Assembly (NCBI GenBank): GCA_044239865.1
Contig: JBIIAO010000005.1
Location: forward strand, 41,537 to 105,536
DNA length: 64,000 nt
Reading direction: 5' to 3'
Source of the DNA: Flavobacteriales bacterium
GTDB taxonomy: Bacteria > Bacteroidota > Bacteroidia > Flavobacteriales_D > Sanyastnellaceae
In this document: piece by piece, positions 1-64,000 of the stretch
Layout: every line of letters starts with the position of its first letter
How positions within the stretch are numbered: the first letter of the stretch is position 1
Translations under genes and position numbers: made by a program
The notes under the pieces: model-generated
The model's database searches: none
Seen by the model: the letters and a program-made list of their open reading frames with translations, nothing else
What the model was told of the DNA's origin: nothing

Positions 1-2570
1 TCATCAATAATTTCATTTTGATTCGAGTAAATAATGCATGTTCCATATGAATTGTTGAAAGTGGGAAGGGCATTCACGCGAATAATATTTTTAGTTTGAA
101 TGGAAGGGTACAATTCTTCAGTATTCTTTTCATCTTCCGTGAAAACAATGTATTCATTGGGAAGAACAATTCTTCCTTCAGAAGTCAGAGTTTCAAGCTG
201 TCCACCGCTGCTTGAAGAAGCGTTTGCAAGTGAAGTGTTTTTCAAGGATACCGCCTGCGAACCGGTGTTGAAGATTTCGACAAAGTCGAAACCGCCAACA
301 GATGGATTGAATAGAATTTCATTGATTACCAAATTTAAAGGTGAAGCATCTTCTGGATATCCCCATTCGAAGGAAATAGAAGTGCTGTTTCCACTGCAGT
401 CGGAAATTCCTTCAAGGGTGTAGTTCAATACTTCAGTATTGAGCACTTCAGAAGCATGCAGAATAATGAATGTTGAAGGGTTTTCTGTAATGAAATTTTC
501 AACCAAATTTTCTTCTTGAAATAAATTTCCATTTTGGGTAACTGGTTCGTTGAAATGAAGAGTAAGTGAACTGTCTTCAAGTGTTAGAAAGAGCAATTCA
601 GGTTTGCTAACATCGGGCATCAGCGAGTAGACAGAATTCTCATATCCTGGTGAATTTCCAATTTCGTTTTCACATGGTTTCCAATTGTTAAAATTGCTAC
701 AGGGTAAATACGGATTCACTAATTCAAGCGACCATCCGCCATTGGCCTTGAAACTGTTGTTGAACCAATCTATGCCGTATCGTATACTGTCTAAGTGCAT
801 TCCATTCATACTTAGTTTTAACAGCATTCCGGAATTGGTTAATGTTGGAAATGATGGTATAAGAAGTTTGTTCGATACCGAGAGAAAGGAAAGGCTTTCA
901 GTAACATCTCCAAGAACTAAATATTCATTCGGAAGAAGCAAGTGGCTTCCTTCAAAGACACAGCTGTTTATTGATAGGCCATGCAGTTCTAGTGTATGCG
1001 AACTTTTATTAAACACTTCAATAAACTCCGAGGGTATTCCTTGAACTACAGGATCTGGGGCTGCAAGAATTTCTGTGAAAATAAGATCTCCAAATTCAGG
1101 CGTTTTTCCTTGATAGATTTCTATTGAGATGGAGGAGATATTGCCTTCACAATCTGAAAGTGTTGATTGGCTGAGTGTGTAGAATGTTTCGGGTTGAAGG
1201 TTTGAATTGAATGTGATTGTAGCAATGGTGTTCGATTCTGAATAGTGAACACTTGAAATCGTCGCGTTGACACAAGTTATGCTGCTTGAAAGAACGGGGT
1301 CTATGCTTTCATTGAGGGAGAGTGTAACCTGATTGGCTTGATTTAAATTCCAACTGAGTAATTGTGGACCTTCTGTATCGGGCGAACTGCTATAAATGCT
1401 GTTTTCAATGCCTGGAGTTCCTCCAACTGAATTAATAGCAGCCGACCAATTGAATTTCCCATTGCAGATTTTATACGGATTCACTTGCTCAAGACTCCAT
1501 CCGCCGTCGGATTTTTCGCTGCTGTTGTACCACTCGTCTGAATAGGAAACGACATCAATGACATTGTTGCTGAAATCGGTTAATGTCAGGCTGTCTCCAG
1601 AATTGGTTAATGCGGTAAGTGCTGAAATTCCTATTGAATTAGGGAAGAGCGAAGTGTTGTTCGCATCACAAATAATCACATATTCATTCGGATTCAGCAG
1701 ATATGACGAAAGTGTTTTTTCTGTTGTTGAGTTTACCAATTTCCATCCAGTTAATACGAACGGAATAGTATCAGCATTGAAAAGTTCTATGTATTCCGCA
1801 TCGGGTAATCCATTCGAAGGAGTGGGATCTACATAGAGTTCATTGATCACAACCGAACGAACGTTCGGTGTATTTATCACTACAGGTGGAATTTCATTTC
1901 CGAAGTAAATATTATCGAAATAGAATTTTGTTGCGTTGGAAGAAGTATAGATGCAACTCAATCCAAAAAAGTTTGTCTGATTGTACGTGTTGTCGAAAAT
2001 GGAAAATTCTGAAATGAAATTTGTCCCTCCAGATGGGTCAATATTTGCGCTCCAGTTTCCTACATTGTCTCTCAAGACTTGAATGTTTATGTTGAAGGAA
2101 GAAGCTACCAATCCTAATGTCCCTGCTGCAAGCTCGACAATCCCCAAAGGGCCGTCGTCGCGGAAGAATTTAATGGCATCGCTTGAACCACCTTCACCCA
2201 GCTTGAGAAAATATCCAGTTGTATTCGATCCCGAAGTGGAATTGACAAAGGATAAGTTGGATTCATTTGCAACTAGGTAAATTCTGCTGTTGTTGTTTTC
2301 GCTTCCTGCAAAAGTTTGTTTCACTTTAATACGCCATTCCTTGTTGTCAATGGTGGAGTTTGTTGTTTGTGCAGAGAGATAGCTCTGTCCACCGGTTGTG
2401 TTGAACAACTGCAGTTCTTGATTGGCGTTCACGACGAATACATCAGTGGAGCCGCTCCATGTGGGATTCATGTTGAAGTTGCCGTCGCTGAAATTATCGT
2501 TGATTTGACAGGGTAAAGGCGAGCACGAAGAAAGTGCAAACGCTAATGAGAGTAATTTTTTGTAGTGCAT
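1..2570 (-). CDS. Secreted multi-lamin-tail-domain (LTD) protein; N-terminus complete, C-terminus runs off the left window edge
   Basis: Absent from the supplied ORF track because it has no stop in the window. The reverse complement from ATG at 2570-2568 reads open to position 1. It starts with a signal peptide (MHYKKLLSLAFALSS...). Three LTD-like modules follow (VVINELYVDPTPSNGLPDAEYIELFN; LIFTEILAAPDPVVQGIPSEFIEVFN; LVINEILFNPSVGGFDFVEIFN). The first two are each followed by GGWSLE(Q/L)VNP. I checked the frame at two internal points. The + strand ORFs here are short shadows. Confidence 0.8.
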   Translation of the reverse strand, partial: MHYKKLLSLAFALSSCSPLPCQINDNFSDGNFNMNPTWSGSTDVFVVNANQELQLFNTTGGQSYLSAQTTNSTIDNKEWRIKVKQTFAGSENNNSRIYLVANESNLSFVNSTSGSNTTGYFLKLGEGGSSDAIKFFRDDGPLGIVELAAGTLGLVASSFNINIQVLRDNVGNWSANIDPSGGTNFISEFSIFDNTYNQTNFFGLSCIYTSSNATKFYFDNIYFGNEIPPVVINTPNVRSVVINELYVDPTPSNGLPDAEYIELFNADTIPFVLTGWKLVNSTTEKTLSSYLLNPNEYVIICDANNTSLFPNSIGISALTALTNSGDSLTLTDFSNNVIDVVSYSDEWYNSSEKSDGGWSLEQVNPYKICNGKFNWSAAINSVGGTPGIENSIYSSSPDTEGPQLLSWNLNQANQVTLSLNESIDPVLSSSITCVNATISSVHYSESNTIATITFNSNLQPETFYTLSQSTLSDCEGNISSISIEIYQGKTPEFGDLIFTEILAAPDPVVQGIPSEFIEVFNKSSHTLELHGLSINSCVFEGSHLLLPNEYLVLGDVTESLSFLSVSNKLLIPSFPTLTNSGMLLKLSMNGMHLDSIRYGIDWFNNSFKANGGWSLELVNPYLPCSNFNNWKPCENEIGNSPGYENSVYSLMPDVSKPELLFLTLEDSSLTLHFNEPVTQNGNLFQEENLVENFITENPSTFIILHASEVLNTEVLNYTLEGISDCSGNSTSISFEWGYPEDASPLNLVINEILFNPSVGGFDFVEIFNTGSQAVSLKNTSLANASSSSGGQLETLTSEGRIVLPNEYIVFTEDEKNTEELYPSIQTKNIIRVNALPTFNNSYGTCIIYSNQNEIID

Positions 2571-2639
2571 GAGAAATGTTTTGTAATTATTCTTTCGAAA
2601 CTAAAAAGCACAAGTAGTAATTTCGTGAAAAAGATATGT

Positions 2640-3632
2640 ATGCGAATTGCAGTTGTAGGTGCTACCGGATTGGTTGGAAAAAAGATGCTTCAAATTCTTG
2701 AAGAACGTAAATTTCCGTTCGATGAAATCATTCCCGTTGCATCTGAAAAGAGTGTGGGACAGATTGTCTCTTGTTGCGGAAAAGATTGGACAGTTGTTTC
2801 CTTAACCACTGCTGTAGCAGCTTCTCCGGATATTGCCTTGTTTTCAGCAGGCGGAGAAACAAGTTTAGAGTGGGCACCGAAGTTTGCGGAAACAGGATGT
2901 GTAGTCATAGACAACAGCAGTGCTTGGAGAATGAGCGAAGGAGTGCCATTGGTGGTTCCAGAGATCAACGCAAGCAGCATAAATGCGCATAACAAGATTA
3001 TCGCAAATCCGAACTGCAGCACCATTCAAATGGTTATGGTGTTGAAGCCGCTTCACGACTTATATAGAATCAAACGAGTTGTAGTTTCAACTTACCAAAG
3101 TGTTACAGGAACCGGAAAGGTTGCTGTCGATCAATTGATGAACGAACGCGTAGGGAAGGAAGGTGAAAGGGCCTATGCGCACACGATAGATATGAATCTC
3201 ATTCCGCAGATAGATGTGTTCCAGTCAAACGGATACACGAAGGAAGAGATGAAGATGATTCTCGAGACCAAGAAGATTATGGAAGACAATTCCATTGCAG
3301 TAACCGCTACCGCGGTTAGAGTTCCGGTTATGGGCGGACATTCAGAATCTGTAAACATAGAATTCGAAAATGCTCCAGATATTACTCAAGTGAAAGAGGT
3401 TCTTAGTGCCTTCCCAGGAATCGAAGTGGTAGATAATATTGAACAAAAACTTTATCCGATGCCTCTCATCCATGCTGCGGAAAGTGATCAAGTTTTTGTT
3501 GGACGCATTCGCCTCGACGAGTCTCAGGCTAATACGTTGAATTGCTGGATTGTTAGCGACAATCTTCGCAAAGGCGCTGCTACTAATGCAGTTCAGATTG
3601 GAGAATACTTGGTTGCGAAGAAGTTGGTGTAG
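2640..3632 (+). CDS. asd: Aspartate-semialdehyde dehydrogenase
   Basis: MRIAVVGATGLVGKKM Rossmann N-terminus, the active-site context IANPNCSTIQ, and typical length. I moved the start to the ATG at 2640, because the track start at 2565 adds a non-homologous extension. Confidence 0.93.
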   Translation: MRIAVVGATGLVGKKMLQILEERKFPFDEIIPVASEKSVGQIVSCCGKDWTVVSLTTAVAASPDIALFSAGGETSLEWAPKFAETGCVVIDNSSAWRMSEGVPLVVPEINASSINAHNKIIANPNCSTIQMVMVLKPLHDLYRIKRVVVSTYQSVTGTGKVAVDQLMNERVGKEGERAYAHTIDMNLIPQIDVFQSNGYTKEEMKMILETKKIMEDNSIAVTATAVRVPVMGGHSESVNIEFENAPDITQVKEVLSAFPGIEVVDNIEQKLYPMPLIHAAESDQVFVGRIRLDESQANTLNCWIVSDNLRKGAATNAVQIGEYLVAKKLV

Positions 3633-3637
3633 AAGTT

Positions 3638-3985
3638 TTAGCCTTCCATTTCAACACTAACGCTTTCCACTTGGTGACCCATTGGAGCGTTAATTTTCGT
3701 CAATCGAATTCCAACCGAATGAGCATTCGGGAAGCGCACTTTCATGGCCGTGTGCATGCGAACCAAAACCGTTTCAATCAACTTGGCTCTTACTTTCATT
3801 TCAGCGTAAACCAATTCTTTTACTGCAACGTAGTCTATCGTTTTTTCTAAATCATCGGTTTCAGCCGACACTTCGAAAGCACCTTCAATCCACACATCTA
3901 CACGGTAATCGCCTCCTATCACTTCCTCTTCCTTCCAGCATCCGTGGTGTGCACGAACCTGAATGTTGTTCAATTGAATTTTCAT
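3638..3985 (-). CDS. folB: Dihydroneopterin aldolase
   Basis: 115 aa. The N-terminus (IQLNNIQVRAHHGCWKEEEVIGGDYRVDVWI) and the DDLEKTIDYVAV segment are typical of FolB. Confidence 0.85.
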   Translation of the reverse strand: MKIQLNNIQVRAHHGCWKEEEVIGGDYRVDVWIEGAFEVSAETDDLEKTIDYVAVKELVYAEMKVRAKLIETVLVRMHTAMKVRFPNAHSVGIRLTKINAPMGHQVESVSVEMEG

Positions 3986-3986
3986 T

Positions 3987-5510
3987 TTATCCTAAAGTGT
4001 CAATGCATTTTTGAATGCGTGGTAAAACGAATTCTTTTCCAACCAACGCAGCAACATGCGATGCGCCCGGTCCTGTAAGCACTCCTGTTAATGCAAGTCT
4101 GAACAATGGCATTACAGCGCCCATTCCTAAACTGTTGTCTGCTAAGAATTGTTTCATAGCAGCGTCAATGGATTCAACTGTGAAAGGCTCAAGTGTTTCT
4201 AAAACAGCTGACCATTTTTGAAGGATAGGGCCAGACTCACCCACTTTCCATTTCTTCGAAACAGCATCTTCGTCGTAAGAAGTTGGATCTACAAATAAGT
4301 ATTCGCCGTCCAATAAATCTTTTGGAAACACTGCGCGCTCGAGCATAAGCTCAATCACGCCTTCAACATATTCAGAACATACATCATATCCGCGTTTTTG
4401 AATGTCAGGCATAATCATTTCCGCTAGTTCAGCACGAGGCGTGTTGCGCATGTATTGTTGATTGAACCACTTCGTTTTTTCCGGATCGAATTTCGAACCA
4501 GATTTTCCAACGCGTTCTATGGTGAAGGCTTCAACCATTTCATCTATTGTGAAAATTTCTTGGTTGTTGCTAGGTGCCCATCCTAATAAAAGCAACATGT
4601 TAATGAAGGCTTTCGGAAGGTATCCGCTTTCGCGATATCCGCTTGAAATATTTCCGGTTTCAGGATCTGTCCATTGCAAAGGGAATACAGGAAATCCTAA
4701 ACGATCTCCGTCACGCTTGCTCAATTTCCCATTTCCATCGGGTTTTAAAATCAACGGCAAATGCGCGAACAAAGGCGCTTCCCATTCGAAAGCTCTGTAC
4801 ATCATTACGTGCAACGGTGCAGATGGCAACCACTCTTCCCCACGAATCACGTGGCTAATTTCCATGGTGTGATCGTCTACGATATTCGCCAAGTGATACG
4901 TTGGCATTCCGTCTGACTTGTAAAGTACTTTGTCGTCGAGTTCGTTCGTAGAGAACACCACCCATCCGCGAATGATATCTTGAAAACGAACTTCTTCGTT
5001 TCTTGGCATCTTGAAACGCACAACGAACGGTTCTCCTTTTTCCAATCGAGCCGCAACGTCATCAGCAGGAAGGGTCAATGAGTTCTTCAAGGTCATGCGC
5101 GAAATACTGTTGTATTGCCAGTTCGGCATCTTCGCCAATTCGGCTTGTTTACGAATGTTGTCTAATTCTTCTGGAGTATCGAATGCGTAGTATGCCCAAC
5201 CTTTTTCAATCAATTCCACCGCATACGCTTTGTACATCGGCTTTCTTTCGCTCTGACGATAAGGCTCGTGCTTTCCGCCATAGCCAACACCTTCGGTGGG
5301 TTCAATGCCGCACCATTTCAATGAATCTAAAATGTATTGTTCAGCGCCCGGAACGTAACGCGTTTGGTCGGTGTCTTCAATACGAATGATAAAATCTCCG
5401 CCGTGTTTCTTAGCGAAAAGATAGTTGTATAATGCTGTGCGAACTCCACCCATGTGCAAAGGGCCTGTTGGACTTGGAGCGAAACGAACACGAACTCTTG
5501 GTGATGTCAT
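3987..5510 (-). CDS. gltX: Glutamate--tRNA ligase
   Basis: Class I HIGH-type motif (RFAPSPTGPLHMGGVRTAL) and KMSKS-type motif (KLSKRDG), 507 aa. Confidence 0.96.
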   Translation of the reverse strand: MTSPRVRVRFAPSPTGPLHMGGVRTALYNYLFAKKHGGDFIIRIEDTDQTRYVPGAEQYILDSLKWCGIEPTEGVGYGGKHEPYRQSERKPMYKAYAVELIEKGWAYYAFDTPEELDNIRKQAELAKMPNWQYNSISRMTLKNSLTLPADDVAARLEKGEPFVVRFKMPRNEEVRFQDIIRGWVVFSTNELDDKVLYKSDGMPTYHLANIVDDHTMEISHVIRGEEWLPSAPLHVMMYRAFEWEAPLFAHLPLILKPDGNGKLSKRDGDRLGFPVFPLQWTDPETGNISSGYRESGYLPKAFINMLLLLGWAPSNNQEIFTIDEMVEAFTIERVGKSGSKFDPEKTKWFNQQYMRNTPRAELAEMIMPDIQKRGYDVCSEYVEGVIELMLERAVFPKDLLDGEYLFVDPTSYDEDAVSKKWKVGESGPILQKWSAVLETLEPFTVESIDAAMKQFLADNSLGMGAVMPLFRLALTGVLTGPGASHVAALVGKEFVLPRIQKCIDTLG

Positions 5511-5529
5511 AATAGTTTTTGAAAGTGTG

Positions 5530-5537
5530 CAAATTTA
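5530..5537 (-). promoter_or_regulatory. Candidate Bacteroidota -7 promoter box (TAAATTTG) for gltX
   Basis: The minus strand reads TAAATTTG, matching TAnnTTTG, 19 nt upstream of the gltX ATG at 5510. Confidence 0.4.
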
Positions 5538-5555
5538 CGATAATAGTTTGCTTGA

Positions 5556-8500
5556 TTACAATTTAGAACCTTCGGCTAGCGCGTTAAGCAGACGATTAGC
5601 TTTATCCATGTTTGGTACTTCTGGAAAGGCAATGCGAAGGGTGTCATCTTTCTCGTACATTTTTCCAGCAACTGGATTGAGTTTAATGAAGTTTAAAATG
5701 CGCGTGAATGCTTCGCTTTGGTAGAACGGTGAGTCTTGTTTCGAAATGAAATAACCGATCATCTTTCCACTCTTCAACACCAGTTTTTCGAAGCCAATCT
5801 CTCTTGCTTTCCAACGCAAGCGCATGGTGTCTATGAGTTGAATAACGGGCTTCGGAATAGGACCGAATCTGTCTTCGAGATCTTTTGAGAATTTTTGAAT
5901 TTCTTCTTCCTTCTCCATATCGTCGAGCGCTTTGTACAATGCAATTCGTTCAGAAATATTTCCAACATACTCATCGGGAATCAACAATTCGAAGTCGGTT
6001 TCAAGAACAGTTTCTTTCACGAACGAAGCGGTCTTCTTCATTTCCTCTTCGTACAATTCTTGGAAGTGCTCTTGCTTCAATTCTTGAAGTGCTTCATCTA
6101 AAATTTTCTGATACGTCTCGAATCCCAATTCATTGATGAATCCGCTTTGTTCACCACCTAACAAATTACCTGCGCCTCGAATGTCTAAGTCGCGCATAGC
6201 AATATGCATTCCCGATCCGAGATCCGAGAACTGCTCAATGGCTGTTAAGCGTTTCTTCGCATCGTCTGTGAGCATGTGAGTAGGGGGACTTAACAAATAA
6301 CAAAACGCTTGCTTGTTGTTTCGTCCTACGCGTCCGCGCAATTGGTGAAGATCGCTCATTCCAAAATGATGCGCATCGTTAATGATAATCGTATTTGCAT
6401 TTGGAATGTCAATTCCACTTTCAACAATGGAAGTGGAAACCAACACGTCGAATTCTCCTTCAATAAATTTGTTCATCACCTCTTCCAAGTCTTCTCCGCT
6501 CAGCTGTCCGTGGCCTATGCCAATGCGAACATCTGGACAAACGCGTTGAATTAATCCGGCCATTTCGCGTAGGTTCTGAACGCGGTTGTGCACGAAGAAA
6601 ACTTGACCACCTCGTTGCACTTCGTAGCTAATGGCATCGCGAACAATTTCTTCTCCGAAAGGAATTAATTCTGTGCGAATAGGAACGCGATTTGGCGGTG
6701 CTGTTTGAATGATACTCAAGTCGCGCGCACCCATGAGTGAAAACTGCAAGGTGCGTGGAATAGGCGTGGCAGTAAGCGTTAAGGCATCTACATTCGCGCG
6801 AAGCAATTTCAATTTGTCTTTTGCCGCTACTCCGAATTTCTGTTCTTCGTCAATGATCATTAAACCAAGATCGTTGAAGACCACGCGTTTTCCGAGGATG
6901 GCGTGGGTGCCAATAAGGATGTCGACTTTTCCATTTTTAACACGTTCTAATGTCTCCGAATTTTGCTTCGCTGTTTTGAAACGATTGATGTATTCAATGG
7001 TAACAGGAAAATCTTTTAAACGCGATCTGAAACTCTTGTAATGTTGAATGGAAAGAATGGTTGTTGGAACAAGCACGGCAACTTGTTTTCCGTCTGCAAC
7101 GGCTTTGCACGCCGCGCGAATAGCAATCTCTGTTTTTCCGAAACCAACATCGCCGCAGACCAATCTATCCATAGGAAATGCCGCTTCCATATCTTCCTTC
7201 ACCGCAACAGAAGCTTTGTATTGATCGGGAGTGTCTTCATACATGAACGACGCTTCCAATTCGGTTTGCATGTAGGTGTCGGGTTGAAAGGCGAATCCTT
7301 TAGTCGACTTTCGTTTCGCATAAAGCTTAATTAAGTCGAAGGCGATTTCTTTCACCTTCGTTTTCGTTTTACGCTTTAAGTTTTGCCAAGCATTGCTTCC
7401 GAGTTTATCCATTGTTGGAGCTGTTCCTTCCTTCCCTGAGAACTTGCTAATTCGGTGCAACGAGTGAATGCTCACATATAAAATATCTCCGCCTTTGTAG
7501 GTTAGACGAATGGCCTCTTGTTCTTTTCCATTTACATCAATCTTTTGTAACCCACTGAATTGGCCTACTCCGTGATCAATGTGCACAACAAAGTCTCCCG
7601 GTTGAAGCGCAAGAATTTCTTTCAGCGTTAATGCTTCTTTGTTTTTCTTGAATCCTTCTTTCAGTTTGAAGCGATGGTAACGTTGAAAGATTTGATGGTC
7701 GGTGTAGTACAGAATTTTTTTATTCTGATCTATAAACCCTTCGCTTATTTCTAGAATCTCTTGAACGTATGCGATGTCTTTTTTCTTGTCTTGAAATATT
7801 TGGTCAAGTCGTTCCAGCTGCTTCGATTGTCCAGCTACTATGTGTGCTTTGTATCCTTGCTGAATGAGGTTTTCAAGATGCTCCGCAAGCATTTCGAAAT
7901 TTTTGTTGAAGGAGGGTTGAGGCGTGCAATGAAACTCTTCTGTTTCACCTAAGAATTGTCGTTTACTTCCGAATTCAATGACACGCTTGTTTTCCAGTTG
8001 CTTCAACCATTCATGTTTTGAAGTGAAAAGAGCATCTGGTTTTTCGTGTGAAATGTTATCTGAAAGTCGGTTGAATCGTTCTTCTGCCTTTTCCATTTCA
8101 GCTTGAAATTGCGCGAGAGAAGATTCAGTGTTATTCATCCAAACTACGGTATTCGATGGAAGGAAATCGAGCAATCCAATTCGCACTTCTTCAGAGTGTT
8201 TTGAATGCGTATTCGGAACGATAATAGCTTTCGTCATTTTGTTTACCGAAAGCTGTGTAGCCGGATCGAAGTTTCGAATACTCTCTACTTCTTCATCGAA
8301 GAATTCAATGCGGTAGGGATATTCATAACTGAATGAAAACACATCGACAATGCCTCCTCGAACGGCGTATTGTCCAGGCTCATAAACGTAGTCAACTTTT
8401 TCAAATTGAAATTCAATGAATGCTTCGTCAATGAAATCCATAGAATATGATTGCCCTACATCAATGCTGAACGTGTTTTTTTCGAGTTCGTGCTGTGTAA

Positions 8501-8912
8501 CAACTTTTTCAAACAGCGCTTCAGGGTATGAAACGATAATATAGTTTTTTCTATTCTTCTGAAGTTTATTCAGCACCTCTGTTCGAATAGCAATGTTTGC
8601 GTTTTGAGTGGTTTCAACATCGTACGCAAGTCTTGCTGTGCGTGGAAAAAAGAGTGCCGGAGTTTTTTCTTGTTCTTTTTCATCGGATCCAATTTCAAGA
8701 ATGGATTCAAGGTCATTGAGGAAGTATGCGGCCTTTTCTTTGTCATCGAGCACCACCAATTGGGTAACTGGCGAGGAGCTGTAAAATCCGCTGCAAATAA
8801 AAGCCGGAGCGCTTCCGGCAAGTCCCTTCAAATGGAGCTTGCTTTTGTCGTCAGCAATTTTGCGTTCTATCGATGCTATTTCTTTTTCCCAAATGGAAAG
8901 ACGTGGTTTCAT
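5556..8912 (-). CDS. mfd: Transcription-repair coupling factor
   Basis: 1118 aa. It has the CarD-like segment (GDFVVHIDHGVGQF), helicase motif I (DVGFGKTE), a DEEQ box (IIDEEQKFG) and the C-terminal TRCF domain. Confidence 0.96.
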   Translation of the reverse strand: MKPRLSIWEKEIASIERKIADDKSKLHLKGLAGSAPAFICSGFYSSSPVTQLVVLDDKEKAAYFLNDLESILEIGSDEKEQEKTPALFFPRTARLAYDVETTQNANIAIRTEVLNKLQKNRKNYIIVSYPEALFEKVVTQHELEKNTFSIDVGQSYSMDFIDEAFIEFQFEKVDYVYEPGQYAVRGGIVDVFSFSYEYPYRIEFFDEEVESIRNFDPATQLSVNKMTKAIIVPNTHSKHSEEVRIGLLDFLPSNTVVWMNNTESSLAQFQAEMEKAEERFNRLSDNISHEKPDALFTSKHEWLKQLENKRVIEFGSKRQFLGETEEFHCTPQPSFNKNFEMLAEHLENLIQQGYKAHIVAGQSKQLERLDQIFQDKKKDIAYVQEILEISEGFIDQNKKILYYTDHQIFQRYHRFKLKEGFKKNKEALTLKEILALQPGDFVVHIDHGVGQFSGLQKIDVNGKEQEAIRLTYKGGDILYVSIHSLHRISKFSGKEGTAPTMDKLGSNAWQNLKRKTKTKVKEIAFDLIKLYAKRKSTKGFAFQPDTYMQTELEASFMYEDTPDQYKASVAVKEDMEAAFPMDRLVCGDVGFGKTEIAIRAACKAVADGKQVAVLVPTTILSIQHYKSFRSRLKDFPVTIEYINRFKTAKQNSETLERVKNGKVDILIGTHAILGKRVVFNDLGLMIIDEEQKFGVAAKDKLKLLRANVDALTLTATPIPRTLQFSLMGARDLSIIQTAPPNRVPIRTELIPFGEEIVRDAISYEVQRGGQVFFVHNRVQNLREMAGLIQRVCPDVRIGIGHGQLSGEDLEEVMNKFIEGEFDVLVSTSIVESGIDIPNANTIIINDAHHFGMSDLHQLRGRVGRNNKQAFCYLLSPPTHMLTDDAKKRLTAIEQFSDLGSGMHIAMRDLDIRGAGNLLGGEQSGFINELGFETYQKILDEALQELKQEHFQELYEEEMKKTASFVKETVLETDFELLIPDEYVGNISERIALYKALDDMEKEEEIQKFSKDLEDRFGPIPKPVIQLIDTMRLRWKAREIGFEKLVLKSGKMIGYFISKQDSPFYQSEAFTRILNFIKLNPVAGKMYEKDDTLRIAFPEVPNMDKANRLLNALAEGSKL

Positions 8913-9002
8913 GCGTGCTTCATCAAACGAGTAAACCCCAAGATTGATTTCTCGGGGAATTTTGTTTCAACAAAAATAGAGGATGAACGGCGCTACAAAA
9001 AG

Positions 9003-10046
9003 TTAATTCGCTTTTTTAATGGTGAAGCCAAAGGTGCTTCCCACCTCTTCGGTACTTCTAACGCTCATGGTTTGTTGGTGGCTTTCAATAATGTGCTTGC
9101 AAATCGCTAAACCCAATCCAGAGCCGCCTTCGTGGCGAGATCGGCTTTTATCAACGCGGTAAAAACGTTCGAATAATCGGGCTAAATGTTCTTTAGCAAT
9201 TCCAATTCCGTTGTCTGCCACTTCAACAAGAATATTGTCGTTCATATCGTAAAAACGAATGCGTGTCTCGCCTCCTTCGTTGCCGTAATTCACGCTGTTC
9301 ACGATTAGGTTGATAAGCACTTGCTCAATTTTATTTCTGTCGGCCTGTACCCACAATTCGCTGAAAGGACCGTCCTTCACGAAAAGATTTACCTTTTTTT
9401 CTGAAGCGAATTTTTCAAGGGAATCACAGACTTCATGTGCGAGTTGGAGAATATCGAACTTCACAATTTTTAACAGGACTGCACCACTTTCGAGTTGAGA
9501 AATTTCGTCTAAGTCAGCGACTAAATGCTCTAATCTTTCGCAGCTAGAGATTGCTCGGTCGAGAAATTTCCGACGAAGCTCTGAATCCATATCGTCGTTT
9601 TCCGCAAGGGTATCTAAATATCCTTGAATATTGAAAATGGGAGTTTTTAACTCATGAGCAAGGTTACCAACGAATTCTTTCCGAAAGTTATCTGTCTTTT
9701 GAAGGTCTTTAATTTTCTCAATTTTTTCTTCTGCCCAATGCGCAACATCCTGATTAACCTCTGCCAAGATATCTGTACTCATTTCCAACCCTTTTTTTTC
9801 AGCTTGTGTTTTAAAGGAATGAATGGTTTTGTATATCAGTTTTACTTTGCTATAGAGGAATCTTTCTATAAATGTGTAAACCACGAAATACGTGATAGAC
9901 ATACCAAGTGCGATGAATAGAAGGAGTAATTCAATTTCGAAATCGCGCTCAAGAAAATAGACCAGAAGAAAGTAAACCGTTGCCAGAGGCAATACAACGA
10001 AAAGCGCAGAACCTAGCGCGACTTGTTTTGGAGTTCGAATATTCAC
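9003..10046 (-). CDS. Sensor histidine kinase (PhoR-like, HisKA + HATPase_c)
   Basis: Two N-terminal TM helices, an H-box (LAHELKTPI), an N-box (LINLIVNSVNY), and G-boxes (DNGIGI, GGSGLGLAI). Confidence 0.9.
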   Translation of the reverse strand: MNIRTPKQVALGSALFVVLPLATVYFLLVYFLERDFEIELLLLFIALGMSITYFVVYTFIERFLYSKVKLIYKTIHSFKTQAEKKGLEMSTDILAEVNQDVAHWAEEKIEKIKDLQKTDNFRKEFVGNLAHELKTPIFNIQGYLDTLAENDDMDSELRRKFLDRAISSCERLEHLVADLDEISQLESGAVLLKIVKFDILQLAHEVCDSLEKFASEKKVNLFVKDGPFSELWVQADRNKIEQVLINLIVNSVNYGNEGGETRIRFYDMNDNILVEVADNGIGIAKEHLARLFERFYRVDKSRSRHEGGSGLGLAICKHIIESHQQTMSVRSTEEVGSTFGFTIKKAN

Positions 10047-10064
10047 AATTCGAATTTATGACAT

Positions 10065-10742
10065 TCAGGCTTCGAATTTATAACCAACTCCCTTAATTGT
10101 CTTAAAATTTTCGTCACCTAATTTTTCACGCAGTTTGCGAATGTGAACGTCTATGGTTCTGTCACCTACAATCACGTCGTTTCCCCAAATAGAATTTAAT
10201 ATATTCTCTCTTGTAAATACGCGACCTGGCGCGCTAGACAGTAAAACTAAAAGTTCGAATTCTTTTTTTGGAAGTTGAATTTGAACGCCGTCTTTAGTTA
10301 CTAAATATTTATCACGATCAATTTCAATTCCACCGATGCTCATGTCTTTTTTGGCATCTGTAGGACCAGATCTGCGAAGCAGGGCTTTGATCTTAGACAC
10401 CAGTAAACGTTGGCGAATAGGTTTCGTTATGAAATCATCGGCGCCGGCTTCGAATCCTGCGATTTGGCTGTAGTCTTCGTTGCGCGCCGTTAAAAAAGTA
10501 ATGACAACATTTTGTAAGGATGGAATTTCTCGAATTTCTCTGCAGGTTTCCATGCCGTCCATTTCGGGCATCATAACGTCTAGAATAATTAGGTCAGGCA
10601 ATTCTCTTTTCGCAACTTCAAGACCTTTTCTTCCATTCAGCGCGGTGCAGACATCATACCCCTCTTTTTCCAAATTAAATGTGAGCAAGTCAAGAATGTC
10701 TTGTTCATCATCTACACAAAGTATTTTTGGTTTTTTTGCCAT
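10065..10742 (-). CDS. OmpR/PhoB-family response regulator
   Basis: Receiver domain (KILCVDDEQD...LIILDVMMP) plus a winged-helix output (TIDVHIRKLREKL...GVGYKF). I placed the start at the ATG at 10742 (MAKKPKIL); the track start at 10874 is an extension into the divergent promoter. Confidence 0.9.
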   Translation of the reverse strand: MAKKPKILCVDDEQDILDLLTFNLEKEGYDVCTALNGRKGLEVAKRELPDLIILDVMMPEMDGMETCREIREIPSLQNVVITFLTARNEDYSQIAGFEAGADDFITKPIRQRLLVSKIKALLRRSGPTDAKKDMSIGGIEIDRDKYLVTKDGVQIQLPKKEFELLVLLSSAPGRVFTRENILNSIWGNDVIVGDRTIDVHIRKLREKLGDENFKTIKGVGYKFEA

Positions 10743-10859
10743 TCTATTGCAATCTTTGAAGCGAGTTATTCGGAACGAAGGTAGTAGTCTTTTAAAGATA
10801 TAAAAGACGATTAAGGTTAACCTAAAGTTAAGTTTTCTTAACTCGGAAATGATATTACA

Positions 10860-11651
10860 GTGAAACAATTTCAAAATAAGGTAGTTTGGATTACGGGCGC
10901 AAGTAGCGGCATTGGCGAAGCTGTGGCAAAGGCTTTCAGCGCCTCTGGAGCCGTTGTAATTATTTCATCACGAAGAAGGGAAGAATTGGAGCGCGTTAAA
11001 GCGATCTGCACAGATTCTGACAATGTTCATGTTTTCCCATTAGATTTAACCGATGGTGATTCCATTAAGCAAGTGTCGAACGAGGTATTGTCGAAGTTTC
11101 AAATAGATATTTTATTCAACAACGGTGGAATAAGTCAACGCTCGTTGACTTCTGAAACTACCATAGAAAATGATCGGAAAATTTTCGAAGTGAATTATTT
11201 CGGGCATGTACAAATGACAAAGGCTGTTTTGCCGCAGATGTTAGCCCGAAAGTCTGGACACATTGTAACTATTTCAAGTTTAACCGGGAAGTGGGGATTC
11301 TATTTGCGTTCCGCCTATGCGGCATCGAAGCACGCGTTGCATGGTTTTTTCGATTCGTTGCGCATGGAAGTGGAAGATTTAGGAATTCGCGTTACCTTAA
11401 TTACGCCTGGATTTATTGCCACAGAAATTTCGAAACACGCCATTGATAAATCGGGGAATCCTTCCGGCGAAATGGATAACAATCAGGCCCAAGGAATTTT
11501 AGCAGAAGATTGCGCCAAGCAAATCTTAAAGGGAATATTTTCGGGGAAGGAAGAATTTGGTGTTGGTGGAAAGGAATTGCGTGCGTTGTTTTTACACCGT
11601 TACTTTCCCAGACTGTTCAAGAAAATCTTGAAGAAGCAAGCTGCGCGTTAG
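10860..11651 (+). CDS. SDR-family oxidoreductase
   Basis: TGASSGIG cofactor motif, NNGG, and the YAASK catalytic motif. GTG start. Confidence 0.85.
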   Translation: MKQFQNKVVWITGASSGIGEAVAKAFSASGAVVIISSRRREELERVKAICTDSDNVHVFPLDLTDGDSIKQVSNEVLSKFQIDILFNNGGISQRSLTSETTIENDRKIFEVNYFGHVQMTKAVLPQMLARKSGHIVTISSLTGKWGFYLRSAYAASKHALHGFFDSLRMEVEDLGIRVTLITPGFIATEISKHAIDKSGNPSGEMDNNQAQGILAEDCAKQILKGIFSGKEEFGVGGKELRALFLHRYFPRLFKKILKKQAAR

Positions 11652-12706
11652 TCTTTGATTCGAGAAAAGCGAAGCGCGTTCAACATAAAATTCGGAAGTG
11701 GTTTTAGTGGATCTCGCTTTTCCACATTCAAAAAGATCCCCCACTTTTCTACAATAGGAACTTTGTACACTTCAATGAGTTCAATCAGTGTTCTATCCGG
11801 ATCATCGATATACGTGCAATGTACTTTAGTCTGTCCCATGCTAAGAGCGTCGTTACTGTCGCATCTAAATGCAAATCCTTGCTCGGCTAATTTCCCACCC
11901 AATTTTTTCATTCCCTTCACGTCGAGTCCAAGATGAACGAACCCGGAATCGCCCCAAATACGACCTTCAAAGGTTCGCGCGGGAATACGATCCAACGCTT
12001 GAACCAACTCAATGAATGTGCTTCCCATTACGCGTGCAAATCCACCTCCGGTGGGCGCCGATTGTTTAATTCGCACACGACGATACTGTTCTTTTCCACC
12101 TGGTAAATGTCCCCAATCGTTGAATGTCCCTGTGCGGTCGAATACAATTTCGTCGTAGCCCAAAAGATTCGAATACAAATTCAATGAGGCTTCCATATTC
12201 GTGACTCCAATGCTGCAACCTGCTACACCGTTGCTCGCATGCCCCATGTCTCGGTAGCATTCGTTGGTGGGTTCCACACGGAAAAAGTTTCCATCTAGAT
12301 CGGTTAAATCGAATACCTGCTGTTGAGCAGGATTCAATGCAATCTCACTCACGTCATGCGCACCGTTCTGTTTGCAATATGCGTGCATGTGTTTTACATC
12401 GCGTGCCTTCATGTGAACCTGAAAAATATGGAGGTCCCCCACTTTGATTTGAAAATCTGCTTTTCGTGGTTCGAAGGTGGTTGGACGAATGACTTCCATC
12501 GCACATCCGCCTTGCAAATTCATAATCATACTAGCGCGCTTGGTAATGGTTTTTCCGTGCGTATAGCAATCCATAAGCGGTGCAGGCTGAACACTATCGA
12601 AAAATGGAATGTTCATTCCGAAAATCTTGCGGTAATATTTCAACGAAGCGTCCATGTCTTGCACGGCAACACCAACGTGCTGAATGCTATTAATTCTGTT
12701 CATCAC
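11648..12706 (-). CDS. VOC (glyoxalase/dioxygenase fold) family protein
   Basis: The N-terminus (INSIQHVGVAVQDMDASLKYYRKIFGM) is typical of a VOC module. At 352 aa it implies duplicated modules. Confidence 0.65.
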   Translation of the reverse strand: MMNRINSIQHVGVAVQDMDASLKYYRKIFGMNIPFFDSVQPAPLMDCYTHGKTITKRASMIMNLQGGCAMEVIRPTTFEPRKADFQIKVGDLHIFQVHMKARDVKHMHAYCKQNGAHDVSEIALNPAQQQVFDLTDLDGNFFRVEPTNECYRDMGHASNGVAGCSIGVTNMEASLNLYSNLLGYDEIVFDRTGTFNDWGHLPGGKEQYRRVRIKQSAPTGGGFARVMGSTFIELVQALDRIPARTFEGRIWGDSGFVHLGLDVKGMKKLGGKLAEQGFAFRCDSNDALSMGQTKVHCTYIDDPDRTLIELIEVYKVPIVEKWGIFLNVEKRDPLKPLPNFMLNALRFSRIKD

Positions 12707-13982
12707 AAATGTGTTTTAATTGACCAAGACATCGCTCCTGCGCGGCCTTCCATTTGGAATACTCGGCACTACGATCGGCACAATCTTTTTTGTATTTAAT
12801 TATTTTTTTGAAACGGTCGAAGCGCATGCGGGAACGAACTTCAAACACACCAACTCCTATAAGAATGAGCACTCCAAGTAAATAGTTTATTCCGAAAAAA
12901 GGAAAGGCTATTGCAAGAATAAAAATATAGGGTATGCTGAAGAAGAGCTTAAATGCAATACGAATAGAATTTCGGAAAAGCACATCCTTCAATTTAGTTT
13001 GAACAAAGTTCTCTGTGAAATTTGAAATGGGAAAGAAGATGATTTTTCCAATTAGTGAAAAGGGAATCGTAATGAACACGCGCAGGGTATTCCAGAATTG
13101 CCATTGCTGAGTTTCGAGTTCAGTCTTATTCGAAAATGAAAGTTCTTTGGATAATTGGTTGAATGATTTTACTTCGTTCAAGAATTGAATTTGTTCAAAT
13201 CGGTTGGCGTTAACCATATCCTGATAAATAAGAACGTTCTCGTGCCAATCGTTGTAAGGGTGAACGAAGTGCAAGAGGTCTTGAATGGTTAGGTATTCCT
13301 CATAAAAGTCATCGTTACGAATGTCTGTCATGACCGCTTGTATGTGCTGACTTATTTCAGCTACCAATTCGTTGGCCCAAATAGCCTTATTGGCTGTTGT
13401 GTAATCTTCTTTTGAAAGCACAATGGGTTTTCCAATGCGTAGCATGAAATTACCGTCTTTCTCGAAGAATTCAGAATACTCTAAACCTAAAGGAAGAATT
13501 CTTATTTGCTGCAAATTCGGATTCGCTTCAAAAGTTCCAATGATTAATCTTCCGATTCCTTTCTTAAGGGGAGTGTTGAGCGATTTTTTTCCTTTGTGGG
13601 TTCCTTCAGGAAAAAGACTAATCCAATGACCGCGATTCAAACGCTTGTAACACTGTTGGAAGATTGCTTCGTTGCGATCACGAAGATCTGCTACATTATC
13701 TTTTTCACGGTAGACAGGGAGCATGTTTACTTTTCTCAAAAGGAAAGAAACAAGGCCTGGTTTAAAAACATCTGAGCGAGTGAGCCAATGCAATTGTTGA
13801 GTAATTACAGAGCAGCAAAGGATTGGATCGAGTAAGGCGTTTTGGTGATTTCCAACAACGATGGTTGGAATTTCACTTCCCTTTAAATTTTCATAGCCAA
13901 CAACACGAAACTTTCTGTGAAAGAGTCGGAGCCCAAAAACAAGAACGATTCTAAATATTTCGTACAACCAGGATCTACGCAT
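12690..13982 (-). CDS. Lysophospholipid/glycerolipid acyltransferase (PlsC-like) with C-terminal membrane extension
   Basis: NHQNALLD histidine/aspartate motif and the LFPEGTHKG block. The C-terminal ~130 aa contain hydrophobic helices. Confidence 0.72.
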   Translation of the reverse strand: MRRSWLYEIFRIVLVFGLRLFHRKFRVVGYENLKGSEIPTIVVGNHQNALLDPILCCSVITQQLHWLTRSDVFKPGLVSFLLRKVNMLPVYREKDNVADLRDRNEAIFQQCYKRLNRGHWISLFPEGTHKGKKSLNTPLKKGIGRLIIGTFEANPNLQQIRILPLGLEYSEFFEKDGNFMLRIGKPIVLSKEDYTTANKAIWANELVAEISQHIQAVMTDIRNDDFYEEYLTIQDLLHFVHPYNDWHENVLIYQDMVNANRFEQIQFLNEVKSFNQLSKELSFSNKTELETQQWQFWNTLRVFITIPFSLIGKIIFFPISNFTENFVQTKLKDVLFRNSIRIAFKLFFSIPYIFILAIAFPFFGINYLLGVLILIGVGVFEVRSRMRFDRFKKIIKYKKDCADRSAEYSKWKAAQERCLGQLKHICDEQN

Positions 13983-14005
13983 AGCGAAAAGAAACGAAGA
14001 TAACT

Positions 14006-15862
14006 TTATTTTGTCCTATCCTGCAATTCTACCATCTTCAGGTATGCACTGTCTTTTTTCATAAGCTCTTCGTGCGTTCCCGTTTCAACAATACTTCCTC
14101 CATCTAAAACAATAATTTTTGTTGCATTGCGAATGGTAGAAAGGCGATGGGCAATAACCAAAGACGTTCTGTTTTTCATGAGTTCGTCAAGTGCGAGTTG
14201 AACAGCTCTCTCATTCTCTGTGTCCAGAGCAGAGGTGGCTTCATCTAGAATTAGAAGTTTCGGGTCTTTCAGAATGGCACGGGCAATTGCAATTCGCTGA
14301 CGCTGTCCACCCGAAAGTTGAATTCCACGATCTCCCACAATGGTATCCCACCCTTCAGTGAACTGCTCAATGAATTCCCAAACATTGGCGCGAATGGCGG
14401 CTGATTTAATTTCTTCGTCAGAAGCCGAAGGTTTTCCATACGCAATGTTCTCACGTATACTTCCGCCAAACAACAAAACCTCTTGAGGAACATAAGCCAT
14501 GCTCTTACGCAAGTCGTGTAATTTCCAATTTGAAAACGAAACACCGTCGTAAAGAATATCGCCTTCAGAGGCATCGTAAAAGCGAAGCAGGAGATTCGCG
14601 ATGGTTGATTTTCCCGAACCGGAAGAACCGACAAGTGCAATCTGCTCTCCTTCTTTCACTTCAAAAGAAACATCTTTGAGTACCGCCATTTCAGCTCTGC
14701 TGGCGTAGTTGAACGAAACGTTTTTAAACTCGAACGTTCCGTTGAATTGTTTTTCTACAGCCGTTTCTTCCTCAGGAATATTTTCCGGATCCATGGCCAA
14801 AATTTCCATGACTGAATCAATGATACCCAAGCTTCTTTGAAGAGAACCCATTTGTGCAGCAAGGCCTCCGATGGAACCAGCGATTAATCCGGTTAGCATA
14901 ATGAACTGCGGAAGTACTTCAACAGGCAATTGTCCGGTTTGCTGCAAGTGCGCGCCCACTCCAATAACAAGTCCCAATGTTCCGAATAAGAAAATAATGA
15001 TGAACGTGCCGAACATGCCCCGCCAGATAGCACTCTTCATGGCATTTGCGCGGACATCTAGAATCCGTTTGTAGTAACGAGATATTTCAAACGGCTCGTT
15101 GCTGTAACTTTTCACACTGACTACACCGGTAAAAGTTTCATTCAAAACCACTCCTGATTCTGCAACTTTATCTTGTGTCTCCTTACTTAATTTTTTAATG
15201 TAACGTCCGAAGAATACCATTACAACAATGATGACAGGAAGGGTTCCTAACATCACTAAAGTGAGGTATGGAGAATATGAAACGAGCCAACCCACACCCA
15301 CGAAAATGATAACAGATTGACGAAGGAATTCGGCAAGTGTTGTTGTTAAGGTCTCTTGAATAGCAGTAATATCGGAAGTGATTCGACTGCTTAAATCTCC
15401 CACTCTTCGTTCGTTGTAGAACTGAATAGGCATACGTATGATGCGTGAATAAGTATCCTTGCGTAAAGCAAGCATTGCGTTTTCAGAAACATAAGAAAAC
15501 AGATAAACACGAAAGAACGAGAATACACCTTGTATGATTAGCAACCCAACCAATGCAACGAGTGTTTTCGAGGTCATGCCTTCACCTTCCCAGTGAATAA
15601 CAGATAGGAGCGATTGGGTTAATGCGCCACCGGGCAAAGCAGCCTGGGCATTTGGAATTAATAAAAATCCAAGTAATGCGGTAATGACAATAACCAATAA
15701 CCCAGAAACAACTAGCAGAAGCATTCCAATAAAAAAGGAGAATGCGTATGGACGTAAATAGCGGAACAATCCTAATGCACTTGAGATTGTAGCTTTTGAA
15801 ATTTTCTTTTTTGGAGGAGTAGCGCTTTCTTTCACTTTGAAATCTTTTGGCGAATTTAACAA
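14006..15862 (-). CDS. ABC exporter, fused permease/ATPase (MsbA/multidrug type)
   Basis: Six-helix TMD, then Walker A (GSSGSGKST), the signature LSGGQRQR and Walker B (LILDEATSALD). The track start is TTG, so the exact start is uncertain. Confidence 0.9.
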   Translation of the reverse strand: MLNSPKDFKVKESATPPKKKISKATISSALGLFRYLRPYAFSFFIGMLLLVVSGLLVIVITALLGFLLIPNAQAALPGGALTQSLLSVIHWEGEGMTSKTLVALVGLLIIQGVFSFFRVYLFSYVSENAMLALRKDTYSRIIRMPIQFYNERRVGDLSSRITSDITAIQETLTTTLAEFLRQSVIIFVGVGWLVSYSPYLTLVMLGTLPVIIVVMVFFGRYIKKLSKETQDKVAESGVVLNETFTGVVSVKSYSNEPFEISRYYKRILDVRANAMKSAIWRGMFGTFIIIFLFGTLGLVIGVGAHLQQTGQLPVEVLPQFIMLTGLIAGSIGGLAAQMGSLQRSLGIIDSVMEILAMDPENIPEEETAVEKQFNGTFEFKNVSFNYASRAEMAVLKDVSFEVKEGEQIALVGSSGSGKSTIANLLLRFYDASEGDILYDGVSFSNWKLHDLRKSMAYVPQEVLLFGGSIRENIAYGKPSASDEEIKSAAIRANVWEFIEQFTEGWDTIVGDRGIQLSGGQRQRIAIARAILKDPKLLILDEATSALDTENERAVQLALDELMKNRTSLVIAHRLSTIRNATKIIVLDGGSIVETGTHEELMKKDSAYLKMVELQDRTK

Positions 15863-15929
15863 CCTTTAGGAGTATACAGTGATCTATGTTTAAGTTGTAG
15901 CACCCGCATGAAAATTTTTTTCAATAAGA

Positions 15930-15954
15930 TGTAGATACATTAAATGTATGTACA
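15930..15954. promoter_or_regulatory. Imperfect 25-bp palindrome, candidate MarR operator
   Basis: TGTAGATACATT-A-AATGTATGTACA, with 12-nt arms and one mismatch. The core ATACATT-A-AATGTAT is perfect. It lies in the divergent region between the ABC exporter and marR and abuts a TATATTTG box at 15955-15962. Confidence 0.45.
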
Positions 15955-15962
15955 TATATTTG
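15955..15962 (+). promoter_or_regulatory. Candidate -7 promoter box (TATATTTG) for the marR-yceI unit
   Basis: Exact TAnnTTTG match, 4 nt upstream of the GTG start at 15967. Confidence 0.4.
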
Positions 15963-15966
15963 CCCT

Positions 15967-16428
15967 GTGAAATCAATCGGGGAAGAAATACAACAGTCGG
16001 AGTTTAGTGATGTCTATCAAAAGCTAGGCATTAATATTCTCTTCACTGCTGCATGGTTTGGAGAGATGAATAGAATTGCTCTGAAGGATTATAAAATTTC
16101 CTTGCCGCAGTACAACGTTCTTCGAATTTTACGCGGACAGAAAGGACAGGCCATCTCAGTAGCTGGACTGTGCGAGCGAATGATTGACAAAAGCAGCAAT
16201 GCTTCGCGAATTGTAGATAAACTTGAAATTCGAAGGCTTGTTTTAAGAAGAGTTTGCGACAAAGACCGAAGACAAGTAGATGTTATTATTACAGAAAAAG
16301 GATTGGCACTTTTGGAAGATTTAGATGAAAAAGTTCCAACCTTCAAAACAATTATGTCGAAACAATTGTCTTACAAAGATGTCGAGACGTTGAATTTCGC
16401 TCTCGACCAAATTAGAAATCAGAAATAA
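15967..16428 (+). CDS. MarR-family transcriptional regulator
   Basis: 153 aa. The winged-helix segment (LPQYNVLRILRGQKGQAISVAGLCERMIDKSSNASRIVDKLEIRRLVLR...DRRQVDV) is typical of MarR. Confidence 0.85.
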   Translation: MKSIGEEIQQSEFSDVYQKLGINILFTAAWFGEMNRIALKDYKISLPQYNVLRILRGQKGQAISVAGLCERMIDKSSNASRIVDKLEIRRLVLRRVCDKDRRQVDVIITEKGLALLEDLDEKVPTFKTIMSKQLSYKDVETLNFALDQIRNQK

Positions 16429-16450
16429 ACAAAAAATAAAAATCAATCAA

Positions 16451-17062
16451 ATGAAAAAGGCAATTTTAGCATTAGTCGTGGCAATCGCTTCAGTAGCGGG
16501 AGTTCAAGCGCAATTAGCAGATGGTAAGTACATTTTAGACTTCAACAAGAGTTCAATCGTTTGGAGTGCAAAGAAGGTAACTGGTAGTGGACACACAGGA
16601 ACTGTGCGTGTTTCAAGCGGTGTTATCTATGTAAAAGGTAATGCGGGTATAACAGGAAAAGTGAAAATTGATATGAACGCTATGGTTATCACAGATATCT
16701 CAGATGCAGGAACAAATGCAAATTTTTTGAATCACTTAAAAGCAGATGATTTCTTCAACACTGTTGCTTTTCCAGATGCTATGTTTGAAGTGACAAGCGT
16801 TCAAGTTGCGAAAGGAAATAATGGTACAACGCACAATGTAACAGGCAACATGACAATCAAGGGAATTACTAAGTCGTTGTCATTCCCTGCGAAAATCACG
16901 GGTGGTGGAAATCAAGTATTTGTAGAGGGTAGTGTTGGTGTTGATCGCTCACAATTCGATGTGAGATACGGCTCTACCGCATTTTTCGACAATCTAGGAG
17001 ACAAGGCAATAGACAATATTTTCAACTTGAACATTAAGTTGGTAGGTGATTTGAAGAAATAA
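16451..17062 (+). CDS. YceI-family (polyisoprenoid-binding) periplasmic protein
   Basis: Signal peptide, then SSIVWSAKKVTGSGHTGTV... and HLKADDFFNTVAFPDAMF, which are YceI-like blocks. Confidence 0.82.
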   Translation: MKKAILALVVAIASVAGVQAQLADGKYILDFNKSSIVWSAKKVTGSGHTGTVRVSSGVIYVKGNAGITGKVKIDMNAMVITDISDAGTNANFLNHLKADDFFNTVAFPDAMFEVTSVQVAKGNNGTTHNVTGNMTIKGITKSLSFPAKITGGGNQVFVEGSVGVDRSQFDVRYGSTAFFDNLGDKAIDNIFNLNIKLVGDLKK

Positions 17063-17083
17063 GTTTAGAAGGGTTAAGGTCGG

Positions 17084-17116
17084 AAAAGGTCGTTATTCAA
17101 TAACGGCCTTTTTTGT
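17084..17116 (+). terminator. Rho-independent terminator after yceI
   Basis: Stem AAGGTCGTTA / TAACGGCCTT (one G-U pair), loop TTCAA, followed by TTTTTTG. It overlaps the 3' end of the convergent gene. Confidence 0.55.
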
Positions 17117-17854
17117 TTTGTACTTGTCGTAAAGAAAGTATTTCAAATCGATTGAAAAATAGCTTCCTGATAGACTTAACCAAAGTCTTTCTGAGCCAGA
17201 AGTTGTCTCTACTAGGCCCTGAGAACCGGCGATTCTTGAAAAAGGTCTGTGAAATGAGGCACCGAGGTAATAGTATCCTTGTTTTTCTGTGCGGTATTCA
17301 AATCCCAAATTCGATTGAGCAGCCAGAGCGCTCCATTTGATGCGATAGGTTTTCTGACTGAAATCGAAGTATGTTGAATCCACTTTTTCCGAACTAAATG
17401 TCTCTGTTTCACTTGGGAAAAAATCAAGTGAAATTCCAGCACTGGCGTTCATATACCAAGCTTTTCCTAATCGAACATAAATCAACGCTTGAATGGGTAT
17501 TTCGTAGGCAATGAACGTCATGTTTTGTTTTGAACTCACTTGCACGCCGTCGTTCAATTCGAAATTCAAGGAGTAACTTCTTTTTACGAAATTCAGCCCT
17601 GTTTCTATATTCCAGAATTTTCCGATTGGCTTCCGAATAATAGCCCCGAAGCTTATTCCAACATTTGATTTTGCGCTATATGTAAAATTCGGAGAATTGG
17701 CCGTTTCAATATCTGTATTCAAATAGGCATTCGGAATAATAGGACGAAGTTGAAATCCAAACTTAAATTCATTGGCAGTCGAATTTTGTCCGAAAGCTTT
17801 TCCAGATAGAATAAACAACAATGAAATGAAAATTATTTTTTTACAGAATTCCAT
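17093..17854 (-). CDS. Hypothetical outer-membrane beta-barrel protein
   Basis: Signal peptide (FISLLFILSGKAFGQ) and an alternating-hydrophobicity, aromatic-rich sequence. No family recognised. Confidence 0.5.
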   Translation of the reverse strand: MEFCKKIIFISLLFILSGKAFGQNSTANEFKFGFQLRPIIPNAYLNTDIETANSPNFTYSAKSNVGISFGAIIRKPIGKFWNIETGLNFVKRSYSLNFELNDGVQVSSKQNMTFIAYEIPIQALIYVRLGKAWYMNASAGISLDFFPSETETFSSEKVDSTYFDFSQKTYRIKWSALAAQSNLGFEYRTEKQGYYYLGASFHRPFSRIAGSQGLVETTSGSERLWLSLSGSYFSIDLKYFLYDKYKTKKAVIE

Positions 17855-18402
17855 TCGGTAACGTATTCAAGTGGTTTGCGGTGATTCGTTGGCCATTCAC
17901 CTTCGACATAACCTAAATAAACGATGCCTAGGCAACGTTGTTGTGCTGGCAGATTTAATGTTTGATTGAATTTTTCCGATCGTATGAATCCGGGTGTTGC
18001 CCAAAAACTTCCGATGCCATATGCTGTTGCCGTTAGCATAATATTTTGAATGGCACACGCCACCGCATATTCTTCTTCATGCAAAGCCGCTTTTTCAGAG
18101 GCTTCCATGCATACTACAACCACTGCGGAAGTGCAGTTCAATCGAGAGGTGATGCGTTCTCTTTTCACAGGCTGATCTTCGGGCATGAGTGAAGGAAGAG
18201 TTTCTCTAAGTATACCCATTCCTTCTTCCAAATAAACATGAAAACGCCAAGGCTGCGTAAGCTTGTGATTTGGGGCCCACACTGCGTTTTGAAGCATTTT
18301 TTCAATTTGCTCCTTGTGCACTTTACGGTTAGTGTAATGCTCGGGAGTTATGGTTCTTCGACTTTGAATGAGTCCGCTTATTTCGCTTAGATTGAATTTC
18401 AT
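17833..18402 (-). CDS. Nitroreductase-family protein
   Basis: SRRTITPEHYT and VWAPNHKLTQPWRF blocks, 189 aa. Confidence 0.8.
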   Translation of the reverse strand: MKFNLSEISGLIQSRRTITPEHYTNRKVHKEQIEKMLQNAVWAPNHKLTQPWRFHVYLEEGMGILRETLPSLMPEDQPVKRERITSRLNCTSAVVVVCMEASEKAALHEEEYAVACAIQNIMLTATAYGIGSFWATPGFIRSEKFNQTLNLPAQQRCLGIVYLGYVEGEWPTNHRKPLEYVTEWNSVKK

Positions 18403-18426
18403 GTCTTGTTATGAATCGTGTTCCGC

Positions 18427-18434
18427 TATTTTTG
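18427..18434 (+). promoter_or_regulatory. Candidate -7 promoter box (TATTTTTG)
   Basis: TAnnTTTG match, 13 nt upstream of the ATG at 18448. Confidence 0.35.
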
Positions 18435-18447
18435 TTCAAACTTAATC

Positions 18448-19209
18448 ATGAAAACAATACTCATAACAGGAGCAGGCAGCGGAATTGGTGCCGCGGCGGC
18501 ACATTCTCTTGCAGAAGAAGGAAACAACCGCATAATTTTAGTGGGGAGGAACGAAGAAAAGCTGAATGAAGTGTTAGCTAAATTGCCGCATTCAGAGCAT
18601 CACTGCGTGCTTGCCGCCGACGTACGAAATGCTTCCGCATTTCGCGAAGGATTGAAAAATATTTTAGGCGATGGTAGTTTAGATTGCGTTTTCGCTAACG
18701 CGGGTATCGGCGGAGAAAACGCCTACGGCGTAGAAGATCGTTGGGACGAAATTATTTCAATCAACCTTACCGGAACATACATCACCGTCATGGAATGCCT
18801 GCCATTCCTCAGAAAATCATCGGCCACCTTCAAACACGTTCTACTCACAAGCTCCATCCTGGCGCGTTTCGGTGTGCCGAATCACAGCGCCTACATTGCT
18901 TCCAAAACAGCAGTAGTCGGACTCACGCGCGCATGGGCCGTTGAATGGGCACGCGAACAAATTTTAGTCAACGCCATTACACCCGGATGGGTAGAAACGC
19001 AAATGTCGAAAGACAGCATTCAGCGCCATGCAGATCGAAATGCTTCGACCTATGATTCAGCGTACCAAGAACAAATGAACTACGTGCCTACCGGCAGAAT
19101 GGCGCAACCGGCAGAACTCGGAAATTTTGTTGCTTTCCTTTTTTCAGGAAAACAAAATTCAATAACCGGTCAAGCACTCGATATTAACAACGGAGCACAC
19201 ATGCAATGA
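18448..19209 (+). CDS. SDR-family oxidoreductase
   Basis: TGAGSGIG, NAGIG and YIASK motifs. I placed the start at the ATG at 18448 (MKTILITGAG). Confidence 0.85.
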   Translation: MKTILITGAGSGIGAAAAHSLAEEGNNRIILVGRNEEKLNEVLAKLPHSEHHCVLAADVRNASAFREGLKNILGDGSLDCVFANAGIGGENAYGVEDRWDEIISINLTGTYITVMECLPFLRKSSATFKHVLLTSSILARFGVPNHSAYIASKTAVVGLTRAWAVEWAREQILVNAITPGWVETQMSKDSIQRHADRNASTYDSAYQEQMNYVPTGRMAQPAELGNFVAFLFSGKQNSITGQALDINNGAHMQ

Positions 19210-20594
19210 AGAAAATTATTCTATTACTTTTCGCTTTCGTAATTCTGGTAAGTCAGAGTAACGCGCAATTCACCAAACAAGATTCTTCAGTTGTGAAAGG
19301 CTTCTATTCCGAGGCGCTTTCAACAGCTCAAGCCTACAACGACTTGTACTACCTCTGCAAGAAAATTGGTCACCGTATTGCGGGTTCAGAAGCTGCGGAT
19401 AAAGCCATTCTTTGGGGGGATTCTGTGTTGAAATCGATTCCTGCTGACAACGTTTTCCTCATGCCTGTAAAGGTTCCAAAATGGAAACGCGGGAAGAAAG
19501 AATTCGCAGCCATTTATGTTGGAAAGAAGAAATCCGAAATTCCCTTGCGTGCATTGGGTGGTTCTGTTGGAACAAATGGTACACTGAAAGCAGAGGTAGT
19601 TGAAGTGAAAGACTTTGAAGACCTGAAAGCTAAAGGCGATCTAGTGAAAGGAAAAATCGTGTTCATCAATAAGGCATTCGATCCTTCGATCATAAACACT
19701 GGTTCAGCCTACGGAAATACCTCTCCGATAAGAACGAACGGAGCTTCAGAAGCGGCGAAATACGGCGCTGTCGGATGTGTCATTCGCTCGCTCACTTCTG
19801 CCGACGATAAGTTTCCGCATACTGGTGCCATGCGCTACAAAGACGATGTAGCCAAGATTCCAGCGGCAGCTTTGAGCAGCCTCGACGCACATTTTCTGCA
19901 CGAGGCCCTTCAATCCAATAAAAAAGTGCTTTTCGAAATGCGCATGGAATGTGAGCGCTTCGACAGCGTAATGCAATCCAATGTGATCGGAGAAATCAAA
20001 GGAAGTTTGTATCCTGAAAAAATTATTGTCGTGGGTGGACACCTCGATTCATGGGATGTGGGTGAAGGTGCGCACGACGATGGAACGGGTATAGTTCAGA
20101 GCATGGAAGTGTTGCGCATTATGAAGGCAACCGGATACAAGCCGGCATGCACCATTCGCGCAGTGCTTTACATTAATGAAGAGTTCGGAAATGACGGTGG
20201 TGAAACATACGCGAAAGTTGCCAAAGAAAAAGGTTGGGAACACGTCGCGGCCATAGAAAGCGACGGAGGTGGATTCACTCCGAAGGGGTTCAGTTGCGAT
20301 GCGCAAGATGGACAAGTGGAATGGGCGAAATCGTTGATGCCTTTCTTCGAACCGTACAATTTATTTTCTTTCAAAAGAGGGTGGAGCGGTGTAGACATTG
20401 GCCCCTTGAAAAACGGGAGCACCATGCTGTTTGGGTTAATGGTAGATGGACAGCGATACTTCGATTTTCACCATACGGATAACGATCGATTTGAAAACGT
20501 AAACAAACGCGAATTGGAATTGGGCGCTGCGTCTATGGCTTCGCTTGTTTACTTCATTGATCAGAAAGTTCAGAAAGAAATACCGCAGAAATAA
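19206..20594 (+). CDS. M28-family metallopeptidase with PA domain
   Basis: Signal peptide plus the metal-ligand blocks GGHLDSWDVGEGAHDDGTG and NEEFG. Confidence 0.85.
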   Translation: MKKIILLLFAFVILVSQSNAQFTKQDSSVVKGFYSEALSTAQAYNDLYYLCKKIGHRIAGSEAADKAILWGDSVLKSIPADNVFLMPVKVPKWKRGKKEFAAIYVGKKKSEIPLRALGGSVGTNGTLKAEVVEVKDFEDLKAKGDLVKGKIVFINKAFDPSIINTGSAYGNTSPIRTNGASEAAKYGAVGCVIRSLTSADDKFPHTGAMRYKDDVAKIPAAALSSLDAHFLHEALQSNKKVLFEMRMECERFDSVMQSNVIGEIKGSLYPEKIIVVGGHLDSWDVGEGAHDDGTGIVQSMEVLRIMKATGYKPACTIRAVLYINEEFGNDGGETYAKVAKEKGWEHVAAIESDGGGFTPKGFSCDAQDGQVEWAKSLMPFFEPYNLFSFKRGWSGVDIGPLKNGSTMLFGLMVDGQRYFDFHHTDNDRFENVNKRELELGAASMASLVYFIDQKVQKEIPQK

Positions 20595-21074
20595 TTATCT
20601 GCCGTACATGTCTTTGTGCCACGTATTCGCGAAGGGCTTCCATTTAGAAGTGGTCCAATCGCCAACTGTGGCAACGGTTGTGTCAAGAACAAGTGTTTCA
20701 TCGGTAAGTCTATTCGCTTTGCGAAGCGCCCAGAATTGCGCGATGCCCTCTGTTTGAATCTCGCTATTTTCTTGGAACATTACAGTAAGTCGATCGAACA
20801 AATTCACGCCAAGCGCATCACCAATGCTAAGCACCTCTCTGTTCAATTTATCTATGCTGCATCCGGAAGCGAGCATAATATTTTCATCGGCCGCAACAAC
20901 TAAGATGCGGTTCATTTCAATCCAAGCTTGTCCGGCCATGGCCTTTCCATGGTTGTTCCAACCGGCAAGAAATTTTTCCAATTCAACTTCAATGAAAGAA
21001 CACTGTTCCGCAGTCAGTAATTTGTTTGAAGTGAAGACCCAAAGTCTAGCGTGTGTGGCAAGTTGAATTTCCAT
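20595..21074 (-). CDS. Conserved hypothetical cytoplasmic protein, last gene of the XrtF operon
   Basis: 159 aa. I saw no TM segment and no Walker motifs. Its start lies 2 nt after the stop of the upstream gene. Confidence 0.6.
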   Translation of the reverse strand: MEIQLATHARLWVFTSNKLLTAEQCSFIEVELEKFLAGWNNHGKAMAGQAWIEMNRILVVAADENIMLASGCSIDKLNREVLSIGDALGVNLFDRLTVMFQENSEIQTEGIAQFWALRKANRLTDETLVLDTTVATVGDWTTSKWKPFANTWHKDMYGR

Positions 21075-21076
21075 AA

Positions 21077-21619
21077 TTACAAAGATCGGTTGAATAATTT
21101 TTTTGCCGGAATGAATATAAGCACAAGCACAGGCGACTGCAAAATGCCCATAATTCCGCGAACAGCGGGATATACGAGTTCATCTTTGTGAATGAATTTT
21201 CCGAGCATGAAAGCGGCAATAGCGAAGCCCAAACAAATCCCTTCCACCAAAATGAAAATTTTAATTTCCTTTTTTTGGAATTGAAGGAAGTAGAGCGCGG
21301 CAATATTTAAAATTGTGAATACACCAATGGAAGCAAATGTGATAATCCATTTAAGCTTACTGAGTTGTGAAGCGTTCAGCGAGTATAGCGTTTGAATAGT
21401 GCTGTGGCTGTAATAATAATCGAAGTTCGATTTGCTTTTTTCGGCACTTAACCATTGAATTTTGGTTGAAGTAGTTTGTTCGAAAAAACCTGGGAGTTGG
21501 GCACCTTTTTCAAGAATGAAATTCACATTCACCTTGGCTTGCTCTTGGTAAAAGCCAAGACCAATCATTGCGATACCTATCGCAAAAAGAATGATTTTAT
21601 TTTTCTTCGGAATTGCCAT
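21077..21619 (-). CDS. Exosortase F system-associated membrane protein (putative)
   Basis: 180 aa with about 4 hydrophobic helices, immediately downstream of xrtF with a 23-nt overlap. This is the position expected for the XrtF partner family. I placed the start at the ATG at 21619 (MAIPKKNKII). Confidence 0.65.
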   Translation of the reverse strand: MAIPKKNKIILFAIGIAMIGLGFYQEQAKVNVNFILEKGAQLPGFFEQTTSTKIQWLSAEKSKSNFDYYYSHSTIQTLYSLNASQLSKLKWIITFASIGVFTILNIAALYFLQFQKKEIKIFILVEGICLGFAIAAFMLGKFIHKDELVYPAVRGIMGILQSPVLVLIFIPAKKLFNRSL

Positions 21620-22124
21620 TTGCAGGGACATACATCTTAGACCACCACCACCAGAAGGCAAAAACTACGGCATACACTAAGGCAGTGAAGGTGTAATCGT
21701 GATTGAATGCGAGATAATCTTCGTCCCAATAAACAATAAAGGCCAACGCCATAATGCGAAGAATGTTCATGAATTGAATCACGAACAACCCAAGTGGTAT
21801 AAACCAGATTCTGTTTTTATTCGTGCCTGGATAAGCCACAACGAAGATGATAAAAAGCGCCATGAGAATCATTCCGTCGCAAGGAGCTCCTACTGTAACT
21901 CCAGCTGTACCTTCAATAGCAATGTGGTTTCTGTATAGTCCGTCGTCGAAGAAACGAACCGAAAATTGGAAGACTCGCAAAAGAGTTTCCGCTCCTTTCA
22001 CTAAAAAATCTACAAGTATCTCGTCGATGTTGGTAGAAGGCAGTAAGTACAACTCATAAAAAAAATACCATCCGAAATAGAGGATGGTACCAATGACAAA
22101 AAATCGGATGAGTGGATTTTTCAC
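21597..22124 (-). CDS. xrtF: Exosortase family protein XrtF
   Basis: 175 aa polytopic protein with the exosortase catalytic-type motifs: Cys in GAPCDG, Arg in MNILR, His in FNHDY. GTG start, 8 nt after the upstream stop. Confidence 0.85.
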   Translation of the reverse strand: MKNPLIRFFVIGTILYFGWYFFYELYLLPSTNIDEILVDFLVKGAETLLRVFQFSVRFFDDGLYRNHIAIEGTAGVTVGAPCDGMILMALFIIFVVAYPGTNKNRIWFIPLGLFVIQFMNILRIMALAFIVYWDEDYLAFNHDYTFTALVYAVVFAFWWWWSKMYVPANGNSEEK

Positions 22125-22132
22125 TGACTATT

Positions 22133-22360
22133 TTAAGAAGCTTTTTTCTTTTTAAGATCGAAGGCTTTTTTTCCTCCAAGGGCCGCTCCTGCAGCGATTA
22201 ACAAACTTACCCCGCCATCGATTGGACAAACTGTTCCGAATGGACCACCACACGGCGCGGCTCCACCGCTAGGCGGAGTTGGGGGCGCCTGACAAATTCC
22301 AATAGCTGCAATACAGAAAAGGAAAATTGACAAAACGAGTAATTTTCTAAAACGATTCAT
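22133..22360 (-). CDS. 75-aa secreted mini-protein with an exosortase-type C-terminal sorting signal (PIDGG motif, TM helix, Lys-rich tail)
   Basis: Full sequence: MNRFRKLLVLSIFLFCIAAIGICQAPPTPPSGGAAPCGGPFGTVCPIDGGVSLLIAAGAALGGKKAFDLKKKKAS. I placed the start at the ATG at 22360, which has a TATATTTG box 4 nt upstream. The longer track ORF (to 22528) would run through the divergent promoter and the wzc start. Confidence 0.7.
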   Translation of the reverse strand: MNRFRKLLVLSIFLFCIAAIGICQAPPTPPSGGAAPCGGPFGTVCPIDGGVSLLIAAGAALGGKKAFDLKKKKAS

Positions 22361-22364
22361 GTCA

Positions 22365-22372
22365 CAAATATA
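22365..22372 (-). promoter_or_regulatory. Candidate -7 promoter box (TATATTTG) for the XrtF operon
   Basis: The minus strand reads TATATTTG, followed by TGAC and then ATG. Confidence 0.45.
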
Positions 22373-22434
22373 ATGGACTTTAATTATTTCCACCCCCATT
22401 CGGTCTAAAATCTTCATTATTGCCTCTCTTCCTT

Positions 22435-22442
22435 TATATTTG
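22435..22442 (+). promoter_or_regulatory. Candidate -7 promoter box (TATATTTG) for the wzc-like polysaccharide operon
   Basis: Exact TAnnTTTG match, 18 nt upstream of the ATG at 22461. Confidence 0.45.
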
Positions 22443-22460
22443 TCACTCTCGAGAGAACCC

Positions 22461-24881
22461 ATGGCAGAAACTAAATCGAATTTTCTAGACGCTGACGACC
22501 TCAGGCCGATATTAAGGTTCCTGAACAAAAGTTGGTTCTGGATTGTAGCATGCGCCCTAATAGCATTCGTTGCGGCGTATTTCTACACCCACAGATTGCC
22601 CAGTATTTACGCTGCAAAAACAGAGATTTTACTTCGCTCATCTGAGACATACGATTATCAAAAAAGTATGTACAGTGAATTGGGTTACATTTCTTTAATG
22701 CAGGACGTTACCAATCAAAAACGTATAATCGCTTCTTATGACATCGTAGAAAAGAGCTTGGAAAAGCTCGACTTTACAATTTCTTATTTCTTGGTTGGAA
22801 GGGTGAAGACCTTACAAGTGGACGAATTCGATGCCATGAAGGTCAAGTGTGATTGGAAAAAAATGGCTGCAGGAATGCACAATGTTCCGCTGAATATTAA
22901 AGTTCTAGATATTGGACATTATGAGTTGAGTTACGAATACGGAGGAAAACTTAGGTCGGCTACGTATGAATTCGGGAAAGAATACATTGAAGAGCTTTTT
23001 ACAATTCAATTGGATTTGGCTTCCCATATAGATGAGTCGAGACTTTCCACGGTTACAGATCAAAGCTTCCAAATACGGGTGAGACCAATGAAACATTTGG
23101 TGGATAAATACATGGGAGCCCTAACCATTGAAAATGTCGAATTCACAAGCATCTTAACGCTAACATGCAAGGACGAGCTGCCCACTAGAGCGAAAACCTT
23201 CCTTGATACATTGGCAAAGGTCTACATTGATTATACGCTCTACAACGAGATTGCCATCAATGAAAATACGCAGGCCTACATAGACATTCAAATTGATAAG
23301 ATTGTCAAAATTATCGATTCATTGGAATTGGCAATGGAGACATTCAAAGACGCTCGAGATATTCTTGATTTGAGTAAAGAGCAAGACGCGGCATTTGCGG
23401 CATTAACCAGCTCTGATGTTACGCTCCGTGATTTGGAACTCAGACGAGAATCTATACAGGGCTTGGAGAATTTTCTTTTGAAGGAGCCAGATAGAGCGGT
23501 TATTCCACCAATGAATTATTTGCGAGAAGAGGATGTCACCTTAACCGAGTTGGTGAAAGACTTGTTTCAATTGAAACAAAAACGAAGCTCGTTGTTGGTT
23601 GATGTAAAAGCTCCAGATAAACGTGTTCAGCGTGTAGACTCTACGCTTCAGACTATTCGGAATAGTATTTTTAAATACACACGAGACACGAAAGTTGCAA
23701 TTGATCAACGAATCAGAGATTTGAAGCTTCAAATCCTTGAATTAGAGGCAGAGCTTGCAAATATTCCAAAAAGTGAACGTGACCTTATGTCTATTGAGCG
23801 AAAGCTTAAGGTGAACGAAGAGTTATATACCTTCCTTTTGGAAAAGAAGGCCAACACAGTTATCGCACGTGCCGCAATTATTCCGCAGACAAGTGTTATT
23901 GAGGCAGCTCGAAATATGGGCGTGGTGGGCCCCGACCGGCAGAGCATTATTTATTTGTGGATAGGCATCGGGATTCTTATTTCGCTGATTATTGGACTCA
24001 TTCGAATGGTCTTCTTTGAGCATATTGAGCATTTGCGCGAATTGAAGCAATTAACAAAACTTCCTGTTATCAGCGGTATTCCGAACTATGAGGAAATAGA
24101 ACGAGATCCAATTGCAATTCATGCCAATCCGCGAGGAAATGTAAGTGAGGCCTTCCGAACTCTTCGAACGAATTTGCAATACCTTCTACCCGATAGCGGT
24201 CAAAGCCTTATTTTGATCTCATCACTTCATCCTGGAGAAGGAAAAACATTTATTTCAACAAACTTAGCCGCCACTTTGGCCAAAGCATCGAAGAAAGTGC
24301 TTCTGTTAGACTTTGACTTGCACAAACCGAAAGTGCATAAAATGTTCCGCACAACAAATACCATGGGGGTAAGTACCTATTTAATTGGTAAGGCTACTTT
24401 CGATGATGTCGTTTTTCAGTCAGATATCGAGAATTTAGATATTGTACTTGCAGGTCCCGTGCCCCCAAATGCATCGGAGCTTTTGCTTAACGCTAGAGTA
24501 GACGAGCTACTTGCAGAAGGATTGAAGCGCTATGATTATGTAATTATTGATACTCCGCCAATCATGCTTATTACAGACAGCTTGGTGCTGCTTGCGAAAG
24601 TAGATCGTGGAATTCTTGTAATGAACACCCTAAAAGCAACGAAGCAAGGTGTTCAATATTTAGAAGATGTTTTGAATCAAAACAGTCTGAGCAATACAAG
24701 TATTCTGCTTAATAACATTAAGCAAAAACGCTGGAGATACTATTACGGAAAATATGCTTATCGTTACGGCTATGGTTACGGTTATGGATACGGTTATGGA
24801 TACGGCTACGGTTATGGCTACGGATACGGTGGTTACGGAGAAGAAGGTAAAGCCAAGGGTAAAAAGAAGAAAGACAAATAA
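22461..24881 (+). CDS. Polysaccharide co-polymerase / tyrosine autokinase (Wzc/GumC type)
   Basis: N-terminal Wzz-like region with a TM helix and a long coiled-coil periplasmic part, then a second TM helix. The kinase domain has Walker A (GEGKTFIS), A' (LLLDFDLHKP) and B (YVIIDTPP), followed by a Tyr-rich tail. I placed the start at the ATG at 22461. Confidence 0.9.
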   Translation: MAETKSNFLDADDLRPILRFLNKSWFWIVACALIAFVAAYFYTHRLPSIYAAKTEILLRSSETYDYQKSMYSELGYISLMQDVTNQKRIIASYDIVEKSLEKLDFTISYFLVGRVKTLQVDEFDAMKVKCDWKKMAAGMHNVPLNIKVLDIGHYELSYEYGGKLRSATYEFGKEYIEELFTIQLDLASHIDESRLSTVTDQSFQIRVRPMKHLVDKYMGALTIENVEFTSILTLTCKDELPTRAKTFLDTLAKVYIDYTLYNEIAINENTQAYIDIQIDKIVKIIDSLELAMETFKDARDILDLSKEQDAAFAALTSSDVTLRDLELRRESIQGLENFLLKEPDRAVIPPMNYLREEDVTLTELVKDLFQLKQKRSSLLVDVKAPDKRVQRVDSTLQTIRNSIFKYTRDTKVAIDQRIRDLKLQILELEAELANIPKSERDLMSIERKLKVNEELYTFLLEKKANTVIARAAIIPQTSVIEAARNMGVVGPDRQSIIYLWIGIGILISLIIGLIRMVFFEHIEHLRELKQLTKLPVISGIPNYEEIERDPIAIHANPRGNVSEAFRTLRTNLQYLLPDSGQSLILISSLHPGEGKTFISTNLAATLAKASKKVLLLDFDLHKPKVHKMFRTTNTMGVSTYLIGKATFDDVVFQSDIENLDIVLAGPVPPNASELLLNARVDELLAEGLKRYDYVIIDTPPIMLITDSLVLLAKVDRGILVMNTLKATKQGVQYLEDVLNQNSLSNTSILLNNIKQKRWRYYYGKYAYRYGYGYGYGYGYGYGYGYGYGYGGYGEEGKAKGKKKKDK
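24765..24839 (+). repeat. Coding (Tyr-Gly)11-Gly-Tyr-Gly dipeptide repeat in the autokinase tail
   Basis: tac ggc tat ggt tac ggt tat gga ..., giving 11 consecutive YG codon pairs with alternating synonymous codons. Confidence 0.95.
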
Positions 24882-24892
24882 TAGCGTAGACC

Positions 24893-25537
24893 ATGGTATC
24901 GCTTATTGTTACAACCTACAATTACGCACAATTTATTGAACGTGCCATTAGAAGCGGTCTAGATCAATCGCTATCAAAAACCGATTTCGAAGTAATCGTT
25001 GTCAACGACGCTTCCACCGATTCTACCGAAGCTATTTTAGAAAATTATTCAGACGTTCTGCGAGTATTTAATCTAAAGGAAAATCTCGGTTTGGCTGGCG
25101 CACGGAATTTTGGAATTCGAAAGGCACGCGGACAGTTCGTGGTGTTTTTAGATGCAGACGATTACTTGCATTCAGAATCTCTTCGCGTACAGAATTTATT
25201 CCTCAACGAGAATAACGCCTTCGATGCAGTCGCAATAGATTATTATATGGTGAATGAAAGAGGCCAGCACATGGAACACATTTCTTCGAGCGATAAACCC
25301 ATTGCTTGTGGAATAATGTTTCGAAAAGATTACCTCTTCAACATAGGACTATACGACGAGAATTTCACAGCTCGAGAAGAAGAAGATTTACGAATCAGAT
25401 GGGAGCAAGCGGGTTACGGAATCTATCATATTCCAGTGCCGTTGTACAGATATCGCATGCACGAGAACAACCTCACGAAAGACAATCAGAAGATGTCTGA
25501 CTCTCAACTGAAATTAAATCAGAAGCACAACAGATGA
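24893..25537 (+). CDS. Family 2 glycosyltransferase (short form)
   Basis: VSLIVTTYNYAQFIERAIRS, VVNDASTDST and FLDADD motifs. Confidence 0.85.
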   Translation: MVSLIVTTYNYAQFIERAIRSGLDQSLSKTDFEVIVVNDASTDSTEAILENYSDVLRVFNLKENLGLAGARNFGIRKARGQFVVFLDADDYLHSESLRVQNLFLNENNAFDAVAIDYYMVNERGQHMEHISSSDKPIACGIMFRKDYLFNIGLYDENFTAREEEDLRIRWEQAGYGIYHIPVPLYRYRMHENNLTKDNQKMSDSQLKLNQKHNR

Positions 25538-26067
25538 TTAAATTTTTAGAGGGAAAACAAGTCTATTTGCGTCCGCTTACCATAGAAGACGCAAGCGATA
25601 TTTATTTGAAATGGTTAAATGATCCTGAAGTAACACGTGGCTTGGCTTCTGGTTATTTCCCAACCACACAGCAAGAGCTTATCAATTATGTAAACGGAGC
25701 GCTGAGAGATCAGAACACCGTCTTTTTTGCGCTGTGCGAAAAAGAAAGCAATCTACATATCGGTAATGTGAAAGTCGATCGCATCGATTGGGTAGCGCAA
25801 ACCTGTGAACTCGGATTAATCATTGGCGAAGCGTCTGCGCGTGGCAGAGGTTTGGGACTTGAAGCCATGAAGCTTGTGATTAATTTCGTTTTTGACGATT
25901 TGAATTTGAATAAAATTACTTTGGCTGTTTTTCAAAACAATCCGGGTGCGTTGAAATTATATGAAAGATTGGACTTTCAAATTGAAGGGCGATTTGTCAA
26001 TCATGTTTTTAAAGAAGGAAGACTCTGGGATAAAATCTATCTATCATTATTCAACCCGAAGAAATAA
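25534..26067 (+). CDS. GNAT-family N-acetyltransferase (RimJ/RimL-like)
   Basis: YLRPLTIEDASDIYLKWLNDPEV plus the acetyl-CoA loop RGRGLG. It overlaps its neighbours by 4 nt and 1 nt. Confidence 0.82.
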   Translation: MIKFLEGKQVYLRPLTIEDASDIYLKWLNDPEVTRGLASGYFPTTQQELINYVNGALRDQNTVFFALCEKESNLHIGNVKVDRIDWVAQTCELGLIIGEASARGRGLGLEAMKLVINFVFDDLNLNKITLAVFQNNPGALKLYERLDFQIEGRFVNHVFKEGRLWDKIYLSLFNPKK

Positions 26068-26828
26068 TGAATCTAGCCCTTCTGCAAGCCCGTATGGGCT
26101 CTACACGATTGCCGGGAAAAGTTCTTAAAGAGTTAAACGGAATTCCAATAATTCAGACATTGGTGAATCGCGTGTCTCAAGCAAAATGCATCGATAAAAT
26201 TGCAGTGGTAACATCAACGAATGATGAAGACGATGCACTCGAGAATTATTGTAAAGAGCACAATATCTTAGTTTTTAGAGGTTCCGATTGGGACGTGCTT
26301 GATCGGTTCTACTCAGCCGCGAAATTTTTCGGAGCGCAAGAAGGCGATAACATCATTCGACTTACTAGCGATTGCCCTACCCATCATGGAAGTGCTGTGG
26401 ATTGGGTGTTTGAGCAGTTTGTGAAATTTGGAGTAGATCTGTTTTCAAACAGCAATGAAGACCCAAATTTCTTAGAAGACGGATTCGATGTGGAGGTGGT
26501 GAAGTTCTCGGTTTTAGAAAATGCTTTTCAACACGCAAAGCTGCACAGTGAACGCGAGCATGTTATTCCGTATGTAAAAAACTCAAAAAAATTCAGCTTG
26601 GGTTTCCGCAAAATGAACGACAACTGTAACTTTAAGTTGTCTGTTGATACTTCCGCCGATTTTGCTTTTGTTGAAGCCATTTTTGCCGAATTTGGTGCTC
26701 GTGATTTCAACATACATGATGTTGTACATTTGTTAGAGACCAAACCTGAATTATTAAAGATTAACGAAGAGAGCATTATCAATGCGGGCTACGCGAAATC
26801 ATTACGAGAAGATACAATTGTGAAATGA
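26067..26828 (+). CDS. Cytidylyltransferase-fold protein (SpsF/acylneuraminate cytidylyltransferase-like)
   Basis: The N-terminus (ALLQARMGSTRLPGKVLKELNGIPII) is characteristic of the family. Confidence 0.72.
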   Translation: MNLALLQARMGSTRLPGKVLKELNGIPIIQTLVNRVSQAKCIDKIAVVTSTNDEDDALENYCKEHNILVFRGSDWDVLDRFYSAAKFFGAQEGDNIIRLTSDCPTHHGSAVDWVFEQFVKFGVDLFSNSNEDPNFLEDGFDVEVVKFSVLENAFQHAKLHSEREHVIPYVKNSKKFSLGFRKMNDNCNFKLSVDTSADFAFVEAIFAEFGARDFNIHDVVHLLETKPELLKINEESIINAGYAKSLREDTIVK

Positions 26829-28165
26829 AAACGATCACCCTTCCACACATTACGAACTTCGCTAAGAGCGACGAGTACAGAAAGAAAATTCACGATTTAA
26901 TTCCGGGAGGAGCGCATACCTATTCCAAAGGTGACGATCAATTTCCGATTAAATCGCCCGCAGCAATCACACACGCGAAAGGTGTGTATTGTTGGGATTT
27001 AGACGGAAACAAATATCTAGATACCCTTATGGGTTTGTATTCCGTTTCGTTGGGACACGCCTATGAGCCTGTTTTAGAAGCGGTGAAGAAGCAACTTGAG
27101 AAAGGTGTGAATTTCACACGTCCGAGCGTTATTGAAATGGAAATGGCAGAGAAATTTCTCTCGCTTGTTCCGCAACACGACATGATCAAATTCGCGAAGA
27201 ACGGTTCTGTGGCAACAACAGCAGCCATTAAACTTTCTCGCGCATACACCGGGAAACATTTAATCGCTCGTCCAGCAGAACACCCGTTCTATAGCTACGA
27301 CGATTGGTTCATTGGCTCTACGGCTTGCGACTTCGGTATTCCGAAAGAAATAAAGCAATTCACTGTTACCTACAAGGAAGATTCTATCGAAGATTTAGAG
27401 CGACTGTTCAATGAATATCCCGGGCAAATTGCTTGTGTAATTTCTGAACCTGAAAAATGGAATGTCCTAGAACCCGATTTCTACCAGAAGGCCATTGATC
27501 TTGCGCATAAGAATGGCGCATTGTGGATTATGGATGAAATGATCACCGGATTCAAATCAGACTTTCCGGGATCTATAAAAAAATTCAACGCAGAACCTGA
27601 TTTCTGCACGTGGGGAAAAGGTATCGCAAACGGATTTTCTTTCTGTGCTTTAACAGGAAAAAAAGAAATCATGGAATACGGCGGTATTCGTAGAAAAGGT
27701 GAGCCGAAAGTGTTTTTGGTAAGCACCACACACGGTGGTGAAACACATGGAATAGCTGCTGCTCTAGCCACTATTGATGTGTTTGAAAACAATCCAGTTA
27801 TTCAGCACAATCACGCCATTGGAGATTATTTCATGAACGGTGTGAATGGAATTTTATCTCGAAGAAAATTGGAAGATTATTTCGCGTTTACTGGTTTCAA
27901 TTGGTGCGTAGGTTTGGTGGTGAAGAATCAAAAGAAAGAACCGTGTTTGTTCTACAGAACACTGTTTATGCAGGAAATGATTCAGCGCGGAGTTCTTTAC
28001 CAAGGAATTCTATCGCCATGTTACTCGCACACACAAGACGATATAGATTTCATGCTTGCAGCTTTCGATGAAAGTTGTGAAGTGTTTGAGCGAGCCTTGG
28101 AAGATGGCGTAGAGAAGTATTTAGTGGGTGATGAAATTAAGCCTGTCTTCAGAAAAATAAATTAA
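26825..28165 (+). CDS. Class III PLP aminotransferase (glutamate-1-semialdehyde aminomutase-like)
   Basis: LIPGGAHTYSKGDDQFP, DEMITGF and a WGKGIANG-type lysine region, 446 aa. Confidence 0.82.
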   Translation: MKTITLPHITNFAKSDEYRKKIHDLIPGGAHTYSKGDDQFPIKSPAAITHAKGVYCWDLDGNKYLDTLMGLYSVSLGHAYEPVLEAVKKQLEKGVNFTRPSVIEMEMAEKFLSLVPQHDMIKFAKNGSVATTAAIKLSRAYTGKHLIARPAEHPFYSYDDWFIGSTACDFGIPKEIKQFTVTYKEDSIEDLERLFNEYPGQIACVISEPEKWNVLEPDFYQKAIDLAHKNGALWIMDEMITGFKSDFPGSIKKFNAEPDFCTWGKGIANGFSFCALTGKKEIMEYGGIRRKGEPKVFLVSTTHGGETHGIAAALATIDVFENNPVIQHNHAIGDYFMNGVNGILSRRKLEDYFAFTGFNWCVGLVVKNQKKEPCLFYRTLFMQEMIQRGVLYQGILSPCYSHTQDDIDFMLAAFDESCEVFERALEDGVEKYLVGDEIKPVFRKIN

Positions 28166-28166
28166 G

Positions 28167-28991
28167 ATGGAACCACTTCGTACAACAGACGCAACGCAAA
28201 TCGACTTTAAGAAAAAGTTCGATTTAACGGATAAGGTCATTGTTATAACAGGTGCTTGCGGATTGGTGGGAAGAGCCTTCTGTGAAGCGGTTGCGCAATT
28301 CGGAGGAATTGTAGTTGCGGCAGATATCGAATTGGCAAATCCTATTCAGTTTGCCAGTGAATTGGCTGAACGAAACAATACAAAATCACTTGGTTTTGTC
28401 CTCGATGTTGCAAACAGATCTTCTGTTGAAACGTTGAAAGAAAGTGTACTTACTTCATTCGGAAGAATAGACGGATTGGTGAACGCACATCAGAATAAAA
28501 CGCATTTAAAATTCGAACCCTTCGAAAGTGTGTCCGATGAAAATTGGGACACTGTTGTTGATGTGAATTTGAAAGGCACGTTTCTAATGTGTCAAATTAT
28601 CGGCTGCCACATGGCAGAAAACGGCGGCGGTAGCGTTGTAAATATCCCTTCAACCTACAGCGTCGTTGCACCGAATCAGAATTTATACAAAGGAACTTCC
28701 TTAGGTTGCCCCGCCGCCTATAGCGCCTCGAAAGGCGGTATCGACGCACTTTCCAGATACCTTGCTTCTTACTGGGCAACGAAGAAAGTGCGTGTAAACA
28801 TGATTACTCCACACGGCGTGTGGAACAATCACGAAGTGCAATTCGAAGAAAATTTCGCGCGCTTCTCTCCCATGGAAAGATTGAGTTACAATCACGAAGT
28901 AGCAAGCGCGCTCATTTATTTACTCAGCGATGCTTCCTCGTATGTTACCGGAGATAACATGAAGGTTGAAGGCGGTTGGACCGTTTGGTGA
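28167..28991 (+). CDS. SDR-family oxidoreductase
   Basis: ITGACGLVG glycine motif and the YSASK catalytic motif. Confidence 0.82.
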   Translation: MEPLRTTDATQIDFKKKFDLTDKVIVITGACGLVGRAFCEAVAQFGGIVVAADIELANPIQFASELAERNNTKSLGFVLDVANRSSVETLKESVLTSFGRIDGLVNAHQNKTHLKFEPFESVSDENWDTVVDVNLKGTFLMCQIIGCHMAENGGGSVVNIPSTYSVVAPNQNLYKGTSLGCPAAYSASKGGIDALSRYLASYWATKKVRVNMITPHGVWNNHEVQFEENFARFSPMERLSYNHEVASALIYLLSDASSYVTGDNMKVEGGWTVW

Positions 28992-28992
28992 T

Positions 28993-30273
28993 ATGCAGGA
29001 AAAACTAGCAACATATTTTGAAAGACTTTGGCCCATCTGCCGAAGTATCACCGGAAACGGCTTGCGCGAATCGTTTCGCATTCTGCGAGAAATTGTTCCC
29101 TTCGAATTAACTGAAGTTCCAACAGGAACGCAAGTCCACGACTGGGAAATTCCGAAAGAATGGAACATCGAAGATGCCTACATTTTAACGCCAGACGGAC
29201 GTAAAGTCGCAGACTTCAAACAGAATAATTTACACGTGTTGAATTATTCAACGCCCGTTGATCAAGAGGTTTCATGGGATGAATTATCGAAACATATTTT
29301 CACCCTTCCTGAGCAGCCCAACGCCATTCCATACGTAACCTCGTATTACGAAGAGAAATGGGGTTTCTGCCTTTCGCACAACGAATGGGCTTTGCTGCCG
29401 AAAGAAGGAAAGTATCGCGTAGTTATTCAATCTGAATTGAAAGAAGGAAGCCTTACTTATGGAGAGGCAATATTGAAGGGCGATTCAGAAAAAGAGATTC
29501 TTTTTTATTCTTATTTGTGTCATCCGAGCATGGCGAACAACGAGCTCAGCGGACCATTGGTTTTGGCCATGCTCTATGAAAAGCTCGCTGCCCTTCCACA
29601 AAGAAAATACACTTATCGATTTGTCCTTGCACCCGAGACCATTGGCTCAATTGCATACCTATCGAAGAACGGACAAGCGTTGAAAGAAAAGCTTCAAGCA
29701 GGATGGGTGCTCACGTGTTGCGGCGACTCAGGAAAAATTCATTACAAGAATTCTCGAAAAGGAAACGCACTTGTCGATCGCATAAGCAAGCACATTTTGA
29801 ATCAACTTCCACTTCAATGGAATGATTTGGAATTTTCTGTTGGTGGAAGCGATGAGCGTCAGTTTTGCTCTCCCGGATATAATCTTCCAATAGGATCTTT
29901 CATGCGCACGCCTTATCAGCGTTACGCGCAATATCACACATCATTAGACAATCGAGATTTCATTTCCATTCCTGTTATGGAAGAAGGGGTTGAAATTTTA
30001 TTCCAAATGGTCTTGGCCCTCGAGATTAACGAAACCTACGAGGCAGTGGTTCAATACGGAGAACCTCAATTGGGTAAACGTGGATTGTATCCGAGTTCAA
30101 ACATGCCGAACACCGATCAGCGAACAATGGTCCACAACATGATGCACCTCATCAACTGGTCAGACGGTGAGCATGATTTGTTAAGCATAGCCGATAAAAA
30201 GGGAATCCCAATGTTTTATTTTGCCCCTTTGGCTAAACTTTGCGAAGAGAAGGGTGTTCTAAGAAGGAAATAA
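28993..30273 (+). CDS. Aminopeptidase-like domain protein (DUF4910/DUF2172-type) of polysaccharide clusters
   Basis: LWPICRSITGNGLRESFRILREIVP...VPTGTQVHDWEIPKEWN is the block I associate with this family. I placed the start at the ATG at 28993, 1 nt after the upstream stop. Confidence 0.65.
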   Translation: MQEKLATYFERLWPICRSITGNGLRESFRILREIVPFELTEVPTGTQVHDWEIPKEWNIEDAYILTPDGRKVADFKQNNLHVLNYSTPVDQEVSWDELSKHIFTLPEQPNAIPYVTSYYEEKWGFCLSHNEWALLPKEGKYRVVIQSELKEGSLTYGEAILKGDSEKEILFYSYLCHPSMANNELSGPLVLAMLYEKLAALPQRKYTYRFVLAPETIGSIAYLSKNGQALKEKLQAGWVLTCCGDSGKIHYKNSRKGNALVDRISKHILNQLPLQWNDLEFSVGGSDERQFCSPGYNLPIGSFMRTPYQRYAQYHTSLDNRDFISIPVMEEGVEILFQMVLALEINETYEAVVQYGEPQLGKRGLYPSSNMPNTDQRTMVHNMMHLINWSDGEHDLLSIADKKGIPMFYFAPLAKLCEEKGVLRRK

Positions 30274-30312
30274 CCCGTTTGAATTGTACATTCGCATCTT
30301 AAATTTTTTAAA

Positions 30313-31296
30313 ATGAAATCATTAGTAGAAGCTTTTCCAACACATTTGAAAGAAGCCTTGGCCATCGGTCAAAGCGCCACATTCACAAACACCGACAAAC
30401 AATTTGAGAACATTGTCATCTCTGGTTTAGGAGGTTCAGGTATCGGTGGAAAGATTGTTTCTCAATTGGTAGCAGACGATTGCTGCCTGCCTATTCTTTG
30501 CACGAACGACTACGTTCTTCCTGCATTCGTAGGCCCTAAGACATTGGTTATTATTTCTAGCTACAGCGGCGAAACAGAAGAAACTGTTGCGGCATACAAC
30601 GAAGCAAAAGCGAAAGGTGCTACCATTTCTTGCATCACCAGTGGTGGAAAGATTGCAGCAGCGGCAGCAGCTGACGGATACAACTGCATTATCATTCCTG
30701 GTGGACAACCTCCAAGAAGTATGTTCGGATATAGCTCTGTTCAAGTGTTATTCACTTTGAAGGCATACAAAATTTACAACGGAAATTTCGAAGCGGAAAT
30801 CAGCAATTCAATCGATTTGATTCATGCTGAAATTGCAAACATTCGGACAGAGACAAAATCAATCGCAGAGAAAATTGTTTCTCGCATCCCAGTATTATAC
30901 AGCGAAGCGAGCTACGAAGGCGTTGCTATTCGTTGGAGACAACAAATCAATGAGAACTCGAAAATGCTTTGCTGGCACCACGTTTTCCCAGAGATGAACC
31001 ACAACGAATTGGTGGGTTGGACAGGTGGAGACAACCGCGTTGCGGTGTTAATGCTTCGCACAGAAGACGATCACAAGCGTTCACAAATTCGCATGGACAT
31101 CTGTAAAAAATTAATGGGTGAAAAGTGTGATACAATTATTGAAATCCACGCGAAAGGTTCAAGCAGACTTGAGAGAGCGTACTACTTAATTCACTTGGGT
31201 GATTGGTTAACGATTGATCTTGCAGAATTGCGTAACGAAGATGCTACAGCTATTCCAGCAATTATCTTCTTGAAAAACGAGCTGTCGAAAATATGA
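30313..31296 (+). CDS. Bifunctional phosphoglucose/phosphomannose isomerase (SIS domain)
   Basis: ISGLGGSGIGG and SYSGETEET SIS motifs, 327 aa. Confidence 0.78.
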   Translation: MKSLVEAFPTHLKEALAIGQSATFTNTDKQFENIVISGLGGSGIGGKIVSQLVADDCCLPILCTNDYVLPAFVGPKTLVIISSYSGETEETVAAYNEAKAKGATISCITSGGKIAAAAAADGYNCIIIPGGQPPRSMFGYSSVQVLFTLKAYKIYNGNFEAEISNSIDLIHAEIANIRTETKSIAEKIVSRIPVLYSEASYEGVAIRWRQQINENSKMLCWHHVFPEMNHNELVGWTGGDNRVAVLMLRTEDDHKRSQIRMDICKKLMGEKCDTIIEIHAKGSSRLERAYYLIHLGDWLTIDLAELRNEDATAIPAIIFLKNELSKI

Positions 31297-32009
31297 GTAA
31301 ACCCATTGTTTCCTTCAGAGATTTAGGTCTTGCGCCTTATAAGGAAACATGGGATTTTCAGGAAGAGCTGTTTGAACGCAACGTTCAACGAAAACTTCAA
31401 AACAGATTAGAAGGAAAAGCCGACGGAGTGGGAACAGAAGATGTTCTCCTCTTCGTTGAGCACCCGCATGTATACACATTAGGAAAAAGCGGAGACGCTT
31501 TTCATTTGCTCGTTTCAGAAGAGAAACTGAAAGAGATTGGCGCAACGTATTATCCCATCAATAGAGGCGGAGACATTACCTACCACGGTCCCGGACAAAT
31601 AGTGGGATATCCGCTTTTAGACCTCGAGCATTTCTTCACAGACATTCACAAGTACATGCGCTACCTCGAAGAGGCCATCATTCGCACCATTGCGCATTAC
31701 GGAATTGTGGGTGGAAGAATAGACGGGTTGACAGGCGTGTGGCTAGATATCGATGATCCGAAGAAAGCTCGGAAAATTGCTGCGCTCGGAGTGAAGTGCA
31801 GCCGTTGGTTAACCATGCACGGATTCGCGTTCAACGTGAATACAGATTTGAATTACTTCAACCACATTGTTCCTTGCGGAATTACAGATAAAAAAGTAAC
31901 CAGCCTTTCAAGCGAATTGAGACGCGAAATGGACATGGATGAAGTGAAGCGCTTTCTTCTTCAAGAGCTAGCGGATGTATTTCAATTCGAAATACAAATC
32001 CCACAATAA
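31293..32009 (+). CDS. lipB: Lipoyl(octanoyl) transferase
   Basis: INRGGDITYHGPGQIVGYPLLDL and the CSRWLTMHGFAFNV blocks. Confidence 0.93.
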   Translation: MSKPIVSFRDLGLAPYKETWDFQEELFERNVQRKLQNRLEGKADGVGTEDVLLFVEHPHVYTLGKSGDAFHLLVSEEKLKEIGATYYPINRGGDITYHGPGQIVGYPLLDLEHFFTDIHKYMRYLEEAIIRTIAHYGIVGGRIDGLTGVWLDIDDPKKARKIAALGVKCSRWLTMHGFAFNVNTDLNYFNHIVPCGITDKKVTSLSSELRREMDMDEVKRFLLQELADVFQFEIQIPQ

Positions 32010-32071
32010 GTATTAAAATTTCAAAGTGAATATCGTACGCTCAAGGGCAGCGCTTTTCGTATTCAAAACCT

Positions 32072-32079
32072 TACATTTG
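32072..32079 (+). promoter_or_regulatory. Candidate -7 promoter box (TACATTTG) for the terC-family gene
   Basis: TAnnTTTG match, 4 nt upstream of the ATG at 32084. Confidence 0.4.
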
Positions 32080-32083
32080 TAGC

Positions 32084-32851
32084 ATGGAATCATTTTTCGC
32101 TGCATTTTCGACCGTCCAAGGTTGGATAGACTTGTTGACTTTGGTAATTATGGAAATTGTCTTGGGTATAGACAACATCATTTTCATTGCAATTGTGACT
32201 GGTTTTTTATCATCGAAGTCAGACCAAACAAAAGCACGGAGAATTGGACTTTCATTCGCGCTTATTTTTAGAATTGGATTGTTGTTCACTCTTTCCTATT
32301 TGGCGCATTTACAAGAGCCGTTTTTCACCTTAGGTGGTTATCCTGTTTCGGGAAGAGGATTGGTTTTATTAGCTGGAGGATTGTTTTTAATTATTAAGAC
32401 CTTCAATGAAATTCGACATAAATTCTTAATTGCAGATAACGAAGAGTCTGAGAAATCGAGAAAAATCAATTTGTTCCAAGCCATTATTCAAATCACAATC
32501 ATTGACATTGTTTTTTCTTTCGACTCAATCATCACTGCTGTTGGTTTAGTGGATCATGTGCCGATTATGGTTGTTGCGGTGGTTATTGCCATGTTTGTCA
32601 TGTTGGCGTTTGCGCCATACGTTAGCGCATTCATTGAGAAGTATCCAACATTGAAAATGTTGGCCCTTGTGTTCTTAATTGTTATCGGATTGAATCTAGT
32701 GGCTGAAGCTTGTGAAAGCGCACATTTGATTCATATTCCAGAATACGTCAACGTGAAAATGTATTCCTACGTTGCATTTGCATTTGCTCTAACGGTTGAG
32801 TTGTTAAACATTCGATTACACCACGTTAAAGAGCGTAAGAGTAATTCATGA
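32084..32851 (+). CDS. TerC-family integral membrane protein
   Basis: EIVLGIDNIIFIAI and DIVFSFDSIITAVG motifs in a polytopic protein. Confidence 0.88.
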   Translation: MESFFAAFSTVQGWIDLLTLVIMEIVLGIDNIIFIAIVTGFLSSKSDQTKARRIGLSFALIFRIGLLFTLSYLAHLQEPFFTLGGYPVSGRGLVLLAGGLFLIIKTFNEIRHKFLIADNEESEKSRKINLFQAIIQITIIDIVFSFDSIITAVGLVDHVPIMVVAVVIAMFVMLAFAPYVSAFIEKYPTLKMLALVFLIVIGLNLVAEACESAHLIHIPEYVNVKMYSYVAFAFALTVELLNIRLHHVKERKSNS

Positions 32852-33432
32852 TTATCATAGAAAACACACTCGTAAGCGAGGATTTATTCGAAGAACATTT
32901 TGTCTGTGATCTTTCTGCGTGCAAAGGAATTTGTTGTGTGGAAGGAGACAGCGGGGCGCCTATTGGAGAAGACGAAATTCCTATTTTGGAACAAGAGTGG
33001 GAAAGCGCAAAACCCTATATGGTTCCAGAAGGAATAGCTGCTATTGAGCGCGAAGGACTTTATCAAGTTGACGAAGACGGAGACATTGTTACCACGCTGG
33101 TTTCAGAGAAAGGTGCTTGTTCCTTTGTTCATTACAGCAAAGACGGAACAGCATTGTGCGCGTTGGAAACTGCATACAAGGCGGGCGAATCAAAATTCAG
33201 AAAACCAATCTCTTGTCATTTGTATCCTATTCGTTTAACGAAGTTGGCAGATTACGTTGGATTGAATTATCACCGTTGGCCCATTTGTGCGCCTGCGTGT
33301 GAGTGCGGATCGAAATTGCAAGTGCCGGTATACAGATTCCTCAAAGATGCAATTACAACAAAGTTTGGTGAAGCGTATTTTCAAGAATTAGACGAACACT
33401 ACCGAGCATGGAAAGTACAAAGAGAAGCGTAA
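32848..33432 (+). CDS. DUF3109-family Cys-rich protein
   Basis: CDLSACKGICCVEGDSGAP block, 194 aa. Confidence 0.7.
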   Translation: MIIIENTLVSEDLFEEHFVCDLSACKGICCVEGDSGAPIGEDEIPILEQEWESAKPYMVPEGIAAIEREGLYQVDEDGDIVTTLVSEKGACSFVHYSKDGTALCALETAYKAGESKFRKPISCHLYPIRLTKLADYVGLNYHRWPICAPACECGSKLQVPVYRFLKDAITTKFGEAYFQELDEHYRAWKVQREA

Positions 33433-34955
33433 TACTTTTTCTTTTATTGTTTTTTTGCGCCCCCATTTTTTCGCAAGAATGGGTTCAGGTGAAATGTGTT
33501 TTCAATACAGAAAATGGCGATTTGCTTTCCGATTACAGAGAAGGGACAGCTCTTGTTGTAAGTGGGCGCTTGAAGCAAGCGTATGGTCAAGGAACCATGC
33601 AAACCACACGCATCAATCGATTGCACAGGATTGATTTATTTTCTGAAAGGGAAGAGACATTCTTTCCAAAAGATTGGAACTTCGATGAGGGTGTTTCATG
33701 CTTTGGAGATCACAAGAGTGAATTGTTTTTTCAAACTGATTTGGATGTAAGAGGAACGTTTTCGAAGTCGTACAAGATATTTCTCTGGGATTCTTCTTTA
33801 ACCTATAAAAGTGTTGGAGCACCGGTTGAAATGGCTGGCAATAGTGGAGAGGGTGGTTTCGATAACATAAATCCAACGTACGATCCCATTGAAAAACTAC
33901 TCATTTTTTCGAGCAATCGAGCAGGTGGCTATGGTGCACATGACTTGTATGGTTGTTATCGTGTCGGAAAGGGTTGGGGACCTGTTTTCAATTTAGGTCC
34001 AGGCGTGAATACTTCCGAAAATGAATTTGGCGCAACGCTGTCTCAAGGCACGCTTTATTTTTCGCGAATGAATTTGCAAGATTTGAAAATGACGATGTAT
34101 TCAGCATCTCAAAAAGAAGCTTTTCAAACTTCAACAAAGCTTTTACCCCCTTTCAACAATGAAAGAGGAGACATCTGGAAAATTGTCTTCGTTTCGAGTG
34201 TTGAAGCATATGTTTCGGGTGAACACATAGAACGCTATATCCTTCCACAAAAAAGCAAGCAAGTTCAATTTAGATTGAAAGAAGGTACTCGCGTATTGCC
34301 CAATATTCAGTTTACCGTGGTATCCTCGGGCAGTGGCGAGAAGATTAATTTGAAATCGAACACCGAAGGAATAACTGATTTATTTACGTTATCGTTGGAA
34401 ACGAAATACAAAGTGAGCATTCAAGAAAAAGATTGGGAATTGTTAAAAGCAACAGGAAATGGTAAAGGCTACAAGGCAGAGTTAATTGATGAATTCGGAA
34501 ATATTATTCGAGTCTTCAAGTTCGACGCGAATGGAAATTTCCAATTTGAATTGCTCGATTTTGTCTATACGAATTTGACACTTTTAGAAGAAATAGATCG
34601 CAGTAAATTGAATGTTTCAAAGGTTGAAGCGGCAATAAGCAAGGGCGTTTCAACAAAAAAATATTTCTTCCCGGTGAATGAAAGTACCCTGAATGAAATT
34701 CAGAAAATAGATCTGCGCAATTGGTTGAGAGATCAGACGAATTCAACATTCACCATCAGCGGATTCGCAAGTTCAGACGGAAGTTCAAAGCGAAATAAGG
34801 AATTGGCAAACACAAGAATTCAAGCTACGAAGCAATGGCTAATGGCAAATGGAATTACAGAGAAAAACATAAAAATTAAAGTCGTAGGTATTAACGAAAT
34901 CGGAGAAAAAGGACGTCGTGTAGAGCTTGAAGCGATTCCATTATCTTCGCAATAA
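33408..34955 (+). CDS. OmpA-family protein (PD40-like repeats plus C-terminal OmpA-like domain)
   Basis: Signal peptide, LIFSSNRAGGYGAHDLY-type repeats, and a C-terminal FTISGFASSDGSSKRNKELANTRIQATKQWL. Confidence 0.72.
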   Translation: MESTKRSVILFLLLFFCAPIFSQEWVQVKCVFNTENGDLLSDYREGTALVVSGRLKQAYGQGTMQTTRINRLHRIDLFSEREETFFPKDWNFDEGVSCFGDHKSELFFQTDLDVRGTFSKSYKIFLWDSSLTYKSVGAPVEMAGNSGEGGFDNINPTYDPIEKLLIFSSNRAGGYGAHDLYGCYRVGKGWGPVFNLGPGVNTSENEFGATLSQGTLYFSRMNLQDLKMTMYSASQKEAFQTSTKLLPPFNNERGDIWKIVFVSSVEAYVSGEHIERYILPQKSKQVQFRLKEGTRVLPNIQFTVVSSGSGEKINLKSNTEGITDLFTLSLETKYKVSIQEKDWELLKATGNGKGYKAELIDEFGNIIRVFKFDANGNFQFELLDFVYTNLTLLEEIDRSKLNVSKVEAAISKGVSTKKYFFPVNESTLNEIQKIDLRNWLRDQTNSTFTISGFASSDGSSKRNKELANTRIQATKQWLMANGITEKNIKIKVVGINEIGEKGRRVELEAIPLSSQ

Positions 34956-34969
34956 CAACACGAAAAACC

Positions 34970-35518
34970 ATGTTTGAAAAACTATTTCCAAATCGCGAGT
35001 TAAGAATTGTAAAAGGAAAACTTATTGAAAGCGGAACTTCGCATTTAGACGGACAAGAAGACAAAGGCGCGCAACGATGGGTGAAAGTTAACGACCAAGT
35101 GATTACGCGAGTAAGTGATGGTCTATACCATGCGCAGTGGGACGATGAGGTGGTTGTGGTTTGCGATAAGCACAACTTCATGGTTGGCTATTGGAATTCA
35201 ACAAAAGGTTCAGGAAGTGAACCGAACTACTCGGCCTCTATTGGTTCAACAGCTGTGGTTACTTTGATCATACTCACTTCGATGATGTTCAATTTTATTC
35301 CCATGCATGATCCGCAAAAGGGCGACATCATTACTTCCTTCTACAATTACATTTGGAAAGATGAGTTCTTTGTAACGCATTGGTCGGCCACTGCCTCAAT
35401 CCTAGGTGTATTCGGTTTGTATGGATTTATTTGGACTCCCATTTACGCAATAGGACACGTTAAGCGAGAACGTCAGGCTGCTGTTATGTTAGCTCCATAC
35501 AGAAACATAGTCGAGTGA
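34970..35518 (+). CDS. Hypothetical membrane protein
   Basis: 182 aa with two predicted C-terminal TM helices. No family recognised. Confidence 0.45.
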   Translation: MFEKLFPNRELRIVKGKLIESGTSHLDGQEDKGAQRWVKVNDQVITRVSDGLYHAQWDDEVVVVCDKHNFMVGYWNSTKGSGSEPNYSASIGSTAVVTLIILTSMMFNFIPMHDPQKGDIITSFYNYIWKDEFFVTHWSATASILGVFGLYGFIWTPIYAIGHVKRERQAAVMLAPYRNIVE

Positions 35519-36357
35519 AATTCGGGAAGTTAGAGAGCGTCGACCATCTTTCTTTTTCATTCGACGTTCCATCACAGGATTATTCCTTCCTACCGAATGA
35601 TCATTCGGGTAAGTTAGAGATCATTGTAGGCGGAACTGTTTGGGGCGTTCCGCAATGGAAGGGGACCCATTTTCCAGCGAAAGCCAAACCCTCAGAATTT
35701 CTTCATTACTATTCAAGGTTATTTCCCTGTATTGAATTCAATGGTTCACATTACCGGACACCGCCGGTCGCCCAAGTTGCGAAGTGGGTGGAGCAAGTCC
35801 CTAAAACTTTTTTATTCTGTCCGAAATTTCCACAGAGTATTTCACATTGGAGACAGTTTCAAAATTGCGAGCGCGAAACAGATTTGTTTATGGAAGCACT
35901 TTTTGCTTTCGGTAAGAATTTGGGAACGACATTCATTCAGCTCCCACCGCATTACAGTCCTGCAAAGGCAGAACCTCTTTTGCGTTATTTGGAAAAACTT
36001 CCGAGAGACGTTCGTTATTCAGTTGAAATGCGTCATCCCGATTGGTTCACAGGAAATGTGTTGGAGGAGTATGCCGAAGAATTAAAAAAGTTGAACGTTG
36101 GTTTAATCGTTTGCGACACCGCAGGAAGAAGAGATGCTGTTCACATCCGCTTGACGAGTGATGAACTCGTGATTCGTTTTGGTGGAAACAATCTTCACGC
36201 AAGCGACGACTTGCGAATGAATCAATGGATAAAGCAATTGAAAGCATGGGAAAAAGTTGGGTTGAAGAAATGTTATTTCTGGATTCATCAACCCGAAAGT
36301 TTACACACGGTTGAAACCATGCAATTGTTCAATACAATTATTTCAGATTACAAATAG
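35515..36357 (+). CDS. DUF72-family protein
   Basis: FLHYYSRLFPCIEFNGSHYRTP block and typical length. Confidence 0.78.
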   Translation: MKFGKLESVDHLSFSFDVPSQDYSFLPNDHSGKLEIIVGGTVWGVPQWKGTHFPAKAKPSEFLHYYSRLFPCIEFNGSHYRTPPVAQVAKWVEQVPKTFLFCPKFPQSISHWRQFQNCERETDLFMEALFAFGKNLGTTFIQLPPHYSPAKAEPLLRYLEKLPRDVRYSVEMRHPDWFTGNVLEEYAEELKKLNVGLIVCDTAGRRDAVHIRLTSDELVIRFGGNNLHASDDLRMNQWIKQLKAWEKVGLKKCYFWIHQPESLHTVETMQLFNTIISDYK

Positions 36358-37400
36358 ATACAACCGCCACAGCTGTCTTTAGAAGCGCCTGTAACTTCTG
36401 AGAGCGCTGTCGGTTGCTCCAAGAGTCTAAGCGCTCCTAATAGGGCGAAAATGAGCGCCTCTTTGTATTGAATGGTGTCATTGTCTGGAACAACTACCGC
36501 TAAATCTGTTTTTGCTTGAATCGATTCAATGAGGAAAGAATTGAAAGCTCCTCCGCCTGTCACTAAAACACTTCCTGTCCAGCCTTCAAAAATCTGTGCT
36601 ATTTGAACCGCCATGTGCTCTGTGCAGGTGGCTAACAAATCGCGAATGGTCAATTGAGATGAGCCGAGCAAAGGAAGGAAATGACTTTCGAACCATTCTT
36701 TTCCCAAAGACTTCGGAAGTTCTTGCGAGTAATAGGGGAGTGCATTTAATTTTTCAAGAAGTTCAACATTCATCACACCGCGTCTTGCCATTTCGCCGTT
36801 TGCATCGAACGGATGTCCGGTTTGTTCAGCCAATAAATTCAAGGCCATATTCGCCACACAAACGTCGAAGGCATTCAGGTCGCCCATGAGTGTGTATGAG
36901 ACATTCGCAATTCCGCCAATATTCAGACAAAAATCGTATTCACTAAATAACAAGCGGTCACCAATGGGGACCAATGGAGCGCCTTGACCACCGTGTGCTA
37001 CATCGGTGGTTCTGAAATCGCAAATGGTTTTAATTCCTGCGTTCGCAGCAATGTGCGCACCACTTCCAATTTGAACCGTAAGCGATTCGCCGGGCTGATG
37101 AAATATGGTATGTCCGTGCGATGCAATTGCATCGGCAGCCAAGTTTCTTTCCTCTAAAAAACGCTTGACTTGTTTTCCTGAATAAATTCCGAAGTCTGCA
37201 TTCAGTTGCGCCAATTCGAGCGCAGACATTTTGTGCGCTCTTCGAAAAATATCGCGCCATGAAGCGTCATAAACTATGGTCTCTGCAGCAACAATTTCGT
37301 ATTCCCATTTTCCTTCGTTGAAGGAAAGATCACACAACGCAATGTCTAGTCCATCGAGACTGGTTCCGCTCATGAGTCCAACAATTCGAAAGGTTTCCAT
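36348..37400 (-). CDS. anmK: Anhydro-N-acetylmuramic acid kinase
   Basis: GLMSGTSLDGLDIAL N-terminus and NIGGIANV blocks. I placed the start at the ATG at 37400 (METFRIVG). Confidence 0.9.
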   Translation of the reverse strand: METFRIVGLMSGTSLDGLDIALCDLSFNEGKWEYEIVAAETIVYDASWRDIFRRAHKMSALELAQLNADFGIYSGKQVKRFLEERNLAADAIASHGHTIFHQPGESLTVQIGSGAHIAANAGIKTICDFRTTDVAHGGQGAPLVPIGDRLLFSEYDFCLNIGGIANVSYTLMGDLNAFDVCVANMALNLLAEQTGHPFDANGEMARRGVMNVELLEKLNALPYYSQELPKSLGKEWFESHFLPLLGSSQLTIRDLLATCTEHMAVQIAQIFEGWTGSVLVTGGGAFNSFLIESIQAKTDLAVVVPDNDTIQYKEALIFALLGALRLLEQPTALSEVTGASKDSCGGCIYL

Positions 37401-37406
37401 AGGTTG

Positions 37407-37414
37407 CAAATATA
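37407..37414 (-). promoter_or_regulatory. Candidate -7 promoter box (TATATTTG) for anmK
   Basis: The minus strand reads TATATTTG, 6 nt upstream of the ATG at 37400. Confidence 0.4.
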
Positions 37415-37438
37415 AGAGGGCGGAATGAACCGCCCTCT
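37415..37438 (-). terminator. Hairpin terminator after the LTD-PLD gene
   Basis: Perfect 9-bp stem AGAGGGCGG / CCGCCCTCT with a 6-nt loop, followed on the minus strand by a T-rich TATATTT. Confidence 0.55.
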
Positions 37439-37460
37439 CAGTATCTCAATCAGAAGAATA

Positions 37461-40355
37461 TTATTTGATAATGATTGTCTTCGTCCAAAGGTTAGTGTCG
37501 TTTGAAACTTTACATACATAAGTTCCAACGGCCAACGAAGGCAATGAAATTTGATTCATTCCAGCGTTCAAATTTTCAGTGTGAACCAATTGTCCTTGTG
37601 CACTGTAAATATTCAAAATTGATTTTCCAGATTGAACAGGAACACCCACCCATAAGTTGTAAGATGCTGGGTTTGGATAAACACTCATGTCGTTGTTCGT
37701 CTCATCTTCAACACCAACCAAGCTCCATGTCGCCATGAACTCTTGAAGGTAAAGATTAGCAACGCGCGCATCGTGAACAACAACAGTGTTCTCGTCATTC
37801 GTGGTTTGTGCGGCACTGCTCCAGTTGTGACTTCCCGTAAGAACAGTTGGGTCTGAATCCAATGTGCTGTGATCGACAATGCAATACTTGTGGTGAAGGT
37901 CATATTGAATACCCTCATGCGAACGGATGTCTTGACCTGCGGCTTGCAAGTATGCAAATTCAGACGCGGGATCTGAAGTTTGTTCCATCATACCACGAAC
38001 CAACACCAAGAATAAATCATCTTCAGCTATGATAGCATCGGCAATATCTGCGCGTGTGAAAGCAAGAATGGCGTAATCTAAATTGGTGTCTGTCGTTTGC
38101 ATGGTCTTGATAATCGCACCGTTTGCATTGTCAGTTGGAGAGAAATAACTTTCAACTTTAATATCGTCTGGACCCATGACATATTGCAACGGAGTGTTGT
38201 TCGTTTTGCTTGCGCCAAATACGCCATTCGGATTTCCCGGTTGTGCACCAGAACCGCCCCACATTTCTTCGAATTCTAAACGATATCCGCGAGCAATACT
38301 TTGATCTTGGAAAATAATTATATTGTTGAAATCGGTAGACATGTTGTTGTCTGTCCAGTTGGTAGACCCTGTAAACACCCATGAATTCGCAGTTGAATCT
38401 GGATCAACAACAATAAATTTATTGTGCATGATACCTGTGCCAGAAGTATTAATTCTTTCAACAACTGGAATATTCGGATTCAAAAGAGACAGACCCAATT
38501 GAGCAGTAGAACCATCGGAAACAATTCTCACTTGCACACCAGCGTTGTATCTGTTGTTGATTGCATTAGCAATAGTTGCGTCGTCTGTGAAGTTGTAAAT
38601 TGCAATATCAACGGCTTGTTGAGCGCGAAGAATGTATGCCGCAATGGTATCGTTTGTTAAAGTGCCCAACGATATTGCGTTTTCGATAGTTGCATAACTG
38701 TTATCTACTTGACGCGTGAAATAAGTACGGATTTCTCCTGAACTTAAGCTTTTGGTTGCGTACGGACGAACAGTGCTTGTGCTAGAACCATCAACGTTTG
38801 AAGAGGTTACAGATGCGTAGTAAATTGTTCCAGGCTGTAAGCCAGAGATATTCACAACGTGATTCGTTACGCTCTCATTTACATAAACGGTTTGTCCTAA
38901 AGATGTGGTTAAACCGTAGTTCACTTCGCTGTCTCCAGTATTATTGGTTGCCCAATTAAGGTCGAAAGATGAAGTGGTGATGTTGGTTTGAGTAACAGCG
39001 CCAATGATTGCAACTCCCGGAGGAAGAATGAAATCATTTTCATCACGTGGTAATATTTGATAACCAGCATCGAAAGGAGCAGTAGCGTCGAATTGAGAAA
39101 CAATTCCAACAAGCGTAATAGCGCTTGCAGGTAGATTCGTTCCAACCAAAACGCTTCCAGCACGAATGTATATAACACCCGATTGTCCGTTAGCCAAATA
39201 GCTGTATGTAGAGTTTGCTGAGATGACAGATCCTGCCAAATCGAAAACTACATTATCCACGGTTACTAATTCACCTTCGTAAGCTTCAGCAATCATGTTT
39301 GGAGTAACCAATTGATTTGTAGGAAGCGTATTGTTTGAAGAGTTAACAGTCACAGCTGTTAGGGTTGGTCCTATTTCGAGTAGTCCGTTGAATTCGGTTA
39401 TTACGCCTGAAACGGTAACGAGGTCACCACGTAATGGAGCGGCAGGCCAAGAAGCCCAATCAACTCCAGGATAAATAGCAATACCCGCCTGGCTGTCTTG
39501 AATGTAACGCACAGAGCTACCCATTTCAGTGCCGTTAGTAACGATACCAGTTACGCTTACAGCTGCTCCAACTCCTGCAATACGAGCGGCCGATATGGTG
39601 CCTCCAGCAATTGGAGTTCCTATGCAGTCACAATTGTTATCGTAAGTGTCACCGGTTGTAGTTGCAATGTTATCATTACAAGCATCACCAGGAAATGCAC
39701 AAGAACCATTGTCGGTAATGGCAAGCGCGTTATAGTTACACGCTGTGTTGTCCATGCAGCCAGCAATTGTTCCGCTGTTCGAAGCACCTGGCGTTGGCAA
39801 TTGAGCAACGTAGGCAGCAGTATTGAATGCTGCTCCACCATCAGGAAGGCGTGATGAAGAATTGTTCAAGGTTGGCGTTGCAGCTGTTTCGTCAGCCTGC
39901 GGTTGGCCAGGAGTAAGAACAGTTAATAGATTGGTAGCGTCGGCATCTGCTGTTCCGTATACCAAAGCATCTACTAATCCAGTTGCGCTTACAGCAGTAC
40001 CATTGGGCCAAGCTGCAACCGTAGCGGTATATATTGCAATGCCGTCTGCACCGTTTTGCAATGTGTTTCCTGTGAATGTGATATTCACATTAGCAACCCC
40101 TGCGTTTCCGATAACGAAATAACCTGAAGCAGGAATGACGTTTCCAGATAGGTCAACTGCTTTGTAAGAAGTGGCAGCTGCTCCATTGAACCAAACCATA
40201 ACCATTCCGTTCAAGGATTGTCCTGGAGCACCATACAATTCAATGAATTCGGCAGCGTCGGTTCCAACTTGATCGGCATCAACTTCGTTAATAACAACCT
40301 GTGCTTGTGAAGCTCCGAATAGAAGCGCTAACAAGAGTGTGTAGATGTATTTCAT
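37461..40355 (-). CDS. Secreted LTD / OB-like / FN3 / two-HKD phospholipase-D-superfamily protein with T9SS type A sorting domain (candidate extracellular nuclease or phosphodiesterase)
   Basis: Signal peptide, then an LTD (VVINEVDADQVGTDAAEFIELYG). An FN3-like segment follows (LQPGTIYYASVTSS). There are two HKD motifs (MHNKFIVVD...GSTNWT and HHKYCIVDH...GSHNWS). The C-terminus is VYPNPASYNL...TIIIK. Confidence 0.82.
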   Translation of the reverse strand: MKYIYTLLLALLFGASQAQVVINEVDADQVGTDAAEFIELYGAPGQSLNGMVMVWFNGAAATSYKAVDLSGNVIPASGYFVIGNAGVANVNITFTGNTLQNGADGIAIYTATVAAWPNGTAVSATGLVDALVYGTADADATNLLTVLTPGQPQADETAATPTLNNSSSRLPDGGAAFNTAAYVAQLPTPGASNSGTIAGCMDNTACNYNALAITDNGSCAFPGDACNDNIATTTGDTYDNNCDCIGTPIAGGTISAARIAGVGAAVSVTGIVTNGTEMGSSVRYIQDSQAGIAIYPGVDWASWPAAPLRGDLVTVSGVITEFNGLLEIGPTLTAVTVNSSNNTLPTNQLVTPNMIAEAYEGELVTVDNVVFDLAGSVISANSTYSYLANGQSGVIYIRAGSVLVGTNLPASAITLVGIVSQFDATAPFDAGYQILPRDENDFILPPGVAIIGAVTQTNITTSSFDLNWATNNTGDSEVNYGLTTSLGQTVYVNESVTNHVVNISGLQPGTIYYASVTSSNVDGSSTSTVRPYATKSLSSGEIRTYFTRQVDNSYATIENAISLGTLTNDTIAAYILRAQQAVDIAIYNFTDDATIANAINNRYNAGVQVRIVSDGSTAQLGLSLLNPNIPVVERINTSGTGIMHNKFIVVDPDSTANSWVFTGSTNWTDNNMSTDFNNIIIFQDQSIARGYRLEFEEMWGGSGAQPGNPNGVFGASKTNNTPLQYVMGPDDIKVESYFSPTDNANGAIIKTMQTTDTNLDYAILAFTRADIADAIIAEDDLFLVLVRGMMEQTSDPASEFAYLQAAGQDIRSHEGIQYDLHHKYCIVDHSTLDSDPTVLTGSHNWSSAAQTTNDENTVVVHDARVANLYLQEFMATWSLVGVEDETNNDMSVYPNPASYNLWVGVPVQSGKSILNIYSAQGQLVHTENLNAGMNQISLPSLAVGTYVCKVSNDTNLWTKTIIIK

Positions 40356-40397
40356 TTTTCTTTCTATTGTTCTTTTTAATTTTTCTAGAATGCCTGA

Positions 40398-43274
40398 TTA
40401 GAATGTGGCCGATAAAGATACGTTGAACCATCTTCCTTGACCAAAGAAAACTCCGGCTGAAGAGGAATCAAAGTTAAAAGCCTTGTTGTTGTACAATGCA
40501 TTTAAGTCGTTGTTTCTTGCATCTGTAATAAATACACTATTCAGTACATTGAAAACACTTCCTCTCAAATCCCAACGTACTCCATTAATCTCTTTGCCAT
40601 AACCAGCATGAAATTCCAACGTGCCATAGGCAGGGATTCTCCAAGACTCTCTTCCAGCATTGTCACCATTTAATTCAAAGGGGTTCATATCAGAAAAATA
40701 GCGATCGAACCAAGTATATCTGGTCTTCGCATAAGCCCCATTTTTCCATTCATAACGAAGCATAGCACCTAATTGTGTTTGAGCAGCATCACTCACGTGA
40801 ACACCATTCGCATCGTAAGTCACACTGTACTGCTCACTATCAGGATTTCCGGGATCTGAGTATACCGGATTTCCATTGTCATCAAAAATGAAAATTGTAT
40901 CGGAAGAAGTCCATATCCAATCACCAAATGAAGCCAAACCTTCGAAGGTGATACGGTCATTTATTTTATAAGCAAAATCGAGTTCAGCGCCTTGGTGACG
41001 TGCATTCATTCCACGAATATTTACGGTGATGTTCGAAGTTGGATCTTGTGGGTCAGGAACCGAGAGTCCATACGGGAATGGCTTGTTTTTCCAGGTGGTG
41101 TGATACAGATTTACGTTGAATGAAAACTTCTTCGATTTGTAGTTCCAACCGTTTTCAAAGCTCGAAATAATTTCATTTTCGATTGTTTTAAATCGTTCAT
41201 TTGCATTCGTATAGATTTGACTAAAAAGGGGAGCCTTATTCAAGTAACCGGCATTAACGAAAACAGCCAAATTCCGAGAAATATTATATTTCACACCTGA
41301 TTTTAATGTCACCGTTGGCCTATAATACCAACCAGTACTTTGAAATTTTGAACCAGCCATGTTGCTTGTTAAAGTTTGGCCACGTACAATTGTTGTGTCT
41401 GAAACAAGTGCAATTGCATTGTTAACATATGAAAATCCTACAGGGATTTCTACTCCATTAATTTCATATACTTTAGGTCGGAAATAATCAACGCGCTTGT
41501 AACCAGTAATTGCTGCAGAAACACTTAAAAAGGCAGAAATTTTATCATCTTGGTATTCGACTTGTCGAAACAATCCCCCCCAACGTATAAAGGCGTCGTT
41601 ATTATAGTCTATCGTATCTCCTTCTCGTTTGACTAAATTCGGATCGTTGTAGTTGATTGAAGTACGAGCGATAATATAATCTGAGCCCATAAGGTCAATA
41701 ATTTTTCTATAGTGCGACCCTTTATATGATCTGAGGTCAAAACCCTCTGCGTAACTCCACTTGTCATTGATTTTTTTATTAAAAGTACAAAGTACACCGT
41801 ACCATGAGTGTTCGTTCATACTAGCCTTAATGTAATTGGAAACAGCATAGCGTTCAGTAGGACTCACGAGCGTATTTATGTTGTAATCAGGTCCTGAAAA
41901 CAAAGGTGGTTTTGCACCTGCATTCGCGTCGTAGAAGGCTTGCATATTTACAGTTCCATCGGATAAATAATCGTTGGCTGTAATGTTGTTGTTCCAACGT
42001 GTTCCGCCACCTCTTCCGAAAGAAGCGTAGGCTACTGTGCTAATGAATGTTTTTTCATCAATGGTCCAAACATCTTTAAACGAGAATTGAGGCTTGTGAT
42101 AAAAATTCTTGCGGCCATTGAATTGCTCTTCAGCTTGAATATTTGTGCGTTGTCCGTTTACAAAATCATAGCGAGTTAAATTACCAACATCAGGGTTGTA
42201 ATTGATACCACCGTTAAAAATCGATACTTCAGTATTTGGATTCGGATTGTATGTTGAAGGGGCTCCAACGGCAGAGGCCGTTTCGGCACTATAGAGTGCA
42301 ATGGCTTCAGATCTTAAACGCTGACCGTGTTCTTGAGGAGCGCCCAATCCGTATAAACTCAAATGGTGATTACCTGCAATTTTTTCAATTTTTCCGTAAT
42401 AGAAAAATCCTCTGGTGAATGTTCCATCCACCCATCCACTCCCTGTTTTGAAAGATGTGGCCATCGAAAATGCCCACCCTTTTTTAGATTTTCCAGAGTT
42501 GTAGGCGAATGAAGTTCTTGAGAAAGCACCGTATGCGTATTCTTGACGCAGACGAACACTTCTCTTCGCATCGATTCCGCGCGTAATAATATTCATAGTA
42601 CCACCAACAGCTGGAATAACAAGCTTTGAAGCCCCAAGTCCACGCTGAATTTGTGTGGTTTGCGTAGCAAGATCTAATCCGAACCAGTTGCTCCAATAGA
42701 CGGTTCCGTTTTCCATATCGTTCACTGGAACGCCGTCCAACATTACAGCAACGTTATTTCCAGAAAAGCCGCGAATGGTTACACGTGCGTCACCATCTCC
42801 ACCACCTGCGCGAGTTGCGTATGTCCCGGGTGTGGTGTTTGCGAGCGTGGCCATTTCTCTTCCCGCTAATTCTTCTTCAATACGTTTCAATCCGATGTTT
42901 GAGAAAGCTACAGGAACAGTTCTTCCAACCGCTAAATCGGATGAAATGACCACTTCTTTTTGAAGGGTTTGAATGAGGTCGAAATCGATTGAATATTCTT
43001 TTTTCGTGATGGAAATATTCTTCTTCACCTCTTCGTATCCAACTGCGGTAATAATGAATTCATATTCACCGTATGGAAGTTTAATGTTGAATTTTCCTGA
43101 TGGATCAACTGATATTCCTTTCTCCTTATTCGCCCACAAGACGAAAGCGGAAGGAAGAGTTTCTCCTGAAAGTCCATCACGAACAGTACCACTTAAAATT
43201 CCTTCTTGAGCACTGGAAATAAGACTCAATGAAAGAAGTGGAAGAAGTAAAAAGAATGATTTTAAAATTCTCAT
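40398..43274 (-). CDS. TonB-dependent receptor with N-terminal carboxypeptidase-regulatory-like domain
   Basis: Signal peptide, GILSGTVRDGLSGETLPSAFV, a plug block (VAVMLDGVPVNDMENG), a long barrel and a terminal Phe. I placed the start at the ATG at 43274 (MRILKSFF). Confidence 0.9.
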   Translation of the reverse strand: MRILKSFFLLLPLLSLSLISSAQEGILSGTVRDGLSGETLPSAFVLWANKEKGISVDPSGKFNIKLPYGEYEFIITAVGYEEVKKNISITKKEYSIDFDLIQTLQKEVVISSDLAVGRTVPVAFSNIGLKRIEEELAGREMATLANTTPGTYATRAGGGDGDARVTIRGFSGNNVAVMLDGVPVNDMENGTVYWSNWFGLDLATQTTQIQRGLGASKLVIPAVGGTMNIITRGIDAKRSVRLRQEYAYGAFSRTSFAYNSGKSKKGWAFSMATSFKTGSGWVDGTFTRGFFYYGKIEKIAGNHHLSLYGLGAPQEHGQRLRSEAIALYSAETASAVGAPSTYNPNPNTEVSIFNGGINYNPDVGNLTRYDFVNGQRTNIQAEEQFNGRKNFYHKPQFSFKDVWTIDEKTFISTVAYASFGRGGGTRWNNNITANDYLSDGTVNMQAFYDANAGAKPPLFSGPDYNINTLVSPTERYAVSNYIKASMNEHSWYGVLCTFNKKINDKWSYAEGFDLRSYKGSHYRKIIDLMGSDYIIARTSINYNDPNLVKREGDTIDYNNDAFIRWGGLFRQVEYQDDKISAFLSVSAAITGYKRVDYFRPKVYEINGVEIPVGFSYVNNAIALVSDTTIVRGQTLTSNMAGSKFQSTGWYYRPTVTLKSGVKYNISRNLAVFVNAGYLNKAPLFSQIYTNANERFKTIENEIISSFENGWNYKSKKFSFNVNLYHTTWKNKPFPYGLSVPDPQDPTSNITVNIRGMNARHQGAELDFAYKINDRITFEGLASFGDWIWTSSDTIFIFDDNGNPVYSDPGNPDSEQYSVTYDANGVHVSDAAQTQLGAMLRYEWKNGAYAKTRYTWFDRYFSDMNPFELNGDNAGRESWRIPAYGTLEFHAGYGKEINGVRWDLRGSVFNVLNSVFITDARNNDLNALYNNKAFNFDSSSAGVFFGQGRWFNVSLSATF

Positions 43275-43306
43275 TAGATTGAAGCTAAGGTTAAACAATT
43301 GCCGAT

Positions 43307-43340
43307 AAAAAAGGGGCTTTACCGAAGTGAGCCCCTTTTT
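43307..43340 (-). terminator. Rho-independent terminator after the small LTD gene
   Basis: Stem AAAAAGGGGCT / AGCCCCTTTTT, flanked by A and T runs. Confidence 0.6.
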
Positions 43341-43358
43341 ATTTGAATAAAGAAAATA

Positions 43359-44282
43359 TTATTTGATGAAGTTTTGACGATTGATGGTTCCGTTTTCGGA
43401 AATCACTTCTACCGTGTAAGCTCCTTTTGATAGATTCGAAGTTTGAATGCGAGTCATGTGATCTAAGATTGTTCCGTTCGCGAATACAACACGACCCGTG
43501 TTGTCATAGATACGAATTGAACGAATAATGTTTGGAGAAACGACGTTCAAAATATCTCCTGTTACTGGATTAGGATAAATTGAAATTGAACGTTCAACAT
43601 TTTCAGTAACGCTTACATTGCAATCGCATGTGTGTGCACCTAGGAAAGTGAATGTGTTAGCTGGCAAGGTGTCGTACTGAGCAAAAACATCGAACGAAGA
43701 TGGATTCATTGTAATTCCAGAAGTTACGGTAGACTTTCTGATTTGAGTGTGGTCTGTAGTTGCGTAGAGCGTTGCTCCTGTTTCGTCAGTTCCATATGCA
43801 CTCCATCCTCCAAAGCCAGTTCCTTCTCCAATTCTGCCGTAAAGGTCAATCAACGTTTGACCGTTGTTTGAAACAATTGCAATAGCGTCGTTTCCGTTGA
43901 AATACATTGGCCAAACACCGTTGTCATATGTTGGGTTAATAAATACATCTGCAGCTGCAGCTAAATCATCCCATACCGGTGCCTCGAGGCCCGTGCCTGC
44001 CTGATCTTGCTTGTCAAGAACAACTACAATAACATCGTTTGCTGCAATTGAATAACCGTCTAGCATAGCAATGCTGCCATATGACGTACTTCCGTTTGAA
44101 AAACGAACCAAGCCTATTCCGTTAAGATTAACAGTATTTGCGGTAGGGTTATAAATTTCAACCGCTTTGTTGTTGCTCCAACCTTCAATAACTTCAGAGA
44201 TGAAGATTTGATTGCATTGCGCTTGAGCCGTAAACAAGGCTAAAAAAGAAAAAGAGAGAAGTAAAAGTTTTTTCATTACCAT
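43359..44282 (-). CDS. Secreted LTD protein with T9SS type A sorting domain
   Basis: Signal peptide (MVMKKLLLLSFSFLALFTAQAQ), an LTD (QIFISEVIEGWSNNKAVEIYNPTANTVNLNG), and a C-terminal SIYPNPVTGDILNVV...FIK. The track TTG start at 44297 lies inside the -7 box, so I used the first ATG, at 44282. Confidence 0.8.
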   Translation of the reverse strand: MVMKKLLLLSFSFLALFTAQAQCNQIFISEVIEGWSNNKAVEIYNPTANTVNLNGIGLVRFSNGSTSYGSIAMLDGYSIAANDVIVVVLDKQDQAGTGLEAPVWDDLAAAADVFINPTYDNGVWPMYFNGNDAIAIVSNNGQTLIDLYGRIGEGTGFGGWSAYGTDETGATLYATTDHTQIRKSTVTSGITMNPSSFDVFAQYDTLPANTFTFLGAHTCDCNVSVTENVERSISIYPNPVTGDILNVVSPNIIRSIRIYDNTGRVVFANGTILDHMTRIQTSNLSKGAYTVEVISENGTINRQNFIK

Positions 44283-44294
44283 TTTATTTTGAGG

Positions 44295-44302
44295 CAAATA
44301 TA
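44295..44302 (-). promoter_or_regulatory. Candidate -7 promoter box (TATATTTG) for the small LTD gene
   Basis: The minus strand reads TATATTTG, 12 nt upstream of the ATG at 44282. Confidence 0.4.
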
Positions 44303-44511
44303 TTCTACAATTGGTTATCCTAGTCCGTCCAATGTGAAATGAATGTTAAAAGTGTCATGCACCTTTTTATGGAGTTTCTTGGTCTTTATTTTACGAAAGC
44401 TATTTACGAACGTTATCACCTGAACAATTTTCCTTTTCTGCAAGCGGAAAAGGGCATTGTTTGAGCGGTTATTTAGTAAATTGCACCTTAATAGTACTGA
44501 AAAATAAAACG

Positions 44512-47500
44512 ATGCGTTTCTTTATTCGCCTTTTTGCAATTGCAACAATCTTTTTATTGGCCTCTTCCGCCAATGCCAATCACGTCTTAGGTGGCAATCT
44601 CACTTGGGATTGCCTTGGGGGTAATCAGTATCAGATTACAATGAGAATCTACAAGGATTGTTTCGGCGCGAGCCCTGCTTTGTCTGCTGAGAACTTATTT
44701 GTTTTTCCAACAGGATGTACTCTGAATCCACAAAATATTACGCTGAATCTGATTAGTACGACTGAGATTTCGAATTTGTGCGCGAGTGAATTGCCAAGTA
44801 GCTCATGCGTAGGTGGCTTGTCTCCCGGCACGCAACTATTGACTTATCAAGCTACGGTAACACTCACCCCGGGATGCACGTGGGAAGTCATTTGGAATGA
44901 GGGAGATTGGAATTACTTCAACAACATTAATTACAGCACACTTCCAGACGCCTACTTAGATGCGCTAATCAACACAAATTACTGCGCAGATTCTCCAGTG
45001 ATTACCTCTATTCAAGTGCCATACGTCTGCAGAAACAATGGTACATTTGTTCATACGCCAACCGTAACTTTACCAGCTGGTGTTACCGCTTCATATACGC
45101 TTTCAACGCCACAAACAACAGGAGCTTCATTAGATGTGGGAATCAATGTTCCGGGATACGTTAATACCTTGGGAGCAACAGTAAACGCAACTACCGGTGC
45201 TGTTTCAATAAATACAAATGGAATTGCGGTTGGAAACTATATCGTTACTGTTCAAATTACCCTAACACAGGGAGGCAATGCAGTAGGCACGTTGTATGAG
45301 AACATGGTTTTTGTAATTCGCGATTGTGCAATTACGCCTACAACCTTTGCCAATCCAGAAATTCAGAGCATTAATATCCCCGCGAATCTTGCTGGTCCGG
45401 CAACCATAAATGCCTGCTCGGGTGATAGTGTATGCTTTACAGTTTCGGCTTCGAACACAAACCTCTATCGGGCAATAACAATTACATCGACTTGGAGCGC
45501 AGGTTTAAACGCCGGCACTCCCGTTTTCGCTCAAAGCACGGTAAATTACAATCCGGCTTCTGCCACATTCTGTTTTACAGCTCAACCCTCAATGGTTGGA
45601 GTAGCACAAACAATAAATTTTAATGCAATAGATAATGCCTGTACCGCTCCGCAATCAGATGCTCAAGTGGTTACAGTTAACGTTTTTCCGAGTGTAACTC
45701 TGAATCCAACTACTGCCACAATTTGCAATAACGCTGCGGTAACTGTCACTGCTTCGGGCGGTACAACATACACATGGTCTGTTTTAAGCGGAGACGCAAC
45801 TCCTGGATTCGATGGCAACGCAGCAGTTCAGGTTTTAGAAAGTATTTCAGGAAATACCGTAATTATGGTTTCCATGCCGGGTGTGCCTGTGCAGTGCAAT
45901 GCTACAGATACATTAACCGTTACTGTTCCTGATTTTACCCTTCAACCTTTGACAACCCAGAGTATGTGTGTGGGCGGAACGGTTACCCCGCTAACCTTCA
46001 CATTGGTTGGCGTTACTGGAACACCTACTTACCAGTGGTATAGCAATGCAACAAACTCAAATACTGGAGGAACGGCAATAGCAGGAGCAACAGCTATTAC
46101 TTATACTCCTTCGAGTGCCACAGCTGGAACAACCTATTACTATTGTTTAGTGACTCTAACCTCGGCTAGCTGCCCGGACATTACAACCAATACTGCAGAA
46201 GTTATTGTTGTTGCAGATCCAACTATTACTACTCAACCTCTAGCTACTCAGAATATTTGTATTGGAGGAACTGGTACATTGAGTGTTATCTATTCAAACG
46301 GATTAGGAAATGCAACTTACCAATGGTATTCAAATACAACGAATAGCAATACTGGGGGTTCGATCATTGCAGGCGCAACGAGCTCTACCTATACCACCCC
46401 TGTTTTAAACACAGCGGGCACAAGAAATTACTATTGCATAGTTACTTTGAGTGGCTCGGGATGTGGCACTGCAATATCTGCAGTTGGTCAAGTCATTGTT
46501 GGAGTGGACCCCACAATTTCAACCCAACCTTTAACGACTCAATCTATTTGCGTAAGCGGAACACCTGCAGCCATTTCAGTGGCTTATATAAACGGATCTG
46601 GAACGCCAGCTTATCAATGGTATTCGAACACCACAACGAGCACTACAACAGGAACAGCAATTCCGGGAGCGACTTCGGCGACTTATACGTTCTCTCAAAT
46701 GAACACGCCCGGTACTTTCTACTATTACTGTGTAATAACGTTAAGCGGATCCGGATGTAATGTCATTACTTCAGCTACTTCACAAGTGATAGTTGTTGCC
46801 GATGCCACAATTGCAACGCAACCACAAGCCTCTCAAACCGTTTGTTTGAATGGTATTCCGAATGCACTAACGGTTACAGTTAATAATGGATTAGGAACCA
46901 TCTCCTACCAATGGTATTGCACCACAGCGAACAATAATTTCTCTGGATCAGCTTTAGCTGGTGCAACCTCACCGACATTTATTCCTCCGACTAACGTTGT
47001 GGGAACTCGTTATTACTACTGCAGGGTAAACGTGGCAAGTTTGACTTGCGGAGTTATTTTCGTTGTTACTTCAGGAACAGGAGCCATAATCGTTGTGCCA
47101 CTTCCGACAGTAAACACACAGCCAACCCCAACTCAAAGCATTTGTATTGGAGGAACTCCGAATGCCCTTACAATGGGTTACACCGGAGGAACGGGTACTG
47201 CGAGTTATCAGTGGTATAGCAATGCGACAAACAGCAATACGGGCGGCACTGCTATAGCAGGTGCAACCACCAATTCGTACACTCCACCAGGAGCAACAAT
47301 TGGAACTTCTTACTATTATGGTGTTGTTACTTTAACAGGTTTAGGATGCGGAAGTGTTGCGAGCAATGTGGCTACTGTCAATGTTATTGCCGACCCATTA
47401 ATAACCACGCAGCCAACTGCATTACAAACTCTTTGCGTAGGTGGAATTCCTTCCTCCCTCACAACGGCATATTCAGGTGGAACGGGAACAGCTTCTTATC

Positions 47501-50500
47501 AGTGGTTTAGCAATACGACCAATTCTACAACAGGAGGAACATTGATTGCCGGGGCAACAACTGCAACATATACGCCTGCAGCTATTAACACTTCAGGAAA
47601 TTATTATTACTACGGAGCTGTTACACTTTCAGGTTCAGGTTGCGGAACCATTACCTCATCTACTTCAAATATTGTTGTCGTTGACGATCCTTCTTTTTCT
47701 GTTCAACCGCTTTCGACTCAAACCGTTTGTTTAAGTGGAACAACAACAGCCTTGTCCGTGACTTCAATTGGAGGAACTGGCACAATGTCTTACCAATGGT
47801 TTTCAAACGCTACCAATGCCACGACTGGAGGAACTGCAATTGCTGGAGCAACGGCTACAACATACACTCCGCCAAGCGCAGCACTCGGAACAATTTATTA
47901 TTATTGCGAAGTGTCGGCTACCGGAAGCGGTTGCGGAACAGCTGCCTCTGCTACAGCTGCAGTAGTCGTTGTATCACCTCCAACCGTAAGCACGCAGCCT
48001 ACTGTTACCCAAACCATCTGCGACGGTGGAACAGCAACAGCCCTAAGCGTTGCATACACCGGTGGAACCGGAACGCCTTCATACCAATGGTATTCGAATG
48101 CTACAAATAGCACAATTGGAGGAACAAGCATTGCGGGAGCAACAGCTTCAACCTACACCCCAACCGGAGTTGCAGCAGGGACATCTTATTACTATTGCAT
48201 CATCACGTTATCAGGATCTGCATGCGGAACAGCCACTTCCAACACAGCCACTGTTATTGCTGTAGCAGACCCAACCATCACCACCCAACCAACTGCTACG
48301 CAAACTATTTGTGCAGGTGGAACACCAAGTGCATTGACCATCGCATACTCCAACGGAACGGGCACTGCTAGTTATCAGTGGTATAGCAATACGACTTCAG
48401 CAACAACAGGTGGAACTCTAATAGCTGGGGCAACTGCAGCGAGTTATTCTCCTCCTGTTTTGAATACAGCGGGTAGTTTTTATTATTACGGCATTGCCAC
48501 TTTAAGTGGAAGTGGTTGCGGCGCTGCGACATCTGCAATTGCACTGGTAACAGTAATTGCAGACCCAATTGTATCAACTCAACCAATAATTACTCAAACA
48601 CTTTGCGCAGGTGGAATTCCAACACCACTGACCGTAGCTTCTACCGGTGGAACCGGAACGCCATCATACCAATGGTATTCGAATGCTGCAAATAGCACCA
48701 CAGGCGGAACATTAATTGCAGGAGCTACCGCAGTTTCTTATTCTCCGGTAACCACTGCTGTTGGAACAATTTATTACTATGGAATTATTACGTTAAGCGG
48801 AAGTGGTTGCGTTTCACCGGCTTCTTCGACTGGAGCAGTAATCGTAGTATCACCTCCAACCGTAAGCACTCAGCCTACTGTTACTCAAACCATCTGCGAC
48901 GGTGGAACAGCAGCAGCCCTCAGTGTTGCATACACCGGTGGAACCGGAACGCCTTCATACCAATGGTATTCGAATGCTACAAATAGCACAACTGGAGGAA
49001 CAAGCATTGCAGGAGCAACAGCTTCAACCTACACCCCAACCGGACTTGCAGCAGGAACATCTTATTACTATTGCATCATCACGTTATCAGGATCTGCATG
49101 TGGAACAGCCACTTCCAATACAGCCACTGTTATTGCTGTAGCAGACCCAACCATCACCACCCAACCAACTGCTACGCAAACTATTTGTGCAGGTGGAACA
49201 CCAAGTGCATTGACCCTAGCTTATTCAAACGGAACAGGTACACCGAGTTACCAGTGGTATAGCAATACGACTTCAGCAACAACAGGAGGAACTCTAATAG
49301 CAGGGGCAACTGCAGCGAGTTATTCTCCTCCTGTTTTGAATACAGCGGGTAGTTTTTATTATTACGGCATTGCCACTTTAAGTGGAAGTGGTTGCGGCGC
49401 TGCGACATCTGCTTCTGCAGAAGTTATTGTAGTGGCTGATCCAACCGTCACAACGCAGCCTTTGTCAACTCAGACGGTTTGTTCAGGGGGTACATTAGCT
49501 CTTTTATCCCTTGTGGCTTCGGGGGGAACAGGCACTACCACCTACCAATGGTTCTCGAATACTGCAAACAGTAATACAGGTGGAACACTTATCGCAGGAG
49601 AGACAAACGCTTCTTACACGCCGATAGCCACCACAGTTGGGACTACTTATTATTATGGTGTTGCTTCTCTAAGTGGCTCAGGTTGCGGAACAGCTGCCTC
49701 TGCTACAGCTGCAGTAATCGTAGTATCACCTCCAACCGTAAGCACTCAGCCTACTGTTACTCAAACCATCTGCGACGGTGGAACAGCAGCAGCCCTCAGT
49801 GTTGCATACACCGGTGGAACCGGAACGCCTTCATACCAATGGTATTCGAATGCTACAAATAGCACAACTGGAGGAACAAGCATTGCAGGAGCAACAGCTT
49901 CAACCTACACCCCAACCGGACTTGCAGCAGGAACATCTTATTACTATTGCATCATCACGTTATCAGGATCTGCATGTGGAACAGCCACTTCCAATACAGC
50001 CACTGTTATTGCTGTAGCAGACCCAACCATCACCACCCAACCAACTGCTACGCAAACTATTTGTGCAGGTGGAACACCAAGTGCATTGACCCTAGCTTAT
50101 TCAAACGGAACAGGTACACCGAGTTACCAGTGGTATAGCAATACGACTTCAGCAACAACAGGAGGAACTCTAATAGCAGGGGCAACTGCAGCGAGTTATT
50201 CTCCTCCTGTTTTGAATACAGCGGGTAGTTTTTATTATTACGGCATTGCCACTTTAAGTGGAAGTGGTTGCGGCGCTGCGACATCTGCTTCTGCAGAAGT
50301 TATTGTAGTTGCTGACCCAACAATTTCAGTTCAACCTTTGGCAACACAGACCAATTGTCAGAATGGAATTTCAACACCGCTTACTGTTACTGTAACCGGA
50401 GGTGTTGGAACAACAACTTACCAATGGTACACCAACATTGTCAACTCTACTGTAGGCGGTGTAGCTTCTGGAAACGCAGCGACACTTACCCCATTGACAG

Positions 50501-53500
50501 CTGTGGTCGGAACGGCATATGTTTATTGCATAATCAACACTTCAGGTGCAGGCTGTTCAGCGGCTACATCAGCAACTGCCGAAGTTATTGTAGCGCCAAT
50601 TCCTTCCATAACAACTCAACCACAAGCAACACAAACAGTTTGTCAAAACGGTACCACTTCGACTTTATCCTTTGCTTATTCGAACGGATCTGGGGCTACA
50701 ACATACCAATGGTATTCGAACCCAACCAACAGTGCAACGGGAGGAACTGCCGTTGCTGGTGAGACCAATGCAACCTTCACCCCAAGCGCCACTGCTATTG
50801 GAACGACTTATTATTACTGCGTATCCACGCTTAGTTTAGGTGGAAGTGGTTGCGGAACAGTAACCACACAAACAGCAGCGGTTATAGTAGTTGGTCCTCC
50901 AACTATATCAACCCAACCAACCGCCACGCAAACCATTTGTGTGGGCGGAACACCAAGTGCTTTATCGATCGCATACACCGGTGGAACAGGCACCGCCTCG
51001 TATCAATGGTACAGCAACACATCGAACGCTACAACAGGCGGTGCGGCAATTGTAGGTGCTACAACGGCTTCATTTACACCTCCGACATTAAACACTTCAG
51101 CAAGTTATTTCTACTATGGAACTGTTACGTTGAATGGTTCCGGTTGCGGATCCGCTACGTCAGCTTCTTCTGAGGTGGTTGTGGTTGTTGATCCAACTAT
51201 TTCAGTTCAACCGCTAACCACTCAAACCGTTTGTCAGAATGGCATTCCAACGCAGATAACTGTAACAGTTACAGGTGGAACAGGAACTACAACTTATCAA
51301 TGGTACACGACGATCTTAAACAATAACGTGGGCGGAGTAGCTTCAGGAAATGCAGCTACACTTACGCCGATTACAGCCGTAGTTGGAACGGGATATGTTT
51401 ATTGTGTTGTGAATACAAGTGGTGCAGGATGCACGGCAGTTGCTTCAACGACTTCTGCTGTTATCGTTGTTCCTCTTCCAACTATATCTTCTCAGCCCAT
51501 AGCGTCGCAAACCATTTGTCAAAATGGAGTGGCAACGCCATTAACATTTACCTACACCAATGGAACCGGAACTCCAACTTATCAATGGTACGTTAACGCT
51601 ACCGCAAGTACAACTGGAGGATCGATTTTAGCTGGGGAAACAAACGTTTCTTTTGCTCCTCCAACAAGTGCTCTCGGATCGCTCTATTATTATTGCGTAG
51701 CTACTATAAGCGGAAATGGATGCGGAACAGTTACGACTCAATCATCAGAGATAAATGTTGTTGGACTTCCAACAATTACAGCTCAGCCTTTAGCCACGCA
51801 GACAATCTGCTCGGGAGGATCTCCAAGTTCTTTAACATTGACATTCTCAGGAGGTACGGGTGCTGCTACTTACCAATGGTATAGCAACAGCACCAATGCC
51901 ACAACTGGTGGGGCGCTAATTCCTGGCGGAACTGCCGCTCAGTACAATATTCCGAACTTGAATACTTCAGGAAGTTATTACTATTATGGAATAATAACAT
52001 TGGGCGGGGTAGGATGTGGTTCAATAACAACAAGTGCATCAGAGGTTATTGTTAACCCCGATCCTACTGTTGGAACTCAACCTTTGACAACACAGAGCTT
52101 GTGCGCAACAGGAACACCGACTAATTTGCAAGTAAGCTTTAACAATGGCGCAGGTGTCGCTTCTTACCAGTGGTATTCCAGCACAACAAATTCAACTGCA
52201 AGTGGAATTCTAATTCCTGCCGCAACAAATGCGGTTTACACACCAAGTTCAACAACTCCAGGGACACAATATTACTATTGTACTATTTCATTATCGGGCT
52301 CTGGTTGCGCAGATGCGACAAGCAGTGTGGGTGAGGTGATTGTGTTTGCACAACCTACTTTTTCAGTTCAACCGAATCCGAATGAAACGGTTTGTTTGGG
52401 AGGAACTCCAACAACATTCTCACCAACGGTTGCGGGTGGAACAGGCGCTGCCAACTACCAATGGTATTCCAATTCTACAAATACAAACACGGGTGGAACC
52501 GCAGTTGCAGGAGAAACCAATCTTACGTACACACCTCCGGCAACGACAGTTGGTTCAACGTATTATTATTTGACAGCAACCTTCGCAGGCACAAGTTGCG
52601 GAACTGCATCTTCAAGCACTTCACAAATTATTGTTGTAGCAGACCCAACCGTTTCAACCCAACCACTTGCAACAGATTCGATGTGCGTTGGAGGAATACC
52701 AAATACGCTGAACGTTGCCGCGACCGGAGGTACGGGTACACCGACATATCAATGGTATAGCAACACTACAAATTCAAATGTTGGTGGAACAGTCATAGGG
52801 GCAGCAGTTGCTAGCACCTACAACCCAACTGCTTCTTCTACCGCAGGAACTCAATTTTTCTATGCGCAAATCACGCTTTCAGGTTCTGGTTGCGATATAT
52901 TAAGTTCTTCCGTAAGTGAAATCGTAAACGTGGCAGACCCAATCATTTCAACTCAGCCGGCCGCAGCGCAGGATGTGTGTTTGAACTCCCCGTCAACTGC
53001 AATAAGTGCAGCTGTAAGTGGTGGTTTAGGAACAGTGAGTTATGCGTGGTATAGCAATTCAACGCAAACTCTTCCAGGAACTATTCTTCCCGGAGCGAAC
53101 ACCAATACTGTTACCCCTGCCAATACTCCTGCTGGAATTTCTTACTTCTACATGGTAGCAACACTTTCAGGAAATGGATGTAACGCCGCCACTTCGAATT
53201 TTTCTCAAGTAACCGTTCACGCGTTACCTACTGTGACAGCTACTCCGCTTGATAATTCAATTTGTTTCGGAACAACAACGGATATAGTTGCGAGTGGAGC
53301 GACTTCTTATGTATGGACTGCAGCTCCTACCATTACTTCACCAGCGAATGTTGCTACTGTATCAGTCGCGCCGATTGGAAGTGTTACATATACTGTTCAA
53401 GGTACAGATGCATTTGGATGTGTGAATACGGCAACAGCAACCGTTGTTGCAGCAACACAACTAAACGTTCAAGAGAATATCACCACAAATATTTGTTATC

Positions 53501-55257
53501 AAACATGCACTGGAGCAATAGCTTTAACACCGACTGGCAGTGGTTCTAGTTATACAGTGGCTTGGAATACACCAGGTGTAACCGGATTAAACCCTCAGAA
53601 TTTATGTCCAGGAAACTACACCTACACGGTAACCGATAACCTCACCTGTTCTTTCCAAAACACAGTGAACATTGCAGCATTGCCAAACAATCCGTTAGAC
53701 AATGTGATCATTACTCAGCCGACATGTTTTGGATACAACAACGGTAGTATTGATTTTCAAGACGCGAGCGCAGTATCATTCCAACTGGTAAACGCAGCAA
53801 CGAATGCAACCATAGCGACACAACCAGGCGGGTTGTTCGGGACAATCGGCGCGGGTAATTACAACATCATTTACAACGATGCTTTGGGCTGTGTTTATGA
53901 CAGTTTAAATTTCTCTATCGTTGCGCAATCTGCTCAAATAACATTGGCCTTAAATGCGCAAGCCCCTGTTCTATGCTTCAACCAAGTGGTTCCATTAACA
54001 GCGATTGCAGGAGGTGGAGACGGCGGTGCAATTACAGTTACTTGGGGAAGTTGCAATACCGTAACGAATTGCATATTGGGTTCTGGTAATCCATACAATT
54101 ACACGCTTACTTCAGATGTTACGTTGTATGCTCAGGCAACAGATGCAACAGGATGTGCGAGTGTAATTCAGTCCATTGCTTTGAATTTGGCGAATCCAGT
54201 TCAAGTTAATCTTCAAAACGGAACTTCATCGGTTCTCATTTGTGAAGGTGATTGCGTAAACATGAGCGCAGTTGCGACCGGCGGTAACAATCCAATTAAT
54301 ATCGAATGGTATGAAGTTCCAACAGCCATAGGAGGAACTACTATAGGTCCTAACGGAACAACCAATACAATATGCCCAACAGTGTCAACGTCTGTATTTG
54401 TTTTCGCAAACGACGGCTGTGGTGTTCCTGATTACGACACGTTGAATATTGTTGTTCAGTCATTCCCGACGGTTAGCTTCTCAGTGAATACACAAGATGG
54501 CTGTTTACCTTTAACGGTCTCTTTCACCAACAACACATCGCCAACTTTTAATGGAAACTGTTTGTGGTCAATGGACGATGGAACTACGTTTGCGAATTGT
54601 GGCAATCAAGTGTATACCTACACAGACGAAGGCGCCTATACTCCAACGTTATATGTTATTTCTCCTGAAGGTTGTTCAACAACATATTCGCTGCCTGCTC
54701 CAATTGTAGTGCACGGTTATCCGGTTGCAGATTTTTCGTGGGCACCGCAACCCGTTGATGTAACAAATCCTGTTGTCCAATTTACAGACGCTTCAGTTGA
54801 TGCGGTGAATTACCTCTGGGAATTTGCATGGCTTGGGGCAAGTGATCTACAGAATCCGGTATTCACATTCCCTGATGAAGATTTAGCTGAATATCCTGTT
54901 TGCTTAACTGTCGAGAACAGCTTTGGCTGTCAGGACACCATGTGCAGAACGATTCGATTGAACAGTGTCCTGCAGGTTTGGGTGCCGAATGCATTTACTC
55001 CAGAGCAAGACGGATTGAATGAAGTATTCGTTCCAGTAATAAAAGGAGCGAAACCTGAAACCTATCACTTCTCAATATTTGATCGTTGGGGAACTTTGGT
55101 TTTCGAGTCGTTTGAAATTGGAGAGCCTTGGATTGGTGACGTTCGGAATGGAAATGCATTTGCTGCCAACGGAGCGTATATCTGGCGACTAGAGGTGCAA
55201 CCTCTGGAAGACAGGAGTCTGAAGTTATACACCGGATTCGTAACGGTAATAAGATAA
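44512..55257 (+). CDS. Giant (3581 aa) cell-surface repeat protein with T9SS type B (gliding-motility-associated) C-terminal sorting domain
   Basis: Signal peptide (MRFFIRLFAIATIFLLASSANA) and a unique N-terminal ~470 aa, followed by about 25 Ig-like modules and further beta-rich domains. The C-terminus is VWVPNAFTPEQDGLNEVFVP...FDRWGTLVFES...GAYIWRLEV...VTVIR. I placed the start at the ATG at 44512. Confidence 0.9.
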   Translation: MRFFIRLFAIATIFLLASSANANHVLGGNLTWDCLGGNQYQITMRIYKDCFGASPALSAENLFVFPTGCTLNPQNITLNLISTTEISNLCASELPSSSCVGGLSPGTQLLTYQATVTLTPGCTWEVIWNEGDWNYFNNINYSTLPDAYLDALINTNYCADSPVITSIQVPYVCRNNGTFVHTPTVTLPAGVTASYTLSTPQTTGASLDVGINVPGYVNTLGATVNATTGAVSINTNGIAVGNYIVTVQITLTQGGNAVGTLYENMVFVIRDCAITPTTFANPEIQSINIPANLAGPATINACSGDSVCFTVSASNTNLYRAITITSTWSAGLNAGTPVFAQSTVNYNPASATFCFTAQPSMVGVAQTINFNAIDNACTAPQSDAQVVTVNVFPSVTLNPTTATICNNAAVTVTASGGTTYTWSVLSGDATPGFDGNAAVQVLESISGNTVIMVSMPGVPVQCNATDTLTVTVPDFTLQPLTTQSMCVGGTVTPLTFTLVGVTGTPTYQWYSNATNSNTGGTAIAGATAITYTPSSATAGTTYYYCLVTLTSASCPDITTNTAEVIVVADPTITTQPLATQNICIGGTGTLSVIYSNGLGNATYQWYSNTTNSNTGGSIIAGATSSTYTTPVLNTAGTRNYYCIVTLSGSGCGTAISAVGQVIVGVDPTISTQPLTTQSICVSGTPAAISVAYINGSGTPAYQWYSNTTTSTTTGTAIPGATSATYTFSQMNTPGTFYYYCVITLSGSGCNVITSATSQVIVVADATIATQPQASQTVCLNGIPNALTVTVNNGLGTISYQWYCTTANNNFSGSALAGATSPTFIPPTNVVGTRYYYCRVNVASLTCGVIFVVTSGTGAIIVVPLPTVNTQPTPTQSICIGGTPNALTMGYTGGTGTASYQWYSNATNSNTGGTAIAGATTNSYTPPGATIGTSYYYGVVTLTGLGCGSVASNVATVNVIADPLITTQPTALQTLCVGGIPSSLTTAYSGGTGTASYQWFSNTTNSTTGGTLIAGATTATYTPAAINTSGNYYYYGAVTLSGSGCGTITSSTSNIVVVDDPSFSVQPLSTQTVCLSGTTTALSVTSIGGTGTMSYQWFSNATNATTGGTAIAGATATTYTPPSAALGTIYYYCEVSATGSGCGTAASATAAVVVVSPPTVSTQPTVTQTICDGGTATALSVAYTGGTGTPSYQWYSNATNSTIGGTSIAGATASTYTPTGVAAGTSYYYCIITLSGSACGTATSNTATVIAVADPTITTQPTATQTICAGGTPSALTIAYSNGTGTASYQWYSNTTSATTGGTLIAGATAASYSPPVLNTAGSFYYYGIATLSGSGCGAATSAIALVTVIADPIVSTQPIITQTLCAGGIPTPLTVASTGGTGTPSYQWYSNAANSTTGGTLIAGATAVSYSPVTTAVGTIYYYGIITLSGSGCVSPASSTGAVIVVSPPTVSTQPTVTQTICDGGTAAALSVAYTGGTGTPSYQWYSNATNSTTGGTSIAGATASTYTPTGLAAGTSYYYCIITLSGSACGTATSNTATVIAVADPTITTQPTATQTICAGGTPSALTLAYSNGTGTPSYQWYSNTTSATTGGTLIAGATAASYSPPVLNTAGSFYYYGIATLSGSGCGAATSASAEVIVVADPTVTTQPLSTQTVCSGGTLALLSLVASGGTGTTTYQWFSNTANSNTGGTLIAGETNASYTPIATTVGTTYYYGVASLSGSGCGTAASATAAVIVVSPPTVSTQPTVTQTICDGGTAAALSVAYTGGTGTPSYQWYSNATNSTTGGTSIAGATASTYTPTGLAAGTSYYYCIITLSGSACGTATSNTATVIAVADPTITTQPTATQTICAGGTPSALTLAYSNGTGTPSYQWYSNTTSATTGGTLIAGATAASYSPPVLNTAGSFYYYGIATLSGSGCGAATSASAEVIVVADPTISVQPLATQTNCQNGISTPLTVTVTGGVGTTTYQWYTNIVNSTVGGVASGNAATLTPLTAVVGTAYVYCIINTSGAGCSAATSATAEVIVAPIPSITTQPQATQTVCQNGTTSTLSFAYSNGSGATTYQWYSNPTNSATGGTAVAGETNATFTPSATAIGTTYYYCVSTLSLGGSGCGTVTTQTAAVIVVGPPTISTQPTATQTICVGGTPSALSIAYTGGTGTASYQWYSNTSNATTGGAAIVGATTASFTPPTLNTSASYFYYGTVTLNGSGCGSATSASSEVVVVVDPTISVQPLTTQTVCQNGIPTQITVTVTGGTGTTTYQWYTTILNNNVGGVASGNAATLTPITAVVGTGYVYCVVNTSGAGCTAVASTTSAVIVVPLPTISSQPIASQTICQNGVATPLTFTYTNGTGTPTYQWYVNATASTTGGSILAGETNVSFAPPTSALGSLYYYCVATISGNGCGTVTTQSSEINVVGLPTITAQPLATQTICSGGSPSSLTLTFSGGTGAATYQWYSNSTNATTGGALIPGGTAAQYNIPNLNTSGSYYYYGIITLGGVGCGSITTSASEVIVNPDPTVGTQPLTTQSLCATGTPTNLQVSFNNGAGVASYQWYSSTTNSTASGILIPAATNAVYTPSSTTPGTQYYYCTISLSGSGCADATSSVGEVIVFAQPTFSVQPNPNETVCLGGTPTTFSPTVAGGTGAANYQWYSNSTNTNTGGTAVAGETNLTYTPPATTVGSTYYYLTATFAGTSCGTASSSTSQIIVVADPTVSTQPLATDSMCVGGIPNTLNVAATGGTGTPTYQWYSNTTNSNVGGTVIGAAVASTYNPTASSTAGTQFFYAQITLSGSGCDILSSSVSEIVNVADPIISTQPAAAQDVCLNSPSTAISAAVSGGLGTVSYAWYSNSTQTLPGTILPGANTNTVTPANTPAGISYFYMVATLSGNGCNAATSNFSQVTVHALPTVTATPLDNSICFGTTTDIVASGATSYVWTAAPTITSPANVATVSVAPIGSVTYTVQGTDAFGCVNTATATVVAATQLNVQENITTNICYQTCTGAIALTPTGSGSSYTVAWNTPGVTGLNPQNLCPGNYTYTVTDNLTCSFQNTVNIAALPNNPLDNVIITQPTCFGYNNGSIDFQDASAVSFQLVNAATNATIATQPGGLFGTIGAGNYNIIYNDALGCVYDSLNFSIVAQSAQITLALNAQAPVLCFNQVVPLTAIAGGGDGGAITVTWGSCNTVTNCILGSGNPYNYTLTSDVTLYAQATDATGCASVIQSIALNLANPVQVNLQNGTSSVLICEGDCVNMSAVATGGNNPINIEWYEVPTAIGGTTIGPNGTTNTICPTVSTSVFVFANDGCGVPDYDTLNIVVQSFPTVSFSVNTQDGCLPLTVSFTNNTSPTFNGNCLWSMDDGTTFANCGNQVYTYTDEGAYTPTLYVISPEGCSTTYSLPAPIVVHGYPVADFSWAPQPVDVTNPVVQFTDASVDAVNYLWEFAWLGASDLQNPVFTFPDEDLAEYPVCLTVENSFGCQDTMCRTIRLNSVLQVWVPNAFTPEQDGLNEVFVPVIKGAKPETYHFSIFDRWGTLVFESFEIGEPWIGDVRNGNAFAANGAYIWRLEVQPLEDRSLKLYTGFVTVIR
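47965..48556 (+). repeat. Copy 1 (diverged) of the intragenic 876-bp-period duplication
   Basis: Aligns at an offset of exactly 876 nt to 48841-49432, with scattered substitutions. Confidence 0.85.
48841..49432 (+). repeat. Copy 2 of the perfect 592-bp intragenic direct repeat
   Basis: Read base by base, it is identical to 49717-50308. Confidence 0.9.
49717..50308 (+). repeat. Copy 3 of the perfect 592-bp intragenic direct repeat
   Basis: Identical to 48841-49432. The off-frame track ORFs 48902-49141 and 49778-50017 are identical as a consequence. Confidence 0.9.
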
Positions 55258-55314
55258 ATTTAAAACCCTCGGGCAACTTTCTGAAACCAATTGTTATCAA
55301 TCAAACGATGAAGT

Positions 55315-55839
55315 ATGAGCGATAGCGAATTGGTTTCAGAATGTCTCAAAGGAAAGTCGTCCGCACAAAGGACACTCTTTCAATTGCACTCTGGAAAAAT
55401 GTTCGCGGTGAGTCTACGTTACATGGGTAGCACCATGGAAGCCGAAGAGGTGTTGCAAGAAAGCTTCATTAAAGTTTTTGAAAAGCTTAATCAATGGAAG
55501 GGCGACGGTCCTCTAGGGGGTTGGATTAGAACCATTGTTGTGAATACCGCGCTAACCCGCATTAAGAACAACAAGAAGTTTCGACTCGACAAAAACATTG
55601 ATGACGCAGTATCACTTTCCGACAACGGAGAAGATCAATTGGAAGCCTTGCAGGCAGCTGATTTGATGAAGTTAATTGCTCAAATGCCCGATGGGTACAA
55701 GACAGTATTTAACTTGTTCGTTGTGGAAGGATATGGACACAAAGAAATTGCCGACCTAATGGGGATTTCTGAAAGCACTTCAAAAACACAATTTTTAAAA
55801 GGAAAAAACTGGTTAGTCAAAAGAATAAATGAGCAATAA
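55315..55839 (+). CDS. ECF-type sigma-70 family RNA polymerase sigma factor
   Basis: 174 aa. Region 2 (AEEVLQESFIKVF...WIRTIVVNTAL) and a region 4 HTH (GYGHKEIADLMGISESTSKTQFLKGK). Confidence 0.9.
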   Translation: MSDSELVSECLKGKSSAQRTLFQLHSGKMFAVSLRYMGSTMEAEEVLQESFIKVFEKLNQWKGDGPLGGWIRTIVVNTALTRIKNNKKFRLDKNIDDAVSLSDNGEDQLEALQAADLMKLIAQMPDGYKTVFNLFVVEGYGHKEIADLMGISESTSKTQFLKGKNWLVKRINEQ

Positions 55840-56842
55840 GTGGAACAATATCATTCGTGAAAAGCTAGAATCCCATGAGGTTTCAGCAGATCACTTGTGG
55901 AATAACATTTCACAAAATATTCCTCAACCCTCTTCTTCTTTTTGGAAACCTTGGATGACCACTGCTGCCATTGGAACGGCAGCCATTGCAACTTCCGCAA
56001 TTATTTATTTCAATTCACCGAATCAAACTCAGCCGGTTGTTCAATCTTCTGAGCAAAAAACGGTAGAGGTAAAAGTTGATACAACTTCAAACACGGTGAA
56101 CAGTGTTGAGACTTCTGAAAGTACCGCAATTCCTCAAATTATCACAGGTGGAATTCCAGATGATATTTATTCAGGGTATGTGTGGCAAATGCCTGAGGCA
56201 GAGGAATTAGCTTCGATTGAAACTGGAAATCAACGCGACACTCAAATTACAGCTGTAATTGAAGACTCGAATTCGAATCCTTCTAACAACAGATCTTCCC
56301 AGGTTATTGCAGAAAGAGAGCCCCTTACAAATTCATTTACTGCGGTTGTTTCCAATGCCGAAAGTTTAAGATATTTCTTCTTCGGAGCAGCTGAAAAGGC
56401 CGACTCTTATGCATGGAATTTCGGAGATGGATTCGACGGACAAGGACAGTCAATAGCGCACGAATTCACCGAAGAAGGAACCTACACAGTGAAGTATATT
56501 GTTTCAAGAGGAGAAGAAATGATGGTTGAAGAAAAGACCATTGAGGTCTATCGTCCTGCAAAACTTTCTCCAGTTACCGCATTTGCTCCTGGATTCGACG
56601 GAAAGAACGATGTATTCGATGTGTTGTACAACGCCCGCAACGTAAGCGAAACGGTTAATTTCAAAATCACGGATGTTAACGGCAGATTGGTTTATCAAAC
56701 GGATGGACAATCGGTTTGGGATGGAAAAAACTTGAGTGGCGAGTTATGTCAGCCAGCGTATTACAATTGGATCATTGAATTCAAAGACCGTCAAGGCAAC
56801 TTGAAATCTCAGTCGGGGTCCATTCGCATATTCGGCGAATAA
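55829..56842 (+). CDS. Membrane-anchored PKD-domain protein with T9SS type B sorting domain, in the anti-sigma position
   Basis: Its start overlaps the sigma gene by 11 nt. The N-terminal 40 aa are followed by a TM helix (WMTTAAIGTAAIATSAIIYF) and a low-complexity linker. A PKD block follows (YAWNFGDGFDGQGQSIAHEFTEEGTYTVKY). The C-terminus is FAPGFDGKNDVFDV...ITDVNGRLVYQ...WDGKN...YYNWIIEF...SIRIF. Confidence 0.7.
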   Translation: MSNKWNNIIREKLESHEVSADHLWNNISQNIPQPSSSFWKPWMTTAAIGTAAIATSAIIYFNSPNQTQPVVQSSEQKTVEVKVDTTSNTVNSVETSESTAIPQIITGGIPDDIYSGYVWQMPEAEELASIETGNQRDTQITAVIEDSNSNPSNNRSSQVIAEREPLTNSFTAVVSNAESLRYFFFGAAEKADSYAWNFGDGFDGQGQSIAHEFTEEGTYTVKYIVSRGEEMMVEEKTIEVYRPAKLSPVTAFAPGFDGKNDVFDVLYNARNVSETVNFKITDVNGRLVYQTDGQSVWDGKNLSGELCQPAYYNWIIEFKDRQGNLKSQSGSIRIFGE

Positions 56843-56895
56843 AAGACTTATAAACATACGCCTTCGTTCTCAATTCTTCTTCGCATTTTTGGGGA

Positions 56896-58245
56896 ATGGC
56901 AAAGACAAAAACTTCTTTTTTCTGTCAAAGTTGTGGTGCACAAAGTCCAAAGTGGCTGGGTAAATGCCCTTCTTGTAACGAATGGAATACAATAGTGGAA
57001 GAGGTGGTGAATCGCGATTCGAACACTTCGAAAATCCGCATCAAACCCAACGCACAACCGAAATCTATTTCAGATATAGAAATTGAAGAGCGCAAACGTT
57101 TTCCATTAATAGACGGAGAATTAAACAGAGTTTTAGGAGGAGGAATTGTTCCAGGATCACTGATTCTTTTCGGAGGAGAACCAGGAATTGGAAAGTCTAC
57201 GTTGCTTTTGCAAATGGCCCTTCAACAATTAAACTTCACGGTCTTATATGTGTCGGGAGAAGAAAGCGAAGAGCAAATTCAAATGCGCGCGCAGCGTCTA
57301 GGGTTCGACAACCCGCGCTGTATGGTCTTAATGGAAACTTCCGTCGATCAGATTCTTCATCATTTGAATGAAATGAAACCGAACATTGTGGTTATCGACT
57401 CCATTCAAACCCTTCAAAGCGAAAGCGTGGAAAGCGCACCAGGAAGTGTTTCTCAAGTTCGTGAATGCACCTTGCAATTGATGAAGTACGCCAAGGAAAC
57501 GCATACTCCCATATTTCTTATCGGACACATTACGAAGGAAGGAAGCCTCGCTGGTCCGAAAGTGTTGGAGCACATGGTTGATACTGTTTTGCAGTTTGAA
57601 GGAGATCGTCACCACATCTATCGCATTTTACGTTGTCACAAAAACCGTTTCGGTTCAACGCATGAATTGGGTATTTATGAAATGTTAGGTTCTGGATTGA
57701 AGGCGGTAGAAAATCCGAGCGATATTCTTATCGATTCAAGCACCGAGCATCTCAGCGGTTCAGCCATAGCGGCAGCCATGGAAGGCGCACGCCCTATGAT
57801 GATGGAAATACAGGCGCTCGTGAGCACAGCGGTTTATGGCACACCACAGCGAAGCACAACGGGATTCGATTTACGAAGATTGAATATGTTACTTGCCGTA
57901 TTGGAAAAGCGCTGCGGATTTCGTTTGGGAATGAAAGACGTGTTTTTGAATATAGCGGGCGGAATCAAAATCGAGGATCCCGCTTTGGATCTTGCGGTTA
58001 TTTCTGCGATTCTTTCAAGCAACGAAGACATTGCCATTACGCGAAAGGCTTGTTTCTGTGGGGAAGTAGGACTGAGTGGAGAGATTCGTCCCGTTTCAAG
58101 ATTAGATCAACGCATTCAAGAAGCAGCGAAATTGGGATTCGAAAAAATCTACGTTTCTTCCTTCAATAAAATCCAAGCTTCAGCTGCAATTCAAATTATT
58201 AAGGTTGGAAAAGTAGAGGAACTCTTTTCAGAAATATTCGCATAA
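56896..58245 (+). CDS. radA: DNA repair protein RadA
   Basis: Zn finger (CQSCGAQSPKWLGKCPSCNEW), Walker A (GGEPGIGKST), the KNRFG motif and a Lon-like C-terminal domain. Confidence 0.95.
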   Translation: MAKTKTSFFCQSCGAQSPKWLGKCPSCNEWNTIVEEVVNRDSNTSKIRIKPNAQPKSISDIEIEERKRFPLIDGELNRVLGGGIVPGSLILFGGEPGIGKSTLLLQMALQQLNFTVLYVSGEESEEQIQMRAQRLGFDNPRCMVLMETSVDQILHHLNEMKPNIVVIDSIQTLQSESVESAPGSVSQVRECTLQLMKYAKETHTPIFLIGHITKEGSLAGPKVLEHMVDTVLQFEGDRHHIYRILRCHKNRFGSTHELGIYEMLGSGLKAVENPSDILIDSSTEHLSGSAIAAAMEGARPMMMEIQALVSTAVYGTPQRSTTGFDLRRLNMLLAVLEKRCGFRLGMKDVFLNIAGGIKIEDPALDLAVISAILSSNEDIAITRKACFCGEVGLSGEIRPVSRLDQRIQEAAKLGFEKIYVSSFNKIQASAAIQIIKVGKVEELFSEIFA

Positions 58246-58275
58246 AAAAAGCCTCACCGAAGTGAGGCTTTCTTC
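58244..58275. terminator. Bidirectional rho-independent terminator between radA and the convergent brx gene
   Basis: A-run, then stem AAGCCTCAC / GTGAGGCTT with a CGAA tetraloop, then a T-rich tail. Confidence 0.7.
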
Positions 58276-58288
58276 AATAAGAAATCTC

Positions 58289-58702
58289 TTAACAAAACTC
58301 TTCGAACATTCCGTTCAGGTGCGCTGCAATCATGTCTGCTGTGCGACCTTCAATGTGGTGACGCTCGATCATGTGCTGCAATGTTCCGTCTTTGAAAAGA
58401 GCAATACATGGAGAAGACGGAGGGTAAGGTAACATGAATTTTCTAGCCATGTTAACTGCATCTGCGTCTACGCCTGCAAAAGATGAAACCAATTTCGTTG
58501 GTTTCTTTCCTTCTGCTTGAATCGCTTTCTTCACGCCTGGACGCATGCTTCCTGCTGCGCATCCGCACACTGAATTCAAAACCAATAGAACGGTTCCTTC
58601 GGTATTAATTGCAGATGACACGAGGTCAGCAGTTGTAGTTTCTTCAAAGCCAATATTTGTTAATTCTGCACGCATAGGTGCTACTAATTCTGGTGGGTAC
58701 AT
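58289..58702 (-). CDS. BrxA/BrxB (YphP/YqiW) family bacilliredoxin
   Basis: NSVCGCAAG redox motif and an overall close match to my recollection of Bacillus YphP (…FAG…PSSPC/S…HFIPRH-like HMIERHHIEG). Confidence 0.85.
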   Translation of the reverse strand: MYPPELVAPMRAELTNIGFEETTTADLVSSAINTEGTVLLVLNSVCGCAAGSMRPGVKKAIQAEGKKPTKLVSSFAGVDADAVNMARKFMLPYPPSSPCIALFKDGTLQHMIERHHIEGRTADMIAAHLNGMFEEFC

Positions 58703-58756
58703 AATTTATTTTTTTGCAAAGTTACATCAAAGGAACAATCAATTACGTGACCTTGT

Positions 58757-59785
58757 TCACACGACTTCAACACAAATTTCTTTTGCTTCTTGCAGCGTTC
58801 CAATAACGGTGAGTGTTTCGTTGTGAAGCGCACAAAGTGATTTCATTTCATTCAATGAATTTTCATGAAACGTTACAAGCAAACCTCCCGAGGTTTGCGG
58901 GTCGCAGAGCACCAACAATTGCTCGCCGTTCAACGGACTAATTTTGGGTTGAATGTTTTGAAAATTCTTTGTTGTGATATCTGGAAAGACGAATTGCGCA
59001 GCAGATCTCTTTGCCGATTCTAAAATTGGAATTTCTGAATAGTTCAGCACTGCACTGCATGCACTCGCTTCGCACAACTCAATCAAGTGTCCCGCTAATC
59101 CGAATCCTGTTATATCGGTCATCGCATGAACCCCTTCAATCTTCGCGAATTCAGCCCCAATGGAATTCACGTGTTTCATGTGTTGAATGAATTCTGCTTT
59201 TTCTTCTTCAGACAACAACCCGCGCTTTCCGCCTGTAGAAGCGATTCCTAGACCAAGGGGTTTCGTAATGGCAATCAAATCTCCAACTTGAGCACCGTTG
59301 TTCTGCTTCAAATTTTTAATGGGTGCAATGCCGTTCACCGACAAACCAAAGAATGGTTCCGGACTTTCAACACTGTGTCCGCCTGCAATCTGAATGCCCA
59401 CGCTGGCGCATGTTTCCTTCGCTCCACGCATAACTTCTCCAGCTACTTCTGCAGGAAGTTTTTCCAAAGGCCAGCCTAAAATAGCCAGGGCCATAATGGG
59501 CTTACCGCCCATGGCATAGATGTCTGAAAGTGCGTTGGCAGCCGCAATACAACCGAAGTCGTAGGCGTCGTCTACCATGGGCATGAAGAAGTCGGTGGTT
59601 GAAAGCAACGCATCCGTTTCATTCAAGGCATAAGCAGCAGCATCGTCGTTGTTTCCATTTCCAATCAACAGATTTAAATCTACTTGTGAAGCGCCGCAAT
59701 GGGCAAGTATTTTAGACAGTTCAGCTGGAGCAATCTTGCATCCGCATCCAGATGCTTTGCTGAATTGTGTTAAAGGATAATTCAT
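58757..59785 (-). CDS. selD: Selenide, water dikinase (Cys form)
   Basis: LTQFSKASGCGCKIAP N-terminal catalytic loop plus PurM-like fold blocks. Confidence 0.92.
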   Translation of the reverse strand: MNYPLTQFSKASGCGCKIAPAELSKILAHCGASQVDLNLLIGNGNNDDAAAYALNETDALLSTTDFFMPMVDDAYDFGCIAAANALSDIYAMGGKPIMALAILGWPLEKLPAEVAGEVMRGAKETCASVGIQIAGGHSVESPEPFFGLSVNGIAPIKNLKQNNGAQVGDLIAITKPLGLGIASTGGKRGLLSEEEKAEFIQHMKHVNSIGAEFAKIEGVHAMTDITGFGLAGHLIELCEASACSAVLNYSEIPILESAKRSAAQFVFPDITTKNFQNIQPKISPLNGEQLLVLCDPQTSGGLLVTFHENSLNEMKSLCALHNETLTVIGTLQEAKEICVEVV

Positions 59786-60813
59786 GACAAGAGTATTTTT
59801 TTCGCTGCAATGATTTCTGCAGGTGTTGTGTTTTCAGTTATCGGAACTTGAATGGTTTTCGGTTGAACGGCTTGTTTCAAACGCCCCTGTTCATAGGCCT
59901 TGTCGTAGTAATGCATGAGCAATGTCAACCATTCGGTTTTATCACCATTCTCAAGCGCTTCAATGGATTTTTTGTTCGCTTCAAGTCCCATGCGCTTGGT
60001 AAGCAATTGCGTTTTTTCAATGAGTTCGTTGCTTGGAAAACAGCCGTAGTTTTCCATTAAAAAATCAAATCTATTTTCGAAGCTTGGTTGAATTTCAACT
60101 CGAGGAGCAATGACGATTTTGTCGAACAAAGGATCTGGTATTCTTACTTTTCCAATGAGCCGACTCTCGTTTTCGTACCAAACGGGTTGGTCTTTTTTCA
60201 ATTCGAAAAATAAAGCGTGTGCTAATTTATTTTCGAAGTGTTCTTGTGTGGGTTGTGCGAGTTGCCCGAGAGCGCCGAAGGCAGAGCCTTTGTGATGAGC
60301 GAGTCCTTCCAAATCAATGACCGCTTCACCCACTTCATGCAGACCGAATAAACGTTCGGTTTTTTGTGAGCCGGTTTTTCCTGACATGACAATCAGTTTA
60401 TGCGGACGTGTGAATTTTTCTAAACACCAATTGCGGTAACGTTTGTAGCCGTCTTTCAATCTTAGAACTTCTATCCCTTCTTTCGAAAGTAGATCGCTAA
60501 AAATCTGACTTCGCATTCCACCGCGAGCGCAGTAAACCACAATCTTATTTTCTTTGACGTGTTTTTTGGCTTCTGCAATGAGCTGTTCAAACAACGGAGA
60601 CACGAGTTTGTATCCCAGTTCTTCGGCGGAATCTTTTCCTTCTTGTTTGTACGATGTTCCTACGAGAATGCGGTGTTCGTTGTTGAGAATGGGAATATTT
60701 ATGGAGCCGATAATATGCCCAGCCTCAAACTCACCTTCACTTCGAACATCAATCCAATTCAATTCAGAGAATGGAAGTTCGTTGTCTTCTAACGGAAAGA
60801 GGGTGTGACTCAT
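59782..60813 (-). CDS. mnmH: tRNA 2-selenouridine synthase
   Basis: N-terminal rhodanese domain with VVYCARGGMRS and a P-loop-like MSGKTGSQKT. It shares 4-nt overlaps with both rnr and selD. Confidence 0.88.
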   Translation of the reverse strand: MSHTLFPLEDNELPFSELNWIDVRSEGEFEAGHIIGSINIPILNNEHRILVGTSYKQEGKDSAEELGYKLVSPLFEQLIAEAKKHVKENKIVVYCARGGMRSQIFSDLLSKEGIEVLRLKDGYKRYRNWCLEKFTRPHKLIVMSGKTGSQKTERLFGLHEVGEAVIDLEGLAHHKGSAFGALGQLAQPTQEHFENKLAHALFFELKKDQPVWYENESRLIGKVRIPDPLFDKIVIAPRVEIQPSFENRFDFLMENYGCFPSNELIEKTQLLTKRMGLEANKKSIEALENGDKTEWLTLLMHYYDKAYEQGRLKQAVQPKTIQVPITENTTPAEIIAAKKILLS

Positions 60814-62963
60814 TTGTCGACTAAAATATAATCGAGGGTACGTTGATCAATATTTCCATCTACCACCAGAATTTTAATTTGGTCGCCCAATCTAAATTCG
60901 TACTTGCGCTTCAGTCCGCGAACCACGTATTCTTCCGGAGAGAAAGTATATTGGTCGCCTGTCATGGTATCCAATGGAATAAGTCCTTCGCAGCGTGTTT
61001 CGTTCACCTCCGCATACATGCCCCAATTCGCCAAACCAGAAATAGTAGCTTCGAAAATTTGACCTTTGCGTTCAAGCATGTACTCCACTTGCTTGTACTT
61101 GATACTTGCGCGTTCCGCTTCAGCAGCGCGTTTCTCCATAGCTGAAGAGTGCCTGCAATGAAGGGCGTATTCATTTTCATTCACCGGATTTCCTTGATCG
61201 AGATAATGCTGCAAAAGTCTATGCACCATCACGTCTGGGAATCTTCGAATGGGTGAAGTGAAGTGTGTGTAGTAATCGAAAGCCAGTCCGAAGTGACCAA
61301 TGTTCTGTGTGCTGTATTCCGCTTTCGCCATGCTACGAACTGCCATGGTGCGCACAGAGCCCTCTTCGGGTTGTCCGTCTACCAACTGAATAATACTTTT
61401 GATGACGCCCTGTTCTTCCGAAGGATTTGTTCTCGGAAGTTTGTATCCCAGGTGTTTCAAAAAAGTTTTCAATGAAGCAATTTTTTCCGGACTTGGTTCG
61501 TCGTGTATACGATAAACGAATGGAAGTGTAATCCCGTTTTTCGGATGACCTATGAAGTAAGCAACCTCGCGATTTGCAAGCAACATGAAGTCTTCAATCA
61601 ACTGATTCGAATCTTTCATTTTCTTAATGAAAACGCCTACAGGCTTTCCTTTTTCATCGAGTTGAAATTTCACTTCTTCCGAATTGAAATCAATGCTTCC
61701 TGCAGCGTAGCGCTTGGCACGAAGTTTTTTAGCGAGCTGATCGAGGTGAAGGATCTCATCTGCGAAATCTCCGCCTTTTCCTTCAATGCGTTCTTGTGCT
61801 TCTTCGTACGTGAATCTTCTGTCGGAATGAATAACAGTGCGTCCGAACCAACGATTCAAGACATCTCCGTTTTCATTCATTTCAAACACTGCACTGAAAC
61901 ACAACTTGTCTTCATTCGGACGAAGCGAGCAAAGGAAGTTTGAAAGCTTCTCAGGAAGCATAGGAATGGTGCGGTCTACCAAATAAATACTGGTAGCTCG
62001 AAGCGTAGCTTCTTTGTCTATGAGTGAGTTCGGTTGAACGTAATGACTCACGTCTGCAATGTGCACACCGACTTCTAAATTTCCGTTTTCTAATTTGTGA
62101 TACGAAAGTGCATCGTCGAAATCTTTCGCATCGAAAGGATCAATGGTGAAAGTCGGAATGCCGCGCATATCGCGACGTTTCGCAATTTCTTCTTTCGTAA
62201 TTTCTGAAGGAATGGCTTCAGCTTCCAAGTGAACGCTTTCAGGGAATTCGGTTGGAAGGTCGAACTCTAAAATTATCGCGTTCATTTCTACCAAGTGCGA
62301 TCCCGGCTGTCCGAGCACTTGTGTCACTTTTCCGATTGGCTTGTGCTCGGGGTTGTCCCACGAGATCATTTCAACCGCTACTTTATCGTTTTGAATAGCA
62401 CCGTTCAATTCATCTTTCGGAATGAAAAAATCGACATGTATTTTTTTATCGGAAGGAAGGAAGAAGGCGTGTTCTTTGTAACGTTCGATTGTTCCAACGT
62501 ATAATTTTTTTCTTCGTTCAACCACACGAATAATTCTACCTGAAGGTCTTCTTTTTCTTGGTATAAGTTGAATTTCGACCAAGTCGCCATGTAAAGCAAA
62601 TCCGGTACTTCCTTTTTCTATTTCCACATCTACGTCGAGCCCAGGAACGGTGACGTACCCTTTTCCATACCGATTGATTTCAATGTTTCCCAGCACCAAG
62701 TTTTTTGGAGTTTCGGCTAAAACATATCTTCCTCTTTCAGTTTCTTTGAGTGTGCCAGAAGAGGCTTCCTCTTGTAAAATTTCGTAGATAAGTGTGCGAA
62801 CGCCAGCATCTGCAATTCCGAGGGCAGCGCTTACTTGTTTGTGATTCACAGCGGTCTCCGGAGCGCGTTCAAAGAGGTCAATGACTTCCTTTCTTAAGTC
62901 GCGTTTAAAATTTCCGAATTTGTTTTTTTTCTTTACCATAATATTCTTCCGAAAGGTAAACAT
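60810..62963 (-). CDS. rnr: Ribonuclease R
   Basis: 717 aa with cold-shock-like domains, RNB catalytic blocks (TIDPFDAKDFDDAL, YLVDRTIPMLP, SPIRRFPDVMVHR) and a C-terminal S1 domain. An alternative start at 62939 is possible. Confidence 0.94.
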   Translation of the reverse strand: MFTFRKNIMVKKKNKFGNFKRDLRKEVIDLFERAPETAVNHKQVSAALGIADAGVRTLIYEILQEEASSGTLKETERGRYVLAETPKNLVLGNIEINRYGKGYVTVPGLDVDVEIEKGSTGFALHGDLVEIQLIPRKRRPSGRIIRVVERRKKLYVGTIERYKEHAFFLPSDKKIHVDFFIPKDELNGAIQNDKVAVEMISWDNPEHKPIGKVTQVLGQPGSHLVEMNAIILEFDLPTEFPESVHLEAEAIPSEITKEEIAKRRDMRGIPTFTIDPFDAKDFDDALSYHKLENGNLEVGVHIADVSHYVQPNSLIDKEATLRATSIYLVDRTIPMLPEKLSNFLCSLRPNEDKLCFSAVFEMNENGDVLNRWFGRTVIHSDRRFTYEEAQERIEGKGGDFADEILHLDQLAKKLRAKRYAAGSIDFNSEEVKFQLDEKGKPVGVFIKKMKDSNQLIEDFMLLANREVAYFIGHPKNGITLPFVYRIHDEPSPEKIASLKTFLKHLGYKLPRTNPSEEQGVIKSIIQLVDGQPEEGSVRTMAVRSMAKAEYSTQNIGHFGLAFDYYTHFTSPIRRFPDVMVHRLLQHYLDQGNPVNENEYALHCRHSSAMEKRAAEAERASIKYKQVEYMLERKGQIFEATISGLANWGMYAEVNETRCEGLIPLDTMTGDQYTFSPEEYVVRGLKRKYEFRLGDQIKILVVDGNIDQRTLDYILVDK

Positions 62964-62992
62964 TCAAAAATGAAGTTGTGGGTATTTCCTGT

Positions 62993-63000
62993 TATTTTTG
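62993..63000 (+). promoter_or_regulatory. Candidate -7 promoter box (TATTTTTG) for the GNAT gene
   Basis: TAnnTTTG match, 4 nt upstream of the ATG at 63005. Confidence 0.4.
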
Positions 63001-63004
63001 GAAT

Positions 63005-63508
63005 ATGAATAACTCAACGTATAACATGCGCTTGTTGGAACACGATGAATTGAATGTGGTGAAGGCATTGGCACACGACATTTGGCCGCGTGTGTATGAT
63101 TACATGATTTCCCAAGAGCAGATCACTTATATGCTTTCGTTGATGTATGATTTAGATCAATTGAAGCAACAGTGGTTGGAAGGGGTGAAGTTTGTTTTGT
63201 TGGAAGTGGAGGGTATTCCTCAAGGATTTGCTGCATTCGAGGAAAAAGAGAATTTTGTCTTCCTTCACAAGTTGTATTTGCGTCCGGAAATGCAGGGCAA
63301 GGGCTTCGGAAAAAAAATGCTTCAAGTGGTCATTGACTTCGCCAAAGATTCAAAGAAACCGCGCCTAGAACTCACTGTTAATCGCAACAACAAATCGCTT
63401 GAATTTTATTTAGGTAACGGATTTGTGATTAAAGAAGAAAAAGATTTCGACATCGGAGGCGGATACTTCATGAACGATTTCATCCTCTCCCTCCCCCTCA
63501 TCGCGTAG
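63005..63508 (+). CDS. GNAT-family N-acetyltransferase
   Basis: Acetyl-CoA binding loop (RPEMQGKGFGKKML) and a C-terminal YLGNGF. I placed the start at the ATG at 63005. Confidence 0.8.
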   Translation: MNNSTYNMRLLEHDELNVVKALAHDIWPRVYDYMISQEQITYMLSLMYDLDQLKQQWLEGVKFVLLEVEGIPQGFAAFEEKENFVFLHKLYLRPEMQGKGFGKKMLQVVIDFAKDSKKPRLELTVNRNNKSLEFYLGNGFVIKEEKDFDIGGGYFMNDFILSLPLIA

Positions 63509-63509
63509 C

Positions 63510-63718
63510 GTCATCACGAAGTGTCATCCACGCAGTGGTCATCACGAAGTGTCATCCACGCAGTGGTCATCACGCAGTGGTCATCACGCAGTGGTCATCA
63601 CGAAGTGTCATCCACGCAGTGGTCATCACGCAGTGTCATCCACGCAGTGGTCATCCCCTCGGGTCATCACGCAGTGTCATCCACGCAGTGGTCATCACGC
63701 AGTGTCATCCACAAAGTG
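63510..63718. repeat. Intergenic tandem array of about 15 degenerate 13-15-nt units
   Basis: Two unit types are interleaved: GTCATCACG(A/C)AGT(G) and GTCATCCACGCAGTG. One variant unit reads GTCATCCCCTCGG. The array starts 2 nt after the GNAT stop codon. Confidence 0.9.
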
Positions 63719-63803
63719 GTAGATTGTTAACATTATGTTCATATCCAACCCACAGAGCGGTAGTATTTTCGCTGACGAATAACTTCAACCTAAACTTTCA
63801 TTT

Positions 63804-64000
63804 ATGAAACAAAAATCACCTTTTGTTCAATTGTTTAAAGGCCTTTTTCTTTCCATGTTTTTCTTGGCTTTGTCGGCTTCCATGTCGGCTCAGACATATT
63901 TCGATATGTCTGCCGGGAATTATTCTGAACTTTTCACTTCTTGGACGGCTTATCCGACAGAGTGGAACGGTTTGGCAGTTCAAGGAGGTACAACTGCGAT
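63804..64000 (+). CDS. Secreted hypothetical protein, N-terminal fragment (runs off the right edge)
   Basis: The ATG at 63804 gives MKQKSPFVQLFKGLFLSMFFLALSASMSAQTYF..., a clear signal peptide, and the frame stays open to the window end. It is absent from the ORF track because there is no stop in the window. Confidence 0.5.
   Translation, partial: MKQKSPFVQLFKGLFLSMFFLALSASMSAQTYFDMSAGNYSELFTSWTAYPTEWNGLAVQGGTTA

Follow-up and report, generated by a model that had tools for sequence, protein, structure and literature searches.

A 75-residue PID-CTERM mini-protein as the probable dedicated substrate of an adjacent exosortase X in a Flavobacteriales genome

Exosortases were reportedly predicted in 2006, and we know of no member of this enzyme family with a defined acceptor. 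Whether exosortases act by hydrolysis or by transpeptidation, and onto which acceptor, is still regarded as unresolved (10.1101/2023.06.07.544157). The PEP-CTERM/XrtA (EpsH) system of Proteobacteria and other bacteria is associated with polysaccharide loci, including those that encode Wzc-type kinases (PMC1569441). XrtA serves many substrates per genome, which are often sizeable and Ser/Thr-rich, and the motif is PEP, placed in a tripartite signal that abuts the helix. The new C-terminus of typical exosortase substrates is hard to find because these proteins are large, numerous, and probably glycosylated. Archaeosortase A (ArtA) of Haloferax volcanii, which is paired with PGF-CTERM proteins, is a homologous Cys/Arg/His enzyme; Haft 2023 describes it as removing the C-terminal helix in a process coupled to lipid attachment (10.1101/2023.06.07.544157). 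ArtA is the best mechanistic precedent for transferring a new C-terminus to a lipid. The enzyme acts on many large glycoproteins, among them the S-layer protein, and its archaeal hosts have no outer membrane. In Bacteroidota, XrtF of Flavobacterium johnsoniae is a small exosortase with an “associated” membrane protein, and xrtF and its partner are required for surface colonization and biofilm formation (PMC10936215). The JDVT-CTERM/MrtJ system has one target per strain, which is co-operonic with the enzyme; MrtJ-type enzymes are CPBP/Rce1-type proteases acting on Cys-containing motifs and are unrelated to exosortases (Haft 2023, 10.1101/2023.06.07.544157).

The PID-CTERM/XrtX system is represented by the models NF046080, NF046081, NF046082, and PF28310. 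NCBI annotation names relatives of its components “PID-CTERM protein-sorting domain-containing protein” and “exosortase X”, and a literature search for PID-CTERM or XrtX found no paper mentioning either. A locus of the window (the whole 64-kb stretch of Flavobacteriales DNA that was analyzed) belongs to this system: both the encoded mini-protein and the enzyme score above their curated cutoffs, and the gene order mini-gene, xrtX, and associated membrane protein matches (Table 1). Residues 46-65 of the mini-protein match NF046080 PID_CTERM with 35 bits (cutoff 26, E 8.6e-9), and the PID-CTERM tail is therefore not a chance resemblance. XrtX shares with XrtA a homologous enzyme core, a tripartite signal abutting the helix, and an association with polysaccharide loci, and with ArtA the Cys/Arg/His enzyme type. 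In contrast to XrtA and its many substrates, XrtX has one probable adjacent substrate with about 25 mature residues, the enzyme is a mini-exosortase of 175 aa, and the motif is PIDGG. XrtF, likewise small and paired with an associated membrane protein, is the closest named relative of XrtX, but no substrate of XrtF is known, whereas XrtX has an obvious adjacent candidate; in this apparently one-target, co-operonic arrangement XrtX resembles MrtJ. The PID-CTERM family is already catalogued, and the gene in the window is a member; its tiny cargo, selection pattern, Cys parity, and Wzc linkage did not appear in the literature found.

Table 1. Coordinates of the PID-CTERM mini-gene, its parts, and neighboring features in the window.
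Feature	Position	Strand	Basis
PID-CTERM precursor mini-gene, 75 aa	22133..22360	-	ATG 22360, stop 22135..22133; ORF and translation
Signal peptide, residues 1-23	22292..22360	-	MNRFRK, hydrophobic core, and GIC; predicted SPase I site Cys23/Gln24
Predicted mature peptide Gln24-Asp48, QAPPTPPSGGAAPCGGPFGTVCPID	22217..22291	-	pN/pS 0.036; AF2 coil; composition
PIDGG motif Pro46-Gly50, presumed XrtX recognition/cleavage site	22211..22225	-	Invariant in alignment A1
C-terminal TM helix GGVSLLIAAGAALGG and basic tail KKAFDLKKKKAS	22136..22216	-	AF2 helix 49-74; pN/pS 0.041
TATATTTG, putative Bacteroidota-type -7 promoter box	22365..22372	-	Motif position; ends 4 nt before ATG
Terminator-like hairpin followed by T8, within first 60 nt of xrtX	22064..22091	-	Scan match
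Exosortase X (XrtX), 175 aa	21597..22124	-	NF046081; starts 8 nt after mini-gene stop
XrtX-associated membrane protein	21077..21661	-	NF046082 41 bits, below cutoff 75; syntenic homologues
159-aa conserved protein, fourth cassette gene in most loci	20595..21074	-	38% identity to syntenic gene of locus L027
Wzc-like polysaccharide co-polymerase/tyrosine autokinase	22440..24881	+	Wzz, GNVR, and AAA_31 domains; TIGR01007 165.7 bits
Polysaccharide genes: GT2, GNAT, cytidylyltransferase, class-III aminotransferase, SDR, DUF4910/DUF2172	24893..30273	+	Pfam matches

Regarding the mini-gene itself, the minus-strand ORF translates to the 75-aa precursor MNRFRKLLVLSIFLFCIAAIGICQAPPTPPSGGAAPCGGPFGTVCPIDGGVSLLIAAGAALGGKKAFDLKKKKAS, in which a signal peptide is followed by a Pro/Gly-rich segment containing two Cys residues, then by PIDGG, a TM helix, and a Lys-rich tail. 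The gene is real and under strong purifying selection. Nei-Gojobori analysis of 21 distinct close coding sequences gave an overall pN/pS of 0.097, with 0.285 for the signal-peptide segment (pS 0.38), 0.036 for the Gln24-Asp48 segment (pS 0.54), and 0.041 for the C-terminal signal (pS about 0.5). The value for the mature segment implies that the mini-gene is translated and constrained, the cargo being as constrained as the sorting signal. A preliminary description of this DNA had named an untranslated ORF and homologues unconserved outside the sorting signal as outcomes that would refute its reading; the pN/pS pattern indicates a translated ORF, and conservation is present outside the signal.

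The third refuting outcome named there was a longer, upstream-extended ORF as the real product. A TTG start at 22528 would yield 131 aa, and some gene callers do start relatives upstream, the public calls for close relatives giving products of 88-125 aa. However, in-frame stops lie 4-10 codons 5′ of the conserved Met in several related loci (L003, L006, L007, L022-L024, and L027), so that the extension is not conserved and the 131-aa ORF was ruled out. The extension would, moreover, overlap the start and promoter region of the divergent wzc, and the amino-acid conservation of an upstream “YIC” is explained by the DNA motif TATATTTG. As the low pN/pS lies within the 75-aa ORF, a non-coding accident is, like the longer product, improbable in the extreme. 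Annotation pipelines mis-start this tiny gene, with 88-125 aa called instead of 75 aa.

The motif TATATTTG fits the Bacteroidota -7 promoter consensus, TAnnTTTG. Its distance to the ATG is also 4 nt in close loci and in L022-L024, and 19-27 nt in L031 and L027. It may thus be a promoter box, and the mini-gene mRNA is possibly leaderless; a sigma-70 promoter scan was uninformative, as expected for Bacteroidota. The hairpin at the beginning of xrtX is kept in close loci and in L027/28, not in L022-24, and codons 7-24 of xrtX show suppressed synonymous variation. Speculatively, this hairpin could be an attenuator. A search of window positions 20000-25000 found no Rfam family, and a library search found no anti-phage defence family. 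The closest relatives of the locus are found in freshwater Flavobacteriales, Crocinitomicaceae, and other Bacteroidota MAGs.

The N-terminal signal peptide, conserved family-wide as judged by sequence features, comprises in this protein a basic n-region (MNRFRK), a 16-residue hydrophobic core, and the small residues Gly21 (-3) and Cys23 (-1) before Gln24. Pro at +1 blocks signal peptidase I, and the Ala25/Pro26 site, that is, the cut after ...GICQA assumed at first, is disfavored because Pro would stand at +1. Of 133 representatives at 50% identity, 97 have a Gln immediately behind the hydrophobic core, and 65 of these carry Ala at -1. According to the Q-rule of Bacteroidota, signal peptidase I exposes an N-terminal Gln, which is then cyclized to pyroglutamate (PMC5837995, PMC10653852). 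The match to this rule and the position of Gln in the family lead to a predicted cut at Cys23/Gln24, and signal peptidase I probably cleaves there instead of at Ala25/Pro26. If XrtX cuts after Asp48, the mature peptide would accordingly have 25 residues, not the 23 proposed earlier (PPTPPSGGAAPCGGPFGTVCPID, residues 26-48). The Gln24-Asp48 peptide contains 28% Pro and 20% Gly together with Cys37 and Cys45, whose separation by 7 residues is as given in the preliminary description. The predicted monoisotopic mass of pyroGlu-APPTPPSGGAAPCGGPFGTVCPID, with a disulfide and a free acid at Asp48, is 2274.01 Da; a cut behind Gly49 would yield 2331.03 Da and one behind Gly50 2388.05 Da. By inspection, the mature peptide lacks the Bacteroidota O-glycosylation motif D-[ST]-[AILVMT].

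Cys residues near the end of the signal peptide had suggested, as a weak alternative, lipoprotein-type processing at Cys23 (or Cys16) to give an N-terminally lipidated peptide. The lipobox [LVI][ASTVI][GAS]C needs Gly, Ala, or Ser at -1. Cys23 is preceded by I-G-I, which places an unfit Ile at -1, and it is replaced by Ser in the close relatives P0010, P0016, and P0018 and by Ala in most of the family (...A-Q-P). Lipoprotein processing was ruled out on these two grounds, and we consider it very improbable. The AF2 model of the precursor, built with the family alignment, has helices at 3-22 and 49-74 joined by a coil at pLDDT 53-68. This low-confidence coil between two helices implies that the cargo contains no folded domain, which agrees with the initial view that the cargo is tiny and unlike a folded protein. 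A structure search found no solved-structure relative of the mini-protein and none of XrtX.

Toward the C-terminus, the layout is tripartite: PIDGG is followed by GVSLLIAAGAALGG, then by KKAFDLKKKKAS and the stop codon. PIDGG is present in 241 of 267 family members, and in alignment A1 residues P46, I47, D48, G49, G50, L54, A56, A57, G62, and K65 are invariant. The Pro-Glu-Pro signature of PEP-CTERM is not present, the motif being Pro-Ile-Asp-Gly-Gly, and the whole window contains a single PID tail. For a segment that would be discarded, the TM helix shows unusual conservation (L54, A56, A57, G62, and K65), so that it could be the functional part. The mini-protein may, on this alternative, stay uncleaved as a single-pass subunit or pseudo-substrate regulator that binds XrtX, the XrtX-associated protein, or Wzc, with the small-residue face of the helix (G49 G50 / A56 A57 G58 / G62 G63) as the proposed binding surface. 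The main point in its favor is that the helix and Lys pair are conserved like the motif (pN/pS 0.041), and the tight cassette of 3-4 genes with two other small membrane proteins also speaks for it. However, PIDGG is invariant at the membrane boundary, and a motif-helix-basic layout encoded directly before an exosortase that retains its Cys/Arg/His is the hallmark of a sorting signal that is cleaved; the signal peptide and Q-rule site point to an exported N-terminus as well. An uncleaved subunit is therefore considered rather improbable.

The enzyme encoded directly downstream scores 171.9 bits against NF046081, only just above the cutoff of 170, where relatives score 183-189. With the sister models it gave 67.5 bits for XrtF (TIGR04128, cutoff 90) and 59.7 bits for XrtY. 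It shares the exosortase core (PF09721, TIGR04178) and matches the C-terminal half only of the EpsH model. All of 13 diverse homologues, the most distant at 32% identity, retain Cys82, Arg123, and His142; according to Haft, who inferred it, a Cys/Arg/His set forms the catalytic triad in exosortases and archaeosortases alike (10.1101/2023.06.07.544157). A protein search with XrtX returned XrtX-type proteins only, which are labelled XrtF by JGI. The start codon of the associated membrane protein is uncertain, the listed TTG start overlapping xrtX, and syntenic homologues of this protein are found in nearly all loci. The 159-aa protein has no NCBIfam match and only a sub-threshold Pfam match (MFP2b, 15.4 bits, cutoff 24).

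The features of the mini-protein were surveyed across its family. A word-indexed search gave 171 homologues; all 120 of those listed carry Pfam PF28310 PID_CTERM, and nearly all of these 120 are 69-80 aa long from the conserved Met, or up to 125 aa with upstream starts. A profile of 27 diverse members was then compared with 1.84 billion representative proteins, which yielded 402 clusters at E<=1e-10. Among the best 150 of these clusters, 148 have lengths of 54-110 aa, the two exceptions being a repetitive 1397-aa low-complexity match and a protein of 155 aa in which two units are fused in tandem. The tiny size is thus the norm of the PID-CTERM family, and the exceptionally small cargo noticed in the window is no peculiarity of this gene. 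The median length of the spacer from the signal-peptide core to PIDGG is 22 residues (range about 10-33), with 30% Pro and 21% Gly, and that of the Gln-to-Asp peptide is 23 residues (range 15-36). Across the family, the spacer is a low-complexity Pro/Gly/Asp segment with slight sequence conservation.

The number of Cys residues in the spacer is even (0, 2, 4, or 6) in 131 of the 133 representatives: 81 have two, 44 have none, 4 have four, 2 have six, and 2 have an odd number. Even numbers of this kind are to be expected if the Cys residues pair in disulfides. Three patterns are common, C-x7-C (CGGPFGxxC, the one in the window), C-x4-C (CWPPPC), and C-x6-C (CDPLDPAC), and the last spacer Cys precedes the Pro of PIDGG by 0-1 residue. 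The disulfide-looped peptide envisaged in the preliminary description is consistent with a Cys pair kept in the subfamily and with the near-universal even numbers. The alignment it had proposed for the Cys pair and the PPxPP segment identified both as features of the subfamily, but not of the whole family; 44 representatives are free of Cys.

The linkage of the mini-gene with xrtX was evaluated in metagenomes. Scanning with an XrtX alignment gave 459 relatives, from which the best 80 loci were analyzed; the 68 in which 300 nt or more precede xrtX were evaluable. A same-strand PID-CTERM mini-ORF lies just upstream of xrtX in 61 of these 68, with a gap of 3-41 nt in 60 loci and a 4-nt overlap of the xrtX start in one. 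The gene order mini-gene, xrtX, and associated membrane protein is shared by the window, L022-L024, L027/28, L031/32, L034, and L036. When 442 kb of related loci were scanned with an HMM, exactly one PID tail per locus was detected, always on the mini-ORF and never on a large protein. Haft proposed one target per strain with a conserved neighborhood, which takes the place of the many-targets criterion, as the criterion for dedicated one-to-one sorting (10.1101/2023.06.07.544157), and the linkage of the mini-gene with xrtX conforms to it. Taken together, these results make the mini-gene product the probable single and dedicated substrate of the neighboring exosortase X. Speaking against this explanation are the variable family spacer, the absence of Cys from about one-third of the representatives, and the unlinked loci. 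Mini-genes without an adjacent xrtX occur in L033, where the gene adjoins wza and wzc, and in L035; true XrtX proteins (185-189 bits) without an adjacent mini-gene occur in L037 and in a soil subclade (L110, L112-L117).

In addition to xrtX, a Wzc-like gene is a recurrent neighbor. In the window, it is divergent from the mini-gene, with a probable ATG at 22461, and it is divergent as well in the loci with inspected gene calls. It lies close upstream in 46 of the 50 XrtX loci that have at least 3 kb of upstream sequence, and it is also next to the cassette in L027, L033, L034, and L036. The order of the polysaccharide genes behind it is kept in L036 and partly in L027; the XrtX locus of L031 adjoins uppS and bamA, not polysaccharide genes. 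The adjacency of a divergent polysaccharide cluster remarked on in the preliminary description is hence a real association. Because this neighborhood recurs, the best candidate for an acceptor is the exported polysaccharide or else a lipid belonging to that envelope pathway.

On the basis of these features, the following pathway is proposed. Sec would export the 75-aa precursor, and signal peptidase I would cut at Cys23/Gln24, the new N-terminal Gln probably being cyclized to pyroglutamate. The C-terminal helix would then anchor the peptide in the inner membrane, its Lys-rich tail facing the cytoplasm, and Cys37 and Cys45 would form a small periplasmic disulfide loop beside PIDGG. XrtX (Cys82/Arg123/His142) is expected to cleave the chain at the membrane surface, in PIDGG or directly beside it, by which the helix anchor would be removed. 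By analogy with archaeosortase A and sortases, XrtX may hand the Pro/Gly-rich peptide of about 25 residues to an acceptor, the likeliest being a membrane lipid or the polysaccharide that the neighboring Wzc pathway exports. Instead of a sorted protein, the outcome would be a short peptide that resists proteases and serves as a tag or tether. Every processing step, the cleavage by XrtX and the transfer to a lipid or polysaccharide included, is inferred. The further reading that XrtX is a dedicated peptide transferase and not a protein sorter, coupling the C-terminus of the pyroglutamate-capped, often disulfide-looped peptide to the Wzc-exported polysaccharide or to a lipid, is offered tentatively, as a possibility less probable than the dedicated pairing itself.

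Alternatively, XrtX may be only an endopeptidase that frees the disulfide-looped peptide of about 25 residues into the periplasm or the extracellular space, for example as a signal or a Wzc regulator, with no covalent transfer. The architecture and linkage agree with a free peptide equally well, whether exosortases and archaeosortases work as one-step transpeptidases is described as unknown (Haft 2023, 10.1101/2023.06.07.544157), and the strong constraint on the mature part in the clade (pN/pS 0.036) is what a ligand would exhibit. On the other hand, the low-complexity Pro/Gly/Asp spacer of the family, often without Cys, is a poor fit to a specific ligand, and substrates of ArtA and rhombosortase become covalently anchored (10.1101/2023.06.07.544157). 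Release of a free peptide is accordingly judged unlikely.

With one enzyme and one adjacent substrate of about 25 residues, the C-terminal adduct would be directly readable by top-down mass spectrometry, and the mini-gene/XrtX pair is thus a handy test case for exosortase chemistry. If XrtX is indeed a peptide transferase, its product would be a peptide-capped or peptide-tethered polymer, with the function residing in the conjugate; a tiny, easily missed ORF could likewise encode the substrate of the biofilm-essential XrtF. The XrtX system is abundant in freshwater Flavobacteriales, as the 459 relatives from one metagenome scan indicate, and its tight linkage to the Wzc locus implies that it probably bears on the surface and biofilm biology of lake bacterioplankton.

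The mini-gene, which encodes the 75-aa PID-CTERM precursor, is preceded by a copy of TAnnTTTG, the −7 promoter consensus of Bacteroidota. This motif is rarer than expected across the window (30 matches observed versus 57 ± 8 expected). The gap of 100 nt between the mini-gene and wzc, the divergent gene of a Wzc-like polysaccharide co-polymerase, holds two copies in divergent orientation. As copies end only 4 nt ahead of three start codons despite the window-wide depletion, leaderless or near-leaderless mRNAs are suggested to be common in this organism. In public calls for close relatives (P0001-P0013, P0020, and P0022-23), automated gene callers often start the mini-gene at upstream codons, giving 88-125 aa instead of 75 aa, and the surplus residues are the translated promoter region. 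The XrtX (exosortase X) proteins carry the label XrtF at JGI.

A terminator-like hairpin was found in early xrtX, and it is unchanged in approximately 20 close loci, with differences confined to the loop. Among other related loci, it is kept in L027 and L028 and absent from L022-24. Synonymous variation is low in xrtX codons 7-24, with 1-3 codon variants, versus mostly 3-11 in codons 27-60. The hairpin is a candidate attenuator of read-through, by which the substrate could be made in excess over the enzyme. On the opposite side of the gap, the C-terminus of the Wzc-like tyrosine-kinase homolog comprises an unusually long Tyr-Gly repeat (YRYGYGYGYGYGYGYGYGYGYGGYG) and, after it, a tail rich in Lys; the repeat presumably represents an enlarged version of the C-terminal cluster of tyrosines used in autophosphorylation.

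Features in and around the XrtX cassette, with copies of the promoter-like motif
Feature	Position	Strand	Remark
TAnnTTTG	15955-15962	+	ends 4 nt before start codon of ORF at 15967
159-aa protein	20595-21074	-	fourth gene, syntenic, after XrtX cassette in most related loci
Terminator-like hairpin	22064-22091	-	10 bp, then T8; within first 60 nt of xrtX, just past mini-gene
TAnnTTTG	22365-22372	-	ends 4 nt before mini-gene start codon (ATG 22360)
TAnnTTTG	22435-22442	+	in mini-gene/wzc gap
Tyr-Gly repeat and Lys-rich tail	24740-24881	+	C-terminus of Wzc-like protein
TAnnTTTG	32072-32079	+	ends 4 nt before start codon of ORF at 32084
TAnnTTTG	37407-37414	-

The 159-aa protein, which shows 38% identity to its L027 copy, has no match in NCBIfam or PADLOC and only a sub-threshold match in Pfam; it may be a member of the XrtX system. 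P0253 (155 aa), a representative-library match called as a single protein, is made up of two mini-protein units, one after the other. Both units are complete, having their own signal peptide, spacer rich in Pro, APIDGG/APIDAG motif, and helix, which suggests that in some genomes the mini-gene is duplicated in tandem or fused by read-through. Among metagenomic loci, bona fide XrtX (185-189 bits) is encoded in a soil subclade (L110 and L112-L117) and in a polysaccharide-locus variant (L037), in none of which a PID-CTERM mini-gene lies within 6 kb of XrtX; the XrtX-associated membrane protein was confirmed in L114 only. Conversely, XrtX was not found near the mini-genes of L033 and L035. Therefore, the pairing of XrtX with the mini-gene is not always in cis.

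Follow-up and report, generated by a model that had tools for sequence, protein, structure and literature searches.

What does a TonB-dependent receptor transport when its gene lies between those of two secreted lamin-tail-domain (LTD) proteins, one of which also carries a two-HKD module of the PLD superfamily? The question is raised by three genes on the minus strand of the 64-kb stretch of Flavobacteriales DNA analysed here (the window). In order, they are a 307-aa LTD gene (43359-44282), the gene of a 958-aa TonB-dependent receptor (40398-43274) and that of a 964-aa multidomain protein (37461-40355). The ORF list starts two of them at upstream TTG codons (312 and 966 aa), while independent gene calls, on contigs carrying an identical 964-aa protein, give 307, 958 and 964 aa; the initial annotation agrees with the list in its positions and with these calls in its lengths. 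Our analysis suggests that the trio serves, at the outer membrane, to exploit extracellular nucleic acid, DNA or RNA, and we place the probability of this reading, which rests on sequence comparison, at roughly 0.65. The features of the locus are as follows.

44295-44302, minus strand: Bacteroidota-type -7 box TATATTTG, 13 nt before the LTD start codon; putative promoter
43359-44282, minus strand: 307-aa secreted LTD protein, with signal peptide, lamin-tail domain, short Cys linker and T9SS type A C-terminal sorting domain
43307-43340, minus strand: terminator-like hairpin GGGGC...GCCCC with T-run, between the LTD and receptor genes
40398-43274, minus strand: 958-aa TonB-dependent receptor, with signal peptide, CarboxypepD_reg domain (about aa 27-100), TonB-box-like KEVVISS (aa 105-111), plug and large barrel
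40356-40397, minus strand: A-rich, hairpin-free spacer of 42 nt between the receptor and PLD genes, which are probably co-transcribed
39771-40355, minus strand: signal peptide and N-terminal LTD of the 964-aa protein, aa 1-195 (Pfam LTD 1.5e-4, below cut-off)
39618-39770, minus strand: Cys-rich knot, aa 196-246, with six Cys at residues 200-244
39012-39617, minus strand: tandem-OB module, aa 247-448, a DUF5689 member; predicted DNA-binding, DdbD-like
38736-39011, minus strand: FN3 spacer domain, aa 449-540 (Pfam fn3 2.2e-5, 25.0 bits, at cut-off)
37698-38735, minus strand: two-HKD PLD-superfamily module, aa 541-886; predicted nucleic-acid phosphodiesterase
37464-37682, minus strand: T9SS type A C-terminal sorting domain, aa 892-964 (Por_Secre_tail 1.1e-9, TIGR04183 1.1e-10)
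37416-37437, minus strand: terminator-like hairpin GAGGGCGG...CCGCCCTC closing the unit

Profile searches recovered both domains previously assigned to the 307-aa protein, namely the LTD (Pfam, 3.6e-14, 53.5 bits against a cut-off of 34.3) and the C-terminal sorting domain (Por_Secre_tail in Pfam, 1.3e-10; TIGR04183, 9e-11), and its N-terminus matches the LTD of ExeM at 1.3e-20. Nearly all members of this receptor subfamily come with such a small LTD protein as an accessory, a homologue being encoded upstream in 72 of 75 loci. The gene had been credited with a -7 box and a terminator of its own, and candidates for both can be read from the DNA: TATATTTG at 44295-44302, and a hairpin followed by a T-run from 43340 to 43307, which is probably leaky as a terminator. 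Hairpins with unrelated stems occupy the same site in 13 of 73 loci under a strict rule, compared with none of 73 after the receptor stop codon. The pattern TAnnTTTG has only 14 copies on the minus strand of the window, and that of the LTD gene sits in the intergenic region immediately 5' of the gene.

The identification of the 958-aa protein as a TonB-dependent receptor is upheld by the Pfam domains CarbopepD_reg_2 and Plug; its barrel has no Pfam match in the window protein, and PF00593 is recorded for close relatives. Relatives of the receptor number more than 7,000. At 31% full-length identity (E 2e-128), one from the Phocaeicola vulgatus cluster heads a receptor-DUF5017-EEP nuclease locus, and another, from Aureibacter (24% identity), heads a locus with two DUF5689 proteins, an endonuclease and two EEP proteins. 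That relatives as remote as 24-31% head nuclease loci favours a nucleic-acid substrate. Between the receptor and PLD genes, 42 A-rich nt free of promoter motifs had been described. The gap is as described; a TAnnTTTG copy at 40469-40476, inside the receptor gene near its 3' end and some 115 nt ahead of the PLD start, may act as an internal promoter.

The conservation of the arrangement was assessed in loci gathered around some 80 receptor relatives (40-96% identity), all from MAGs or single-cell genomes, the MAGs being labelled Flavobacteriales, Crocinitomicaceae, Cryomorphaceae, Saprospiraceae, Chitinophagales, Marinilabiliales and Bacteroidales. The order of LTD, receptor and downstream 'slot' gene persists in several Bacteroidota orders, even at receptor identities as low as 40%, among wholly different flanking genes. 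The trio, which the initial annotation had singled out from one sequence, is thus a cassette that many environmental Bacteroidota share, and its conservation across about 80 loci excludes a chance arrangement. The slot directly downstream of the receptor holds a T9SS protein in all 66 loci with enough sequence. This protein has the OB-FN3-PLD (two-HKD) plan in 37 loci; in 26 (about 40%) it is of the Endonuclease I type (PF04231), its domains arranged in three different orders and often including the same OB module; one locus (L073) has both nuclease types in tandem, and two have a stand-alone OB module with a sorting domain and no nuclease. L075, a third stand-alone case, is not among the 66 loci counted; like L049 and L057 it is a minimal, nuclease-free locus of receptor and OB protein. 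Altogether, 64 of the 66 slot proteins encode a nuclease domain of non-specific type, fused to OB in at least 52; no OB module was detectable in eleven of the Endonuclease I type. In nine loci the nuclease gene is followed by genes for the C-terminal half of a 5'-nucleotidase, as a lipoprotein, and for a Tat-exported Metallophos half. No nucleotidase, nucleoside transporter or regulator gene stands beside the trio in the 64-kb window.

The domain content proposed earlier for the 964-aa protein was recovered for FN3, the two HKD motifs, the Cys knot and the T9SS domain. The LTD alone falls short (22.6 bits against the Pfam cut-off of 34.3) and is vouched for by homologues, which carry PF00932 above cut-off; LTD repeats in EEP-domain proteins of Acidobacteriota also match it at 54-59% identity. 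An N-terminal LTD on the slot protein is confined to a close clade, in loci with receptor identity of at least 60%, and is missing from a 70%-identity locus (L003), while the Cys knot occurs once or twice in close relatives and is lacking from distant ones. FN3 is kept in OB-FN3-HKD relatives. What had been called two OB-like segments retains its OB character and proves to be a single tandem-OB module: its AlphaFold2 model (pLDDT 93.3) finds dsDNA-bound HIN-200 domains, RPA and YgiW as best PDB folds, PF18942 (DUF5689) is recorded for 99%-identical relatives and lies above cut-off in L056 and L060, and comparison with RefSeq-annotated DUF5689 proteins gives an hhalign probability of 91%.

Both HKD motifs are intact (HNKFIVVD at residues 644-651, with H644/K646/D651; HHKYCIVD at 821-828, with H821/K823/D828), in two PLDc_2 stretches (Pfam, 6e-35). 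The only NCBIfam matches are NucT, DrmC and DpdK, with no lipid synthase among them. Against PDB sequences the first half is closest to Zucchini (9e-11) and the second to Nuc 1BYR (1e-6) and NucT (4e-4). The HxK(x)4D motifs are shared with Nuc (Salmonella), NucT (Helicobacter, 6EHI) and Zucchini/MitoPLD, which have a single HKD, and with the two-HKD PLD3 and PLD4; since each half of the window module aligns to one Nuc/Zucchini-type chain, the module is a fused pseudo-dimer. PLD3 and PLD4 are two-HKD exonucleases, so that two-HKD chains can be nucleases. Unlike all of these, the window module is a single-chain tandem within a multidomain T9SS protein, and its substrate is predicted. Orthology to NucT was ruled out by scores far below the equivalog cut-offs. 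The fold (AlphaFold2 pLDDT 92.6) cannot separate nucleases from lipid enzymes, because Foldseek matches to PLD1/2, bacterial PLD (7e0m) and PssA score similarly to PLD3/4. The JGI label for the protein is 'phosphatidylserine/phosphatidylglycerophosphate/cardiolipin synthase-like enzyme'.

Swapping between nuclease types in the slot, the nine nucleotidase-adjacent loci and Zucchini, Nuc and NucT as nearest HKD relatives together point to nucleic acid as the substrate; with the synteny and DUF5689 they support the PUL-like model of capture, cutting and import put forward initially. In outline, the LTD and 964-aa proteins, which have the requisite signals, would be exported by Sec and then T9SS, to be attached to the surface or released; type A cargo can be released instead of anchored. 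The 964-aa protein would bind DNA or RNA through its tandem-OB module, as fold and family suggest, and the Nuc-like module, judged by its motifs and closest relatives, would cut the polymer. Docking of the OB module on the receptor is probable, by analogy with the interaction proposed for DdbD and DdbC, and would put cleavage at the mouth of the transporter. Oligonucleotides would then be imported into the periplasm with TonB energy, where nucleotidases, encoded adjacently in nine related loci and not in this window, would free nucleosides and phosphate. The small LTD protein is most likely an abundant, SusE/F-like surface binder, and the hairpin after its gene may set a high ratio of LTD protein to receptor. 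Several observations count against this reading: an HKD fold that fits lipid enzymes as well as nucleases, the possible release of type A cargo, the lack of nucleotidase, nucleoside transporter and regulator genes beside the trio, the eleven OB-free Endonuclease I slot proteins, and a Persicobacter receptor relative (32% identity) that is followed by LRR proteins and no nuclease.

The trio is most likely a variant of the ddb-type DNA-utilisation system, a likeness drawn through DUF5689 and intermediate loci and not through DdbC sequence. The ddbABCDEF locus of the gut bacterium Bacteroides thetaiotaomicron (Sharan et al., PNAS 2025, PMC12478041), of which a Bt and a Pv subtype are known, likewise places a CarboxypepD_reg-type receptor beside a DUF5689 tandem-OB protein and secreted nucleases in a PUL-like logic. 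Its DUF5689 partner, DdbD, is predicted to bind DNA and proposed as a SusD-like substrate binder, and the structural relatives reported for it (HIN-200, RPA and YgiW OB folds) are those of the window's module (PMC12478041). The Phocaeicola vulgatus-cluster locus mentioned above resembles the Pv type. In contrast to ddb, which uses lipoprotein signals and encodes DUF5689 separately, the window proteins bear T9SS sorting domains and DUF5689 is fused to the nuclease; the latter is of the two-HKD PLD type, which the text of PMC12478041 does not mention for ddb loci. The LTD protein is a near-constant additional partner, and the hosts are free-living freshwater or marine Bacteroidota. The initial annotation knew of no characterised system of this kind. 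The core of receptor, DUF5689 and nuclease has in fact been described (PMC12478041, PMC8459023), and the claim stands where it concerns an LTD partner, delivery by T9SS and a nuclease of PLD type; these are new in a kind of system reported between 2021 and 2025. As in SusC/SusD loci, surface binders, a surface hydrolase and a TonB-dependent importer are co-encoded, but the receptor lies outside the SusC/RagA family, the presumed substrate is nucleic acid and the surface proteins are T9SS cargo. 'Without a SusD' is formally correct, as no SusD gene is present, yet the nuclease-fused DUF5689 corresponds to the proposed SusD-like binder of ddb. ExeM/NucH (LTD - OB - EEP nuclease) share the plan of LTD, OB-type binder and nuclease on a secreted protein; in window-type loci, however, the catalytic domain is PLD-type (Endonuclease I in relatives) instead of EEP, the LTD usually belongs to a protein of its own, and the genes are tied to a receptor. 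DNA is a poor sole C, N or P source for B. thetaiotaomicron, so 'nutrient' may oversimplify its role.

A different fate for the DNA is conceivable, though less likely: the cassette could be the outer-membrane uptake step of natural transformation, with the OB/DUF5689 module capturing DNA, the receptor passing it to the periplasm for ComEC-dependent import and the nuclease merely trimming or nicking. The sole experimentally characterised Flavobacteriales pair of CarboxypepD_reg receptor and DUF5689 protein, RA0C_RS04915 and RA0C_RS04920 (DUF5689 plus DUF5017) of Riemerella anatipestifer, is essential for transformation (PMC8459023), for which this species also requires tonBA (PMC8383284). Compared by annotation, that receptor is labelled only 'carboxypeptidase regulatory-like domain' and the DUF5689 gene is next in the operon, a minimal two-gene form shared with L049, L057 and L075. 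The Riemerella DUF5689 protein is nuclease-free, whereas the window has a nuclease-fused module and an LTD gene ahead of the receptor; a nuclease domain of non-specific type in 64 of 66 slot proteins, joined to OB in at least 52, would tend to destroy transforming DNA, and the exported nucleotidase halves suggest breakdown. Furthermore, comEC (RA0C_RS04895) and recA (RA0C_RS04870) of Riemerella are, by their locus tags, no more than ten gene numbers away from the receptor gene, while comEC, dprA and comF are absent from the 64-kb window. Transformation could coexist with scavenging.

Readings in which nucleic acid is not what the receptor imports fare worse. It is improbable that the HKD module acts as a phospholipase or as a phosphodiesterase of something other than nucleic acid (a teichoic-acid-like or capsular polymer, phospholipid head groups), with the receptor importing a phosphate ester: the JGI label and the Foldseek scores would allow it, but the top sequence matches are all nucleases, the module is fused to a tandem OB of nucleic-acid type, Endonuclease I takes the same slot in 26 loci and joins the HKD type in L073, and nucleotidase genes adjoin nine loci. 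Very improbable is a purely surface or biofilm role for the nuclease (remodelling of matrix eDNA, escape from DNA traps, competition), beside a receptor of unrelated substrate to which it is linked by history. A DdbF homologue was first described, by the account in PMC8851478, as a DNase needed for bile-dependent B. thetaiotaomicron biofilm; against such a role, receptor, slot and LTD genes stay together to 40% receptor identity while their flanks change fully, the slot gene follows the receptor gene closely across a short, terminator-free gap, and more distant receptors are likewise linked to nucleases.

The gene beyond the closing hairpin is anmK; it has a separate TATATTTG (37407-37414) and lies downstream of the trio in close relatives only.

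Three minus-strand genes spanning positions 37461-44282 of the window encode a secreted lamin-tail-domain (LTD) protein of 307 aa, a TonB-dependent receptor of 958 aa and a PLD-type protein of 964 aa. The LTD-receptor-LTD/PLD arrangement described in the initial annotation is real, in that its genes, domains and DNA signals are all found in the window, and the three lengths recur in independent gene calls on contigs that carry an identical 964-aa protein. The features of the locus are as follows.

13 nt upstream of the LTD start codon, minus strand: TATATTTG
43359-44282, minus strand: gene for the 307-aa LTD protein
43307-43340, minus strand: hairpin with a T-run, 3' of the LTD gene
40398-43274, minus strand: gene for the 958-aa receptor
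40469-40476, minus strand: TAACTTTG, a match to the TAnnTTTG -7 box, in the 3' end of the receptor gene about 115 nt upstream of the PLD start codon
Between the receptor and PLD genes: A-rich gap of 42 nt
37461-40355, minus strand: gene for the 964-aa protein (in order: signal peptide, LTD, six-Cys knot, tandem-OB module, FN3, two HKD motifs, T9SS type A sorting domain)
3' of the PLD gene: second hairpin, followed by another TATATTTG before anmK
36348-37400, minus strand: anmK (anhydro-MurNAc kinase), directly downstream of the PLD gene, with its own -7 box at 37407-37414

The PLD gene had been thought to have no promoter of its own. The A-rich gap of 42 nt was confirmed, but the -7 box match within the end of the receptor gene could act as an internal promoter; only 14 copies of TAnnTTTG occur on the minus strand of the 64-kb window. 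An Rfam scan of positions 36000-45000 returned no riboswitch and no other RNA family.

The 307-aa protein consists of a signal peptide, an LTD (Pfam 53.5 bits, cut-off 34.3) and a type IX secretion system (T9SS) type A sorting domain. At the N-terminus it is similar to the LTD of the extracellular nuclease ExeM (1.3e-20), the match to the ExeM model being confined to the LTD part (residues 8-169 against model positions 4-143; 73 bits, cut-off 1300). Domain searches found no EEP domain in the trio proteins, so the ExeM/NucH plan of LTD, OB and EEP on one chain does not apply here. In the 958-aa protein, CarboxypepD_reg and Plug domains are accompanied by KEVVISS, which resembles a TonB box; the barrel is too divergent for Pfam to detect, and no PDB sequence relative was found beyond residue 271. 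Among NCBIfam models the receptor matched none for SusC/RagA, the sole match being a weak one to MxcH. The N-terminal LTD of the 964-aa protein is sub-threshold by itself; its homologues back the call. Both the 307-aa and the 964-aa proteins combine an SPI-type signal peptide (ending …AQAQ) with a C-terminal TIGR04183/PF18962 sorting domain, the attributes of T9SS type A cargo. CHU_C-type T9SS cargo is encoded nearby in the window and the organism therefore has a T9SS. The sorting domain of the 964-aa protein (37464-37682, minus strand) is matched by PDB chain 8glk_D, deposited as 'Endonuclease I' (E 0.002).

Scanning one genome per species for receptor relatives yielded at least 582 stretches that encode one, and the receptor family comprises more than 7,000 sequence clusters. 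The best 80 of these stretches were taken with their flanks (loci L001-L080; receptor identity 40-96%). All 80 best-matching loci are from metagenome-assembled or single-cell genomes of uncultured lineages, with labels that include Flavobacteriales, Crocinitomicaceae, Cryomorphaceae, Saprospiraceae, Chitinophagales, Marinilabiliales and Bacteroidales. The gene order, on whose conservation the earlier proposal had been staked, is clearly kept across the loci, while the genes outside the trio vary by clade. The positions flanking the receptor gene are occupied as follows, 'slot' denoting the gene position directly downstream of it.

Upstream of the receptor: homologue of the 307-aa LTD protein, 72/75 loci with enough sequence
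Slot: OB-FN3-two-HKD protein of the window type, 37/66 loci
Slot: Endonuclease I (PF04231) protein, 26/66 loci, L039 included
Slot: both nuclease types in tandem, 1/66 loci (L073)
Slot: stand-alone tandem-OB protein of ~296 aa, 2/66 loci (L049, L057)

A T9SS cargo protein thus fills the slot in all 66 loci. The minimal slot proteins, which have a tandem-OB module and a T9SS sorting domain without a nuclease, are encoded at 12889-13779 of L049, 6197-7090 of L057 and 3125-4021 of L075, the last being a third stand-alone case that lies outside the 66 counted loci; L049 and L057 are also without the LTD gene. The Endonuclease I slot proteins occur in three domain orders, two of which have the OB module, on one side of the nuclease or the other. 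In 11 such proteins (L024, L028, L039, L041, L047, L048, L055, L062, L066, L069 and L071) similarity to OB or DUF5689 was undetectable; in these, an Ig-like domain is preceded by an N-terminal region of ~180 aa, perhaps a binding module of another kind.

The 964-aa protein has a clade-specific add-on at its N-terminus, made up of the LTD and Cys knot (39618-40298, minus strand; also L005, L006, L008 and L009). They occur only in loci with receptor identity of at least 60% and are absent even from one 70% locus (L003); homologues outside the close clade have 680-760 residues and start at the OB module. Some close relatives have two copies of the Cys knot, and tandem LTD repeats of very large Acidobacteriota proteins with EEP-type nuclease domains (P0181, P0185, P0187) share 54-59% identity with the LTD.

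Hairpins between the LTD and receptor genes recur in many of the 80 loci with unrelated stem sequences. A loose hairpin rule (38/53 against 30/73 in the control) proved too loose and was replaced by a strict one, which detected a hairpin after the LTD gene in 13/73 loci and after the receptor gene in 0/73, leaving the receptor-to-nuclease gap without a terminator. The hairpin of the window itself has an imperfect stem and fails the strict rule. We speculate that this hairpin is a leaky terminator that sets a high ratio of LTD protein to receptor.

Four independent lines point to nucleic acid as the substrate. Beside orthologous receptors the slot may hold a PLD-type module or Endonuclease I (a family of non-specific DNA/RNA endonucleases), or, in L073, both. 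A second line comes from the HKD module (aa 541-886) itself, whose motifs (H644-N-K-FIVV-D651 then GSTN; H821-H-K-YCIV-D828 then GSHN) have positions invariant in 34 homologues. In a search of PDB sequences, residues 564-703 matched Zucchini/MitoPLD (9e-11) and residues 734-878 matched Nuc 1BYR (1e-6), with NucT at 4e-4; no lipid enzyme was among these matches, and the NCBIfam matches were NucT, DrmC and DpdK only, with no lipid-synthase model. Since sequence matches are to nucleases only, the module is probably nuclease-like rather than lipid-type. The best PDB sequence match of each half is a single-HKD nuclease, and the module is predicted to be a fused Nuc-like pseudo-dimer. The NucT equivalog model scored 63 bits against a cut-off of 297, far too low for a NucT orthologue. 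At the domain level, the 964-aa protein is a putative secreted nuclease that joins a Nuc-like two-HKD module to a signal peptide and a T9SS sorting domain. A fold search with the module (AlphaFold2 pLDDT 92.6) was rejected as a guide to substrate: it matches all two-HKD proteins, from the PLD3/4 exonucleases to PLD1/2 and PssA.

The third line is the OB module (aa 247-448), modelled by AlphaFold2 as two OB barrels (pLDDT 93.3), whose best PDB folds are dsDNA-bound HIN-200 domains (MNDA, IFI16, p204, p202), RPA and YgiW. The fourth is a split 5'-nucleotidase encoded 3' of the nuclease gene in nine Crocinitomicaceae-like loci (L036, at 15021-16650, L041, L054, L055, L061, L063, L074, L077 and L079). 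Its halves are a C-terminal-domain lipoprotein and a separate Metallophos protein with a twin-arginine signal; imported oligonucleotides would be expected to meet such an enzyme next, in the periplasm.

The OB module is DUF5689. PF18942 is on record for relatives 99% identical to the 964-aa protein of the window, it exceeds the Pfam cut-off in the orthologous modules of L036, L056, L060 and L073, and hhalign paired the OB-module profile with RefSeq-annotated DUF5689 proteins at 91% probability; the window OB sequence alone gave nothing below E 0.01 with Pfam. A tandem-OB DUF5689 module hence lies directly after the receptor, here fused to a nuclease. In the literature searched, DUF5689 is described in two studies only (PMC12478041, PMC8459023). 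The DNA-utilisation locus ddbABCDEF of B. thetaiotaomicron requires three nucleases, the receptor DdbC and the DUF5689 protein DdbD to deplete exogenous DNA; DdbD, which resembles the HIN domain of p202, was modelled as the substrate-binding partner of DdbC, and the Bt and Pv types of DdbC are ~25% identical to each other (PMC12478041). In Riemerella anatipestifer, an operon of the receptor RA0C_RS04915 and RA0C_RS04920 (DUF5689 and DUF5017) is essential for natural transformation (PMC8459023), for which tonBA is also needed (PMC8383284). Common to these two systems and the trio are a CarboxypepD_reg receptor and a DUF5689 module, usually with a nuclease. The surface proteins of ddbABCDEF are lipoproteins with SPII signals, whereas the partners in the trio have SPI signals and T9SS type A sorting domains; the two-gene layout of Riemerella is resembled by the minimal loci L049, L057 and L075. 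The trio is not a SusC/SusD PUL, the receptor having LTD and PLD genes as neighbours and no SusD domain being found.

A bridge from the receptor toward DdbC was sought by PLSDB tblastn, a homologue search from the Phocaeicola match, and cluster and context look-ups. The receptor is 31% identical over its full length to P0299 (E 2e-128), whose 90% cluster includes a Phocaeicola vulgatus protein; P0294, a near-identical relative of the same length, heads a receptor-DUF5017-EEP nuclease locus in gut metagenomes. Downstream of an Aureibacter receptor (24% identity, E 5e-41) lie genes for two DUF5689 proteins, an endonuclease and two EEP proteins. Through these relatives the receptor may be linked, indirectly, to DdbC and RA0C_RS04915. 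On the Persicobacter psychrovividus plasmid pPP1 (L082, 7926-14546), a receptor 32% identical to that of the trio is followed by a 233-aa protein and two leucine-rich-repeat proteins, with no nuclease and no OB protein; because of this neighbourhood the association of receptor and nuclease is not universal. The OB profile gave no hhalign match to the 233-aa neighbour or to the Phocaeicola DUF5017 protein.

The most plausible role of the trio, to which we assign a probability of roughly 0.65, is scavenging of extracellular nucleic acid. At the locus itself this reading draws on the secretion signals of both partners, the families and folds of the modules, intact catalytic motifs, gene order and the tight spacing of receptor and nuclease. 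Both T9SS proteins would reside at or near the cell surface, where the tandem-OB module would bind DNA or RNA and dock on the receptor as DdbD is proposed to do. At the transporter mouth the HKD module would cleave the polymer so bound, the receptor would bring in oligonucleotides with TonB energy, and periplasmic nucleotidases would complete the breakdown. The 307-aa LTD protein may be an abundant accessory binding protein, akin to SusE/F. The mechanism of capture, degradation and import put forward in the initial annotation is supported by the conserved order, the swapping of nucleases, the OB fold and the nucleotidase neighbours.

Uptake for natural transformation, suggested by the Riemerella precedent and by the nuclease-free loci L049, L057 and L075, appears unlikely as the main role: in most loci the nuclease is fused to the binding module, nucleotidases adjoin it in nine, and the neighbours of the trio in the window are housekeeping genes, with no competence or nucleotide-salvage gene adjoining. 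Scavenging and transformation could coexist, as the ddb authors discuss (PMC12478041). That the substrate is instead a lipid or another phosphodiester is very improbable, the points in its favour being confined to database annotation and the fold search that does not discriminate among two-HKD proteins. We give hardly any credence to the receptor and nuclease having unrelated functions, which synteny contradicts. A bolder and doubtful reading has all three proteins joined physically in a single outer-membrane machine, in which T9SS-anchored LTD and tandem-OB modules would replace the SusD lid. It would constitute a third architectural class of TonB-dependent transporter complexes and the pilus-independent route of DNA uptake, for both food and natural transformation, in abundant freshwater and marine Bacteroidota; bacterial lamin-tail domains would then act as dedicated DNA receptors at the cell surface.

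Lakes, oceans and sediments hold a large stock of P, N and C as extracellular DNA, and in these habitats Bacteroidota are leading consumers of polymers. The characterised Bacteroidota DNA systems are only those of gut Bacteroides (2025; PMC12478041) and a bird pathogen (2021; PMC8459023), and the trio cassette seems to be their counterpart in free-living bacteria. Uncultured Bacteroidota of fresh and marine waters carry it widely, and it is therefore relevant to the turnover of dissolved DNA. The earlier statement that no such system had been characterised does not hold for the core, published for ddb and Riemerella, but stands for T9SS delivery, the PLD nuclease and the LTD partner. Relative to these sole descriptions in the literature searched, the new elements are T9SS instead of lipoproteins, fusion of DUF5689 to a nuclease, a nuclease of the PLD superfamily, its exchange with Endonuclease I, and the near-constant LTD partner. 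The literature searched on LTDs with TonB, on LTDs in Flavobacteria and on flavobacterial use of DNA for phosphorus yielded no description of a trio-type variant. The cassette offers a testable role for bacterial lamin-tail domains. If confirmed, it would provide a metagenome marker of DNA-foraging (or competence), assign a role to these domains and to many proteins labelled 'cardiolipin synthase-like' or 'hypothetical', and illustrate how interchangeable nuclease modules are recruited to a single transporter core.

The downstream gene anmK was considered as a member of the unit and set aside: a hairpin resembling a terminator precedes its -7 box, and only close relatives have it in the downstream position. 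In Riemerella, transformation is affected by some genes of cell-wall recycling. Divergent from the LTD gene is a gene for a T9SS type B (CHU_C) protein of 3598 aa that carries six or more Ig_7 repeats (44461-55257, plus strand), followed 3' by genes for an ECF sigma factor (55315-55839, plus strand) and a small PKD-CHU_C protein (55829-56842, plus strand). RadA/Sms (56896-58245, plus strand), RNase R (60810-62963, minus strand) and Mfd (5556-8912, minus strand) are ordinary housekeeping proteins whose genes are unlinked to the trio in other loci.

Follow-up and report, generated by a model that had tools for sequence, protein, structure and literature searches.

We have identified, in the 64,000-nt stretch of a Flavobacteriales genome analysed here (the window), an ECF sigma factor gene overlapping a gene for a single-pass membrane protein that ends in a T9SS type B sorting domain. 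On the reading we favour, with a probability of roughly 0.55, the two products would form a cognate sigma/anti-sigma pair within the Bacteroidota lineage to which the Dma/Das (ECF21) systems belong, the sorting domain would tie the anti-sigma factor to the state of the T9SS, and the sigma would direct transcription of its own operon and of the giant adhesin-like gene upstream. Our in silico results cover the arrangement of the domains, the homology of the N-terminus, a conserved pairing, a tether that stays long and the promoter motifs; that the partner binds the sigma, is proteolysed under control and is engaged by the T9SS, and which way the feedback runs, we infer from them.

The sigma factor gene and its overlapping partner

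The coordinates of the two genes, of the domains of the partner and of the upstream elements are collected in Table 1. The 57-nt gap that the earlier note had placed between the giant gene and the sigma gene is right, the giant ORF ending at 55257, and a consensus scan of the gap returned no terminator-like hairpin, in agreement with the absence of a terminator claimed there. The 11-nt overlap of the sigma gene with the 337-aa ORF is likewise real and runs over 55829-55839. The sigma need not be co-transcribed with the giant gene, for a conserved ECF-type promoter of its own is predicted within the gap. Three related loci (L001-L003) have the genes in this same order (giant gene, sigma, partner, RadA). 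Sigma and partner genes overlap in 61 of 81 loci, an overlap of 11 nt being common within the variant clade, and the partner directly adjoins the ECF sigma gene with the same geometry across relatives, as in the Dma family.

Table 1. Positions in the window of the giant gene, the sigma/partner pair, the partner's domains and the predicted promoters.
Feature	Position	Strand	Basis
Predicted ECF-type promoter of the giant gene, ATGCACCTTTTT-N-TTGGTCTT (-35 TGCACC, -10 GGTCTT)	44357..44386	+	PWM, conservation
Giant (~3,580 aa) Ig/PKD-repeat adhesin-like protein; signal peptide, C-terminal type B (CHU_C) T9SS sorting domain	44512..55257	+	ORF + Pfam
Predicted autoregulatory ECF-type promoter of the sigma/anti-sigma operon, GGGCAACTTT-N-GTTATCAA	55271..55300	+	motif, PWM, conservation
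ECF sigma factor gene, 174 aa	55315..55839	+	Sigma70_r2, Sigma70_r4_2, TIGR02937
Partner (putative anti-sigma) ORF, 337 aa	55829..56842	+	
Residues 1-42, predicted cytoplasmic sigma-binding module (motif IIREKLESHEV-x6-W-xx-I)	55829..55954	+	HMM homology, conservation
Residues 43-61, single transmembrane helix (signal anchor, N-terminus inside)	55955..56011	+	hydrophobicity, conservation
Residues 62-159, polar variable periplasmic tether, probably disordered	56012..56305	+	composition, conservation, pLDDT
Residues ~160-243, PKD domain	56306..56557	+	PKD_4 match
Residues 244-337 + stop codon, CHU_C/type B T9SS sorting domain	56558..56842	+	CHU_C match

The sigma factor carries only the sigma-2 and sigma-4 domains, and its length lies in the range expected of ECF (group IV) sigma-70 factors (~170-200 aa). 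Both Pfam matches exceed their gathering cut-offs (Sigma70_r2, 43.3 bits; Sigma70_r4_2, 48.1 bits), the NCBIfam sigma70-ECF model TIGR02937 reaches 73.1 against a cut-off of 42.9, and every best match to an NCBIfam equivalog or subfamily model falls under its own cut-off. Relatives at 36-57% identity were found in 80 Bacteroidota species (Bacteroidota titles on 79 of these 80 closest species-level relatives, L022 being titled Planctomycetota), each followed by a partner with the same N-terminal module. ECF21 sigmas are known from Bacteroidota only and are encoded beside Dma-type partners (PMC13088901); the relatives of the window sigma show this restriction and 36 of them are followed by partners of Dma architecture, and the sigma of the window is probably a member of the ECF21 (Das-like) group.

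The overall layout that the earlier note had read from the partner, i.e. a cytoplasmic tail, one transmembrane helix, a polar linker, a PKD domain and a CHU_C/type B sorting domain, was recovered in full. Its remark that the N-terminus has no zinc-binding anti-sigma motif was also accurate: residues 1-42 contain no Cys and no HxxxCxxC motif, and the partner gave no match to a zinc-finger anti-sigma family of Pfam at E <= 1, so that it stands outside the class I/zinc-binding (ZAS) anti-sigma factors (HxxxCxxC; zf-HC2/RsrA-like). FecR/DUF4880-type domains were not found in the Pfam scan either. An anti-sigma role is very likely even though the zinc motif is absent, because related sigmas have partners of Dma architecture whose N-terminal modules are homologous to the one found here. 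An HMM made from barrel-type (Dma-architecture) N-termini only matched residues 3-54 of the window protein with E = 1.6e-8 and gave zero false positives among 6,655 ORFs; the homology covers the N-termini of 36 Dma-architecture proteins, and for barrel-type partners of Bacteroidales the search extended to Coprobacter and Tannerella. In the published system, the N-terminal region of Dma1 (B. thetaiotaomicron, WP_008766767.1) and of Reo (B. fragilis) is sufficient for sigma binding, and Dma1(1-40) pulls down Das1 (PMC10927553). Moreover, each of the 80 sigma relatives at species level is followed by a gene that abuts or overlaps it and whose product has this N-terminal motif and a transmembrane helix, and W24 is invariant in the alignment of all partner classes. 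Residues 4-14 and 20-29 form two short helices, at low confidence, in an AlphaFold2 model built from a shallow alignment (mean pLDDT 37). When the N-terminal 66 residues were searched by themselves, the matches were all fragments.

By this homology the partner is very probably a genuine anti-sigma factor. That it is instead a common PKD protein, secreted or anchored, which only happens to share an operon with the sigma seems very improbable to us. The missing zinc-binding/class I domain would suit such a protein, as would the public annotation, which mentions only a 'PKD repeat protein' or a 'gliding motility-associated C-terminal domain-containing protein'. Yet the first 62 residues are nearly invariant among close relatives and are the best-conserved stretch of the whole protein, their homologues accompany all 80 related sigmas and bind the sigma in Dma1 and Reo, and a cytoplasmic tail of 42 residues before the hydrophobic segment is abnormal for a signal peptide.

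The outer end of the partner

Residues 43-61 are the sole hydrophobic segment of the partner (Kyte-Doolittle 1.48); the segment is kept in relatives, where Lys/Arg residues lie on its N-terminal side. The tether that follows is rich in S/T/E/Q/N, varies among close relatives and is modelled with pLDDT < 30. A single inner-membrane helix followed by a long disordered tether is also what defines the inner part of Dma proteins. In the sorting-domain (variant) class the distance from the helix to the sorting domain has a median of 143 aa (range 118-208), compared with 174 aa (107-415) from helix to barrel in the barrel class, and the tether is always retained.

The PKD_4 profile matches residues 191-239 with 38.6 bits (cut-off 27; profile positions 34-82 of 85), and a PKD domain occurs in only some of the variant-class relatives. 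The sorting domain is recognised by CHU_C on residues 251-333 (34.5 bits against a cut-off of 27), a C-terminal domain (PF13585 CHU_C/TIGR04131) of the kind that marks T9SS type B cargo, although on TIGR04131 the window protein scores 22.1 and thus stays below the cut-off of 35. Its sequence reads FAPGFDG where the consensus is FTPNGDG. The orthologous domains of relatives begin with the canonical PNxFTPNGDGxND and exceed both cut-offs, with 43-75 bits on CHU_C and 38-42 bits on TIGR04131. The full-length protein is retained in at least 153 clusters of close relatives, and so the architecture of the pair is not a chance product; among these relatives the PKD and C-terminal domains are conserved and the linker is variable.

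The earlier note had assigned this domain and the C-terminus of the giant protein to one sorting class. Both are indeed CHU_C/type B domains, the C-terminal 499 aa of the giant protein scoring 51 bits on PKD_4, 46.7 bits on CHU_C and 28.3 on TIGR04131, also below the cut-off of 35; but the domain of the partner is no copy of the giant's. A recent duplication of the giant protein's C-terminus was considered as the source of the partner's PKD and sorting domains and rejected at 29% identity (E = 2e-4). The C-terminal domain of the partner matches that of the L004 anti-sigma protein with E = 1e-24.

With type B cargo such as SprB, which works with SprF (PMC9143113), the partner shares the CHU_C/TIGR04131 C-terminus, PKD/Ig repeats before it and an occurrence in Flavobacteriales that glide or bear a T9SS. 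Such cargo has a cleavable signal peptide and leaves the inner membrane, whereas the window protein has a conserved cytoplasmic module of 42 residues and a signal anchor and is always paired with a sigma. No cleavable Sec signal peptide is present, the hydrophobic segment beginning only at residue 43, and the alignment of relatives contains no conserved AxA site after that segment. A protein anchored in the inner membrane is not fully secretable, and the passage of a tethered chain through the SprA translocon, or its lodging there, is a difficulty for engagement by the T9SS.

The signal anchor would also suit a conventional single-pass anti-sigma factor whose PKD and CHU_C-like beta-sandwiches act as periplasmic sensors, with no part for the T9SS. 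We consider this unlikely, though with some points in its favour: T9SS sorting domains are Ig-like beta-sandwiches that could be reused as binding modules, the C-terminal domain of PorA acts as a periplasmic ligand (PMC12152298), and the TIGR04131 score of the window protein is sub-threshold. Against it, main-clade orthologues have canonical type B domains above both curated cut-offs, often with no other folded domain; the long tether (at least 118 aa) is kept as in the membrane-bridging Dma proteins; and every recognisable C-terminal alternative in the partner family is an outer-membrane-directed module.

The closest known system is that of Dma (dual membrane-spanning anti-sigma). Dma proteins consist of an N-terminal module, a transmembrane helix, a disordered tether and an outer-membrane barrel, and growth-phase-dependent proteolytic fragments of Dma1 were reported (PMC10927553; PMC13088901). 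Like the window pair, Dma/ECF21 systems have an ECF sigma directly upstream, often overlapping, an N-terminal module of ~40 aa that binds no zinc, a transmembrane helix and a long polar tether, and are restricted to Bacteroidota. The difference lies at the outer end, where the eight-stranded OMP_b-brl_2 barrel of Dma is absent (the window protein matched neither a barrel family nor a local barrel HMM) and the window class has a CHU_C/TIGR04131 sorting domain with or without PKD. The window protein would therefore work like a Dma relative and lies outside the family as defined. Since the barrel is replaced by a sorting domain, contact with the outer membrane would depend on the T9SS or a PorP-like partner and not on BAM insertion. 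The targets differ as well, being vesiculation genes for Dma and, by prediction, the giant adhesin here. The sorting-domain type is a variant of the published Dma/ECF21 system, and its architecture therefore has a precedent. We did not find a published description of this variant, on which the Dma papers are silent.

Predicted promoters of the sigma operon and the giant gene

The window was scored with a PWM whose training set consisted solely of promoters of sigma genes from other species. The promoter of the sigma operon, which ends 14 nt before the sigma ATG, is the second-best match (14.2) and is kept in L001-L003; its -10 box is TATCA and not GTCT. The same motif and spacing lie 13-21 nt before the sigma start in all 23 sorting-domain-type loci, and the motif was enriched in 16 of 23 loci against a maximum of 5 in shuffles.

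Over both strands of the window, the highest score belongs to a site upstream of the giant gene (20.8; shuffle maxima 10.7-14.6), with p = 5.6e-8 per site, 0.007 such sites expected per window, and 4 of 200,000 shuffles of the 214-nt region reaching its score. It stands ~125 nt upstream of the ATG at 44512, where MRFF... opens a signal peptide; the TTG at 44461 that had been listed as the start is probably not used. Both boxes are kept in nine relatives (L084-L092) with diverging spacer and flanks, and the -35 box has a C at an otherwise invariant A (TGCACC vs TGCAAC). By these motifs the giant adhesin gene is a probable member of the regulon of the sigma, and the conserved site lends real support to the guess, made in the earlier note, that the sigma controls its giant neighbour. 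A scan for sigma-70 consensus promoters gave no more sites than shuffled sequence, and a covarying hairpin in the leader of the giant gene was not supported, its core pairs being invariant and the hairpin absent in L091.

On the favoured reading, the N-terminal module of ~40 residues would hold the sigma at the inner membrane, by homology to Dma1 and Reo; the protein would cross that membrane once and span the periplasm with a tether of at least ~100 residues, so as to present its type B sorting domain, with PKD before it, where Dma has the outer-membrane beta-barrel. There the sorting domain may dock, with the T9SS translocon and/or with an outer-membrane protein of the PorP/SprF type, and whether the anti-sigma factor stays intact or is proteolysed may depend on the machinery for secretion and anchoring being free, occupied or defective. 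Freed sigma would transcribe, from the two promoters described above, its own operon and the giant adhesin gene. The outcome would be a feedback loop between export and synthesis of type B cargo. Because the outer end of the inhibitor is a sorting tag of the adhesin's own class, secretion and adhesin transcription may be wired together.

Perhaps this extends to a whole, so far undescribed "cargo-mimic" class of anti-sigma factors, widespread in Flavobacteriales, in which the grip of the T9SS or of a PorP/SprF-like receptor on the sorting domain, at the tip of a tether across the periplasm, triggers or prevents proteolysis, so that spare capacity for secretion or anchoring would directly set the transcription of giant type B adhesins by an ECF21-type sigma; we put this forward tentatively, as less likely than not. 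If true, it would amount to a secretion-to-transcription feedback within one polypeptide, with one end in the cytoplasm and the other at the outer-membrane translocon.

The docking step also admits another signal. The same anti-sigma factor could use the sorting domain as an outer-membrane anchor only, exported a single time and held by a PorP/SprF-like barrel that structurally replaces the beta-barrel of Dma; it would thereby bridge the two membranes and respond to outer-membrane damage, surface contact or tension rather than to T9SS activity. Type B C-terminal domain proteins do bind PorP-like outer-membrane proteins and remain bound to them uncleaved (PMC9143113), the variant is sister to barrel-type Dma-architecture proteins with a tether of like length, and the authors of the Dma work propose sensing of outer-membrane perturbation (PMC10927553). 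We nonetheless regard a pure anchor as improbable. A hydrophilic tether would have to stay across the outer membrane in the translocon or partner barrel, for which there is no precedent; no PorP/SprF-like gene was present among the 19 window ORFs scanned or in the neighbourhood of the pair at any other locus examined; and the predicted regulon member is itself type B cargo, a better fit to the secretion-linked feedback of the favoured reading.

Matching the synthesis of giant T9SS cargo to secretion capacity is known in Bacteroidota chiefly from PorXY-SigP-PorA of Porphyromonas gingivalis (PMC7712824, PMC12152298), where a sorting domain likewise has a second, regulatory role, in a pathway that links secretion to transcription and has an ECF sigma as its last member. 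As PorA with PorY demonstrated, a T9SS C-terminal domain can be a regulatory ligand in the periplasm, and tethering PorA to the inner membrane does not stop it from signalling (PMC12152298). PorA is free type A cargo; its C-terminal domain acts in trans, by binding the sensor kinase PorY, and no anti-sigma factor is known for SigP, whereas the window protein has a type B domain in cis on the predicted anti-sigma factor and implies no two-component system. FecA/FecR/FecI offers a further parallel (established; PMC9249621), with a single-pass regulator whose periplasmic end contacts an outer-membrane machine and which acts on an ECF sigma via regulated proteolysis; its N-terminal and periplasmic domains are unrelated to those of the window protein, and its outer-membrane partner is a TonB-dependent transducer and not the T9SS. 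The variant exchanges the beta-barrel of Dma for a domain with known partners (SprA/PorV, PorP/SprF-like) and has a specific predicted target next door, and it thus provides a concrete signal and a concrete read-out for a test.

Distribution of the sorting-domain type

Partners of the related sigmas in the 80 species divide into 22-23 with CHU_C, 36 with OMP_b-brl_2 after the N-terminal module, helix and tether, and 21 others. The pairing with a type B sorting domain is in this way conserved well past close relatives. Partner class tracks the sigma phylogeny in an NJ tree, where the window pair with L004, and also L006, are set apart from the main variant clade by deep branches of short length. 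The Dma/ECF21 lineage swaps its outer end between modules of different outer-membrane machines, namely BAM-type barrels and T9SS sorting domains, which suggests that the partner family monitors outer-membrane biogenesis or secretion pathways.

The synteny with a giant adhesin gene that the earlier note proposed to survey is found only in part: the pairing itself holds, and cargo adjacency is lineage-specific (5 of 24 loci). In L024, L072 and L078 the pair has cargo of the same adhesin family beside it; in L004 and L040 it has other CHU_C cargo. We rejected the idea that such a pair always has a cargo or T9SS neighbour. The pairs of the main variant clade sit among housekeeping genes (a thioredoxin-like protein, RpiB, FolB and GltX) with no cargo nearby, which counts against a general link to T9SS cargo. 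The variant is also present in the cultured Fluviicola chungangensis (WP_144331889.1 + WP_144331890.1), whose partner protein has no annotation beyond that of a gliding-motility C-terminal-domain protein.

An ECF sigma factor and its membrane-bound partner

The 174-aa protein encoded behind the giant adhesin-like gene is an ECF sigma factor, since Sigma70_r2 and Sigma70_r4_2 both exceed their Pfam cut-offs and TIGR02937 is matched at 73 bits (cut-off 43). Its partner starts with a 42-residue N-terminal tail in which cysteines are absent, followed by one hydrophobic helix (residues 43–61), a linker rich in S/T/E/Q/N, a PKD domain scoring 38.6 bits and, at the C-terminus, a CHU_C (type B sorting) domain at 34.5 bits against a cut-off of 27. 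With TIGR04131, the type B model of NCBIfam, the partner stays below cut-off (22 vs 35), as does the giant protein's own C-terminus (28 vs 35). Both the gene layout tabulated below and this order of domains agree with what the earlier note had read from the sequence. The partner is kept whole in upwards of 150 clusters of closely related sequences, with residues 1–62 almost invariant, a freely varying linker and conserved PKD and sorting domains, and the same local gene order is found in three longer contigs (L001–L003).

Features of the sigma/partner region, in window positions
Feature	Position	Strand	Basis or remark
Type A T9SS cargo, farther upstream	37461-40355	-	Por_Secre_tail
Type A T9SS cargo, divergent nearer neighbour of giant gene	43359-44297	-	Por_Secre_tail
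Giant gene, predicted ECF-type promoter	44357-44386	+	Top PWM match in window, ~125 nt 5′ of ATG
Giant ORF	44512-55257	+	ORF call
Sigma operon, predicted promoter	55271-55300	+	GGGCAACTTT...GTTATCAA, within 57-nt gap
Sigma ORF, 174 aa	55315-55839	+	57-nt gap after giant ORF
Partner ORF, 337 aa	55829-56842	+	Start overlaps final 11 nt of sigma ORF

The 50%-identity clusters nearest to the window sigma share 51% identity or less with it, and alignment of the nearest clusters led to 80 loci from different Bacteroidota species (sigma identity 36–57%). At virtually all loci a gene encoding a common N-terminal pattern, roughly [IF]xx[LI][FI]xxKLxxxEVx6Wxx[IV], and then a transmembrane helix at about residue 40–65 directly adjoins or overlaps the sigma gene (overlap in 61/81, the 11-nt overlap being common among the window's relatives); the pairing is thus kept in relatives.

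Three classes can be told apart by their C-termini. At 22–23 of the 80 loci, including Crocinitomicaceae, other Flavobacteriales and the cultured Fluviicola chungangensis, the partner ends in a CHU_C/type B sorting domain, with scores of 43–75 bits for CHU_C and 38–42 bits for TIGR04131, above cut-off, and a canonical PNxFTPNGDGxND start. At 36 loci, from Bacteroidales, Chitinophagales and Saprospiraceae, the partner ends in an outer-membrane beta-barrel (OMP_b-brl_2), and 21 loci, mostly Cytophagales, have short partners without a recognised domain. The short partners (e.g. L022, L036, L042, L055, L064, L065, L069, L079) are 200–280 aa long, with the same N-terminal module, helix and polar linker, after which comes just a charged, conserved tail (..DLQDAKxxLF..KK); they match neither Pfam nor NCBIfam domains, and one is labelled 'Anti-sigma factor' in UniRef. 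In L081, a MAG titled 'uncultured Bacteroides sp.', the partner from about 6504 has a putative PKD-like region and a weak CHU_C-like C-terminus (local HMM, E = 1e-5), so a sorting-domain-like variant may be present in Bacteroidales as well.

The search with an HMM trained solely on barrel-class N-termini covered window and loci in six frames (6,655 ORFs). It matched residues 3–54 of the window partner (E = 1.6e-8), every other partner and no other ORF; thus, at the level of sequence, the N-terminal module is homologous in the sorting-domain, barrel and short classes. That the partner is not an anti-sigma at all is therefore unlikely; its tail does lack cysteines, but this match, the nearly invariant residues 1–62 and the N-terminal pattern in partners of related sigmas argue against it, and the window genes are very probably an ECF sigma/anti-sigma pair. 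Two tandem copies of the N-terminal motif precede the helix in the partners of L021, L025, L017, L026, L062 and L063, which hints at two bound sigma molecules or an internal decoy.

A relative of the Dma anti-sigma factors

Dual membrane-spanning anti-sigma (Dma) genes adjoin ECF21 sigma genes and are confined to Bacteroidota; Das1 was pulled down with residues 1–40 of Dma1, a result reported before for B. fragilis Reo/EcfO as well, and Dma1 yields proteolytic fragments that depend on growth phase (PMC10927553, PMC13088901). The T9SS and sorting domains come up in neither paper. The window partner resembles a Dma in its sigma-adjacent gene, its helix, its tether and an N-terminal module homologous to that of Dma-architecture proteins, through which it would bind sigma. 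What it lacks is the barrel at the C-terminus by which the family is defined; it is thus a relative that probably works like a Dma, but not a Dma as defined. The link is drawn from architecture together with N-terminal homology to the Dma-architecture proteins of the 36 barrel-class loci. The idea of the earlier note was largely right, yet a Dma/ECF21-type system of which this architecture is a variant had already been published in 2024; what is new is the type B sorting domain instead of the barrel. A full-text literature search found no description of such a variant, and public annotation of these partners includes "PKD repeat protein".

Partner class tracks the sigma tree, in which all ~20 species of one clade have sorting-domain partners; thus, the variant is old and vertically inherited. 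The window, with L004 (its closest relative), and also L006 lie outside this main clade on short deep branches whose order the tree does not settle, so that the variant may have arisen once or more than once. A recent copying of the partner's sorting domain from the giant protein was ruled out, because it is closest to other anti-sigma sorting domains (L004, E = 1e-24) and shares 29% identity with that of the giant protein (E = 2e-4).

Predicted promoters of the operon and of the giant gene

A two-box motif, GCAAC-N15-18-GTCT, is strongly enriched 5′ of the sigma genes, being found at 16 of 23 variant loci (shuffled maximum 5), and on alignment, window included, TGCAAC(C/T)TTT ... (A/G)TC(T/A) is present in 23/23 with fixed spacing, its 3′ end lying 13–21 nt ahead of the sigma start. 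In the other partner classes the prevailing form is a related dyad, GCAAC...CATC. Since the window copy lies inside the 57-nt gap, the operon would have its own promoter, independent of read-through from the giant gene, and is presumably autoregulated from it. A hairpin scan of the gap found no terminator-like structure able to stop read-through, in line with the earlier reading.

A position weight matrix (PWM) trained on 21 sigma-promoter sites of other species was run over the 64-kb window on either strand. The site 5′ of the giant gene ranks first with 20.8 bits (maxima of five shuffles 10.7–14.6), and the sigma's own promoter second. Matches as strong are expected 0.007 times per window, when the 214-nt upstream region is shuffled 200,000 times only 4 shuffles attain the score, and scores of at least 20 in the other loci (~970 kb) are almost confined to sigma promoters. 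Moreover, nine metagenomic relatives of the giant gene (70–93% protein identity) retain both boxes and their spacing while spacer and upstream flank diverge. A caveat is the −35 box, TGCACC, with C where A is otherwise invariant. Altogether there is good in silico evidence that the window sigma drives the giant adhesin gene, as the earlier note had suspected. Other strong matches away from a sigma promoter, in L016 (8595, minus strand, 21.3 bits) and L045 (6945, plus strand, 23.6 bits), mark candidate regulon members in those species.

The giant gene's leader carries an invariant block, TAGTAAATTGCAC, at 44474–44486, ~25 nt 5′ of the ATG in otherwise variable sequence; it is constant among relatives down to 70% protein identity, apart from a single T/A difference in L091/L092, and candidate readings are a −7-like box of the housekeeping type, an operator, and a ribosome or RNA-binding site. 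A terminator-like hairpin (CCTTTTC...GAAAAGG) at 44431–44454 lies between the predicted promoter and the ATG; its comparative support is weak, with core pairs invariant rather than covarying and the hairpin missing in L091. Inside the gene (48454–50225), three identical hairpin-like matches lie exactly 876 nt apart (48454, 49330, 50206), and near-identical 292-aa blocks are repeated in the translation. This points to recent tandem expansion, so that assemblies may collapse the copy number or leave it uncertain.

Possible mechanism and neighbouring cargo genes

Most likely, the N-terminal module would sequester sigma at the inner membrane, the tether would span the periplasm and the sorting domain would dock with the T9SS translocon, a PorP/SprF-like partner or both; binding of type B sorting domains to PorP/SprF-like proteins is known (PMC9143113). 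Regulated proteolysis of the anti-sigma would depend on the state of this contact. Sigma set free in this way would switch on its own operon and the giant type B adhesin gene, so that the making of cargo and the capacity to export it would form a feedback loop; the T9SS involvement, the protease and the direction of feedback are what we infer. A precedent for a regulatory role is PorA/PorY/SigP of P. gingivalis, where a sorting domain serves as a regulatory signal in the periplasm and does so also when anchored to the inner membrane (PMC12152298). The partner shares the type B sorting domain with real T9SS cargo but lacks the cleavable signal peptide.

Helix and sorting domain are separated by a median of 143 aa (118–208, never shorter), helix and barrel by 174 aa (107–415), with similarly polar composition. 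Such a retained tether is expected if the C-terminal domain has to reach the outer membrane, whether for the docking proposed here or, as a rival reading has it, as a pure outer-membrane anchor in place of the barrel. Another rival makes the partner a periplasmic sensor with no T9SS role; against it, in several sorting-domain partners the sorting domain is the sole folded domain past the linker. With this variant, it becomes directly testable which signal this line of anti-sigmas senses and whether control of giant adhesins is linked to the T9SS.

The proposed synteny of type B cargo with such pairs held in part. A second CHU_C gene was present in the flanks examined at only 5/24 variant loci, and in the main variant clade the pair is surrounded by housekeeping genes, hence the adhesin link is shown for the window's lineage rather than for the class as a whole. 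In L004, CHU_C ORFs lie on both sides of the pair, in L040 beside it, and in L024 a type B cargo sharing the giant protein's N-terminal domain is directly downstream.

The N-terminal ~330 residues of the giant protein (44512–45561) match no Pfam family, and a related domain recurs in cargo genes adjoining ECF/anti-sigma pairs in L024 (5052–6509), L072 and L078. In the latter two, the gene order is sigma, barrel-type partner, a 509-aa protein and an adhesin-like gene. These genes are tightly packed (L072 5015–11548, L078 5977–12497), the 509-aa protein has a weak type A sorting-domain match, its gene contains an ECF-promoter-like site (19.3 bits in L072, 17.9 in L078), and the large gene's N-terminus resembles that of the window giant. 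Of the two type A cargo genes upstream of the giant gene, one encodes LTD and Por_Secre_tail domains and the other PLD-like, fn3 and Por_Secre_tail domains, and a TonB-dependent receptor gene lies between them; the region is thus a cluster of secreted and surface proteins.
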